Assembly: GCA_946965045.2 (NCBI GenBank)
Contig: OX337235.1
Coordinates: 2,108,001-2,172,000 of the forward strand
Reading direction: 5' to 3'
From: Epithemia pelagica
Lineage: Eukaryota; Protista; Bacillariophyta
DNA length: 64,000 nt
Position numbers and translations under genes: made by a program. This document shows positions 1-64,000 of this stretch, piece after piece. The notes under the pieces were generated by a model. It did not search any database. It saw nothing but the letters and a program-made list of their open reading frames with translations, and was not told the origin of the DNA. Numbering within the stretch: the stretch's first letter is position 1; each line of letters begins with the position of its first letter.

Positions 1-922
1 CTTCTACATGCGAGGCGCAACGAAAGGGAATGGTAGCTTCAATACAGGCACAGAGCTGACCAGTAAGCTTCATCGTCAAAACATTCTTTAGAATGCGCGT
101 GGCGACCAATGCAGACAAGAACATATCAAGTCCTTTGTTGAACCATTCTTTTCTCTCAGTCAAGTCATCCCCTGGTCTGAACCCAAAGATATTGGCGAGT
201 AGCACATCCTGAGGGTCTGACAGGTCAGGTCGTATGATCAATTTCGGGTTGTTCGACCCGTCGTTCTCTACAAAGAAGTTTTGCAGATACTCATACAGTG
301 AGGGTTTCGTACCGCTCTTGGTGTTCCACTGAAGGACACAACCTGAACACGAATCTCGATCGATTGAGTTCTTGATAACATCACGAAAGAGCGAAGCCAA
401 AACTTGCAACGGACTGGCTCCAGCAGAAATCTCATAGACATGAGCCACATTGTGATAATGGCGTGACTCTTGGGTCAGAGCACAATCCAAAATGATCGCA
501 ATGCGCTCAAGTTCAGCCAAGTCAATTCGCTCACGACAGTCCAGCTCGGTTAGCGCCCAATCCAAATCGGAGATTAACATGTTCAAGTAGGAGAAGGAAA
601 GCCGTCCAGGTCGAATCCTCCCCTGATCTTGACCCCAACTCAATTTTTGACTAGTATTTGAAGTCTCTGAAGTCATGGACGAGCTAGGAAGAGACTTGCG
701 TTCTCGTTTCAGTTTCTTGCCCATGCGGTCCATCAACAAAATGCTTCCTCCTTCCGATACAACACCTCCACCACGTAATATAGCAACGTTTGATCGACTC
801 GAGACGCGAGTAAGACGCCCGTCGTCACAGGATTCCCCCTCTTGTTGAACACCATCATTGCCGTCAGTTCTGGGTATTGGTGATTCTGTCATATTACTGA
901 CATGCTCTGCTTTGGTTGACAT
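1..922 (-). CDS. HD-superfamily-like hypothetical protein, partial (runs off the left edge; absent from the ORF track because it has no stop in the window)
   Basis: Manual translation from ATG at 922 is open to position 1: ...RHYHNVAHVYEISAGASPLQVLASLFRDV...NIFGFRPG...FLSALVATRIL...CACIEATIPFR. This resembles, from memory, a cyanobacterial/diatom HD-like hypothetical family; the HD position reads RD. Confidence 0.6.
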   Translation of the reverse strand, partial: MSTKAEHVSNMTESPIPRTDGNDGVQQEGESCDDGRLTRVSSRSNVAILRGGGVVSEGGSILLMDRMGKKLKRERKSLPSSSMTSETSNTSQKLSWGQDQGRIRPGRLSFSYLNMLISDLDWALTELDCRERIDLAELERIAIILDCALTQESRHYHNVAHVYEISAGASPLQVLASLFRDVIKNSIDRDSCSGCVLQWNTKSGTKPSLYEYLQNFFVENDGSNNPKLIIRPDLSDPQDVLLANIFGFRPGDDLTERKEWFNKGLDMFLSALVATRILKNVLTMKLTGQLCACIEATIPFRCASHVE

Positions 923-1656
923 CAATCAAGTGGGTTGGTGGCGCCGAAGCTCTTCCCCGAGAGGTAATGTAACACTGCTATCAGATTAAACACAAAACAG
1001 ACTAAACAGGGTTGAGGTTGGTTTTGACAACGAAGCCAACGTCGTCAATACACCAGGAAGAGACGATGAAGTTCTAATCGCTTTTTTGGACAGGGACTTC
1101 ACGTTCACGGCGATGGACACCTACCTTGTTGCTGTGCTCTATCCAGAAAATGCACGGAGGTGTGGCCGACGATGGCACCAATCAGTCCGGTAATACAGTA
1201 AGTTTCTTCAAGACTGGTCGGCTGTCGGTGTCTTGTCGGGCGATTTTCTTCTCCTACACATTATCGTATACTACATCAAAACGGACAACTCATTATCGTT
1301 ACTCTTCTGGACACTTTGCATTAAGTAGTAGTAGTAACTCGCGGAGAACTTGAGAACGGAAACGGATCTGCGGAGACTCCCATTAAATTTGGCCGAAAAC
1401 GCCAGAGACATACGTAATATAATAGCCCCAGTTTGTTAGCAATTCATCTTAGACTTGAGACCAGTGGTTTTCTACGCCTAACTCTAAACTCTAAACACTT
1501 ATCCTTTGCCGACATGTCTTCAAAGTTTTATACTGACACAAAAATGATGTCGGTTAAAAATGTGATCTTTCACATCGTAGTCGAACGAAGACAAAGGGAC
1601 GGGTCTCGGCAATCCATCGTCTATTCCTGTACGAACTCCTTTATCTAATATCAACA

Positions 1657-2898
1657 ATGCACGGTCAGCTGCGCTCCGAATACAAGGCACGACAACGGGA
1701 CCCCAAGGTTGCTGCTGCTCTCGCAAAAAAGGCTGAACAGTGGTACACATTGACTGCTCAGATCAACGACGACAATGCGCTGGCGTTGACGGAGAAACTC
1801 CTCACTGTAAACCCAGATCCATTGTATTTGTGGAATCAGCGGCGTGTAGGTGGTAGGTCACTAGATTGGGAGACAGAAAGTCAATTGACTGCGAACGCAT
1901 TACGAAACAACCCCAAAGCCTACGGAGCATGGTTTCACCGTAAATGGTGTTTGGTCCATTTGGTCGTAGCACCAGAGCGCACCGCCACAACAACCGCAGT
2001 CACTCAAGATTCACCCTCTGTGGAAGGACCATCGGCTGTGCTGGCACAGGAACTAGCTCTTACCGTTCACTTCTTAGAACGTGACGAAAGAAACTTTCAT
2101 TGTTGGAATTATCGACGCTTTGTTGTGAGCATGCTCTTGGCATTGCAACAGAGCAGTTCTGTAACCAGTATTTCCGTGGAAGAACCTGGTGCCTGGAGGG
2201 TACTACTGGAGGATGGAGGAGATTCGGACGTTGGAAAGCCAATTCTTTTGATGGGAGCCCAAATTGCATCTTCGGCTTCAAATCTAGAATCTACGTCGGA
2301 TATGGAACACAGGGACGACGGCCCCACGACAAATTGGATCAAGCACGAATGGGATTTCACCCAGAAAAAGATTGAACAGAACTTCTCCAACTTTTCAGCG
2401 TTCCACTACAGAAGCAAGCTTTTCAAAATTCTTCGACAAAGCAAAGTTCAAGAGGGTGAAACGAGGACAGATATGTTGAAGAAGGAACTGGAATTGATAG
2501 AGAACGCCATTTTCACAGAGCCAGATGACCAAACAGCATGGTGGTATCAATCCTTTCTTCTTCGACAAGAAGAGGAAGAGTACGGGGTAAATCTATCGAA
2601 CGACAATTCCGACGAACGAAATGAAGAGCTCTGGCAAACACATGTTGTAAATCTGCGGGAACTTGCAGAGGAAATGCCCAGCTCAAAGTGGGTCGCACTG
2701 GGACTGTTCAATTGTAAAGTGATGCTTTGGAAGCGACTACGGAAGAATGATTCTTCAACCAGCGAGGATAGTAACGTGCAACTCAAAAAGGAAGAATTAC
2801 TTCAGGATTGCAACAAACTCATTGAAATGGATCCTGATCGCAAAGGTCGATACAACAGTCTTATTGAAAGAATCAGCAATGACAAACTGCTGCTCTAG
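1657..2898 (+). CDS. RABGGTA: Rab geranylgeranyltransferase alpha subunit (PPTA repeats)
   Basis: MHG N-terminus; prenyltransferase alpha repeats NPKAYGAWFHRKW, DERNFHCWNYRR, NFSNFSAFHYRS, FTEPDDQTAWWY; C-terminal DPDRKGRY. Confidence 0.9.
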   Translation: MHGQLRSEYKARQRDPKVAAALAKKAEQWYTLTAQINDDNALALTEKLLTVNPDPLYLWNQRRVGGRSLDWETESQLTANALRNNPKAYGAWFHRKWCLVHLVVAPERTATTTAVTQDSPSVEGPSAVLAQELALTVHFLERDERNFHCWNYRRFVVSMLLALQQSSSVTSISVEEPGAWRVLLEDGGDSDVGKPILLMGAQIASSASNLESTSDMEHRDDGPTTNWIKHEWDFTQKKIEQNFSNFSAFHYRSKLFKILRQSKVQEGETRTDMLKKELELIENAIFTEPDDQTAWWYQSFLLRQEEEEYGVNLSNDNSDERNEELWQTHVVNLRELAEEMPSSKWVALGLFNCKVMLWKRLRKNDSSTSEDSNVQLKKEELLQDCNKLIEMDPDRKGRYNSLIERISNDKLLL

Positions 2899-3122
2899 AT
2901 CGAGACCACATCGAGAATCCCAGATAGAGGACTTAAACTATGTGCTCCTTTCGACTTTCGGCTTAGCCCTAGCTACCTAGATTCTACGGATAGCCGATCT
3001 TGAATCTTGTCGACCGCCTGGTATGTGGAAAGGTGAGTACCAGTATCGACCAAAGTGTAGAAATAGGTTGGCCACTAGCCACGTCTTCAAATCTAAAATA
3101 GATGTGAGAAAGATCTTCACGA

Positions 3123-3982
3123 GCCGAGGCAGTCGACACACCACACGATGTCCACATCGAACCTCCAGGCCTGGCGCCACAACATCACAGGAACATTAGA
3201 CCAGCTGACGTCGGAATGCTCCTTTCAAAACCACACAAGAACAAACCGTTTAACTATGTCGCAATCGACATCACAATCCCACCTCCACAGCAGCCACAGC
3301 CCATCACCGATCCGTCCGACCATCTAACACTCGCCACCATGGCCTCCAGGACGCATCAAGAAGCGGCAAGAGCCAAATTCTGTAGAGACCCTGACACTTC
3401 AAAACACCTCTTCAACAACGGAATTTACCTGATCCCATTCACCGTGGATCATCTCGGAGGACTAGGATCTTTCGCGGACCGCCTCCTGTTCCCATCAGCA
3501 TACAACCCCCACGTCTTCTCAACGACACAACCGCCACCTTGGCAAAATCCGTAATTTGGCAAAGAAGAAAACCGCAGTAAACCACACCCAATGGCATTCA
3601 GACTCTTCAAAGAATCCAACCGGGCTCCATCCAACCTTCTCACAGCAGCCAACGCAAAAACCAAGAAATTCAGCTACCCAGAGGCACATATCTCCATCGG
3701 GCACTTCGCAAAAGCCTCATTAGGCCATGCCATCGTCTCCGCCCTGGCAACTCACGCCAACAACAATATAGGTGCAATACGACACCATCAATCAAAACAC
3801 AAAACCAGAACCACACAATTGCAAAACCTTGCCACACTATGTTTTGCACCAGGCACCCCAATATACTCCCCCGCCCCAATGGCAGAATTCATCCCAAACA
3901 TGGACGCAGCCCCACTCCTCTGCGAGCTAACCGCTTAGGAGTCACACTCTCGTTTAGACAGTAAATTAAATCCACGAAAAAA
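3123..3982 (+). pseudogene. 5'-truncated CRE-group non-LTR retrotransposon fragment (endonuclease region only) with a premature stop
   Basis: Clear similarity to 30477-31338 (HDVHIEPPGLAPQH-RNIRPADVGMLL...YVAIDITIPPP...AKFCRDP). In-frame TAA at 3552-3554 splits ORFs 3216-3554 and 3591-3938, which are in the same frame. A-rich 3' end at 3954-3982. Confidence 0.85.
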
Positions 3983-4256
3983 GTGTTATGTCGAGCATCT
4001 AAGGACAAGACGGTTTCAGAAGGATCAAACGACGAATGGAAGGAGACGCAATGATGGACTTCTTCCGCTTTTGCTGTGGAGAGGGCGAGGAAGTAAAGAA
4101 GTTTGGCACGTTTTATGTACGTACGTTTTAGAGTTCACAGGGTGTATTTTTCTCTTTGGACTTTGGAATGTGTCTTACAGTTCTTTGTACCTTTCGGTCC
4201 ACGCTTTGTAGAATCAAAAAGACTATGACTGGAACGATGATCAACAGAGCAAAGCT

Positions 4257-6533
4257 ATGGAACAAAACCAGAAAATTCAGGCCTTGGAATCACAACTGAG
4301 TTATCGTGGTGCGGTGCAACAGGATCATGAAGTACGAAAGACAATTTATTCTCGTCCAATTGATTTGGACGAAGATTACAAGCCACCTATATTCAACAAA
4401 ACTCGTCTCCAAAAAGCGTTCTTATTGGATAGCATGCAGGAAAACTTTTTGTTTCTGGATATGAATGATGAAGAAAAAGATATGTTGATTCTTGCGATGC
4501 AACCTCACAACTATGCTGCTGGAGACACAATTATCCAGCAGGGTGATATGGGAGACTACTTTTACATTGTATCAGATGGAGTTGTGAATTTCATAAAAGA
4601 TGGTGTGGATGTAGGGAGTTGTCCTCGGGGTGGATCTTTTGGCGAACTGGCGCTTTTGTATGACTCTCCACGAGCTGCATCGTGTGTGGCTGAAACCAAT
4701 GTGAGCGTGTACCGAGTCGACCAAAAGACCTTTCGACTCATGCTTGCTCGACATGCCGATGACCATCATCAAGATATACGTAAACTCATTCGTGGCATTT
4801 CAATCTTCAAGAATTTGGATGATGTGACACTTAATCGGTTCACCCGAACAATGACACCGGTTTCCTTCAAAGAAGGGGATCGCATTGTGCAGAAAGGTGA
4901 AATTGGAAACGTGTTTTACATTGTTCAAGAAGGACAAGTTAAAATCCACGACATTGGTCTCGGCGACAGTAAATTTGAAGATCAACTTTTGAGACCAGGT
5001 GACTGGTTTGGAGAGCGTGCTCTGATGACGGGGGAACCAAGGGCGGCGAATGCAACGGCCATGTCCGAAGAAACCATTTTGTTGGCCGTCGATCGAAAGA
5101 CGTTTGAAAGTACAATAGGATCGCTGCAGGGATTGATGGACATTGAAATGAAGAAAAAGTTTCTGAAGGGTCTTGCTCTCTTTGCTCAGAGTGATTTGAC
5201 TGAACCAGAGATGGACCAGCTTGCATACCTTATTCGTGAAGAGAGCTACTCCAAAGGCGAGACCTTGGTCCATGCCGGTAAGCCGTATGAACTGAAACTT
5301 TGGATTATTCGTCATGGAAGGCTTCTTGTGATTCAACCAAAGTCAGGAATCATCTATGATCTTCGGAGCGGAGATCATTTTGGGGACAAGTCCATTTGCA
5401 ACGAAACTGGTCATCTGAGTTCTCACAATGCTGTTTGCGAGGAAGACATGACTGCGTGGGTTCTCACTCGAGAAAACATAGAGGGTGTAGCCGGGGATAT
5501 TACTCGGCTGGGCCGACCGCAGAAACCATCGGAACGAAACCATGTCGCAAAATCGGTGCTATTTCGGGACTTGAAGAAACACCGTGTTCTGGGCCAGGGA
5601 GCTTTTGGGAAGGTGTGGCTCGTGGAACACAAAAAGAACAGTGCTGCCTATGCTTTGAAGGCAATCAACAAACTGCGAATCATCGAAGCGAAACAAGAGA
5701 AGAGTATTGTTAGGGAGAAGGAGTTGCTCATGCTGCTCGAGCATCCATTCATTCTCCATTTGGTGTCCACGTTCCAAGATGAACATCATGTTTACTTGCT
5801 TTTGCCATTGATTCCTGGTGGAGAGTTATTTAGTGTTTTGCACAAGCAAAAGACGAAGGGCAAAGGCTTAGGGAACGATTCTGCTGCATTCTACTCTTCT
5901 TGTGTGGTTGAGGCTCTGGGGCATTTCCACCAACGGTCCATTGCCTATCGAGATCTCAAACTGGAAAATGTTCTGATTGACGAAAAAGGATATTGTATCG
6001 TTGTTGACCTTGGCTTTGCGAAAGTTGTGGATGATAAGACCTACACTTTGGTAGGTACACCAGAATACCTTGCACCAGAGATCATCATATCAAAGGGTCA
6101 CGACAAGGCGGTGGATTACTGGAGTTTCGGTGTTCTCTGTTATGAACTTCTTGTTGGCGTTTCTCCGTTCTATAGGAATGGATCGGCACAGATTGATATG
6201 TTTAAACGAATTGTTCGGGGAAAATATGCAATTCCTCCATACTGCTCCGAGAACGCCGCTGATCTAATCAAAAGACTACTTGTTCGCAAAGATATGGAGC
6301 GATTAGGAAATCTGTCCCAGGGCTATTTGGACATCAAACGCCATCCATGGTATGAGGAAAGCAATGTTGACTTCACGGCCATCTTCAACAAGGAAACTAC
6401 AGCGCCGTGGCTTCCCGTTGTGAAAGATCCTCTCGACTCGTCAAACTTTGATGACTACAGTGATATTGAGAATGAGCCAATCACCGGCAGAAGATTGAGA
6501 AAAAAAGAACAAGATATTTTCAAGAATTTTTAG
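4257..6533 (+). CDS. Cyclic-nucleotide-dependent protein kinase, PKG-like architecture (three cNMP-binding domains + AGC kinase)
   Basis: CNB motifs FGELALLYDSPRAAS and WFGERALMTGEPRAAN plus a degenerate third (HFGDKS). Kinase motifs GQGAFGKV, YRDLKLEN, DLG, GTPEYLAPE; AGC tail DSSNFDDY. Confidence 0.9.
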   Translation: MEQNQKIQALESQLSYRGAVQQDHEVRKTIYSRPIDLDEDYKPPIFNKTRLQKAFLLDSMQENFLFLDMNDEEKDMLILAMQPHNYAAGDTIIQQGDMGDYFYIVSDGVVNFIKDGVDVGSCPRGGSFGELALLYDSPRAASCVAETNVSVYRVDQKTFRLMLARHADDHHQDIRKLIRGISIFKNLDDVTLNRFTRTMTPVSFKEGDRIVQKGEIGNVFYIVQEGQVKIHDIGLGDSKFEDQLLRPGDWFGERALMTGEPRAANATAMSEETILLAVDRKTFESTIGSLQGLMDIEMKKKFLKGLALFAQSDLTEPEMDQLAYLIREESYSKGETLVHAGKPYELKLWIIRHGRLLVIQPKSGIIYDLRSGDHFGDKSICNETGHLSSHNAVCEEDMTAWVLTRENIEGVAGDITRLGRPQKPSERNHVAKSVLFRDLKKHRVLGQGAFGKVWLVEHKKNSAAYALKAINKLRIIEAKQEKSIVREKELLMLLEHPFILHLVSTFQDEHHVYLLLPLIPGGELFSVLHKQKTKGKGLGNDSAAFYSSCVVEALGHFHQRSIAYRDLKLENVLIDEKGYCIVVDLGFAKVVDDKTYTLVGTPEYLAPEIIISKGHDKAVDYWSFGVLCYELLVGVSPFYRNGSAQIDMFKRIVRGKYAIPPYCSENAADLIKRLLVRKDMERLGNLSQGYLDIKRHPWYEESNVDFTAIFNKETTAPWLPVVKDPLDSSNFDDYSDIENEPITGRRLRKKEQDIFKNF

Positions 6534-6709
6534 AAAAACCTTTCTTCACATCTGAAGGGTCATGCTTAACGCTTTCATGGCTACAGTATTGGTGGGCAGT
6601 TGGACAACAAACACACTTCCATCAGTCTTGATAGTTAGTGCATATCCATAGACTTTCTCTTGCTTGACCTTGTCAGGTTTATGATCATCCCCTCTATATT
6701 TTTGCCTGG

Positions 6710-7770
6710 TCAGTATCCTTTTTCCCAGTCTACGACAAAGTTAAGATCATTTCCGTTGACGAAAAGATCATAGTTTGAAGAAAATATTTTGGGTACATCG
6801 CTAGCCTGCGTTAAGCCACTGACATGGGGTGAAATGACAACATCAGGATGATCCCACAAAGGACTGTCGCTAGGCAATGGTTCTGTTTCAAAGACATCCA
6901 GTATTGCAGCAGATATGTGTCCCTTTTCAAGAGCACGGAGGAGCGTCGATTCCTTAACGACATCTCCTCTCCCGACATTTAGGAATACTGGAGATTTCCC
7001 TCCATTTTCTCTCGCAGCAAAAGATACAGCGTCTTCCGTCAACATTCCTCTTGTGTCGATTGTTGATGTAACACTGATACGATATAGTCCCCAGCTTGGA
7101 GGGCTTCAGTCAAATCGGTCGTGTAGTGATCCACACCAATATCACGTGCAATCCGAGGAGTCTTCCCATATCCCACCACCCGCATACCAAAGACAGACGC
7201 GGCTTTTGCGATTGATCGGCCGATGTCACCGCATCCCAGTACAGTCAATGTCAAGAAAGATAGATACCGATAATTTGTCACTTGCTCGAGAGATCCAGCC
7301 CAGTCCTTATTCCTTTGGTCCTTGGTTGACGCTGAAAAAGATCGCTCATATTCAATTATGCGGGCCATGCACCACTCGGCAATGGGAGGTCCAAAGCATC
7401 CAGCAAAACGGGTCAATATCCAGGGTTGTCTAGGTATTAATGGGATTCCATCGTCTGACAGGGAAAACAGTGGGTCCACTCCAGCGTACGTTGACTGGCA
7501 CCACTTCAAACTCTGTAGTGCAGAGATATTGTGGTTAAGGATAGAGGCAACGACAGCAGGCTCGGATATTAGAATTTCAGCCTGAGAAAGTGCCGCTCTA
7601 GTTTCGTCCGTCAGCTTGGATGGCTCGAAATCAACGGTTCCACCGTATCCTCCCAGAGCGTCGTCGTTGACGACTTTGACCGGTATGTCGCTGCAAAGAG
7701 TCACCATCGACTCAGCGACACTGGGAATTGATGAGAAAACTGTAACCGTAGGCCGGATACCTTTGGACAT
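6710..7770 (-). pseudogene. D-isomer-specific 2-hydroxyacid dehydrogenase (GhrA-like), split by a 1-nt deletion near 7068 (pseudogene or sequencing error)
   Basis: ORFs 7039-7770 and 6710-7045 carry GCGDIG (Rossmann), NVGRG, LDVFETEPL and SPHVSG. Adding one C in TTA-CA-TCA restores VLPSTIDTRGMLT. Confidence 0.8.
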
Positions 7771-8090
7771 GATGATTGCATGTATTTAATGAGCCTATCC
7801 CGATTTCCAAGTTCCAAGGATACGAGTGTGATTGCGATGGTGGATCTTTTGTGTTTTTTGTCACGCAACCTTGGCGCGACTAGAAATGGAGCAACGGCTA
7901 GCTAGGAGTATAGCTCCTACTCCAACTCCCTCCAGAAAGACGTACACGTCCAATATTATGATGACTACTCCTAGAAGTACCTCGTCACCAATTTGATGAC
8001 CATTTGATGACCCAACATTTCTAGGAGAATATCTTTTTTGCTTGGTTCAGAATTTGATACAACACGTTTAATTCCAGCATACCATTGAAC

Positions 8091-10250
8091 TCAACCACCG
8101 CCTTCTGCTAGTAGATCCCGAGAACCGCGACGGTGCGCGTTTACAACATCGTCGAGACCTTGAAGGACTCGTCCAATGCAGACACTTCCTTCCGGAAGGC
8201 TACGGTCAAAGGGCTCTAAATGTACGGATAAAACCAACCGTGTTTCATCCTCTCCTTTGCCTGTTCCAAGCGATTCTTTGCTACTGTTCGCCAATTTGTC
8301 CGACGCTTCAATTTCTTCTTGTCTCATGGAGACGGATCCCACTTCGTGACACCCATGAGATCGTTCCACAAATTCAAGCAGAGGCATCACGATACTATTC
8401 GCATTGCTGCCATTACCAACACCCTCATCTTGTGAACTGTCGGAAAGGGAGTTGCTTTCGAGGGCATTTGCTGGAGCCGAGCGCAGTTCGAAAATCGCAG
8501 GAAAGCTAGGAACAGCGGCTTCTGGTACCACTACTCCGCCACTTGCACCTCCCACGACATGGACCTGAATGTGGTCCCACAAATGGCGATTCACTTGTTG
8601 TACCAGGGTACTTATGGCATGAGGGGTGTCATCAGACAAACCAATCACAAGCTTGCCATTTTTGGAAATTTGCAAAGAAACTTCGGCTGGTCGTTCTCCA
8701 AACGTAGCTGCCAATTGTTCGCGAGCGTTAAGTTGGATTTTGTGTTGAATCGTCTGTAGGTCTTGCTGGGCTTTCTCCAACAAAGCTTTTTGCTTTTTTT
8801 GCTCTTCTTCCGAAGCTGGGTTGCCATTCTCATTGTTGTTGTTGTCGATAATTAAACTATTCAAAACTTCTTGTTCCGAGTACTTTTTATGAACACGTTT
8901 CGCCGCCTGGTCAATCCATAACATTTGGTCCAATATATGTGATCTCTCTTCATCGTATTGACGCAACTGATCCTTGTGGTTTTGCACTTTGGAATGTGAA
9001 TTAAAGACAAAAATCGCCAAAACTACGAGAATGGTAATTTGCGTCAATTGGCCCCATCGTATAGGAAAGAATCGTGGCCTGTTGGTAATTGTGGAAGCGG
9101 GTGGAGAAGAGGGCTCGTCCGATGCCTTTTCCTTAAAGTTCAATTTGATGGACCACCAGAGTGATTTCCACCACCCTGACCCACGTTTGGATCCAACACG
9201 GTTGATACTACTGGACACAGTAGCTGTCATGAGGCCATCGACGGGAATCGGACTGTCGTCACTCAAATTGAAGGATTCGTCCAAATTATTTTCAGAAAAA
9301 TCTTCATGTCCGTAATGCAATGCTCGAGTATTGGTTTTGTTATGGGTACTGCCACCTGTCAAACTTCCTCGTTTAAGTTTTCCCTTGGACGAAACTGGAC
9401 TATGATTGCTTCGTCGGTATGCATTAAGTTCGGATGGTTCGGATGATGAAAGGACGGCTGGTTTCTTTCGTTTGGTCATATGGGGTGATTGGTGATGTAA
9501 ATGGTGATGATGATTGTCGCGGACAGTATCGTTGTTGTGGTTGCTGTTGTTCGTATCGGACCATAGAATGGGGGCATGCGGTAAATGACTCTGATGATGC
9601 AAACTGCCTTTCCCACTGTGCGTACTTGCACCTTCAGCGCGGTCTGCCACCAAAACTGCCGCCATGGCGCCCAAGGAATTATCCGAGTCTTGACGTTCCA
9701 TGACTACAGGTGAACGATCGGATCGTTTGGGTGTGGGTGCAGTTGCGGTAGTTCCGGCCGTTCCCCTTTTGGTATTATGGTGGTGGTGACTACTATTGTT
9801 GTCCAGCTGATCCATGAGAGGAGGATCCATTCCACTGCTCCCTCTTCTTCGACGCCGAGTATTGTTGCTGCTTCGAATTCCTGTAGAAGAGCCATCTTCC
9901 AACAAGACACGTCCTCCTCCCGTGCTCGAAGTTTTTGTGGAATCGCCTTGATGTCGAACGGTTCGTATCGTAGCTTGCGGTGCCATGTACAAATGGTTGG
10001 AAGATGCTAGCATGCTTGATGATTTCTTTTCACTCTTACTACTGCTGCTGCTCGAAAGCATGGCAGATCTCATGGAAGCAGACGACGATGCTCCTCCTCC
10101 TTGACGTAGTGGATAGAGACTCCGTTTAGAAGTTTTGGTACCATACCGCCCTCGAACAGTGTCCGTATTGGGTTTTCGCCGGGCCATGGTCGTTGTGGTT
10201 GTCATGGTCGACGAAGCCGATTGATTCTCCGACATTCTTTGGGAGTACAT
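8091..10250 (-). CDS. Membrane protein: long disordered Ser/His-rich N-terminus, one TM helix, coiled coil, degenerate cyclophilin-like C-terminal domain
   Basis: TM ITILVVLAIFVF; coiled coil; DTPHAISTLVQQV...LW; CIGRVLQGLDDV. Paralogous to 12948-14891. Confidence 0.6.
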   Translation of the reverse strand: MYSQRMSENQSASSTMTTTTTMARRKPNTDTVRGRYGTKTSKRSLYPLRQGGGASSSASMRSAMLSSSSSSKSEKKSSSMLASSNHLYMAPQATIRTVRHQGDSTKTSSTGGGRVLLEDGSSTGIRSSNNTRRRRRGSSGMDPPLMDQLDNNSSHHHHNTKRGTAGTTATAPTPKRSDRSPVVMERQDSDNSLGAMAAVLVADRAEGASTHSGKGSLHHQSHLPHAPILWSDTNNSNHNNDTVRDNHHHHLHHQSPHMTKRKKPAVLSSSEPSELNAYRRSNHSPVSSKGKLKRGSLTGGSTHNKTNTRALHYGHEDFSENNLDESFNLSDDSPIPVDGLMTATVSSSINRVGSKRGSGWWKSLWWSIKLNFKEKASDEPSSPPASTITNRPRFFPIRWGQLTQITILVVLAIFVFNSHSKVQNHKDQLRQYDEERSHILDQMLWIDQAAKRVHKKYSEQEVLNSLIIDNNNNENGNPASEEEQKKQKALLEKAQQDLQTIQHKIQLNAREQLAATFGERPAEVSLQISKNGKLVIGLSDDTPHAISTLVQQVNRHLWDHIQVHVVGGASGGVVVPEAAVPSFPAIFELRSAPANALESNSLSDSSQDEGVGNGSNANSIVMPLLEFVERSHGCHEVGSVSMRQEEIEASDKLANSSKESLGTGKGEDETRLVLSVHLEPFDRSLPEGSVCIGRVLQGLDDVVNAHRRGSRDLLAEGGG

Positions 10251-11204
10251 ATTTCTATCTTGAGCGGTGGACCCAACGAGACAAATGAATAAAGCTCGAG
10301 TCTTGCTGTTGTTGTGAAGGACAATTTTTGGACCCGAACGATCTTGTGTATTTTATTGTTGAGCTTTTGCCTGCACCCTCCAGTTCCTTTCTCGAGCTTT
10401 TGTTTCAGATGATGGCAAGTGGGAACAAGTCGAAGTTCAGTTGTGGTGACGAATCAGGAACAACACACTCTTGTGTGTTTGACACGATTCTCTACTACCC
10501 ACCAACGAACAACGAATTGATTCGGGGACACGATCTGAAAATGAGACGCTCCTTCCTTGGCTGTGCTGTCTGTGGTTTGTTTTGTCGCGAGTTTTTTCTC
10601 GTGCTTTTCACCAGCAGCGGTCGTCTTCTGCGGCTGTCACCGTTTCTGCTCGTGCTCTTCTTATCTCAAGCTACTACTGTGACTACCAGGGGCTTGGTTG
10701 GTGTGTGGTTCTGTTAGACTTGTCTCTTGCGTATAGAAAGAGATGCTCTTGACCCAAAACTAGCAACATGGATGAAGCTCTTGTCGCTGGCAACGCCCTT
10801 CCTAGCCGATCCTTCCACCCTTTGCCCTCTGTTGTTTGTACGCACCCATGGCGTTGCGTGGCATTCCGGCTTCCCGAACGCAAGCGTGCTGGGCACGGGG
10901 GAATAATAAACAAATGTGAAGGGATTAATTGGAGACCCTATGGCCCTACTCGCGACAACGAACGTGATTGCTCGTTGGTCCCTCATTCGATGAACGGTTT
11001 TACATTTTACGGGAATCAATACTACCAGTGGCTTTCCGCTCCTCGCCGACAAGAACAAGTAGCTTTTCTCTCCAGCCTATTCTACTGTCCGCAATAGGAG
11101 TATCATCTCAGGTTTGTTAGAAGAGCACCATGAGACTCTTCTAACAGCAAACACGTAGATCTGGTTGATTCTAACTTCTAGCTAGAGAGTAATGACGTGT
11201 TGTT

Positions 11205-12437
11205 TCATCCCTTGGTGGCCTGCACAATAAACATGGGATCTCGATAGACGCTGTTGGGAACTGTTGCGGTGATATCAAAGGCCAGTACGTTGGTGAATCC
11301 TCCCGCATACTTGAGATAACCATTGATGAGTTCCAAATGTTGTCGATCGTTCATATTCAGCCACATGGCAATGGCCTTACTGGGGAAACATCGGTTGGAC
11401 TGACTGATAATCACTTTGCCCCCTGGTCGAAGCACTCGATTTACTTCCTTTAAAATGGTAATGGGCTCAATGAGATAATCGATCGACACGACACAAGTAA
11501 CGACATCAAAAGAATTGTCATTGTATGGAAGTTTGGGTTCATTGTTCAAGTCAACTGCCTTGAAGCCACCCGTCAGTTGGTCGTTGAACTGAAGTTCCAA
11601 TGGATTCATGCCCGTTCCACAAATCTTGCCCATGGTTTTGGGAAATTCCAAAGGATAGTGACTGAAAGTGGTACCAGTGAGGATTCATTTTCAACGAGCA
11701 TGAAACAAAGGCGAGACTCCAAATGGCAGACGACGATAACTTACGATACCCAAGAGGAACAAATATCCAAAATGTCGGAACCTTTGTCAATGTTGTTGCG
11801 ATAGTATTGTGTCAGAGAGGCCACAGCTGGTTCATCAATGTGATAGACCAACTTTGGGACGGTGTAAAAGATTCCATCATCATTGCCGTCCGCACGAAAA
11901 AAGTCTTGTGGCTGAAAGGGTGCCTCCGCGGGCCATTCCTGTACCAACCGGACGGGTGTGACGGGGAACTGATACGGTGTTGAATCGCCCGTAAAGCGAC
12001 GAACCAGCATTCCACGAGTGCGAGGGTTTCCCTCTAACACGAACGAGCGGATCAGTGCAAAATATTATAAGGACGTGTGTTGCAATGAAAATTCATGAAA
12101 TGCCCGTACTTCTCTATTACCACTCACTTGCGTCTTCCCCATACTTCATTTCCAATTCTTGATCAATATATCTTGGATTCTTCGTCGTCGGGGCAGTAGA
12201 TACAGCAGCCTGACACTCTTCTGGTTCTGTGCCCATGACAAGAGTTGCAGAGGCCAGAAAGGCGGTGGCGGTAGACGATAAAAATTTGGATCGGGAACTG
12301 ATGGATTCAAGAGTCGGTTGTTGAAGACTGCGAGCCAAACCAAGTAGACAGACTAGTTCCATGCAGACACACACACATCGGCCAAATGACCGACTGGCAG
12401 CAATAGGAATGCAATCCATGGTCGCCTTGACTTTCAT
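11205..12437 (-). CDS. Class I SAM-dependent methyltransferase (Methyltransf_11 type), 3 exons, probably organelle-targeted
   Basis: Two GT-AG introns (~12036-12128 and ~11665-11744) join YGEDA|KGNPRTR and CSSWVS|HYPLEFP. Motifs ILDICSSW, LPYNDNSFDVV, RVLRPGG, FSNRCFP-like QSNRCFPSKA. Confidence 0.85.
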
Positions 12438-12947
12438 CGTGGGTGTCGATATTATGAAAGATCCCTCAGTATCTTGCTCAACACGTCACGTATCACGCAA
12501 GAAAAGCTCATGGATGCAGTCGCACGCTCCATGATTTCGGGGGGCTTTGAAAGAAAAAGAGGGTGGAGAAAGTCAGTCCCGTTCCCAATTGGATCACAGA
12601 CAGACCCAGTGGTTGTGGCTGTGGTTGGGACTCTTGTGGAAGTCATTTTCAATGACTGAAGCAGTTGGACTTCTCAAGACCAGCCGGTGTGCTTAAATCA
12701 AGAACAGGAGCAATACCATAGCCCACAATTCCCTTTCCAGTCTTTTGAAGAAATCTACAGTTACTTCTGAATAGCCCTTCTGCAGCACGTCAAGGAGGGC
12801 CATATAAAAATGGACGTTAACAAAATCTCATTGGGAAGTCAGAAATCGGTTGTTGCACTGTGATCGCGGCCAGAAATACACCCAACCGTTTCGTAGAGGC
12901 AGTTTGTTGTCTGTGTTTTATTCGCAGTCCCCAATTGTTCTGGTTTC

Positions 12948-14891
12948 GTGTTTTGTCGTTGGGTGTGGTGGACGGAGAGGAGAACCATCACGACGATAAT
13001 CGACTCTCTTCAAGAAGCTTGTCCTCTGTCTCTCCCTCTCTCCATGACAACCACTACCACATCCTTACGAACCATGAACAATTTAACACCCTCGGTTACC
13101 GAAACAGTGACTGTCACACTCCGACATCCACCAAAAGCATCAGCGCCATTGGGGACCAGTGCTACTGTCTCGAGCGGTGCTACGCCACCGGGAAGACCCA
13201 AGCTCAAGGTGATCACCTCCTCCGAACTGGCTCCAGTACGCGAGTCGGGTAGTCAAAAGATGACTCGTACCATCAGTTCCCCCAGTTGGCTCTCCCAACA
13301 AACTAGTGGTGTTGGTAATGGAGAAACGAACCCTGCATCTTCACCAAAATCCTCTTCTCTCTTGTTCAGCAATGACAGTGCCCCAGTACTTCCTGATCGA
13401 GCTCCTGAGGCTGTGGCCAATAGTAGTACGACTAATATTCCTCCTTCCAAAATTCGAAGAGCAAGAAGTAACGTGTACCGTGCCGCTGAAGGAGGACGAC
13501 AAGATGTCCTTCCCATGGCAAGTCCGCTGACTCCCAAAGCCCCCCTTCGATCCAGAGCACGGTCATCCTGTTCCTTCTCCACCTCTAACGCAAGACCCTT
13601 TGCCAGTTTTAGTGGACCAGTGGCATCAGATCACCAACTGCGAGCGCCTTCCAAGTCGTTGCGATCACGACGCCGGTCTTCGCACAAATTGGATCGAAGC
13701 ATGATAACCACCACAACTACAACAACCACACTGAACGATTCCGCCAGTTGCGTCTCTGATGACCACAGTATTGAATTCTCGCTCTACGAACACGATGAAG
13801 AACCCATGTCGGAGACTCCTGCAATGCCTACCAAAACCCCAGTGTATTCCGATGACGTTGCGAATGATGACGATGGAGAAATAAGTCTAGGTGCCAACAA
13901 AAAGCTCTCGAAACCACCACCGTTGCATTTCTTACCCAAGTCATCCAACTACTACGACATGACCTTGTTGAATATGAAACTTCCCCAATTCATAACGTTG
14001 ATTCTCCTGCTCTTTATCACTTGTTTTGTCGCAAGTTCTTATCAACAAGTGCTGGTGGCTACCAATACAATTGAACAAGTCCGATTGGGGGAATCGACTC
14101 TGTTGGTACACTTGCACAAGGTAGAACAACAAGCTCTACAACTGGCCGAAACCTTGAAGCGTGTCAGTGATCGAAACGACAGTCCTCTTCCTGCCACAGA
14201 AGAAGACAAGAGCTCTGCCGAGGTGGACAGTGATTTGTTGCGTGTACAGGTGGAGAAACTTCGAGATATGGAAGCCGAGTTGGATCATGAAGTACGAGCC
14301 CTTCGGAAGCGAATTCAACAGTCGGCCAAGCAAGCCATGGTTCAACGGTATGGTCAAGGTGCTGTTCAAGTATTCCTCCAAGTCGAAACTGTGGTACTGG
14401 ATGGTTCCCCCCAACAAGGTCAACAGCTCTCAGCCAAGGGTGGTCGAAATACGCTATCCATTCGATTATGGTACGACACTCCACACACAGTCTGGACCTT
14501 TTTGCAACAAATTGAAAATGGTGTGTGGAATGGCGCCACATTTTCCATTCAACATGGTCGGTCGTTGGTAGCCGAACCGATTTCCCACAACCAGGAACAA
14601 GACACTCGGAGACATTCGCGGCTGGAACCCAGTTTGGACTTTGTCGAAGCATCAGACAGAGCACATGAACGGTATACAGTCACTTTGACTGACAACAACT
14701 TTGCTATTAATCTCCAGGACAACAAGAAACTTCACAATCAAGAAGCCTGTGTCGGTGTTATTTTTGAAGGCTTTGACGTTCTTCACAAGATTGTCAAGGA
14801 TTCCACGTCATCTACATCGCAACAAACAGTCCGGATAAAGCAGGCCACGGCGTCTCACATGACCCGAGCTGAAACAGCCGGCCTGATATAG
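12948..14891 (+). CDS. Membrane protein: disordered N-terminus, TM, coiled coil, degenerate cyclophilin-like domain (true start probably an internal ATG such as 13043)
   Basis: TM FITLILLLFITCFV; coiled coil; YGQGAVQV...DTPHTVWTFLQQIENGVWNG; CVGVIFEGFDVL. Confidence 0.6.
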   Translation: MFCRWVWWTERRTITTIIDSLQEACPLSLPLSMTTTTTSLRTMNNLTPSVTETVTVTLRHPPKASAPLGTSATVSSGATPPGRPKLKVITSSELAPVRESGSQKMTRTISSPSWLSQQTSGVGNGETNPASSPKSSSLLFSNDSAPVLPDRAPEAVANSSTTNIPPSKIRRARSNVYRAAEGGRQDVLPMASPLTPKAPLRSRARSSCSFSTSNARPFASFSGPVASDHQLRAPSKSLRSRRRSSHKLDRSMITTTTTTTTLNDSASCVSDDHSIEFSLYEHDEEPMSETPAMPTKTPVYSDDVANDDDGEISLGANKKLSKPPPLHFLPKSSNYYDMTLLNMKLPQFITLILLLFITCFVASSYQQVLVATNTIEQVRLGESTLLVHLHKVEQQALQLAETLKRVSDRNDSPLPATEEDKSSAEVDSDLLRVQVEKLRDMEAELDHEVRALRKRIQQSAKQAMVQRYGQGAVQVFLQVETVVLDGSPQQGQQLSAKGGRNTLSIRLWYDTPHTVWTFLQQIENGVWNGATFSIQHGRSLVAEPISHNQEQDTRRHSRLEPSLDFVEASDRAHERYTVTLTDNNFAINLQDNKKLHNQEACVGVIFEGFDVLHKIVKDSTSSTSQQTVRIKQATASHMTRAETAGLI

Positions 14892-15746
14892 GAGAGGAGT
14901 GTAATAGGCGAATACCTAATAAGAGAGTTGGTTCATACACAACACGACCTAGCTTGCAGAATCATGAGCTATTGCAGAATCGCTTCTCGTAAACGAATCT
15001 CCCCTAATGCAGTCGTCTCCTCGCACTAGATGGACCTTGTCATGCGCCAGATGCAAGTTGTCTGTGTCGTTTACGCCTTGTTTACCCATTACCGATAGAC
15101 TTGTGTCTACCTTCTCGTACTCTACCTACCTAGAGCCCGCGGGACTACTCTAGGACGATCTGGTCATGTCCCAGCCCAAGCCGAAGCCGTTTCGGAACCG
15201 TTAAACGATGGGGAAAAGGAATATCAAGCGATCCGCATTGTAATCATTTCTCAAATCAATATCTCATTTTAACAAGTAAAACCGCTAAGAATTGAAATGA
15301 TTCTGGTCATTCTCCACAACAGGACATTGAGTGGGAGTTGGCGTGTGGCATGTGGTGCGGCACCTACGCTTACTTAATAAACGCCACTATCATAATCCGA
15401 ATAATCTCCATCCAACCCTCCCACCATTGTCGATTTATTCTGGACATTTTCTCCAGAAGAAATCGAACGCTTCCCATCGTTAGAGGCTCTGGCAATAATT
15501 CTTCCAGTCGTCCTGCGCTTTAAGCTTTTCTGTCGTGGTCAATTTTGGACTCTCTCAGGTCGAAAATAAACAATAGTGAGGGGGTCCGGAGGCTGTATTG
15601 TTTGGATTGAACGTAATTTCCATCGAGAGAGAGCACCAAAAACCAATAAACAAGAAGAGGGCGAATCTATTCTTGTGCGACTCCAGTGACTTCACTTCCA
15701 CACACCCATCGTCAGGACCGCCGCAGGTTTCATACATATATTCCTC

Positions 15747-18267
15747 ATGATCAAAGGGTTTTTTGGTGGGAAGAAACAACCTCGTTTGCCACCCAAAAAT
15801 GGACGGCATGCACATACGTCGAGTACGGGGTCGGCCTCCCCTGGCAATTCCAACAACAACAACAACAACGCTTCTGTGAATTCTCGACAAGACACGGGAG
15901 GTTCCTCGTCTGCGGCGGCCCCCGATAGCGGCGGGGGTGATACGGTGGTGTTCAAGGTCAAAATTCCTGATGGTGTTCGACCCGGTGAGGAATTTCAAGT
16001 GCATGCCGGTGGTCGTGTGGTGCGTGTGCGATGTCCACCGGGAGCCTCTCCAGGACAAGCCTTGGCCATTAATGTCCCTCGAGGGCCCAACAACAGTGGC
16101 AACAGCAGCAACAATAATTCCAACAATCCAGCCATGACCAGTCTGGTCGGCAGCGGAAGTGGAGGCCCCGATGACTTGAATCGAAAATCGTCCACTTCCA
16201 TGGCCAGCAGCAATGGGTCGACCAATTCTCTGCGACCAGACACTATGCCGTCGTCTCAAAATGATTCCCCCGGCGTGACCCGAATTGATGATTTCAATCA
16301 CGATGGTCCTCAAGCGTACATGGTGGAGATTCCTGTTGGTATTCGAGGAGGACAACAGTTTCCAATCACCATATCTGGAAACTCCTTCATGGTAACATGT
16401 CCACCCCATGCTGTGCCAGGAAACAAGGTTAGAATTGTACCACCTCCTCCAGGGCCACAGGCACCCCCTCCCATGCCGGAAAAACCTCCTCCACCCAAAA
16501 AGGAAGAACAAACCTTTGAAGTGGTGGTACCATCCAATGTGAAAGGTGGACAAGCCTTTGCCCTCTTGGCTGGAGGGGTACGGGTGCAGGTGGTCTGTCC
16601 AGTCAATGCCGTTCCAGGCCAGAAAATCCGCTTCCGATTGCCGCTCGCCTTGACCAAAAAGCCCAAGAAACAAACCGACTTGGCAGCCAAACGTCTCTCT
16701 TACGATAAGGATGGTTGGACCCGAACCGTTCGTGTTACGGATATGAACCTGCAATGGATCCGGATGGATGAATATGGTGGTATTGACGATTTACGAAATG
16801 CTCGATTCGACACGGAAAAATCAGCCTATGTACGAAAACTGGTCTTTCGGGAAGGCTCAGATCCAAGAATCCGCGATGGAGTTACCTCTCTCGTTCCTGC
16901 CTACGAAGCCGTGGTGGATTCCAAACTACTAAACGAAAAGGGAGAAACTATTGTCGATTATCCTGAAATTGCCGATGCGCAGGCAGGTAATTTCGAAGAC
17001 AAGGCCATTTGGTTCCAAAGTAAATGTACGCAACTTGCGGTGGAATGGAACGAGGGTCATATGCGCATCAATGTCCGACGAGAGCACTTGTTGGAAGATA
17101 GTGTGGATGCCGTCATGTCGTTGAATCGAAAAGATTTGCGCAAAATGTGGCGCTTCGAATTTATTGGTGAAGCAGGAATCGATGCCGGTGGATTGGCTCG
17201 TGAATGGTTCCATTTGGTTTCCAAGGAAATTTTTGATCCCGATATGGGTTTTTGGTGTAGTAGTGACACCAATCAAATGCTCATGGAGATCAACCCAGCC
17301 TCAAGTACGTCCCTTCTTGTCGCATGCTCGCAGCATTTTCTAAACCTGCTTGTTCTGGGACAAGTGTCTTACCTATTATTTTCCTGTTGTGTTGTTCTGT
17401 CCAGAAATGATTCACAGCGACTATCTGGTGTATTACCGGTTCTTGGGAAGAGTAATGGGAAAGGCTATTTTTGACGGACAACTAGTTGCGGGGCATATGG
17501 TACCTTTTATATACAAACATATCCTTGGCTGGCCAATTAACTTTAAGGATCTCAAGACCTACGACGAAGATTATTATTCTAACCTGAATCAAATCAAACA
17601 ACTCGTTGCCAACGGAGACGATGTGGAAATGATCCTCTGTTTGGATTTCACAACCACCGTCGAAGTCTTGGGAACTAAGACGGACATTGAATTGGTCGAA
17701 GGAGGTGCAGACAAGCCGGTAACCAACGACAATTATATGGAGTATTTGGAAGTCTGCTTGAAATACCGAATGATGGAACGCATCAAACCACAATTGAATG
17801 AACTGCTGTTGGGATTTTTTGACGTTATTCCTGAGCCCTTGCTGACAGTGTTTGACTACCAGGAACTAGAATTGATTATGTGTGGTTTGCCCAAAATCGA
17901 TATGGAAGACTGGAAAGCCAATACCGAATATTCGGGTGATTACGAACACGTGGGTGCCGAGTACCCCACTTGTCAATGGTTCTGGGAAGTCGTGGATAGT
18001 TTTGACCAAGAAATGAAGGCTCGTTTGCTGCAATTTGTCACAGGAACGTCCGGTGTTCCCAGTCGAGGATTTAGTGTGTTGCAAGGAAATGACGGAAATG
18101 TACGAAAATTTACCATTCATGGTGTCTCGGTCGGAACGTGTTTGTATCCCCGCGCACATACCTGCTTCAACCGAATTGATTTGCCGTCGTACGAAACCAT
18201 GGAAGAATTGGAAGAAAAGCTGAAACTGGCTGTGACAATGGTTGCCACTGGATTTGACATTGAATAG
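15747..18267 (+). CDS. HECT E3 ubiquitin ligase with repeated N-terminal V.IP.GV..G..F.V modules, 2 exons
   Basis: Intron 17305-17404 (GTACGT...CCAG). HECT motifs FIGEAGIDAGGLAREWF, RLLQFVTGTS and catalytic PRAHTCFNRIDLP. Confidence 0.92.
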
Positions 18268-18561
18268 AGTTTCGGTCATGACACATCATCATATGAAGAA
18301 TCATGCCACTCGTGAACAGCACTCTTGTTTCATCTGCTTTCGAACAATTGTGTCAAAACAAGATGGTGAGAGTTCACTCTTAGTTGCTAGCAGTATGGTA
18401 TTATATCCACGGCCTTTTAAACTTGTTCATTATATTGTTCGAACTCAGTAACAGTAAACCTGAGGGATCAATCTTCAAGCACCACCGAGAATGGAGATTT
18501 GAGTACGCGACGCAGAAGCATCGCTTTCCCAACCCACGGCCAGAGTGATCCACTGTATTCT

Positions 18562-18699
18562 AATGTGTCAGACAGAATCCCGTTCATATTAGGATAATCG
18601 TTGAACCAATGTGTTAGACAGAATCCCGTTCATATTAGGATAATCGTTGAACCAATGTGTTAGACAGAATCCCGTTCATATTAGGATAATCGTTGAACC
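18562..18699. repeat. Tandem repeat, 3 x 46 bp
   Basis: Unit AATGTGTYAGACAGAATCCCGTTCATATTAGGATAATCGTTGAACC occurs three times head-to-tail with no spacers. Confidence 0.95.
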
Positions 18700-18864
18700 C
18701 GCTAACAGTACGTGGTATAGTGACTTGGGCGATTAAGCCGCAATTTTGGCAGCTTCGCTTACACGATTTGCTATCAAGTTCGTCAATATCTTCGATGAGC
18801 ACTGAATCATCGAGGAATCAAGATGAACGAAACACATCTGATATCGAGAGGTTGACGGACTTCC

Positions 18865-21800
18865 CTATTCAGGCCATTCGTCATCTGAATCTTTCTCTTC
18901 GGTGTATTCAATAACCGTTTTTGACGGCGCAGGCACTTCTGAGAACGGTGACTCTTCCTCCTCTTCACTCTCCGCTTCCATTTGCTCATATACCCTCTCA
19001 ATTTCCTCAGCCGTTCCCCCCTGACGGTGGTGGTCAATCACACTACGAATGAAATGCATATTGCCAAGTCCTTTTTCTGAATCGATAGTAGACGATGCAG
19101 TGGACTTTCTTCGCGAAGAAGAACCGCCCTGTCTTCCACCAGAGTGTACCATCCGACGGTTCAAAACTGGAGTCTTGAACTTGTTTTGGCTATCACGCTC
19201 TCGATCCAACGCGCGATGAACATCCTCCTGTTCGTTTTCATCTTCTGAGTCCTCTAGTCCATCGGCGGTATATCCCAACTGTGATGAGTCATTGATAAAG
19301 CTGGAGTGTAACTCTTCCTCCTCCTCGATATCCACAATGTCCTTCTCATCTGCTTCATCTCCATCGATGTCTTCATTTGACGATATCGATGCTTCCTCTT
19401 CAAGGAAATGGCTGTAGTGTCTCTTCATGGGTTTCTTAAACTTTCGGCGACGTTTTCCGGCCTTTTCTTCGTTGCTTTTTATTACCGGCGAATTATGTCT
19501 TATCGATGATGGTAAGGCGTCCATGCAGAAAGCATGGGCCCACTTACCGTTTGATATCTTTTTCAGAGGGCCGTTCTTGGCTCCACAGACGAGACATTTT
19601 ATGTTGTTTGATCCACCTCGAAAAATGTGGGCACAGCGATCACAACGCCAGTCGTCTTCTGGATCGGGTGCTTTCATCGAGTAGCACGATGCGTGTACTG
19701 CTAAGTCACAATCGACTGAATTTCCTGGCCCATCGCAGAGATAAATTGGATCTTCTTCAGGAGATTCTCCAGACTGACAAATAGCACAAACTATGTCATC
19801 AGGATGTGTAGAGCTTTCCCGTGTAACAGCATGCTTCGCAATGAAAGGGAGTACCTTCGCCTCTTCTCCCGTTGACACGGAAGAGTCCTCGAGACAGACT
19901 ATTGTCTTCCTCTTGCGAGCGCCATCTGGTGGTCGTACGGCGTTCTCCTCCTTCCCCCCTTGACTGCTGCCAACAAGTTCTTCCTTGGCCATTTGACATT
20001 CAGGAGATTCATCAATTACTCGTCGCCGCTTACTCTTTGCAGGTCGAGTTCGTATGACTTCAGAGCTCGAACTATCATCGTCGCTGTCTGAGTCGAGAGC
20101 CTTTCCGTTCCCTGAGATCCTCGCTGGATCAGTATCGTGCCTTTGCATATCTTTAGACTGTCTGACATCATTATTTTGTCTCTTTCGTTTGTTCCCCTTC
20201 TCAGCACCAAATTCTGCGAAAACCGTGTGACTGTTACCAACGACAGTGCCTGAGTCTCGTCTTTGAATATCCTTTGAAGCCACATCTAGAGGCTTTTCCG
20301 ATTCTTGGCTACTTTCATCATCGGACGAAGACGACTGTGTAGGCAGACTAAACGCTTGGTAGAGATGTTCAACCTCTCTCTCATCATTATCTGGGCGAAG
20401 AGGAGGGGTATGCTCGTGTTTTTCACTGGAAGAAACGTGGACGGGTTGGTCAATATTCTTGTCCTCATATCCATCGTCAATGCTTTCTTCATCACTGCTC
20501 GAACTGGGAGTGGGAAGTTCATACGAGTTATCAATAGGCAACACAGCTGTGTTTGGTACGGCCTCCAAGGAACCCGTGGTATCAGGTCCCTGTAATGTAC
20601 AGGTTACCTCGCTTGCGTTAGCTTCGGCACTGCTCCTTGAAGTGGGAGCATACAAGGGATCCCCAGAGGCCGGTTCCTGCAATGCAGTGGTTTCAACTCT
20701 TACGTTGGCTTTTTCAATGTCTGTTGACCTCACGCCGTCGTTGGACCCAATGCGCGAACAAGGTAGATCCACTTTCTCCGATGTGTTTGAGATATGTTCT
20801 TCTTCTGCATAATGGTGGCACGAAGTCAATGAATCATTCTGCAATGCAATAGCTCCTCCATGTGGTTTGCCAGGAGATGATCTTCTCTCTATGGTATCAG
20901 GGGCACCCGTGTCTGTTGCTGTTTCAATCCCATGAATTGCTGATAAAGAGGAATCAATTGGACCCATTGTTCGCGTGTTGCTATCATCACGAGTCCGGTT
21001 CTTTGATGTGGAGGTTAGTCGTTGATGTGGTTTGCCCCAGGCGAGAGCTTCAAATGCACTCTCTCCTTTAGCTATGGGAAACCATGCACATATTGCGGTT
21101 GTCTGTGCATTTCCATTTGGAATCGGGTGTTGCTTCCGACGTTTCGAGCCTTTCAGAGACATGGGGAAGTTCCTTTCAAAGGCCCGCAAAAGCGACGTCG
21201 TTCTTCCTATCATCGAATCGGTTTTCTTCTGAAACGATTGAGTGTTCAGATGCCGAGCAGAGAGTAGGCGGGTTCGGATCAACGATAACATCGCGTGGTC
21301 ACCCAATGATTTGACACTGTTGGAGTCACCCAGTGCAGCTGCTCGTCTTGCCTCAGAATCTTTGGACAGTCTCCAGGATTTGTCTTCAGAGATTGTGGAA
21401 GACTTTTTTGTTATAGACGACTTGGTTGTCTTTGTTGATTCACCGTGACCCTCCACCTGCGTCAGGTGGAATTTCTGTGCTCTTTGCATATCCCGTTCGC
21501 ACAATCGAGGAATCGCGGGCAACATGGGAACAGTGGGGGCCACCGTAAAGGCATCAGGTCGTTTCATTGCTCGTATGATGGTGCGTTCCTTCATTTTGGA
21601 ATCTTTGTAGGTTTTCTCTTCGGGTCCTTCGGCAACCAAGAAGACAACTCTTCCATCGCGTTTTCTGCCCGTCCTTCCCACGCGCTGAAGCATTCGAACA
21701 GGGCTCTGAAGGCTATCAAAATTAATAATTAAGTCAACCTCACCAATGTCAAGTCCCTCTTCGCCAATACCTGGAAAAGATGAAAATGAGACAACAAACC

Positions 21801-23840
21801 TGTCGTGGAATGTGTGTGAAGTATGGACTTACATGTACAGACAAGAACGTTGTAGACACCTTCTCGAAATTGTTTGATAACCTCGTTCTGTTCCGCTTGT
21901 TTCATACCCTTGAGGGTGGACGAACTAGAATCTGACGAACCAGAGCCTTTTCCCTGTCCAACAAAATGACGCGGTAGGACCATTGGGCGTGACGTGTTCA
22001 GAACCTTGGTGATCTCAGCAACGGAATCACGAAACTGCGAAAATACAATCACGCGCGATGAAGCATTGTTAAGCTCGGCCCGTTTGAAATGTTCAATCAC
22101 AATTTCTTGAAGTTTTTGTAACTTTGGGTTATTCATGACACGATCAGCGACGGAGGATTTGTTCGAGTTGGGGTCACATGTTGCTTCAAGTACCAGTTCG
22201 AGGAGCTTTGCGAACCGTTCAGATTTGGCAATTCCAGCCAATCCTGGTCGTTTTCTTTCATCACGCAGTCGGATCAACTTGGTTCGAACAACACCAACTC
22301 CTTGTTGATGAAGCGTCGTACGCATTTCCACAAACGTTCGTACTGCTTCAAAGGCACCATTTAATGAATAATCCTTTGTTCGCTCAAAGTATTCTGTTCG
22401 TGCCTTTACGACGAGCCATTGAGTTAGTGTGGCGGCGCTGCCAATAGGTAACGCCTGAGCTCGCCGCAACCGTAAAAGTTCCGGTTCCAAAATATCGTTG
22501 ATGACACTTTCAATTTGTCGACATGAGGACTGTTGCTTAACGAGGACCACTTCTGTCTGCCGATCATGAACGTATTTTTGAACATCCGGATCTTCGTCAG
22601 AACGGGATTCCACCTTGTTGATTCGAAGTGAGTACACCACATCCTGTATGGTCCTAATTTGCGAACCCGGTGTGGCACTAAGACCCAACACTCGAAACCG
22701 TGCACCACCGTCCTCTAGTTGCTGCACAATTTTATTATACGCGTATTCTCCCCTTGCACGATGAGCTTCGTCCAAGACAACAAGAACAATCAGTTTTGGG
22801 TCCACTCGACCATTATCAATATCTTTCTGCATGGTTTGTGGTGTACAGAAAAAGGCCCGACGATCAGCCCACACCGCTGACCGTCGTGACGGCGACAGTT
22901 TCCCTGTCAAAATAGCCGTGTCTTGTTCGGGGATTCCCATTATCTCATAACACGCCTGAACCTGCTGATGAACGAGAGGTAAAGTTGGCGCCATGAAACA
23001 AACCTTTCCAGTCGGAAACCAGCGATAGTAGTTGTACATAACAACAGCCGCAATCAGTGTCTTGCCCAGTCCAGTCGGAAGTCCCACCAAGGTATTGTTT
23101 GATACGGCAGTGCGCGCAATCTCGAATTGATACTGACGTCGAGGATATCGATTGTCGGTCGGGTAAATCCACTCGGAGGCGCTTGCCAGGTCTAGTGGAA
23201 CGGGTCCTGGTTGGTATGTGGGTTTCGAAACAATGGGTTGGGAAGGTTTCTGCTGTGGAGGCGGTTTCTTTGGAAAGTTTCTTTGTAGAGGTTGAGTGTT
23301 ATTCCGTTCGGAAGGCGCGTTCGTTCTCTCTCGGTGTTGAACGCGATCTGCTGTCCCAGACACATTTGAAGCAGGAACAGGAAGTGCGCTTGTCACCGGG
23401 ATGGAGGAACGATTCGCCACGGCAGCGGCCGGATTGGGTCGATACGGATTGAAACCCAGTGCCCGCTTGGCTGTTGATGGTCCATTTCCCACGGGACAAG
23501 GCCCTACACCTGCACCATTGGAGCTAAGATTGTGGTTGTTTGACAGAGGCTTGCAGCTCTTGTTTGGAGATTTGGCATTGGAAGCGACTTTTGTGGTGGT
23601 GTTGGAAGGCACAGGAGCCATTGGGATGGTTGACTGCTTTGCTGTTGTTCGTTTCGATGTATTTGAGGTAGATGGTGGTACTGGTGCTTTTCCCGGTGAC
23701 TCACTGATTGGGATCCCTCGGATGAAATCTGCCATTTGCTTCTTGGAAATACGGAGCTCATTGCACATGGCGCATCGATGCGCCATGGTATGGTGGTAAA
23801 ATGTGCATCTTTTGCAGCTCCAGCCACCCGACGTACTCAT
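18865..23840 (-). CDS. FANCM: FANCM/Mph1-family DEAH helicase with N-terminal RanBP2-type zinc finger and C-terminal PHD finger, 2 exons
   Basis: Motifs [38 protein letters not shown]. Intron 21771-21832 joins VCT|[15 protein letters not shown]...QRVGRTGR. N-terminal WSCKRCTF...CAMC; PHD CAIC...LCDG...CDLAVHASC...WRCDRC. Confidence 0.92.
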
Positions 23841-23877
23841 TTTTCATTTCGTCCGCCCCTCATAGAATCAATGGGCA

Positions 23878-26800
23878 ATGCGAGAGCGGTCTTCAGTTCC
23901 AAGGTCGTCGTTGACAGCACTCTTCGTCTTATGTAATAAGAGGTTGAATTTGTTTCGCCATTCCGACTTCCGACGAGAAAGCCGTCATGCGCGTGGAGCG
24001 CGTGAGTCACTACCTAAGCACGGACTCAACTATCTCCTCTACCAGTGGCTAGAGGCTAAGGAACTACTCCTAGGAGTACCTACTCCTAGGAGTACTCCTA
24101 GGAACACTCCACATCACAGCGATTACCACCGTGGAAACAACGAGGTGAACTACAATAAGGACGACAACAACGACCACCAAGCCTACAGAAGTCTTCCTGG
24201 CTACTCTGTATCCCCGCGTTACATGGTCACGCCTATGGGGCGCGACGCGGACCCGCCATGGGCAATATTGGCTGCTAAGAGAAACGCCATGGCTCAACCA
24301 CGACCCACATGCCGATCGGGCAATACTGCACCTCCGCCGATCAAGAGAAGCCACATGGAACGTAGGGCGATCCATCCCCTGGCCATGGAAACATTGCAAG
24401 GACTACAAAAACCCAAACCAAACCAACCCGCCCCAAAGGACCGCCATGGTGCCACAACCAGAACCCCGCTGGCCAAAAATCCAGCCCCCAACGGACAAAC
24501 AGCCCCCTACACAGCGAAAAATTCCCACCACAACGACACATACACAAGACCTGGAAAACAACACCAACCAGAGCCCGCCCCAAGGCCAGCCCACCAACCA
24601 ACATACCTCCCAACAAACCAATCCGATACCGCTTCGCTGAATGCAAGACACGACGACACCACCGAAAGCCACTCTCTCTCACTCCCCGGCAAAGGACGCC
24701 AACCAACAACCACAACAATGACAAGAACACAGACAAGGACCACCGCTACCCAGACCGAAGCAGTCCCCCCTGAGACACTCGTCACCAACGGAGAACAGGA
24801 CAACGCGGTACCCACAGCACCACCAACCGAAGAAAGACAGATGGCAATGACCCAACGTCAGAACCCAAGGGCAAGCCCAGACAGCGGGGCCAACAACAAG
24901 ACAACCACACACACAAAAACAGGAAACAACAGTTTCCCCTCGGATCGCCTTCCAACTACAGCCAACAGCCTCAGCAGCCGTCACCACCGCCATCCAACCA
25001 TGCAGGTTCACTCGAAGCCCTCCTCCGGCCGCCGCCACACCCGCGGCGCCAAATCCCAAGGACTCAAGCCATTCCTCCACGACGAAACATCCACAGCCAT
25101 CACCCCCGAACGCCGCTCCACCAACGACAAGAAAAACAAAACCAACGAAGAAAAAAACCACAAAAACAACGAACCGAAGACCCACCCTGCCGAAAACCAC
25201 CAAAACAAAAAACCAGAAAAAGATACCAAGAACACCACCCCCAAATCCGACCATCACCCAGAGCAGCAACCGAAATCTCACCACGCAACAGACGAAAGTT
25301 ACGACATCGACATGGCGCCGACCAACGAGGAGGAAAACAACCCAGCGAATGCCACCAACAACCAAGACGACCACCACCAGGACAACGACGACAACTCTGT
25401 CCCCAACCAGACCGAGACAACCGACGAAAAGACGACGCCGAACAAGGAACCCGACACCATCGATCAAGGCACTCCCTCCAACCCGTATCGAAAACAGAAA
25501 CAATCAAAACCACGAGCCGCATCACCCGAACCGGCAATCCTCATCCACCTGAACGTCATGGTCAACCATAACCACAATCCACAGGTGGAATCTGCCCTGC
25601 CCCGTCTCACGGAGCAAGCACTCAAAGAACACTTGGACCAAGTCTTCTTCCATCACCAGAAACGCGAGGAACCCATGTGGCTCCAAGTCCACAAGGCGGA
25701 ATTCATCGAGACCAAGCAAGCCGGCCGGACGAACTACCGACAAAACCAGAACGACCAACGTCCACGAAACAATGGCCACGTCTCTTCCTTCCACGTGACG
25801 CTATCCCCGGCACCAGCCAACGACGCCTTCGACACCGAAGTGTTCCAGGAACAAGGCTTACGTTTTGTTCTTCAAATGTGGCACCGCCACAAGAATGATG
25901 ATTTTACATTCGACGAATTCGGAGACCAAAGCGTACTCCGGAGCGGTACACCACAATCCAACCCAACCATCAACCCGAGATGGGACCAAATCAATGTGTA
26001 CCTCCCGGCCAACAACAACCGCACAAGTGAGACACATGGGATCGTGGTAGGAGTCCCGGCACAGTCGATCAAACACCGACGTGCGGCGTACGACATGGCC
26101 GGAGCGATCCAACACTCCCTCCGAGCCCACCTCCCCCAGAAACTGAACTGGACAGACTTCTTTGATCACATCGGGATCCGCGCTGGGACCTTCAGTGGGG
26201 ACCTAAAAAACAAACAGAGGGGTCAGGTCCCAGTGGTCTACATCACGGCCTCCTCCCGCCAAAACTTCGACGCATTACTCCGAAGCTACAATGCATTTGT
26301 CGCCGCCAACCGAGAGAGCGACGTCCTCTGGCACGACAACAAGTTGCAGATCATACCAATGCCCACCACACAATCAAACCGAACCACAACCCTCGAGGCG
26401 CTCAAAGAAATCGACCAGTTCTTTGGCGCCAGCGTACGCATCAAACTCCGCCCGATTAACGAAGAAGCAACGGACGGAGAGTGGGCCATGCTCCGACACA
26501 TGGAGGAATTTGTGGCCATGTTTCCGGAATACGACAACTTGGATCCGGACCCAAGGTATTACACACTGGTGCTCCGCAGAACGCCGGACACCCACCACCT
26601 AACGACCAACACCATCAGACAACATCCTGGGTTTCCGGAAAACATCCTGCTACCCACCCTGGCAGCCGTGGCAGCAACCCCACCTCGACCAACAAACAAC
26701 AATCAAGAAACTCCAACGTCGTCCAGTCACACCAACAGACTGCTGGCATTCACCAACCGCCTACTTCGTCGCAACAACAACACCCAAACGAACACAGGCG

Positions 26801-27408
26801 CAACCCCCAGGGCACGAACCAGCCCCCCAGGAACTCCTCCGCCGAACAAACGACAGGCAAACCACCACAACCACAACGACGAAAACGACAGTGATCCATA
26901 CGATGATGGAACGGATTGGACCAAGGTGGCGTCCAGCCCCCACCGCCACCCACACCCAGCACCAAACGAAATAGAGGACGGCAAACCACCGGCAAGACAC
27001 AACAGCTTTGCCCCCCTCGACGACGAAAACCACGCCAACATCAACAACAAACGGAACCATGAGGACGACGACGACAACATGATGGAAACAGAAGAAGAGG
27101 AGGAACATTCCCAGTCCCTCATCCCCCCCGACGAACCAGAAGAAGAAACGACAGAGCAGTATTACTCCGCCGCAACAGGACACGAGATTGAACTCATCCT
27201 TCAATATGTCCGGCACAACAAACCATCTCGCATAACCGAAATGCAAAAATACCTTCAAGACACAACGTCATTCTCGAATGACACCGACGCGCAAGACGCT
27301 TGGCGCTACGCTCAGTCACTGGTCCAGACGAGCAGCCCAAGCGTCGCCGACTCACGCACCGGCCATGTGGTCCCGCATGCAAAATGGGCCAATCAACAAA
27401 ATGAGTAA
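23878..27408 (+). CDS. Retroelement ORF1 (low-complexity Thr/Pro/Asn/His flanks around a globular core); likely ATG near 24223
   Basis: 1176-codon ORF directly upstream of the RT ORF, same strand and same A/C-rich composition. No domain recognised. Confidence 0.7.
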   Translation: MRERSSVPRSSLTALFVLCNKRLNLFRHSDFRRESRHARGARESLPKHGLNYLLYQWLEAKELLLGVPTPRSTPRNTPHHSDYHRGNNEVNYNKDDNNDHQAYRSLPGYSVSPRYMVTPMGRDADPPWAILAAKRNAMAQPRPTCRSGNTAPPPIKRSHMERRAIHPLAMETLQGLQKPKPNQPAPKDRHGATTRTPLAKNPAPNGQTAPYTAKNSHHNDTYTRPGKQHQPEPAPRPAHQPTYLPTNQSDTASLNARHDDTTESHSLSLPGKGRQPTTTTMTRTQTRTTATQTEAVPPETLVTNGEQDNAVPTAPPTEERQMAMTQRQNPRASPDSGANNKTTTHTKTGNNSFPSDRLPTTANSLSSRHHRHPTMQVHSKPSSGRRHTRGAKSQGLKPFLHDETSTAITPERRSTNDKKNKTNEEKNHKNNEPKTHPAENHQNKKPEKDTKNTTPKSDHHPEQQPKSHHATDESYDIDMAPTNEEENNPANATNNQDDHHQDNDDNSVPNQTETTDEKTTPNKEPDTIDQGTPSNPYRKQKQSKPRAASPEPAILIHLNVMVNHNHNPQVESALPRLTEQALKEHLDQVFFHHQKREEPMWLQVHKAEFIETKQAGRTNYRQNQNDQRPRNNGHVSSFHVTLSPAPANDAFDTEVFQEQGLRFVLQMWHRHKNDDFTFDEFGDQSVLRSGTPQSNPTINPRWDQINVYLPANNNRTSETHGIVVGVPAQSIKHRRAAYDMAGAIQHSLRAHLPQKLNWTDFFDHIGIRAGTFSGDLKNKQRGQVPVVYITASSRQNFDALLRSYNAFVAANRESDVLWHDNKLQIIPMPTTQSNRTTTLEALKEIDQFFGASVRIKLRPINEEATDGEWAMLRHMEEFVAMFPEYDNLDPDPRYYTLVLRRTPDTHHLTTNTIRQHPGFPENILLPTLAAVAATPPRPTNNNQETPTSSSHTNRLLAFTNRLLRRNNNTQTNTGATPRARTSPPGTPPPNKRQANHHNHNDENDSDPYDDGTDWTKVASSPHRHPHPAPNEIEDGKPPARHNSFAPLDDENHANINNKRNHEDDDDNMMETEEEEEHSQSLIPPDEPEEETTEQYYSAATGHEIELILQYVRHNKPSRITEMQKYLQDTTSFSNDTDAQDAWRYAQSLVQTSSPSVADSRTGHVVPHAKWANQQNE
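24064..24110. repeat. Tandem palindromic motif TACTCCTAGGAGTA (two full copies + one partial) at the 5' end of the retroelement and upstream of FANCM
   Basis: Perfect 14-bp palindrome at 24065-24078 and 24081-24094; partial third copy at 24093-24103. Confidence 0.85.
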
Positions 27409-30400
27409 CCAAGAGAAAACTCCGCCGAGACACTGCCCGGTACCCGATTGCCCGTGGAAAGTGCCTCACAACAACAGCAAGCCACATGCCTCCCTCAAGG
27501 AGCATCTAATCACAGAACATAGCGAAACCAACCCAAGCGACTACATGACGACAAAATTCTGCACAACACATGGCTTCCACGTGTGCCAATTATGCGACAC
27601 TCCAACCGCAATTTTCACCACGCCAGGCCATCTAAGACAACACGTAACAAAAAAGCATAATAGAACGAAAACAAACAGGCAACTAGTATCTACTACATAC
27701 AGGCATGCAACACCCGACATCGAAGCCAACTGGAAGAAAAGCCTAGCGTATCTTCATCAACTCCAACCAACGCCACCGCCCTTCAGAAGGTCCATATGGC
27801 ACAAGACAAAGCCCCCCCTGCGGGCAGAATTCTTTGTGACATACAACAACATCATCAACTGGATCCTGGAATCCACACCAACATTGGCGCAATCCATCCT
27901 CAAAGCGACAAGCCTCCCCAAACACGAAACAGATTCGAGCCCGTTTTGGAAACTCCTTTTCTTGTTGGAACCGCTACTCTTGGCGCCAATCAAAAACACC
28001 GTTCACCTGACCTACTCCAACGCATTCCGACACAGACTGTCGCTCCTCAAATCAGGACGCATCGAAGAACTGCACAAAACAATATGGGACCCAACCCCTC
28101 TCCCGAACAAACCAAGATACAACAAGAAAAAAGAGAAACAACGTCAGCATCAACAACAACTGCATCCAAACGAAAAACAACTGCCATCATGGCGCCTCTC
28201 AGCAGCCCAACAGGCGGCAAACCTTGGAAACTATCGAGCGGCACTGAAGAGAATAACAACCAACACTCCAACGGCAACCCTGACGCCCCCAAGAATAGCA
28301 AGATGCCAGCAAGAACTCTTCCCGGCAAGACGACAACCTCCACCAGGAACAAGAGCACAAGGACAAACAAACCTTCCACCTCCGGCAAACCAATACCTGA
28401 AACTCACGGACGAAATGACAGAACTGGCGCTCCGACAAATGAAGCCAGGAACGGCATCCGGACCATTCGCCTCCTGTACCGACGTACTGGTAGCAATGGC
28501 GCTCCACCGAACAACCAAAGCCAAAGACGCCACAAAGCCATACTTTGGCAACGTCAGAGCTCTCCTCCAACTGGTGGTGACCGCCCAAGTCCCACCACAA
28601 ATCCAAACAATGTTATCCAGCAATTATTTCCTGGCATTGCATAAAGACATCAGCAACCCAGAAAAATTACGACCGATTGGAATAGGAACGGCAATCCGAA
28701 GAGTGGCTGCCAAAACAGCCTTGGTCCATGTAACGGACGATATCACGCCCTTGTTATTAAAGGGCGGACAATATGGGATCCAAATCCCAGGCGGCGTCGA
28801 CTTTGTCGCTCAAACCACGGCCATGGCTGTACGAGAATTTATAGACAAACAGGACAACAACACAGAAAAGTCAGAGAACAACCACACAGAAAAAGAACAC
28901 AATCAACCAACCAGAGCGTTGATATTACTTGATTTAACAAACATGTTCAACAACGTCTCAAGAACAGAAGCTCGCAAAATTCTGCTTTCCGACGAGACAA
29001 CAAGTCCCCTCCTCCCTTTGTTCGACCTCTTAACAAGTCACCCATGCAACTCGTGGTACTTCAACGAAAACAAAGAACCGAACCACCTCAAACAAGACGA
29101 GGGATTCCCACAAGGATGTCCACTCAGCCCCCTCTTCTCGTGCCTAGTGCTTCTGGCACTCAAGAACCGGATAAACAAGGAACAAGCTCAACGAGCAGCA
29201 ACAAGAAAAAGGTCAGGAGACACTGGCGACGACGGAAGAGGCGGGAAAGCCCATACAGCATCGATCATGGACGATACGTCCGTTTGCTTACCGCATTGCG
29301 ACCTGCCATGGTTCCTCCACCGCTTCAAGGAACTAGGCGAACCGCTAGGAATCATCATGAACCATTCGAAGACAAAAATCCTCACAACAACAACAAACAA
29401 ACCGTCTGCAGAGACACTGTCGCCACAGGCACAGCAACACATCCAAGAAGCCCTCTCCTTCCTTGCACCCCAAGCACCGGACACTGCCGAAATAACAACG
29501 GGCGTTCGCTTCCTCGGACAGCCGGTTGGATCAAAGAAATTCGCCCAAGCATACATCAACCAAAGGTTAGACAAAATGAACGACACAATGAATCAAATCA
29601 ACCAACTTCAAGACCTCCAAACTCAACATACATTGTTCAAATACTCACTGGTAGCGTCCATCATGCACCTCTTGCCATCGGACATTACCCTCGCCAATCC
29701 AGCCACGGATCCAAGATCCACCCTGTGGTCGAGTGAGACAACAAGAAAAACAGACCAACTAACAAAACGGTTCCTCGCCATGCTTACCTCCCTCGGAGAG
29801 GACGACATCAGCGAACCATCCACAATCATTGCCGCGTTACCTCCAAGGTTAGGAGGACTCGGCTACCAAATGGCAGCGGCCGCTGCATATCCCCGATTTC
29901 TCACACAAATGGTGAGAGCGATTAACCTTGCATCCTCCAAAGCGACACCAATACCAGACGTCCACAGCCGTCACTTCCACAAATGGACCGAAGCAACAAC
30001 TCCAACAATGGTGAAATTCCGCAAAGGACTATCCCTTTTTGCACATGAACACACCGAAGAAGCCCTGTTTACTCCAAGCAGATACGACAGACAAACCCAC
30101 CACAATTTAATGGATCATATCATGAGGGAGCATGTGGTCGAGCGGCTGTTACATGTTACGGCCCCAGACCAACGCATTTTCCTACCTTCCCTACTTTCGC
30201 CCCTAACAAGCATGGCTTTCGCGCTGCCACTGACAGCCAGCGAATTCCGACTCCCAAACCCGGTCTTCAAAACTGCTCTCAAGAGAAAGCTCCGACTCCC
30301 ATTGTTCCCTCCCGACCCAAACAAACCATCACCAAGAATTTGCAAATGCACCGCAAAAAAACCACTCGATGTGAACGGCGACCACTTGTTTTCTTGCAGT

Positions 30401-31294
30401 GCCGCCTCGAAAACGCCCTTGTCGAACGCAATTCGGGACACCTTGTTCGATGTCCTCCGACAAATCGCCCCGGCAGCAAAAGCAGTCGAAACAACCCACG
30501 ATGTCCATATCGAGCCGCCAGGGCTCGCGCCACAACATAGTCGCAACATCCGACCAGCTGACGTCGGAATGTTGTTGCGCCAACCCCATCAAAACCAACC
30601 GTTCCAATATGCAGCCATTGACATTACAATTCCGCCACCACAGAAGCCTCTGCCCATCACTGACCCGTCTGACCATCAAACAATAGCCACTTTGGCCTCC
30701 AAGACGCATCAGGAAGCGGCACGCGAAAAATTCTGTCGGGATCCCAACACAGCAAGACACCTCTTCCATAACGGGGTATACCTACTCCCGTTCACCGTAG
30801 ACCACCTCGGCGGGATTGGTTCATTCGCAGAACATTTGCTCTTTTCCAGCGACCACCAGCCTCACCTCTTTCATCCAGGACAACCACCTCCTTGGCACGA
30901 CCCCCATTTCGGAAAAGACGCTAAACGTAGCAGCGCCCACCCACAAGCATTCGCCCTTTACCAGGAGTCACCCCACGCTCCAGCCAATCTCCTCTCAGCA
31001 GCCAACAAAGAAACCAAGAAGTTTTGCTACCCCGAAGCCCACATCTACTCTCTGGGTCATTTCGCGAAGGCCTCTCTCAGCCACGCTATCGTATCAAGCC
31101 TTGCAATCCATGTCAACAATCACATGGCGGCCATCAACCATTTTCACACCACCAAACAGAAACGACAGACACAGTTACGAAATCTTTCACGGCCACAGTA
31201 TGTGCCGATTACTCCCATCTACTCCCCGGCCCCAATGGTCCACTACCTGCCAACCACGGCAACAGCCCCACTTCTATGCGATCTCCACGCCTAG
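27278..31294 (+). CDS. Retroelement ORF2: zinc fingers + reverse transcriptase + CCHC + restriction-like endonuclease (likely ATG 27401)
   Basis: CPVPDC...HLITEH and CQLC...HVTKKH fingers; RT motifs KLRPIGIG, LLDLTNMFN, GFPQGCPLSP, IMDD, FLG; CKC...DHLFSC; RPADV...AIDITI...EKFC. Confidence 0.92.
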   Translation: MTPTRKTLGATLSHWSRRAAQASPTHAPAMWSRMQNGPINKMSNQEKTPPRHCPVPDCPWKVPHNNSKPHASLKEHLITEHSETNPSDYMTTKFCTTHGFHVCQLCDTPTAIFTTPGHLRQHVTKKHNRTKTNRQLVSTTYRHATPDIEANWKKSLAYLHQLQPTPPPFRRSIWHKTKPPLRAEFFVTYNNIINWILESTPTLAQSILKATSLPKHETDSSPFWKLLFLLEPLLLAPIKNTVHLTYSNAFRHRLSLLKSGRIEELHKTIWDPTPLPNKPRYNKKKEKQRQHQQQLHPNEKQLPSWRLSAAQQAANLGNYRAALKRITTNTPTATLTPPRIARCQQELFPARRQPPPGTRAQGQTNLPPPANQYLKLTDEMTELALRQMKPGTASGPFASCTDVLVAMALHRTTKAKDATKPYFGNVRALLQLVVTAQVPPQIQTMLSSNYFLALHKDISNPEKLRPIGIGTAIRRVAAKTALVHVTDDITPLLLKGGQYGIQIPGGVDFVAQTTAMAVREFIDKQDNNTEKSENNHTEKEHNQPTRALILLDLTNMFNNVSRTEARKILLSDETTSPLLPLFDLLTSHPCNSWYFNENKEPNHLKQDEGFPQGCPLSPLFSCLVLLALKNRINKEQAQRAATRKRSGDTGDDGRGGKAHTASIMDDTSVCLPHCDLPWFLHRFKELGEPLGIIMNHSKTKILTTTTNKPSAETLSPQAQQHIQEALSFLAPQAPDTAEITTGVRFLGQPVGSKKFAQAYINQRLDKMNDTMNQINQLQDLQTQHTLFKYSLVASIMHLLPSDITLANPATDPRSTLWSSETTRKTDQLTKRFLAMLTSLGEDDISEPSTIIAALPPRLGGLGYQMAAAAAYPRFLTQMVRAINLASSKATPIPDVHSRHFHKWTEATTPTMVKFRKGLSLFAHEHTEEALFTPSRYDRQTHHNLMDHIMREHVVERLLHVTAPDQRIFLPSLLSPLTSMAFALPLTASEFRLPNPVFKTALKRKLRLPLFPPDPNKPSPRICKCTAKKPLDVNGDHLFSCSAASKTPLSNAIRDTLFDVLRQIAPAAKAVETTHDVHIEPPGLAPQHSRNIRPADVGMLLRQPHQNQPFQYAAIDITIPPPQKPLPITDPSDHQTIATLASKTHQEAAREKFCRDPNTARHLFHNGVYLLPFTVDHLGGIGSFAEHLLFSSDHQPHLFHPGQPPPWHDPHFGKDAKRSSAHPQAFALYQESPHAPANLLSAANKETKKFCYPEAHIYSLGHFAKASLSHAIVSSLAIHVNNHMAAINHFHTTKQKRQTQLRNLSRPQYVPITPIYSPAPMVHYLPTTATAPLLCDLHA

Positions 31295-31515
31295 AAGTAC
31301 CCTATAACACTAGAGAGTAAAACTAAAATTCAAAAAAACGGCGGCAGCATGAGTACTTCGAATAGCCACATTACCATCCACAGCAGCATATCGGACCACA
31401 CTAGCAGCAATAACCATGTGTAAGGCTTGTGTCTAGTACAAAATTGATGGCTTCCCACGAAGTAGACGCGACTTTGATGGTGTTTTCAAGACTTATGCTC
31501 CTTCTCAGACAAAGT

Positions 31516-33730
31516 TTATGGTCTTTCGTTCGGGCTCTCTAGGGGTATATCGGCCACAATTTCGTCACCAATCATTACTTCATGAGGAGCTTCAAAATTA
31601 CCGAGCAACAACGAACCGCCATCGTCACACTCCATTGGATGTTGCCGCATTGTTTTCGTTTTATCAAAAATCTCCATTCGATCGCCTTTCAGTACCCAGC
31701 CGATACTTAAGAGCAGTGAAACCCCCGCTTCGGAACCTAGATATCCCCACCTACGCAGTCGTTCCAATTTTCGCCTTCGAACCAAGGACAGAATCATCAA
31801 AGTTGCAAAGCTGACAATTGTCGAGAGCAGCAACGCAAGACCAACATATCGTTGCCAGTCCCATTCTTGTAAATCAAAAGATTCCACTGGAGATTCTACG
31901 GTCGTTTGTGATGGGGCGACAGTAGGGCTGCTGGTGTCTTCACCAGGGTCTGGTCTTCCTCCCCCTCCTGGACCATCATTATCCTTACTGATGACGATTC
32001 CAGTCATGCTGAAAAAGAGCGCACCAGATGAAATACGAAGCGCCTCCAAAATCTCATCAGAGGTCGTAACTGCAATCCTTTCCATTTCATCGCGGATATC
32101 CCCAATACTCTGCGAATCCATTGGCACTCTGTTTTCCCAGTATGCTGCAAAACTCATATCATATCGCCATGTCCACACTTCTGGAGGTTCCGTGAGGACC
32201 AACTCCGAAACAGTTCTAAAATGAATCAAGACGCGTTTTCCACGGCTCTCTTCGACGCTTTGAAGTCCCCCGGCTTGGGAATTCTGAACGGACTCCCTTT
32301 CACGACGGCTACCATGCAACAGACTTCCTCTCTCCCAGTCGTTACGATTGATCATTGTGGCCTCACCCGTCCCATTTGTTAATGTGAGAGTCGGTGATGC
32401 TACGGCAATCGTGATTTGCCTTCCATTGAACTCTAGTGGATTATTGCCCCTGTTGCGCCCGCTGTGTAACGAATCAATCGACTTTCCCGACTCCGTTCGT
32501 TCCCTTCTGTCACCACCTACTTTGATAAAAGTTTCGTGTGCAGACTCTCCTGACTCGGTTCTTCCTCTTTCGTCGTCAGTTCCTTGGATAAACGTGTCAG
32601 AAGGGGACACTCCCGTTTCCGCTCTGTTCCTTTCGCTCCCACCTCCCGTGATAAACTTGTCGGGAGCGGAGCCTCCCGACTCCGATTTGCCTCTTTCATC
32701 GTCCCCACCTGTGATCTCTTCTTTAGTGATGCTTGGAGACGGAGGCCTTGTGTCAGGTTCCCTGTCACCACCTGTAATTTCTTCAATGACACTTGGCGAG
32801 GGGGGCCTTGTTCCAGGTTCCCTATCGCCACCTGTAATCTCTTTGGTGAAACTTGGCGAGGGGGGCCGTGTTGCCGGTTCTCTCTCGTATCCTTCTATTT
32901 CTACTTTGATCAAGCTTGGCGAAGGGGGTTTTGTTGCCGGTTCTCTCTCTTCATCTTTAATGACACTGGGCGAGGGGGGTCTTGTTACCGGTTCTATCTC
33001 TTCTTTTGTGACACTGGGCGAGGGCCGCCTTGTTGCCGGCTCGGTCCCTGGTCGATCCACGTCCATGGCAACATCGTTCCAATAGTCCTCTTCGTATGGA
33101 GAAGAGAAAGTGGCATTACTCTCATTCCACGCAACTTTTACATTGTCAACCGCATCCAAAAGCAGTTCTTTAGTAACAGGGTCAACCCTCTGCTCATAGT
33201 TCCAGTCGAGAAAAACATAAGCATCAGCTACGGTTTCATTCCACAGTTTCGTGAAGAAGAAAGAGACAGCGGGAGTGATACTTTGTTGATTCGGTGAGAG
33301 GCCCACGAAAACGCTTATTGTCAGTTGGTTGAGATATCCTGGTGGTAAACCCCTATCGAAACCTGGTTGAAAAATAGTTTGAGTTGAGATTTTGCAATCT
33401 TCGACAATATGGTCCAAAATGCTCCAATACCAACTAACCTAGATCAAAAGGGGCTCTACAAGGGAGGATCCCTGCAACACCCTCGTCGACGATACAATTC
33501 ACGGGGTTTCCTCGTTGCCGATATTTGTTTGACTGCAAGAAACGATGACTTTGTGATCCTCCATTGCTGTCTCCAAGAGTTTGTTTTGAAGAAAGAGGAT
33601 TGAACCCTCCATTCATCTCACTTCGCACTTCTTTACTTTCGAAAGAGAAAAACCGCACGCCTCTCACTCCCAAAATACCAACCAATGATAAAAAACAAAG
33701 GGATATCCCCAAGTTCATCATTTCAAGCAA
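31516..33730 (-). CDS. Single-pass membrane pre-pro-protein, family member A (signal peptide, RFL motif, Ser/Pro and Gly/Glu repeats), 2 exons
   Basis: Phase-1 intron 33363-33438 joins exon 33439-33730 to ORF 31516-33362. Conserved blocks LTISVFVGLSP, EWDWQRYVG-TM and WGYLGSEAGV..LL..GW are shared with 34288-36255 and 60681-62232. Confidence 0.75.
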
Positions 33731-34287
33731 TCGGCAATCCCCCGAAATGGCGATCGTCTCGGCAAACGTCTCTCGCCGTCTCTCCTCGGTCCTGCAACAA
33801 TAACAAGGCGAAAAGGAATGACACCAAGTGCACGCTATAGATGCAGGGCTTGCAGGCCACTTCTTATTGAGGCTTCTTCCTCTTTACCGCATTCTTGCGC
33901 TGTCGTTCATGGTGTTGCGTGTTGCGCTGGCGACGACGAGGATTCGGAAGTAATTTCCAAAAAAAATGAAAATTGAGAGAATGGAAAATAAAAAATAACT
34001 ATCAGATCACGGCGTAAACTCTCCGTAAACTGATCTTTATCCGTAGAGAGGTAGAGAGGTGTCTCCTAAGCCTTAACTACTCCTACCGGTAATCAAAACC
34101 TAAACGATAGTAACTCAGTCGATATGATCAGGCCGGTGACAGCCTTCTCTAAAAAATTCAGAACCAAATCAGGGGTAAAAACTAAGCAAAAAGCAACCTT
34201 TCCGTTCATGGTAGTGTAGTGGACTGCACGAGTGACTGCACCAACACAACGCTGTCAAAGACTGACGGGAGACAGCATTATCAGTAG

Positions 34288-36255
34288 TTACCGAAGCGTC
34301 GTCATCAAAATCTCCGCTTCTATTTGTGAGGGGACCGGTTGAAAACTCCTCCCAATGTCATTAACGTTCCCCTGGACCTCTCCTGAATTACACAGCAGGA
34401 AACCAGACGACTTATCGTACACATGCATTTGATCTCCATCGATAACCCATCCAGTCTCCAAAAGTCTAGAAACGCCTTCTTCCGTACCCAGAACACCCCA
34501 CGTTCGAACCAGCTCACGCCGTCTTCGCCGTAACGCGCCAACCGCAACAATTGTTATTGTTACGACAACAGTAAAAGAAAATAAGCCAAGACCAATATAT
34601 CTTTGCCAGTCCCACTCGTGAATTTGGAGAGGCTCTAGAGATGATTGGTCTAGTTCTGGTTCTTTCGGACGCCCCTTCTTCGGTGAGAAAACGTTCTCAT
34701 CAAGTTCGCTTGGATCCAAAAGAAAGAACAGAGCACCTACTGCATCCTCGAGAACCTGAAATCCTTTCTCTCGCGCGGAATCCACGATAGCTGATTGTGT
34801 CCTGGACATATCAAGGAGCCCATCTTCATCAACGGGGGCTTGGTTGGGTAGGTACGCTGCAAAATGTATCACATACTTCCACATCCATGCCTTTTCATTG
34901 ATCTTCTTTTCCAGTTTGGACATTGTTTGAACATGATAGATGCAAACGCGATGCCGCATGCATGGGTTTCGAAGGAGGTCTGGGTTAGGATTCCCTATAA
35001 ACGTTGAAGCTTTGCGACGAACGTCCCCACTCGTTTCCATCGAATTGACGTAGGATGACTGATCACTTCCTTCGAGATGAACATGTGAAAATGGGAGGTC
35101 ACTTTGGTTTGCGTACGACTGTCTCTCTTCTTTACCATCAACCTGTCTGGATAGGCTTGTTGTTGCAAGTGTCCTGTCATCACTCGTGTTCCTTATTACC
35201 CCAGTTGTGTTATTTGTTGAAGCAGACGGCTGATTGGAAAAGAACGGTCTATCACGCAAGAGTTCATCCTCATCCGGATTGACAGGAAAAAGTTCACCCC
35301 CTTGATCCTCGTCCGTATCGACAGGGAAAAGTTCACCCCCTTGATCCTCGTCCGTATCGACAGGAAATAGTTCACCCGATTCATCCTCGTCCGGGTCGAC
35401 CGGGAAAAATTCACCCCATTCATCTTCGTCTTCCGTGAAATTGGATCTCGTTGTGTTCACCTTTGGATCAGTGTACATATCTTCAGTTCCGACTACGTCG
35501 TCACAGGGGAATTTGCTCTCATTCACTTTCAACAACAGATTAAACGACTTAATTTCTCGCAAGAGCACTTCTTGCATCTCAGAATCGATTTTGGACACAA
35601 ACTCGGGATTCAGAAACACCAACACATTTTCCAACGTTTCATTCCAAAGACTAGCCAGGAAGAATGTGACTTCCGGGGCAACACTTTGCTCGTTCGGTGC
35701 CAGTCCGACGTAAACAACCACACTGTAACGATTCACCAAGCCAGGAAATGCACCGGGCACCATGGTGCCTTGCGATAGAAACGATTGATAAAACAATAGA
35801 ATATGAAAATGAAATACCCACACCATGAAAACGAGCTCCAGTTAAGAAAATACACTCAAAGTACATGACGACCACCTAGCACGTTTCGTACCTTCTCCAG
35901 GAGAGGGAAGCGAGAAGTTTTGTCGGCACGCCCGTACCCCACCGACAAAGCCCACGCCCTTGGTACAATTCGCTGGATCATGACGCTGGCGAAACTTTTC
36001 GTGGTTGGTGGCAAGCAATGACCGAGTCGGAAACTCTTCGTGACGAGATATCGTTTCTTCCATGGATACAAATCTTTTGCTTTCTGCTGATGTTGGCTTC
36101 GTTTCCATCATTACCACGGTCACTTTGTTCAACAAAAGTCCCATGAGACAGAAGAAAGACCACGCCAAAGGTTTCCATGGTGGCACCCATTGCCCCATAG
36201 AAGCAGTTATTTCTCTTTCCCTGCTGCTAATGCTCGTCGTATGTCGTACCCACAA
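34288..36255 (-). CDS. Single-pass membrane pre-pro-protein, family member B (RSL motif, 13-aa acidic repeats), 2 exons; start uncertain
   Basis: Phase-1 intron 35769-35891. Blocks YSVVVYVGLAP, EWDWQRYIG-TM, WGVLGTEEGV..LL..GW. Four 39-bp repeats at ~35265-35430. Confidence 0.75.
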
Positions 36256-36524
36256 AAAGAGTCAGTAGACTCTCATTCTCTAAGAGATGCTAATGCAACG
36301 CAACATACAATCCAATCATCAGCACTATTCAATCTTGCCAAATCCGGAATCGCGACATCATCGGTCGGCGTCAGTATCCGCGCTCAAGGCTTCTCGCCGG
36401 GCGCGAGCGCACGCCAGTCACTTCTGTGCCATCTTTTGCATTGCATGGATGATGTTCTTGTTCTTGTTTGTTGATTCAGTGTTATTGAAATAAAGCCTCT
36501 GAAACAACCATAGATTGGTGTGCG

Positions 36525-37295
36525 ATGAAAGCCAAAGACTTGAAAGTGCTTCGCAAGAAGATTGAGAAAGCGGACCGGCTCGAAGATCCTTTGTCGAGTC
36601 TCGCTGGGCGTCAATACTGCAACTATCTTCTGGAGAAGTCCAATGTTGGCAGCAGCAGCAGCACCTCTGGACTATTTCATCTAGAGCCAACGGCTCCGAA
36701 GGAAGTCGAAAATGACGGAATTCAAGGCTCGGCACGTGATTCTGAATCTTCTCCCTTTGTTCTGAATTGGTTTAAGACTTGGCATGCTGTTCAGCCAGCG
36801 CATTTATTTCATCAAATGATGGATTTGTTCCAGCAAAACATGGGAGCGAAGTACAAACAGAGTTCCTGGGGTCTCAACTTGGACGACAAGAAGGAAGAAC
36901 TGCAGCATCGTAAGGCCCGCTTCCTCGTAGTCACAACGTCAGAAAGTCGACCTGATGGAGATTCAACCACACCGTCATTGGTCGCCTTTTGTCATTATCG
37001 CTTCGACTACGATGATGATCAATCGCCTTCGTGTGTCGCGCTGTATCTATATGAAATCCAAGTGTCTCAAAAGTTTCAATCAATGGGAATTGGTCGCTGT
37101 CTTATGGACCTTTTGTCTGTGATTGCGAAACAAGCCTCCATGCAAAAAATCATGCTCACTGTGTTCCGAGCCAATCAACAAGCCACTGCGTTTTATCGCA
37201 GTCTTGAATATCGGATTGATGAAATAAGTCCTACAGAGGAAGACAACGAGGATTACGAAATACTCTGCAAGACAGTCGAATTGACCCCCGTGTGA
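36525..37295 (+). CDS. NAA40: N-alpha-acetyltransferase 40 (NatD)-like GNAT
   Basis: WGLNLDDKKEEL...ARFL, YRFDYDD, LYLYEIQV...Q..GIG, KIMLTVF..N..A.AFY. Confidence 0.85.
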   Translation: MKAKDLKVLRKKIEKADRLEDPLSSLAGRQYCNYLLEKSNVGSSSSTSGLFHLEPTAPKEVENDGIQGSARDSESSPFVLNWFKTWHAVQPAHLFHQMMDLFQQNMGAKYKQSSWGLNLDDKKEELQHRKARFLVVTTSESRPDGDSTTPSLVAFCHYRFDYDDDQSPSCVALYLYEIQVSQKFQSMGIGRCLMDLLSVIAKQASMQKIMLTVFRANQQATAFYRSLEYRIDEISPTEEDNEDYEILCKTVELTPV

Positions 37296-37893
37296 CGACA
37301 CCAAGCAAGCATCTTGAGTCCTCATAGCCTCTCCAGCTGCACCTCATATGTTTGACCGGAATCGCGCTTCAGACATGAATGATGCGTAAGGACAAGTCAG
37401 GCATGCGTTCTCGTTGATGCTCAAGCGAATCGATTCCGGGGATTGCCGAAAAGGGACTTACTGGACAACGATTGCAGACGAAGTATTGGTTTGAATCATA
37501 CGACTTATGGCCGAGTGGACCGCATTCTTCCCAAATCGGTATTACTTTCTAGGAACTCAACTAGGTAATTAATGGGAGAAAACTTACCGTCTGTAATGAA
37601 TAATGAAGCTTTACCTAAGCTCCATAGAGGAGTTGATCCCTTGCTATTATGAATATCAATACACTATGTAAAACCTTACAATAGAGGGATTTAGATACCT
37701 CCGCCGGGACCCAGACGAATTTGTCGACATGGGACTGGGATTGTACAAACACTATAAACAGAAAAGTACAGAAGACAGAGAACAAATATTTTGGTCGCTT
37801 GGATGCTTGACAGCCGACCCAAGATACAAACAGGAAGCCATGACGACACTGCAGAGAGTCGTCAGGACGACGGCACATTCAAGTGTTTCTTTC

Positions 37894-39373
37894 ATGCGTA
37901 TTCTTGTTGCTTGGGTATTCCTGGGCGTTGTGAGCGCACGCAAATGTGGCACATCCATTACGAAGGAATGTATCGGTACTTTTGACAAGAGGTACAACCC
38001 CCAATACGGCACAGACTTGGCAAACCAGTCATTAGTGTGGGAGAAGGTTGAAGGCTTGTATAGTGGATTCTTTCATACCTATGATCCTCAGTCGTTTCAG
38101 AGAATCCTCGAGACGGAGTTAGTCGAAGATTTCACTGGAACAAACAGCTACAGGTATGTACCGAAGTTCTGTGCTCACACAAGCTGTAACTTTCATTTGT
38201 GTCAACTAACTTTTATTTGTTTCTACATCGATACGACCTAGGCTCTCTCCAGGTCAATTTTTCGTTAACATCACAGTTAACGATACACGAGTATATCGTC
38301 AAACTTACACCGTTCAACAAGGAGGATTCGATGGTAGTCGTCTTGGCCGCGCATTTTATTGCGACTCGTGGGGCGCCGCGACCTTCGAGAAAGATGGACT
38401 GGCGACTAATTTGAAGACAAATTGTACCAATTCGGACGATGGTGAGGCTTTGATGGAAGGAGGATCCTTTACATACCCAGTAGATGAGTATGGGCTGGCA
38501 TTCATTGAGCGGTTTCGGTGGCCCCAGAATTCTCCGGTCACACAAGATATCTTTTCTTTCACCTGCGCAATGGAGACATGTCAGACCCTTTCATACGTTC
38601 ATGAGCGATATTTTGATGGTGTTAGAACTATTTATGAACATGGAGAGCTTCAGGCTGTGTCCGAAGAAGAATTTCAAAATGACATATCAAATGCTTATGA
38701 TTCTAATTCTGTCGCTGAACGTGACCGAGTTTTACTCCCTTTGGAGAGTAATTGTTTGGTGGCAGAATTTTATGGGTCCAATCTTGATTCTTGCAACTTG
38801 TTTGAACAGGAGAACTTCTGTCAGGACAGGAGTACCTTTCCACATTGCCCTCGATCAAAAAGCCCTTATCAAGAACCCGACGGCGAGGTCAGGCCGGGTG
38901 TGATTGTGGCATTTGTGCTTGCAAGCATCGTATTCATATTGGGTTTTGCTTTTATTGTTTGGGTTCTGCTCAACAGGGCTCAATTAAAGCGTTCTCGAGA
39001 ATTCTTTGCTTTGCGCATGATGGAAACTATGGAAACAACTGACAAGTCTGTATTGGAATTCACACCAGAAGAAATGCTGAAGGAGTTTAAACTCTTGGAG
39101 GAAAAAACAAAAGGCGTGATAACTAAGGACACAATGTATGATTTCCTCAGTGGTGGCCCTCGAGGATATATGGACTACTGGGATTTTCTGGTTTTATGGA
39201 AGGAAATGAACATGAAGATGAACAGCACCCTGGACTTTCTCGAGTTTTGCTCTTTCATGGCACATAGTCATAAAGACTTAGAAGAAGCTAAGTCCGTGTT
39301 GGGCCGTAACGAAGAAGAAAAGAAAGGTGAACAAAGCGCTCTCGTTGAAGATGCTGATGTTAGCGCAATTTAA
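37894..39373 (+). CDS. Type I membrane protein with signal peptide, Cys-containing ectodomain, TM and degenerate cytoplasmic EF-hand pair, 2 exons
   Basis: MRILVAWVFLGVVSA signal peptide. Intron 38154-38241 gives a continuous frame (SY R|LSPGQFF...DSWGAATFEKDG...). TM VIVAFVLASIVFILGFAFIVWV; tail EFKLLEEKTKGVIT and MNMKMNSTLDFLEFCSFM. Confidence 0.7.
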
Positions 39374-40011
39374 TTGAGGATTGCATAGTGGGATGAGAAT
39401 TGGTGAGAGTAAACTCATATATATAAGTCTGAATGGATATGTTTTCATGTTGAACAGGGAGTGGGTGGAAATACCTTACGACTCAGTGAATTCAGATATT
39501 GTATTAGCAGGAACGCCTGGAACTTATCTACCGAAACAGTTACAAAGCTCCCGAAACACTACAGTTGCCTCTCGGTCTCAATCTCAAATCCCGCCATAAA
39601 CCATCAACGTGTGCACTAGTGGTTCCAGTGTTGCGTGGAATAATTTACGCAGTTGGTGTTATGACCTTTTAAGGAAAGACTGTTTATTCCGGATCTCGAC
39701 AAAACCAGTTCTGAGGCAGATCAACGTCAACGTCTTGAAAAGGGCAAGAATACCGGCAAACCTTTTCGAACCAGATAGCAGCGAGCAAGGTACCCATAAT
39801 GATGAAAGAACGCATCGATCGACATATTCACAACCCAGATTTTTACAGAGAGCTAACATTCCGAATGAACATGGAAACGGGACCTTGTTCCTTGTTGCCT
39901 CTGGTAGGGGTAACAAACGAGACCATGGGCACCACCTGTTGCCCTGAAGGGCGCGAATGCAGCCAGTAACGAAGTATTGCAGAATGGAAGAAAGCCTGAA
40001 GTACGAGGGTA

Positions 40012-41304
40012 TCAAATTGGACTTGCGTCCGAAAGCCGCGATTTGCAGAAATTCTCATGCTGCAGCTTTGCCCTATCCTCACGAAAATTCTTTCCACAAA
40101 AACCGCATTGATATAACGACAACTCAGACACACTTTCTGGAGCAAAAAGAGTGAGGTGCTCCGCCACTGAAGTCGAAGAGTCGAGAGAAGCACCACAAAT
40201 TGAACAGGCACATGAGCCACCGGGTTGGATTTTCTGATTGGAAGCAGGCACACAGGTAGGCTTTTCTTGCTCGGACCACCAGTCGGGGTGAATCTTTCGA
40301 TGCAGGGCGGCATGTGTCGCATTTCTGTGATCATTCAAGGCTGTAATGCTTTCAAATTTTCTTGGACAGTCTGGACATTGAAAATTCTCCTTGAGGACTT
40401 CGTTTTCAATCTCCCCACCACTGTGTTTGGAGAGCGCATGGTTTTTCAATGATCTCCTTTCTGCAAAGGTTTTGTTGCAGATTTTACAAACATATTGTGT
40501 ATTGTTCAGCGGTGTGGTTCGAAGTCGCTTTTTTGGGTTTGCACACCAGAAGGGTCTGATGATTCCTTCTTGTTTGTGAAAGTCTCTTTCTTTAACGTCG
40601 CAGAATGTGAAGATTTCGGATCTGCCAGGAAACGATTTTCCTGTTTGGTGTCGACGCTGCTGATAGTATGGCTTCCACTCATGTTGTCGCTCACCTGGTA
40701 CTTCAAACGGACATCGATTCAACAACGAAAACCCACATTTCTCCGCCGCCTCGAGCCCGCGCCATCTTTCCCATTGTCCTGCGGCCAAGGTCAAGAAGAA
40801 AGCACCTTTCTTCACCATCCAGCGATTTCGGACAGAATGAAACAAATGAGAGAGGAACTGGGAATGTCGACGCGCATCCTCTATACCCAAATGAGGATGA
40901 TTGAAGATGACATACGTCGCCGCTTCTGGAGAGTTTAGTCCTGGCGGATCATCTTCGTTGAGCGGCGAAATTGCGTTAACACCATGCTTCACCGATATGT
41001 CCAAGTTGCTCCTTTTCCTTTTCGTTTTTTGGGTAAGCTGTAACATATTGTTTATGAGAAAGACGGAATCTTTATACTTTTCTTTCACTTCTTCCGCCGT
41101 ATCAAAGCCAGTTGCTGTCAGTTTGTTCACGGAAAAAGAGTTTTGGAATGCCGTATTAGCTTGTGCCACTCCTCCAACGTCAAGGAACAAAAAGCGAGCA
41201 AGGTCGTAAGCAAAAGAAAAGTCAGCCTCTCCAAGGAGGAGCACCGAACTGCAGTCCGTTGGAGCAGAACATGGTCCGTCGATGTTGTTGTCGCCGATGC
41301 TCAT
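40012..41304 (-). CDS. DUF2431/BMT5-like rRNA (uridine-N3) methyltransferase-like domain followed by C2H2 zinc fingers
   Basis: LLLGEADFSFA, TATGFDT, HGVNA, IFNHPHLG; four C-x2-C...H fingers in the C-terminal half. Confidence 0.75.
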   Translation of the reverse strand: MSIGDNNIDGPCSAPTDCSSVLLLGEADFSFAYDLARFLFLDVGGVAQANTAFQNSFSVNKLTATGFDTAEEVKEKYKDSVFLINNMLQLTQKTKRKRSNLDISVKHGVNAISPLNEDDPPGLNSPEAATYVIFNHPHLGIEDARRHSQFLSHLFHSVRNRWMVKKGAFFLTLAAGQWERWRGLEAAEKCGFSLLNRCPFEVPGERQHEWKPYYQQRRHQTGKSFPGRSEIFTFCDVKERDFHKQEGIIRPFWCANPKKRLRTTPLNNTQYVCKICNKTFAERRSLKNHALSKHSGGEIENEVLKENFQCPDCPRKFESITALNDHRNATHAALHRKIHPDWWSEQEKPTCVPASNQKIQPGGSCACSICGASLDSSTSVAEHLTLFAPESVSELSLYQCGFCGKNFREDRAKLQHENFCKSRLSDASPI

Positions 41305-41313
41305 TCGATATTG

Positions 41314-42540
41314 TTTTATTTTATTTTTCTAGTGGTGTGTGTGTGCTGCTAAGCGGCGGGGCCGCCTATCTGGTGGGGTTGGTGGTGGGAAGGGAAGAAA
41401 TTCGCTAGTGAGAATGGAGTGTAGAGGGTGGGGAGTGGGGCGAAGCCCATTCTTTCCAGTCTGGCCCTCTGGGTTTTTTGGATACGGCTATTGTATTCAG
41501 TTGCTCGAAGTGTGGAAATTTGTTTGTTCAGATGTGTGGCGAGAGAGGAAACGATTGCGTGTGAGAGAGAGGCCCTCGCAAAATGACCAATAGAGTTGAT
41601 GTGCGCTTCTGAAAATGAAAAGCCGGGAGTGTTGTTGTTGGCTTTGGCGGCGAGATTGCCCGGGAGGGTTTGTACTTGTTCGTACAAAGCAAAGGCGGCT
41701 GGATGGGTTTTGGATCTTGTTCGGTTGCGTCCGAAGTGGGTGTCAGGCCATGAAGGAGGGACGGCTGAGGAGAATGGGTGTGGTATATCATCTTGATGGA
41801 AGAGGAAGGATTGTGCAAGTGAACCCATGGAGCCCAAATGATCGATGGTAAATGGAAGAAGATATACACCGTTGCGGAGGAGGTGCGAAGCGGTGTCGTC
41901 ATCTCTACAGAACTTGGAGCGCGCTGATTCCTGATGCGGCCTTGAAGCGGCGGAGGCAAGGGCGTTGTGGTCGGCCGGGTCGGGAATGGGCGTTCGTGTC
42001 GGTGGAGGGGGAATGGTCACGTCGAGAGCTACATATTGGAAGGGCTCGTTCTTGTGTGGTTGTCGCAACAATAAACCAACGTCCGCGGGCCGAATGTTGC
42101 GTGAGTGCTGGGGAGCCAGACCAGGCGGCTCGATGTGGACGTCTCGGTGGTCTTCGACGATTCCGGCCTGTGGGGCCAAATGTTGGAGCACGTCAAAGAC
42201 GGCGTCGCGGATGGTGTTAGACAGGGCGGTTTTGTGGGCGGCTGCGCACGAAAAGAAGTGGTCGCCTTCTGGGTCCAACTTGGGGGCGGCCGGGCATGTG
42301 CACTTGTGTCGACGGAGGGAAGTGGGTATGACTGGTAGACGGAGTTTGCGCTTGAGTGCCGTGGAGAAGGTGGCGTTGTCCAGGCGAAAAACTTTGGCGG
42401 TTCTTGGGAGGTGTAGCGCCAAGCTCGTGAGGGGAGAAAGGGCCGAGGGGATGGAGGAGCGTAATTCTGGTGGCGTGGCCGCGATCAAGGCCGGGACGGT
42501 GTGTTCTACCATTTTTCTTAAATCATTTTGACTTGGAGGG
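41314..42540 (-). mobile_element. 5'-truncated CRE-group retroelement (CCHC + endonuclease region), divergent from the full-length copy, reading frame intact
   Basis: ORF 41349-42578: TALKRKLRLP...CTC...DHFFSC...HIEPPGLAPQHSRNIRPADVGLLLR...VALDVTIPPP...SKFCRD. A-rich tail ends at 41314. Confidence 0.88.
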
Positions 42541-42807
42541 AAAACCGTCGAACGTCCAAAATCCAAAATCTCTTCCAAAAATGTTGTCTGTAATGCAAGA
42601 AATATGGCCCGCAGTATTCACACCGGCCGGCAGGACTGCCCGCTCGGGAATGCACTTCGCAATAAATAATACTTTGAAGTCGGTCTTGCTCGCGAGTCCG
42701 TCATCTCCCGCATACCGACGCGCAGAGAACCAAGGAGGAACAATCCAATCCATGTGAATTGTCAACAATAGAGCTTCAATATACTCGTAACCCAAGACGT
42801 CCGGCAT

Positions 42808-45048
42808 TTGCAACACGAAGACGATAGGATGAATAGATTGTCGTTGGCTGCGTCATTGTTCATATGTTACATTGTGGTATGTTCCGTTTCCAGTCTGCAA
42901 CCATTACGCGTTGAAGCTCCGATTGATTTGGAGAAAGTCACTGACCGGTTGCCACGCCAAGCCTATGCTGGACGCAAAAAGAGCTGTATCTTCATGTCGA
43001 AAGAGGACAAACAAGAGCCCTTCTTTGCACAAACACAACAGCAGGAAAGAAGGGAACCCGTGGAAATTAGAGAAAAAGTGGAAAACAGAGAAACTGTGGA
43101 TACCACGTACGAAGAGGAAGCTTTGTCAGATGTTGACACACGTGTTCTGAGAGAAATGTTGCAGGATTCCAAGCTTGATCTAGAAACGGAGGAGGATGTT
43201 CGTAAACTTTTGGAACGAGGTACAAGGAAAACAGCGGTTTCATCTGACAATTTCGACACGTCGAATGAAGACTCTGAGTATGACTCGAAAGTCCTTCAGA
43301 AGCTCTCAGATACAAAGCTGTGGAAAGCTGTTTCTGCCAAAACATCAGACATTTTCGAATCGGCCAAATTGTGGATCTCCAACAAAGTTGAACGAGATAT
43401 CAAAACCCTGGCTGCACTTGGCATCTTTGCATGGGATCGGGTTGTGCGTGACGTTGCACGTGCGCTTCCAGCTGCTGCCACACTGGAGAAAAAGACATTG
43501 TTTTTGACGAATACCTCATCCTTCGAGGAACAACCCAGACCAACCGCAGAATCACTTCGAAATGAGTTGAATCGGCCTTCTGATGAGATAAAAAGCGTGA
43601 GTCAAGATATATGGGATATCTTGAGTGGAAAGGCAACAGAAGGAACAGAAGGACGAGGTTTGCGTACAGTTGCCAAAGCCGGCACGGCTAATATTGCTGA
43701 CCGCCAACGACGCGCATACCAACAAACAAAGAAGAAGCGCGAAGAAGAGACTGGCGTTAAAGGTATTCGCAAGATACCAGGGGGAATTATTGATGCGACG
43801 TATGAATTACAACGAGAACTGAAATCGGAAACTAGCACAGCAGGATACAAAACCAAGCCGATCAGAAAAGCTATTGAGGCTGGTGTGGTAGGAACCGGAA
43901 AATACTTACAGGGGATCCAAGATGCGGCGCGGCTCGCGGCTGCTGAGAGAAAGGCTAAACGATTAGAGGCGACTACGAGTGCTTCAGTCCCAACTGACCG
44001 TGATAACACTCCAACTGGCGGAATTGAAGACATTGAAGAGGTAGCACCTGAAATCTCGGAGCTCGAAGATCCAACGGCATCACCGTCTTCATTTGAAAGC
44101 AAGAAGGAGGAACTTCTTGTTGAACTCAGGAATGAACGCATTGCAATGCTAGAACGGCTACTATCTTGCATCCGTCATCCAGAATCCACCTGGTTACAAT
44201 CACAGTTCTTGACAGATGAAGCAAGAGCTCTGAGTCAAGATTCTCTTCGAGAAGTTGCCACATTAATCATCTTGTTGAAAGACGAACTTTCAGAACAAAC
44301 AATAGTTCTTGAAGAAAGCACGCTTGAATCATTAGTTGGACAGTTACGGACTGACCTACGATTTGTGGAAGAGGTGAGGGACACTGTTGTGGATACAGTT
44401 TCCGAATTGATTGGAAACACGCTCTTCGACATTGTTGTTGGAAGCTACGATGCAGAGGAACATGAGATTCCGATTTTGTTGCGACTAGACGAAATCGACG
44501 ACATTTTTTTGAATCCGATCAATAGTTCCTCGCCCACTTCGGAAGCGGTTCCTGAACCACCCGAATCCGAAGTTTGGCGCAACGCCGACGTCATTGATAC
44601 TGAAGACTTAGCCACAGCGAAAGAAGCTGAAGTTGTTGTATCCCCTACTGTTGTGGATGTCGTTACCGAATCTGTTGTGACAGATGATATTTTTGTCGAA
44701 ACTGAAGGTGAAGCTGTTGTCGGTGAAGTTATTTCTGATTCGGTCGTAGTTCCAGAACTTGTCTCGGACGATGCATTTGAAGAAGCAGTTGGAGTAAGAC
44801 AGGTTGAGTCCATAGATATGGAAGAAGACGAGGTCGAAGCAGAGAGACCGTTTATATTAACAGCGGTGCTTCGTTCTCTCGACGTGGCATTTTTTGTTTT
44901 GGAAAAGATTTTCATTGTTGCTATTCCTCGATCTGCTTCGTTTGCATCAACTGCTGCAAGTCGCATTAATGAGGTAAATCAAGGCGGAAAGGGCAAGAAA
45001 GGATGGGAAAGCATACGAAACACAGCAGATCCTAAAGGGCGTTATTGA
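42808..45048 (+). CDS. Hypothetical acidic, helix-rich protein with N-terminal signal peptide (likely ATG 42829)
   Basis: 746-codon ORF with hydrophobic N-terminus MNRLSLAASLFICYIVVCSVSS. No domain recognised. Confidence 0.7.
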   Translation: MQHEDDRMNRLSLAASLFICYIVVCSVSSLQPLRVEAPIDLEKVTDRLPRQAYAGRKKSCIFMSKEDKQEPFFAQTQQQERREPVEIREKVENRETVDTTYEEEALSDVDTRVLREMLQDSKLDLETEEDVRKLLERGTRKTAVSSDNFDTSNEDSEYDSKVLQKLSDTKLWKAVSAKTSDIFESAKLWISNKVERDIKTLAALGIFAWDRVVRDVARALPAAATLEKKTLFLTNTSSFEEQPRPTAESLRNELNRPSDEIKSVSQDIWDILSGKATEGTEGRGLRTVAKAGTANIADRQRRAYQQTKKKREEETGVKGIRKIPGGIIDATYELQRELKSETSTAGYKTKPIRKAIEAGVVGTGKYLQGIQDAARLAAAERKAKRLEATTSASVPTDRDNTPTGGIEDIEEVAPEISELEDPTASPSSFESKKEELLVELRNERIAMLERLLSCIRHPESTWLQSQFLTDEARALSQDSLREVATLIILLKDELSEQTIVLEESTLESLVGQLRTDLRFVEEVRDTVVDTVSELIGNTLFDIVVGSYDAEEHEIPILLRLDEIDDIFLNPINSSSPTSEAVPEPPESEVWRNADVIDTEDLATAKEAEVVVSPTVVDVVTESVVTDDIFVETEGEAVVGEVISDSVVVPELVSDDAFEEAVGVRQVESIDMEEDEVEAERPFILTAVLRSLDVAFFVLEKIFIVAIPRSASFASTAASRINEVNQGGKGKKGWESIRNTADPKGRY

Positions 45049-45607
45049 TTCCCGCGATTTAATCTGATCTCGAGGGCATGCATGTAATTGTGTGCATCCT
45101 GACTCGGGGGCTACCAAGAAAGGCAAAGATGGGCGAAAGCCAAGATCCTTATCTTTGTCTAGTCATTCGAGGTGAGTGCAACTTCAACCATAAAAGTTGC
45201 TGACAAACTTGACAAGACCGGCAAATAAGAGCACCACTGGGGTAGTTCAAGTTTCGAGGCTACCTGCTTAATCCGCGTTTTGTACGAATATCATGCTCAT
45301 TGTTTCTACTCCTAGAACCTACTCCTACATGATTTGAGTGTTGAAGGTCGTGTGTTACTCTACACCCAGAAGGAAAGGCTAGGTGCTCCAGTCATTTTCT
45401 GCTTTTGTGGTAGCAAGCAGAGCAATTGACGTGGTCAGTGAGCTTTTGGGCGACCACAACCTCCGGACCATGGACGAAGTACGTACGCCTCTGTGATGGC
45501 GTGTTGGTATTGGTGCACTTGTGGGCTCAATTGTTGCCGTGTCAAAAGGTCAGATTCGCTCGTTTTCGTGTGGACGCGTTGTTGCCATCAATTCGAACGG
45601 TTTTACC

Positions 45608-47191
45608 ATGAAGCTTTCAACAGCAGCACTTGCGGCTTTCAGCGTCGCATCGGCTTCGGCCTTCGTTCCACAGAGTTTTGGTCGTCGGGTGAGTGTTCTT
45701 TATTAGTTATTACTGCGACCTTGTCGACCCTTCAACATGTCAGATTCAAAATGCCAATTCGCGAACCGTATCTCAGTCATTTGCTTGCAAACTATGTCGA
45801 TAGGGCCTTGTCTTGAACAGCATTGGCGGATGGCAACCTGGTACTGGTGGTCCTCCTCCTGATTATTCTAGCTGGGGCCAATCCACGGCTCCACCTGCCC
45901 CTGCGGCAGTTGCCCCGCCGGCTGCTCCTCCTGCGGCCCCGCCAGCAGCTCCTCCTGCGGCACCTGCCCCTGCTGCAGAGGCCGACGCTAACCAGAACGT
46001 CTTCGGAACCCAGTCTTTGGAGTGGGGAGGAAATGAAAATGACCCAAGTTCCAAAACTGTGCGTCTTCGTGAACGTTTGAATGAGGCCGATACGGAACGA
46101 CGCAAGGCCGAAGAAGAGGCCGAGGCTCGTGAACGTGCTGCTGAAATCCGACGTGAGGAAAGACAGAAAAAGATCGCGTACATGAGAGACATGCCTGACA
46201 ACCAACCCGCTGGAACAGGTAAGCACAATATGTTCATAGTGCCAGTCTATCTATTTGTCGTCCATTCTTACTAATAATTCCAATTGTTGCAGTCGAGGAG
46301 TTCATGTTCAAGGAAGGTGTGCAAGATCAACTCAACAAGCTTGATGAAGAGCTTATCGGTCTTATTCCTGTGAAGAAGCGTGTGAAAGAGATCGCTGCCC
46401 TTCTTGTCCTTGACAAAATGCGACGCAAATTAGGGTTCCAGACCTCTGTGCCCTCCTTGCACATGTCCTTTACTGGAGCTCCAGGCACTGGAAAGACCAC
46501 CGTCGCTGTTCGTATGGGACAAATCCTTGCCAAAATGGGATACTCGCGACAAGGGCATGTTGTCCTTGCTACACGTGACGATCTTGTGGGACAATACGTC
46601 GGTCACACCGCACCGAAGACAAAAGAAATGATCAAGAAGGCCATGGGTGGTGTACTTCTTGTCGACGAGGCTTACTACCTTTACAACGCAGCCAACGACC
46701 GCGATTATGGTCAGGAATCGATCGAAATTTTGCTGAATGTTATGGAAACTCAACAAGATGACCTTGTTGTTGCTCTGGCTGGTTACAAGGATCGCATGGA
46801 CAAGTTCTTTTCCTACATCCCTGGTATGATGTCTCGTATTGGTAACCACATCGATTTCCCCAACTACAGCGCGGACGAGCTCGTTGCCATTGCTGGAGTG
46901 ATGGCACGAGAGCTCGAATATGACATCGAGGAAACCGCGTTCCCTGTTTTCAAGAACTACATCGAGAAGCGTATGAATCTTCCTTACTTCTCCAACGCCC
47001 GTACCGTACGTAACGCCATGGACCGTGCTCGTATGAATGCCGCTATCCGAACGTTCGAGAAGTTTGCTATCCAAGGTGAAAATGGAGGTGTCTGTAGCAT
47101 CCATGACTTGAAAGCTATCACGGCTGCTGACTTCCAAGTGCTTGTTGACGACATTGACAACGCTGACGTCGACAAGCGAATCTTTGCCTAA
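45608..47191 (+). CDS. cbbX: Nuclear-encoded CbbX (red-type Rubisco activase, AAA+) with bipartite plastid presequence, 3 exons
   Basis: MKLSTAALAAFSVASASAFVPQ signal; introns 45689-45803 and 46219-46292; LHMSFTGAPGTGKTT, LVGQYVGHTAPKT, DEAYYL, YFSNARTVRNA. Confidence 0.95.
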
Positions 47192-48398
47192 GGAACAGAT
47201 ATGTATCTATAATCAAAAATAATCCATCAAGAGTTTATCCATACCAGATCTGTAGACAGTCTTTGTCCAGCAATGATTATTTCATCGTATGTACTGCTAT
47301 GAAATATCCTCCCTTGCACATGTTGTCGTTTTTACTCTAGTGCGGTTTTCACTAGATAGTTAAGCGTCCGCTTGATGGATGAAGATTTTCTCCATGGTGA
47401 ACCAAGAGCTGGAGCTTCGTCGTCGCACAATTTGAGGACATCTGTTGATTTTCCCTTTGCAGGATGCTTCACTGGTCTTCCACGACAGAGCTTGCACTCT
47501 ACCAGACTCATCACATTACGATAGAAGTATTCATCCTCTGATGAGAAATGTCATGCAACCACTCAGTTACAGCTTCAAGGACTGTATGACTCTACCGTTG
47601 GTCCTCGGGAGGGATGTAGGATCCCCGCACGTGCCTATTTACTATAGCCCATTTTGTACTGTACTCGATTTTTAGTTTTAGTGTACTTAAGTATTTTAGC
47701 GGTCGTGGGAAATTCCAGCGTAAAACCAGGGTCACAAAATGGACCGAAACGCAACCGAAAGAACAACGAGAGCAGCCGTTGTGCATGAACCAATGAACCA
47801 AGGAACAAACAACCATGACAATCAAACAAGCGAGGCAACAAGCACAACAGCGAGCAAAAGCAACCAACAATCAACCAAAAAGGGCAACCAAGGCAATACA
47901 ATCAACAAACATCAAAGAAGCAGCATGGTAGAACAGCAGCGAGCGAAAAACATAGGTAAAGTGACAGCAAAAGCATCAAGAGAGACAAGCAAAGCATCAA
48001 ACAACAAAACCAAAAGCGATGCAACAATCAACCAAGACAAATGACAAAGCAACAATCAAACAAAGGCAAAAACCCACGCAATAAGCCAACAAAGGCAAGA
48101 AACAAGAATAGAAACAGAGACGACGAAAATGAAACAAACATCAATCCAACAAACACAGAAACATAACCAACAACCAAACAGATAGAACAACAGAGCAGAC
48201 CGAGAGAAAAGAGAAGCAAGACAAAGGTTAGAGATGCATTGATAATGGAAATGGATGCAACAATAAAAAAGAGCGAAGACAACACTTACGTATTGAAGCG
48301 ATCTACACGCAGAGCTCAAGCAACAATCTGCAAAGAAAGGAAGCAGTGAGAACAAAGAAAAGACGAGACAACAATCAAACACAGAAAACTTACCTAGT

Positions 48399-52244
<3,846 letters not shown>

Positions 52245-52570
52245 GGTGGTGGAAAACGCAACAATCAAATGGACGAAACGACGACGACGACGACAACAAC
52301 AACATGAATGACCCCTCATATTTTCACGGGTTGCAAAACAAGGCACTATGTAGCACCTAAGTACTTAGTTTGCCCCTAAATAGTGAGACGCTATGTGATC
52401 TTCTGTTCTTAAATAGTGAGACCCTAAGTGTCGTAAGTAATTTCCCCCAATATGTGACTTTTTAGACTATGTAGAGTAACGAGTTTGAAAAATCAACGGA
52501 CGATAAGCCTAACAGATAATAAGTCCTATGTGACACTTACATCCCCCCTCGGACGCAACGGAAGCGCACG

Positions 52571-52775
52571 ACATCTGCTCCTTGTCGTGATTCTCGTCGG
52601 GGGCACTTCTCGGGGGCCTAACTCCTCGGCGGGCAATAGGTCCTCGTCGTGTACTGCCCCAAATCCGCTTATAGCGGATTTGTTGGGCAGTACACTCCTC
52701 GGACCTATTGCCCTTCTCGGAGTTAGGCACCCCTCGTCGTGCCCCACTCCTCGAATCACTCCGCGGAGCAGATGT
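52571..52775. other. 205-nt rod-like hairpin with seven helices and five symmetric 5x5 internal loops (structured ncRNA or ssDNA candidate)
   Basis: Paired stems include ACATCTGCTCC/GGAGCAGATGT, GTGATTC/GAATCAC, GCCTAACTCC/GGAGTTAGGC, GGGCAATAGGTCC/GGACCTATTGCCC, GTGTACTGCCC/GGGCAGTACAC and CAAATCCGC/GCGGATTTG, with apical loop TTATA. Confidence 0.9.
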
Positions 52776-53494
52776 AGAACTACTACTGCGGTCGACGGGG
52801 TGTTGTGGAATGCATAGCAACAATTGCACCCCACCCCCTAGCGGGGGTGGCTAAGAGGGTTTAATTTCGTGTAGCCACCCCCATCTCTCTTGTGTCCGGT
52901 CTAGTCGGCAGGCATATCTCATTTTCACAACCACGATAACAACACGACAATCAAACTTTGTTGTTGCTGGTGACCTCCTATGATCCCCCCATCATGATCC
53001 GACCATCGTGTGATTCATATTAGTACCATGGTAGTGCATTGTGAGCGGCACAGTGCATGAGGGTCACTCTAGGCAAGGATGAAAATAGTGGCCCAGCTTT
53101 ATGGCACGACACGAGACCATGATAGATGATGGCCCCAAAACCACATGGGAATAGAGGTCCTGCTGTCGATACACTCCGTTACTACTGTTCGGTATATTGT
53201 GTACCATTAGGTGTCAAAACAATGAATGATAAGAGCCATACATCCCTCTGAGATGCTTCGTTCGAAATGGAGAGGCGTTGCTTCCGTATGACCGTGCCAC
53301 GAGGCATGGTGCCTGTGAACCAGCTCCACAATAGACTCAACCTTCATATTTTGGCCATGCAGATGTATCCTACGCTATTGGTTAGAGGCCTATGACTTGC
53401 ACGACAGGTACCAAGTGTCAAAATAGGTGCACAACAACAGGTGCAACACCGAGGTCCGTGTTGTTATCGCGATGGATGGAATGAGATATGCCTG

Positions 53495-53680
53495 TGTTAG
53501 AAACGATTGGGTAAAACCACTCTAAGACAAAATTATAGACAGGTTATGCTACTCTTTTTCCCTTTCACGACATCTGCCCAACTCACTCGTTTTGTCATTG
53601 TCTTTGGAACTGGATGGGCTGGTTCGTAACTGGTCGCGCTTCCGCACCGGGCGATCTCTGTATCGGTTCCATTTCCAACA
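53495..53680 (-). repeat. Copia 3' LTR
   Basis: Direct repeat of 60194-60379. Confidence 0.97.
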
Positions 53681-55920
53681 CCCCCCACTCCAGGCTCAGC
53701 AGGCACTAGGATGTCCCGGAGCTCTTGGAAATGGCCCGTATCTCGATGCTCCTTGGTGAGCAAATCCGCTGGATTGACCTTGCCCGGAATATGGAAGACG
53801 GAGACTTCTTGGGCCTTGATGGCGTCGCGAATAGCTACATGACGCGTGTTTAGATGTCGCAGTCTCTTTGTGATGGCACCGGTACTGCTCCAGTCCACGG
53901 CTCCCCGGTTGTCGTTATACACGGGGATAGCCCGTTGTGTGTCAGGAAGTCGCAATTCCTCCATCAAGTACTGAAGACGCTGGGCCTCCTTGGTCACCAG
54001 ATCCATGGACTTGATCTCGGCTTCGCAGGAGCTACGGCTGCATCGCTCCTCCCTTTCTATCTTCCACCACACGAGTCCTCCTGTCCGTAGAATGAGTGCT
54101 CCCTGCAGTGATTTACATCCGTCATCGCTCACCGTGCGTGTTTCTTCTTCCTCTGGCAGAGGACGCGATGCGTCCTGTGGTCCCCAGTTGGAATCCGTGT
54201 ATTGCTCGCAGAATCGGTGGGATGGCGACGGTACATTCGGCGGCCATGATATGTACCCGTTTATTGCGTTGTCGGTCGATCTCTCGGTGAACGATAAACC
54301 GCGGTCCGTGGTCCCCCGCAAGTATCTCAGCACGTGCTTCGCAGCCTCGAAGTGTCCTGGGCTAGGGATTGTCACATGGCGGCTCAATAGTTTGTGGGCC
54401 ACGGCGATATCTGGTCGCGTGCTGATGGAGAGCCAGGTGAGACCCCCCATGAGTGATCGGTAGGGGCCGACGAGAGGGTTGGTCTCTGGTGTCGCGGTGG
54501 AGTCGGGAATCCGGTCGATGGGCAAGCCGGATCGGTACGGGCTAGTGGCCGGCGTACAGTCACCCATTCCGAACTTCTGCAAGAACTGTTCGATGAATCC
54601 TGGCTGTGATATATGTACTCCAACCCCGTCGTTGGTGGTGCGATACCACTGGTACCGACACCCAAGGAAGTATGAAACAGCACCCATGAAGTCAACGGTG
54701 AGTAGACTACCCAGAGTAGATTCGAACCATTTCTCCGCTTCGTCACTGGCGCTAAAGTAAACGAAGTCGTCCACGTACACTCCGACGTAGATAGGTTCGG
54801 CATGGTCAGGACTGTATCCCACTAACACACATGGGTCGTTCGTACACTTCTGGAAGCCCATTTTCTCGACCAACACCTCAACAAACTTGTCGTACCAGTG
54901 TCTAGGACTTCGACGTAGCCCGTAGAGGGTCTTCTTCAATTTCCAGTAGGTATTCGGTTTGCTGATGGGACAGCCCTTGGGAGGTAGACAGATCACCACC
55001 TCTTCCTCGGGTAGCTCGGGTTGACAAAACGCGTTTTTGCAGTCCCCTTGCTTGGCTACTCGCCCTCTCTCCACAGCCATGGAAATCAAGAGCCGACAGC
55101 TTGTAGATTGCAGCACGGGTGCGTATCTATCTGAGCTCGTCCACACCCGCTCTTCTAAATTCCCTAGGACGACGATTCGACTTTTCGCACGATAAGGGTT
55201 GCCCATTTCGTCGGGCTTGATCGTGAACACATTCATCGTAGGTATGGCCGTAAATCCGGCCTCCTGGTATCGCTCATAGGTCTTCTGGTCGATCTCATCG
55301 AACACATCCATCTTCACCAGGCTCCTATGCTCTTCTCCATATGACTCCGTCCATACCTTCTTATCATTGGCGGTCAGGGAGGGGAGCTGTAGAAGGGATC
55401 CTGGCGCCGTCTTCCGGTCGAGGGTACTCGCCGACACAAAACGACTCACGAGCGAAGTTGGTTCCAAGGTCCACCCTGGAATGAGAGTTCCTCCTTGCAA
55501 CATATCGCGATAGGTATGGGCTAAGCTGGGCAAAGCCACTACCGTTCGTTGATTGTTAGTTGCCGTGTCGCGGCTCACAAACTCCCACTCGCCGCCAGCG
55601 TCCAGTCGCAGTTCCCCTTGTAGGTACCCTTGGTCATCTACTTGGAGTGTGACCGGTTCCCCACTACGCAGCCAGGTTGGCCGCAGTGGATCCGCCAAGC
55701 GTGAAGTATCGATTGGTAGAGGGTCAGCCGAGTCGGAGTCCGGATCGGTGGGAACAGGAGCGCCCTGTTTGAGGTCGTTGACCCCCCCATACCATCCCTG
55801 CGTCGACCTCGAGTGGCCCGTCGGAGGGAGGGTCGGTTGGTTCCACTTTGTACGTAGACGTGGTCCCTGTGGGGACTTGAAGGACGCGTCCCTGTCGACG
55901 GGTGGAGTCACCTGGTACAC
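53533..55920 (-). pseudogene. Copia pol, RT + RNase H portion
   Basis: KSRIVVLG, QGDCKNAF, LYGLRRSPRHW, VYVDD, YTDSNWG, SCEAE, YNDN. Confidence 0.93.
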
Positions 55921-56016
55921 GCCGATAAACCGGCGTCCCTGGCGGATAAATCGATTTCACGAACCCGTTGTCACGAGCCCAGAGTGATAACTGGATCCCC
56001 CCATTGTACACAAGGG

Positions 56017-56174
56017 AAGGGAAAGCGTCGCTGACGCCACGATCCACATCGAGAGAGTTGTCGGAAGAGACGGAGAAGGTCTGAAGGTCCGGATTAAGGG
56101 AAAGCGTCGCTGACACCACGATCCACATCGAGAGAGTAGTCGGAAGAGACGGAGAAGGTCTGAAGGTCCGGATT
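56017..56174. repeat. 79-bp tandem duplication inside copia pol, causing a frameshift between IN and RT
   Basis: Copies 56017-56095 and 56096-56174 differ at 2 positions. Confidence 0.92.
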
Positions 56175-58205
56175 ATAGAAAACAAGACCGTTGCAGAAGT
56201 CGCTCCGACCAACCGCAAGGCCCACAAAACTCTTGGACTCAAACGTTTGCCGACGCCGCTGCCCATCTGCCGGACGGTAGAAATAGCCAATCGAGCCGAA
56301 CGAAAACAGTACCCGATAATCGGGCGCGTGACCATAGAACAATTCCAGGGGACTACTCCATTTGGAGGGCCCAACTTGGACAGGAAGCATGTTCATGCGA
56401 TGGAAAGCTTCCCGCAAAGCCCAATACCAGAAGATACGAGGCAGCTTAGCTTCCGCGAGAAAAGAACGGGCCATTCGAACACCGGTCCGCCAGGTGCGTT
56501 CAACAAGGCCGTTGGATGATTGCCGGCGAGGAGCAGCGGACCGGACCTTAATCCGGAGGCTCTGAAGAAATGCAGCCATGCGTCCCCCCAGGAATCGGCT
56601 GTCGAAATCACACTGGATTGACTTGGGAATGCCGCCGGCGTCAATGATGAACCGCCAGAAGGCATCCTGTAGGTCACCACCCGTGAGACGAGTGAGACCG
56701 TAGGTAAACACCATGCGAGTTGCGCTGTCGACTAGAGTGAGACAGTAGTTGTACCCCCCAGGGGAGGTACCCGAACCATATCCGATGTCCATTCCCACCA
56801 ACTCGAGTTTGCTGCGTTCCCGACGACGGCACGACCCGCGACGGCGTTGGTCAATGGTGGTGAAATCCCCAATGGTGGGAGTGGATTCCTGGGCGTCGAC
56901 TACCTGGAGGCCAGTACCGATTTGGCCGAGCAACGAAAAGTCGGACAAATGACGATTTCCGAACAACCGATGGAGTTCGAATGGTGTGCGGCGGTGCTTC
57001 GAGGCACTACCCGTATCGGCGACATAGCACGAGGGCAAAGTGGACCCGGTCTTGTCCGGAGATTGCTGGGATTGCGACCGAGTCTGGACCCGACGACTCG
57101 TCAATTGGACCGCCCTACCATACTGGACACTCCCATGTGTATCAGAATACGAGGGAGTGAGGCGTGAGTCAGCGGTATCGTCGACAGACACCACAAATGA
57201 AGGGAAGGTGAGGGACATGCCCTGGTCGTCGGCGAGGAAGCTGCACCCAGGCCCGCGTCGACGGTGAACTCGAATGGAAAGCAGGTGTACATCCAAATCG
57301 GGCTCGTGGTAGCAGTCCGCTAAACGAACGCGGTGACCAGCCACAACAAATTCAACGGTGCCGCGGCCGGCAATGGGTACGCGACGTCCGTCCCCCATCT
57401 CCACATAACGGGACGACAGCACTTCATACTCTGATTCAACAAAGAATTGGCAGTCCCAAAACATATCCGCTGTAGCGCCCGAGTCGGGGCACAGTAGAGA
57501 ACGGCCCAACCCCCCATGGGACTCCGACAAGCTACGGCGACAGGTGATGAGATCATTAGCCGGAACAAAGGAGGCGGGTGATGAACCCAGAAATTTGTTG
57601 ACTAAGACATTTTTATCGCTCCCTCGACCATCGATCAGCCAGTCCGTAGAGCCACCATCACCAGCATCAGATGTGGCGTCAGACCAATCATCCTCCACCT
57701 CCGATGTGGATGCGCTCTGGACAGAAAGACAGGAGGTGTCAGCGGGAATGTCACAAGGAAGCTTAGAAGGTCCAATCAACTTACAGGTCCCATCGTCATC
57801 GTCACCATCGGACGAACGAACAGTCTCCACAACCACCGGACTCGCTGAATCATTCGTGGCGCCACTGCGAGAAGCAGGAACGTCGCTGCGGGAGGTGGCT
57901 TTCCGACCGACTGGAAACAACGAGGCTTTCCCCTCTGGATTCAACACGCTATCCTTCTCATAGTCATAACTCATCGCAAAACCACAGTCTTTGAGTATAG
58001 GGCACTTCCAGGTTGGGTGGATCCCACGGCCACCCTTTTTGTTCCCTTTGCGAAGAATTTTGCATATCATACACTTGTACTCGCGGTGCTGTTGTCGCGC
58101 TTCGTCAGCTGTGAGGGTGGCGCCGACTTGGGTGAATCCGTCCGATCCGGAATCGTCAGCGCTGACACGGCGGCCCTTGAGAGTCCCATGGCCGTGATTC
58201 CATCC
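56094..58205 (-). pseudogene. Copia gag zinc knuckle, protease and integrase portion
   Basis: CMIC...H...C knuckle, protease PDSGAT, integrase MDIG...CDFDSRF...SNGLVER. Confidence 0.9.
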
Positions 58206-60121
58206 TTAACTTCCATGGTGCTCCGCGATTTGTAACCTTGTTCGCGGAACTCCTGATGCATGGCGATGAACAACTCCTGCGTAGTCATATTAAAGAGATC
58301 CAACCGTCCACACTTGAATTCCTCCTCGAGTGTTTTCATCGCGTGCCCATAAGGTCCCTTGACAACGAGGTAATAAAACCGAACTCAAAAGTGTAGGTCG
58401 GTGATACCATATTTGTGGGTTTGCAACCGGAGACGCGCCTCCTTTGCCCGACGGTAGAATGTCGTCAAATCCTCCTTGTTCTGATGGCTAAGACGATTCC
58501 ACGTGTCGAAATCCTGGAGGAACGAGCTCGTGGTAGTGGGGTAAGCTATCGCACGCAAGCGCTCCAACGACAAGATGCCATCCCCATAGGATCCTTCTGA
58601 CTGCAACTCTGACAACACTCCGAGAGCGACCGGGTTCCTCTTGGCTTGGATAGATATCACTAGGTGATAGTGGAGTTGTTGGGAAATCTGTTGGTCGTCC
58701 GGATTCCCAGGAGTCGTGGCATGCCCTGGAATGGTAGTGCCATCCTGCAAATGCCAGTGATGCATATGCAGAATATTACGGATGGTCTCGTAATATTGGT
58801 CGAAAAGTTCCCCTGTGAAGGCTGTTGCCGGGAACTCGGGAAATCCTTTCTGTTCCCGACAGAGTTTTCCGTGGGGTGTCTCCGCCAAGGACGAGGATGC
58901 CGTAGAGCCGACGGCCGAAGGGAGAGTCGGAGTTCCCCCCATGGTGGCAGCCCCAGGAGGACGACTGCCGGAGGGACCATCGGAACGATGCAAATCCTGC
59001 ACCACCCGTTGAATGGTGGCGGAGGGAACCGATTGAGCGGCCAGCACGGACTTCAATCGAAGGGTGAACGACGACGGGGCAGGGGACACCGGCTCGGGAG
59101 ACACGGACGGAAGAGGATGTGGCCAAGGACCCTGAGTGTAAGGGACAGTGGCGGCGGGTGGGAAGGGACCGCGGGGAGGCACCAAACGGGGATCCCATCC
59201 AAGGTAACGCACGGCGGCACCATAGGTGGACGCACCGGCAAAGTCGGGGGCCGTGTGGGTGTGGGCCCGGAAGTCGGCAATACGGACCCAGGCGTCGCTC
59301 CAGGAGGTGTAGATGCCCGGATTCCAGCCCTGGCGCACAACGTAGAAATGCTTCCGAGATTGCTGCGACGAACGATCGGGCCCGATATACCCGCGGAGGT
59401 AAGGGTGAGACACACCGCGGTAATCGGCTTGGACCACTGCACCAGCTAAGGCAGAGGTAGACGTCGCTTGATACTGCACGTAGATCTCATTCGGGGTGAG
59501 TGTGACAGTAGGAGGTGGATGGGGCCCCGACGGAGTAGGCGGAGTTGGTGGTACCGCGGGCACAGTATCGGGAATGTTTCGAACTGGGGTACCGAGCTCC
59601 GAAGGCACTGGAGAAACGCCGGGCTGGAGACTGCCCGATGAATAATCGTAGTAGTCGAGGGCCTCCTCTGCCGCTTCAATTGTATCGGCAAAACTAATAC
59701 TGTCTTGAATAACGGATTGGTCTCCGCCTTGAAGGATGACAGCCCGGGTGTAGGGGCTGTAGGCACTCAATGGATCCGAGGACACAGAAGCATCGGGGTC
59801 TGGACGTTGTCGTTCCGTTGGGCGGTTCGTAATGGACGGGGACGAACTCGCGGGTAAGGGGACAATAACCGATTCGGTCACTCTCGGATGCTCTCGAAAT
59901 GATGATGGTGGAGGATCCATAGTACTAGGTGCGAGCTTGTTGGAGGAGGCCATGGTTAATTCACTCAGCGGGTCGTCGGAAATCTCCGAGTGTTCTTCAA
60001 CCGATGGAGTGCTGGGGCGAATGTTAAGATGCTGTAACATACGGCCAAATGGGGTGCGGAGGAGACGAGGTTGTGAAAAGAATCCTCCGGGTGGATCGTC
60101 TGTCGACTGTTGAGACGACAT
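58067..60121 (-). pseudogene. Copia gag portion with in-frame TGA at 58385-58387 and a frameshift between ~58070 and ~58205
   Basis: ORFs 58385-60121 and 58067-58339 share a frame separated by a single TGA; the zinc knuckle lies in the -1 frame. Confidence 0.8.
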
Positions 60122-60193
60122 GTTCAGGGATGGGTCCCTGATTGGGCTTCACCCAGGCACTGAAGAAGGAAATAGCAGTTGGGCTCAGTAACC

Positions 60194-60379
60194 TGTTAGA
60201 AACAATTGGGTAAAACCACTCTAAGACGAAATTATAGACAGGTTATGCTACTCTTTTTCCCTTTCACGACATCTGCCCAACTCACTCGTTTTGTCATTGT
60301 CTTTGGAACTGGATGGGCTGGTTCGTAACTGGTCGCGCTTCCGCACCGGGCGATCTCTGTATCGGTTCCATTTCCAACA
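60194..60379 (-). repeat. Copia 5' LTR
   Basis: Direct repeat of 53495-53680, followed on the minus strand by a PBS-like GGTTACTGAGCCCAA. Confidence 0.97.
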
Positions 60380-60680
60380 GCCTGCCGACTAGAAACAGGT
60401 TATTTTTCTACCAGAGAGATGGGGGTGTTTCAACGAAATTACAACCTCAAAAACACCCCCGCTAGGGGGTAAATAGCACCCTCTTTCTTTCGTGGGTACT
60501 CCCAAGCGCGGGGATAGTTCTGAGTCGCACTTAAAAAGGACGAATTCAGATTTTCTGCGAGTCAGGCGGGATTCACAACTCACAAGGCGCTTGGGGGTAC
60601 TTTCGAGGGTCGTGGGCAGTTTTCGCAGAAGCGCCGTGGGATCGTGCGAGATTGGCTCTCCGTACAACACACGAAGGACG

Positions 60681-62232
60681 ATGGGGAACGTCCATTACCA
60701 GCAAAGATTACGAAGTCTTTGGTTTCTCTTCGTTATTCTTTTCGGTGCTCTATGTATGAAACAGGCGGACGGAACTGAATCTCCGTTTGCTTGGTTTCCC
60801 CGTGAGAGACAAGATGGTTCGGCTACTTCACACCGACATTTGAGGAAAAAGGGTCGCGTTCAATCAGACCTTGATGATTGCTCGGTTTCCATTCTGGACG
60901 ATCGTCAATCTCAAGGCCCACCACCCTGTCGCCTTCCTGGAGATGAGGTATCAACAAGTATGTTCCTTTTGGCCTCATATGGACAAGATCATTTTGCTCT
61001 CACGGCTTACGTGTCCTTGCATCCTTCTTTCTACTCTTCTGGTTCTCTCAACAGTATACAACTACACAAAGCCAAAGCCTCCACCGAACCAACTTGAAAT
61101 AAAGGCTTATGTTGGCTCGAAGCCCAAAAAACCAAGCTTAACGACGATGACAACAGTCTTTGCGATCAGAGAGTGGTCGACGGAACTAACGAACATGAAT
61201 TTTAGGATGTATGGGGGTTATCAAGATAAATATCGTAAAGAAGTTGGCCCGCGGAGAGGCACTCCGTTTGAACGTCCAGAAGGAGGACCGATGGGAAATT
61301 CACAAATGCCTTCATCTAGTAGAGACCGGAACAGGGACAACAACAGGGGCAGTGGCGACCAAGACCGCAATGGTGGACGTAGTCGACGAAGAGTTAACAA
61401 TGTGCCTGCATACGAGCAGATTGGTTCCTCATCAAGTGCACTTCAAACCAGCAACACATCACAAACACTTGAGAATGTCACAAGCTCGACACGATCGCTA
61501 AACCGTGCACAGGTTTTTGACATGTATCACACCAAGAGTGAATCCGAAATGGTAGGGCGTTTCAAGTTTAGGTGGTGGTGGCTCATTCGAATCACGTTGG
61601 AGTGTTACTGGGACGATGATGAATCTAGTGTTGGTAATGCCGTAATGGTTGATATCCACGAAAATATGACCAGAGCCTTTGAGAGCAGAAAATATAACAT
61701 CGAAGAAGCCTTGCAAATGGCGACGAATGATCCAACCATTCGTGTAGGACTTAGTATGCCTAGCCAGGAAGAAGATGACCAAGACAGGGAACCGGCAGTG
61801 GCACCTACATCGGTGAAACCTGAACAATCTGATAGTTCATTAGATCCGAACGAATGGGACTGGCGCAAGTATCTGGGCATGGGCTTACTCCTCGCTACTT
61901 TGGTCTCGGTGGTTGCACTTCGCATCATGGCGACTCGAAGACAACGTGCGCGTGAGCACAAACACTTGTGGGGAAATCTCGCCTCGAAGGAAGGAGTTGA
62001 TGCGCTGCTCAACACAGCTTGGGTGCTGGACGGAAGCAAGATGCAGATTTATGACAAAACGAAGATGGGGTACAAGGACGACGATTCAATATTCTTGGGT
62101 GGTTATGAGCAACGTGAAGCAGTGGTTGGAGCTGAGATTACAGTGACGCATCCAATGACAGAGACCTCTCCCTCGGACCTACCTCGAACGTCGCCCTCGT
62201 TCCTTTCATCGAAGAAGTCGGATCCTGTTTGA
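60681..62232 (+). CDS. Single-pass membrane pre-pro-protein, family member C (RHL motif, Arg/Asn/Gly/Ser-rich spacer), 2 exons
   Basis: Phase-1 intron 60958-61054. Blocks LEIKAYVG, EWDWRKYLG-TM, WGNLASKEGV..LL..AW. Confidence 0.75.
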
Positions 62233-62562
62233 TAGGTTGCTCGTTGGTTCTAAATTCATGATTTATGTGGCTTTCTGTCTGACCGTGAACCTGTGAAAGA
62301 ATTTGTTCTTTTGTCATATCTTCAAGAAAAAGTCTTTGTAGGTGTTTCAGTTTGCGAGAACTCCAATGATCTGAGCTCATTAACCTTCATTCGATTGCGA
62401 GAAAGCATATTACCTATTCCTAGCAAGAATCATGAGATCTCTGAGTTGACAGCAAGGATGTCAGACAAGGCCATATCCCCTTCATCATTGCTCCCGTTGG
62501 CGCCTTTATGTCATGCTTATCTCATCATGTCAGTCTCAGAAGTCTATGTTGTGTGTGTGGTA

Positions 62563-63158
62563 AGGGCTGGGTAAGCCGATCCATGTTCGGCTAAGTAGGC
62601 TCAGTACATTAAGCTACGTAGTACTATTTTCATCACTGTAACAAGTGGGGCGAATGGTCCCACAAATCGAAAACTTGCTGCCACGAGAAACAATGCAATC
62701 CGGAAACCATCACTCGACAATGGTCGAAGAAATCACCCCCATGGCAATAACTTCATGGATAATTGAGCCTAACTGAATCACTTTTAGAATAATACTCTTG
62801 AATACTAGAGCAACTATGGTTTCAATTTGATTCAGTCACCGTTGAGAAATGAATGAGTTAGGAAGGTTTTTGGATTACATCACCAGTATACCTTTTGATC
62901 CAACGCGACAAATCTTCTGTAGCTGCAGAACACAGTAATACAAGCAAACTCAAACAACTTACAGTAGTAGGATGTTGATGCGATGCATCGGTAAATGCAT
63001 GCGGCATCAACGGATCTCGCCGTCATCGTGGAGTGTTTTTGCATTTTTTCGGACTTCCCACCATTTCAGGTATGACGTGTACTATGGGATTTTATGTACG
63101 CTACGTAGCTTTTGTACTGAACCTACTTAGCCGAACATGGATCGGCTTACCCAGCCCT
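62563..63158. mobile_element. Non-autonomous MITE (596 bp) with ~60-bp TIRs and TA target duplication (Tc1/mariner-type signature)
   Basis: TIR AGGGCTGGGTAAGCCGATCCATGTTCGGCTAAGTAGGYTCAGTACA has 1 mismatch in 46 bp; TA at 62561-62562 and 63159-63160. Confidence 0.9.
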
Positions 63159-63451
63159 TAGTGGGGAGATTTCGCAATTCGCGACTGAAAACCGGTTGAA
63201 GTTCCGTCGCGAGCTTGTAGGGACAATGATTACTTTTTTTAATTAAATGCGCTAGAGATACTCCTACCATTTATCTGATGCTACCATAGCCCTCTACTAG
63301 TACTGGGGGTACAAGCTATCCAAACAAAATTCGGGGGTGGTGGGTGGTGGTACAAGTCCTCGTCCTGATGAGTTGGTCGTCATTCGGCATCAACTTTTCC
63401 TCGGCAATGTCTGACACAATATCAAGTTGTTTGCACGCTCTGTCAAAGACG

Positions 63452-64000
63452 ATGAGGCCTCTGGTTGTAGCGGCAATCTGCTTTGCCGCACCACTTGTAG
63501 TCCATGCGTTACAATCTCTGCGTCGACCAGGCTTCAAAGGTTTGCACGGGTCGCGGGGTTTCCACAACAGCCATCAGCTTCCTGCACTTTTCTCAAGTGG
63601 CAATGTATGCGATGAGCCATCGAGTGTGGATTCACTTTTGTCCGATCTAGGAAACCAGCCTGATTCTGGAAAACTCCTTCGAGAGCTTTCCCTAACCGAT
63701 GCGGACGGTAAGAGTGTTCGTCTGGGTGACAAAATGGGCATGGAAAGGGCCATGGTGGTATTTCTTCGACATCTTGGGTGACGTAAGTTCTGGTTTCACG
63801 AAATGGCATCGCTGCATCGGGTGTTGTTTATAAATAACCAAAACATGTCTAACAGCCTTGTTTTCAGCCTACTGCTGGAGCTTTGCTAAGGAATGTTGCG
63901 AGCTCCAGCCCGAACTGTCGTCCCTTGGTGTTACAGGGCCAATTTTCATTTCCCTTGGAGACGCAGAGAAACTCAACAAATTCTTGGAAATCAACACCTT
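63452..64000 (+). CDS. Peroxiredoxin-like (AhpC/TSA_2, SelU/PRXL2 family) selenoprotein, partial; in-frame TGA read as Sec
   Basis: Signal-like N-terminus; VVFLRHLG-TGA-C|intron 63783-63867|CC-TAC-TGC gives FLRHLG-U-P-Y-C-WSFAKE; the frame stays open to the window end. Confidence 0.8.

Follow-up and report, generated by a model that had tools for sequence, protein, structure and literature searches.

A conserved rod hairpin with serial tandem G.A pairs as a probable strand-specific end structure of a Crypton-like element in a diatom

Cryptons are DNA transposons (Goodwin, Butler and Poulter 2003; Kojima and Jurka 2011, PMC3212892), and their CryptonS group is found in oomycetes and diatoms. 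They are described as carrying short direct repeats and as lacking terminal inverted repeats or other terminal structure (PMC3212892); the strings 'hairpin' and 'palindrom' occur nowhere in that paper. Our reading of the literature on Cryptons found no description of a hairpin or palindrome such as the one reported here. To our knowledge, the movement of Cryptons is essentially unknown, and none of the eukaryotic tyrosine-recombinase DNA transposons has a defined recombination site. Among structured DNA ends, the terminal hairpins of parvoviruses and poxviruses are long palindromes whose conserved mismatched bubbles make the two arms functionally different; the bubble of minute virus of mice sets GA opposite GAA. 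Integron attC sites are bacterial structures of 57–141 nt, in which extrahelical bases mark the strand (PMC2727003, PMC3458562).

The window, the whole 64,000-nucleotide stretch of Epithemia pelagica DNA that was analysed, contains a Crypton-like tyrosine-recombinase element at 47592–52783 (minus strand). Its extent follows from end alignments and from BLAST homology to two paralogous copies, L001 and L002, which spans 52786/52788 down to 47592. The element is 5188 nt long plus a second GTAG (about 5.19 kb), and its gene lies on the minus strand. A hairpin of 205 nt (52571–52775) starts 4 nt inside the 5' end. Since homology between the copies stops 4–13 nt past the hairpin at one side and at 47592 at the other, the hairpin and both halves of an adjoining palindrome belong to the element. 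This corrects two points of the initial annotation. It had taken the palindrome beside the hairpin for a reconstructed target; its halves (47595–47618 and 52538–52561) are the element's own subterminal arms, inside the shared homology. It had also considered that the hairpin might be a host structure targeted by the recombinase, a proposal at odds with paralogue homology that runs through the hairpin to the element end. The link between hairpin and tyrosine-recombinase element that it had suggested is borne out, as the same homology places the hairpin inside the element.

The 5' side of the element carries GTAG at 52780–52783, defined by end alignments of the family-1 copies, and the same four bases close the element on the 3' side at 47592–47595 (both minus strand). 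In all three family-1 copies (window, L001 and L002), one end has the arrangement flank-GTAG|TTCTACATC and the opposite end ...GGTAG|flank. In more detail, the sequences there are flank-GTAG|TTCT-hairpin and CCAA(C/T)GGTAG|flank, and the flanks are unrelated among the three copies. Family 4 ends in GTTGT|AAATC and GGTAG|, and GT(A/T)G(T) occurs at the termini in families 2 and 4. By these alignments, the GTAG pair is a short terminal direct repeat, presumed to serve as crossover or target microhomology. Compared by eye, the 5' flank matches the element's 3' end at 14/18 positions in the window and 12/18 in L001, and the match is unconvincing in L002. No LTRs of the tyrosine-recombinase element were found.

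Two arms next to these ends were delimited by folding the joined ends. The post-hairpin arm (52538–52570, minus strand) reads, in the sense direction, CGTGCGCTT CCGTTG CGTCC GA GGG GGGATGTA, and it carries the motif GCTTCC(G/T)TTG, conserved without change in every family (alignments A3 and A5). The 3' terminal arm (47592–47618, minus strand) has the sense sequence TACATCCC T CCC GA GGACCAACGG TAG.

The recombinase gene, with several short introns, occupies 48460–51778 (minus strand), as judged from the ORFs, from homologues and from the match of its ATG to the start of P0001. This ATG (51778) is 793 nt downstream of the hairpin. Homologues place the core-binding region and the box-I Arg in the ORF at 50289–51539 and the catalytic C-terminal piece in the ORF at 49560–50069; a third ORF (48460–49563) forms a poly-Asn/GRPPYE tail (all minus strand). 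Within this tail, a (GTT)n/poly-Asn tract with GRPPYE repeats extends over 48850–49385, with (GTT)n at 49024–49227. The minus-strand ORFs at 48.4–51.8 kb have homologues in one assembly.

Three lines point to this protein being a two-domain tyrosine recombinase, an assignment that is partly model-based. The motifs FR..E, GR(T/G)ARRTG and GRH-x8-Y, with residues assigned by eye, are common to the window, to L004 (a copy from a second family, see below) and to P0008, an intronless homologue. In the window, the candidate active-site motifs, GRTARRTG (the R-x-x-R box) and GRH-x8-Y (His and the nucleophile Tyr), lie at 49671–49781 on the minus strand, and by this reading of the tetrad the box-II His is apparently Arg instead. 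In a language-model search, the C-terminal piece adjoins the Phage_integrase cluster and that of DUF3504, the Crypton-derived domain, with a score of 0.88–0.89 that serves as a lead only. The AlphaFold model of P0008 (pLDDT 72) matches Cre over both domains with Z of 8.8–9.7, and the next matches are XerA, QRICH1/DUF3504, topoisomerase IB, Ndc10, Tn1549 Int, lambda Int and Flp. Foldseek alone on the same model gave no significant match. A Pfam search of the element's ORFs had no hit: no RT, RNase H or integrase was found, and Phage_integrase was not detected.

No protein-coding gene besides that of the recombinase was found in the element, which encodes no replication protein. Because there is no reverse transcriptase and the terminal direct repeats are 4 bp long, the element fits the Crypton class, to which it is assigned by gene content, these repeats and the predicted fold. 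The DIRS, Ngaro and PAT retrotransposons, which have RT and RNase H together with inverted or split direct repeats, were rejected as the class of the element, the 5.19 kb containing no RT.

Several other repeats lie nearby. A young Ty1/copia LTR retrotransposon (53495–60379, minus strand) with RVT_2, rve and Pol_BBD domains has 189-bp LTRs that are 98% identical; it is flanked by the 5-bp target duplication GCCTG at 53490–53494 and 60380–60384, and contains an internal 79-nt tandem duplication at 56017–56174. We rejected the hairpin as a part of this neighbour, which has its own LTRs and target duplication and sits in a different repeat. The copia element splits this foldback/MITE-like repeat of roughly 750 bp with inverted arms of about 90 nt (52833–52922, and 53476–53494 plus 60385–60470). 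This repeat begins 44 nt from the 5' end of the Crypton-like element, and its depth in DNA-like sequencing runs is 20–40x that of single-copy words. The hairpin is not an independent foldback or MITE itself: its ends are not insertion boundaries, and homology continues on both sides, over the 4 nt to the element end on one of them. Elsewhere in the window, a 600-bp MITE-like unit with 48-nt inverted repeats, 98% complementary, lies at 62561–63160, and a 46-nt unit is present in three tandem copies, exact to 98%, at 18562–18699. A 7-kb region at 24000–31000 has a GC skew of about -0.3, an AT skew of +0.3 to +0.5 and G+C above that of its surroundings.

The sequence at 52571–52775 folds as a single rod, both as RNA on either strand and as DNA on the minus strand. 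As RNA, the plus strand reaches -136 kcal/mol (z -16.2) and the minus strand is more stable at -150.9 kcal/mol (z -22.0); the DNA fold of the minus strand has -75.9 kcal/mol (z -15.4). None of the shuffled controls was equally stable. The rod contains seven Watson-Crick helices of 11, 7, 8, 14, 13, 11 and 9–10 bp, and its apex on the minus strand is TATAA. The helices are separated by five symmetric 5x5 loops, which on the plus strand read C-TYSKC-G on each arm, with all 10 loop strands closed by C...G. The folds and the layout thus reproduce what the initial annotation had described from the letters, including the helix lengths and each of the ten loop strands that it quoted. We also agree with its argument that a simple inverted duplication cannot yield the same-sense motif on both arms. 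A gapless palindrome scan gave no match.

On the minus strand, which is the sense strand of the gene, every loop consists of GA-S-GA facing GA-S-GA. The middle base of the five pairs G-C with its partner in 5/5 loops, so that each 'loop' is a tandem G.A/A.G, one Watson-Crick pair and another tandem G.A/A.G. The 20 non-Watson-Crick oppositions in the window loops comprise 17 G.A, 1 A.A and 2 A.C on this strand, with no pyrimidine-pyrimidine opposition, in keeping with the G.A pairing that had been proposed for the minus strand. The plus strand has C.T and T.C mismatches at these positions instead. C-GA-S-GA-G facing itself is a clean natural case of serial tandem G.A pairs and suits structural study.

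The rod does not resemble described structures of this type. Rfam 15, searched over 45000–64000 at E <= 1, gave only a weak snoRNA match elsewhere and none at the hairpin, a result by which we ruled out a described RNA family and a viroid-like or HDV-like rod. The loops are not kink-turns, in which a tandem G.A lies beside a 3-nt bulge and the loop is asymmetric, as opposed to the symmetric 5x5 loops seen here. A coding explanation was rejected as well: the reading frames that overlap the hairpin extend beyond the limits of the element, and indels distinguish the copies.

No other segment of the element is as conserved as the hairpin. Its identity between the window and the two paralogous copies is 98.5% (L001) and 97.6% (L002), while the recombinase exons have 93% and 71%, and the other, non-coding parts 73–83%, apart from the last 120 nt with 95%. 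Further copies of the hairpin were located by repeat finding and by BLAST of the loci of recombinase homologues. Three further families in the same assembly (L004, L005 and L014–L016) carry a homologous rod, with recombinases that are 37–43% identical. In all, 11 of 11 hairpins over the four families lie upstream of a recombinase gene in the sense orientation.

The families allow the pairing to be examined for covariation. Counts were based on a 5-sequence alignment (A3) and on per-sequence layouts; an 8-sequence MAFFT alignment takes no account of structure in the basal part, and its consensus fold was not relied on. RNAalifold recovers the rod from A3, with compensatory changes in 16/82 pairs. 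For the 75 pairs of the main rod, 90.5% of the alignment cells are paired, compared to 34–44% when the 3' partner is slid, and double changes occur in 15 pairs, compared to 2–7 in the slid controls. Six pairs combine full pairing in all sequences with a double change; over 500 shuffles, the corresponding number averaged 1.3 and never exceeded 4. In L004, the basal helix ACTACTAAGGAGAC/GTCTCCTTAGT has no sequence in common with that of the window, ACATCTGCTCC/GGAGCAGATGT, and still pairs. The GA-S-GA design is kept in every family, with 19–26 G.A pairs per rod. A conserved apical core is common to the four families, which are thus not independent inventions, and the covariation represents about four lineages. 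Within this scope, the compensatory changes and the retained loop design agree with the selection on structure that had been claimed from the single sequence.

Among distant homologues from other organisms, no long rod was found: L017 has an 18-bp hairpin only, and L006–L013 are too short to judge. The hairpin of L017, a metagenome contig whose recombinase is 41% identical, lies at 2925–2985, right after GTAG and 1.55 kb upstream of the recombinase gene; this hairpin could represent a short, homologous end structure in a different organism. Metagenomes searched with a protein profile and a DNA pattern of the hairpin core gave no matches. A diverged copy in L003 (8700–8860 and 13100–13185; 65% nucleotide identity) retains the 3' arm of the hairpin alone. 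It resembles an insertion that has been rearranged or has lost a part, because identical host-like sequence of at least 56 nt (TCCTCAACAAGG...GGTTTG) flanks it on both sides.

The two strands of the rod are not equivalent. We counted oppositions in layouts scored neutrally with respect to G.A and G.T, summing one copy per family. On the sense strand, purine-purine oppositions outnumber pyrimidine-pyrimidine ones by 116 (92 of them G.A) to 27 (binomial p = 2e-14), and G.T outnumbers A.C by 29 to 8 (p = 8e-4); the families are related, and both p values therefore overstate the independence of the counts. The direction of both asymmetries is identical in each family. By these counts, the gene-sense strand is the strand selected to fold. 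RNA parameters favour it by 15–17 kcal/mol. With DNA nearest-neighbour parameters, the two strands of the joined ends are nearly equal (-95 vs -92 kcal/mol), because these parameters include no bonus for sheared G.A pairs; the preference for one strand thus rests on the known chemistry of G.A pairs and on the RNA parameters.

Joining the 3' end to the 5' end in silico lengthens the rod by about 27 bp in every family. The sense sequence across the joined ends of the window is ...CCAACGGTAG|TTCTACATCTG..., read from 3' end to 5' end. In this joint, TACATCCC pairs with GGGATGTA, with tandem GA facing tandem GA, and GGACCAACGG pairs with CCGTTG(C)GTCC. The crossover TAG|TTCT falls into a partly paired internal loop opposite CGTGCGCTT, below the basal helix of the hairpin. 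The extension holds further G.A pairs, and its arms covary between families: TACATCCC/GGGATGTA of the window corresponds to TACCTAGGCAA/TTGCCTAGGTA in L004, and family 4 has TGAAGG/CCTTTG at the place of CAACGG/CCGTTG in family 1. The helices on either side of the crossover are no obvious inverted copies of one binding site.

A natural joint of this kind is present in L015 and L016, where a miniature derivative comes head-to-tail after a full element of 5.35 kb. These non-autonomous family-4 derivatives (L015:8784–9545, 0.76 kb; L016:8785–9792, 1.0 kb) combine the hairpin end with the 3' end. They keep only the first 310–337 nt, which contain the hairpin, and the complete 3' end, and they stand directly behind full copies at two unrelated loci. 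The natural joint L016:8755–9040 folds as one 278-nt rod (DNA z -10.1). The content of the miniatures, together with the conservation profile, indicates that the hairpin end and the 3' end are the parts required in cis.

Taken together, the conservation, the covariation, the purine-purine loops and the pairing between the ends indicate selection for pairing as such, for the loops of the sense strand and for end-to-end pairing. On these sequence grounds, we consider it probable that the hairpin is a cis-acting, folded and strand-specific end or recombination structure of the element. The element ends would be joined in an excised circle or a head-to-tail copy, upon which the 3' terminal 27 nt would pair with the 33 nt after the hairpin to form one rod of about 270–290 nt. 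The crossover GGTAG|TTCT (GTAG|TTCT) would then sit between two helices, within a small internal loop that is partly unpaired. Such a rod would be stable on the gene-sense strand only, where the interruptions are G.A and G.T as opposed to C.T and A.C on the other strand. We infer that the recombinase would recognise this folded, strand-specific rod as its recombination site; binding to the rod and folding in vivo are both parts of this proposal. The repeated G.A loops would supply the choice of strand as well as repeated docking surfaces.

Which form the rod takes is a more tentative matter. By analogy to integron attC and CTX-phage attP(+), single-stranded DNA, or a strand-biased extruded form, would be the likeliest, and single-stranded DNA is the one we would name first, with confidence that stays clearly on the low side. 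The wider proposal, that the site at which Crypton-type transposons of this lineage recombine is single-stranded and recognised by its structure, with exchange of that strand only, is a possible but speculative extension.

It is conceivable, if unlikely, that the rod acts in duplex DNA. The ten to twelve same-sense heptamers CGA(G/C)GAG would then be an array of arm-type sites for the recombinase or a host factor, and the palindromic spacers would serve symmetry or cruciform extrusion without a single-strand fold. The heptamers are highly conserved and run in the same direction throughout, tyrosine recombinases such as lambda Int use arm-site arrays, and the base of a cruciform resembles a Holliday junction, the natural substrate of this enzyme class. 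However, binding sites need no palindromic spacers, and yet the spacers covary in a way that preserves pairing; moreover, the central bases of the motif are complementary to the facing motif in 5/5 loops. A cruciform requires both strands to fold, whereas the excess of G.T over A.C (29 vs 8) favours the fold of one.

Sequencing reads bear on copy number and on transcription of the region. Logan contigs of four runs (X1, X2, X3 and X7) were placed on 49300–53300. X1 and X2 resemble genomic DNA, with contigs of up to 0.5 Mb, and in both the hairpin core is an exact 145-nt unitig at approximately 5.7x the depth of single-copy pieces, which agrees with several identical copies. The depth of X3 is very uneven and covers the hairpin at a level like that of the 5' part of the gene; X3 may be an RNA run. 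No canonical splice joint and no circle or single-strand junction was seen in the contigs over 49300–53300, a stretch that runs from within the gene to beyond the element's 5' end.

These observations have to be weighed for a structured RNA, which we regard as distinctly unlikely as the working form. Transcripts of the rod could stem, for example, from a circular or tandem copy or from read-through, and they would act as a scaffold or cofactor of the recombinase, as a regulator of the element, or as a small-RNA silencing precursor or decoy. The stable strand is indeed the gene-sense strand, by the margin of 15–17 kcal/mol in RNA parameters, motifs with tandem G.A and G.U pairs are well known from RNA, and the contigs of X3 over the hairpin, with a depth unlike that of the DNA-like X1 and X2, suggest that the region may be transcribed. 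On the other hand, the hairpin is 4 nt from the element edge and 793 nt upstream of the ATG, where a transcript from an internal promoter cannot include it. X3 has no canonical splice joint, and the hairpin no Rfam match. All loops are one invariant motif, so that the specificity of a guide could not be encoded, and pairing of the two ends across the joint is more naturally a feature of a DNA joint.

A role in replication or priming, with the hairpin as origin or self-priming end for the copying of an excised single-stranded or circular form, is very improbable: the hairpin is a terminal palindrome of great length whose mismatches are conserved, and the 5–10 or so copies of its core and the head-to-tail arrangements are compatible with copy-out, but the recombinase is the sole protein-coding gene found, with no replication protein beside it, the palindrome centre is not at the element boundary and thus provides no unfolded hairpin telomere, and the 11 copies, all in the same orientation, give no sign of flip/flop isomers. 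That the rod is a neutral by-product, a duplication palindrome with drifted mismatches or with G.A pairs that escape mismatch repair, is scarcely credible, for although palindromes are common in repeats and sheared G.A pairs are poorly repaired, the hairpin is 98% identical where the coding region is 71%, its changes are compensatory, the same loop design recurs in all families, and the rod is retained in the miniatures.

Returning to the reading that we favour, a folded and strand-specific end structure, the element can be compared with the systems described above. It shares with Cryptons a gene content of only a tyrosine recombinase without reverse transcriptase, a length of 4–5 kb, a stramenopile-type genome as host, 4–5-bp direct repeats at both termini (GTAG here) and insertion at short matching targets. 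The termini of CryptonS elements are mostly TATGG, in contrast to GTAG in this element. Unlike published Cryptons, it has a 205-nt subterminal palindrome and mutually pairing arms of 27–33 nt at its ends. The family thereby offers a concrete candidate site for these transposons, a conserved rod that contains the crossover and has a clear strand bias.

The closest likeness in architecture is to integron attC (PMC2727003, PMC3458562), which also is an imperfect palindrome used by a tyrosine recombinase, with structure taking precedence over sequence, strand choice by non-Watson-Crick features, and a crossover next to a central stretch that is left unpaired between two helices. The present structure differs in being eukaryotic and 205–290 nt long, in having its strand marked by about 20 tandem G.A pairs, and in that its single-strand recombination is a proposal made from the features described here. 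It is not a member of attC, with which it shares the architecture alone: it lacks an R/L box consensus, has G.A pairs where attC has extrahelical bases, and comes from a eukaryotic host. By analogy, it may work like attC without being one.

The use of one specific strand, folded or circularised, as the recombination partner of a mobile element with a tyrosine recombinase is also known from CTX-phage attP(+), a forked hairpin for XerCD, and from the Vibrio strand-biased circularising integrative elements (PMC9345347). Both come from bacteria, their structures are much shorter, and a purine-purine zipper is absent from them. The hairpins of parvoviruses and poxviruses serve linear genomes as replication origins or telomeres, and their palindrome axis coincides with the genome end; the present element has its axis 107 nt inward of its boundary and lacks a gene for a replication protein. 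If the rod is recognised as a fold, structure-specific single-strand recombination would extend from bacteria to eukaryotes, and the rod could give a sequence-independent recombination module for algal genome engineering. If the single-strand reading is true, the rod would be a eukaryotic counterpart of attC and CTX attP(+), with a new principle of marking the strand, by a purine zipper as opposed to extrahelical bases.
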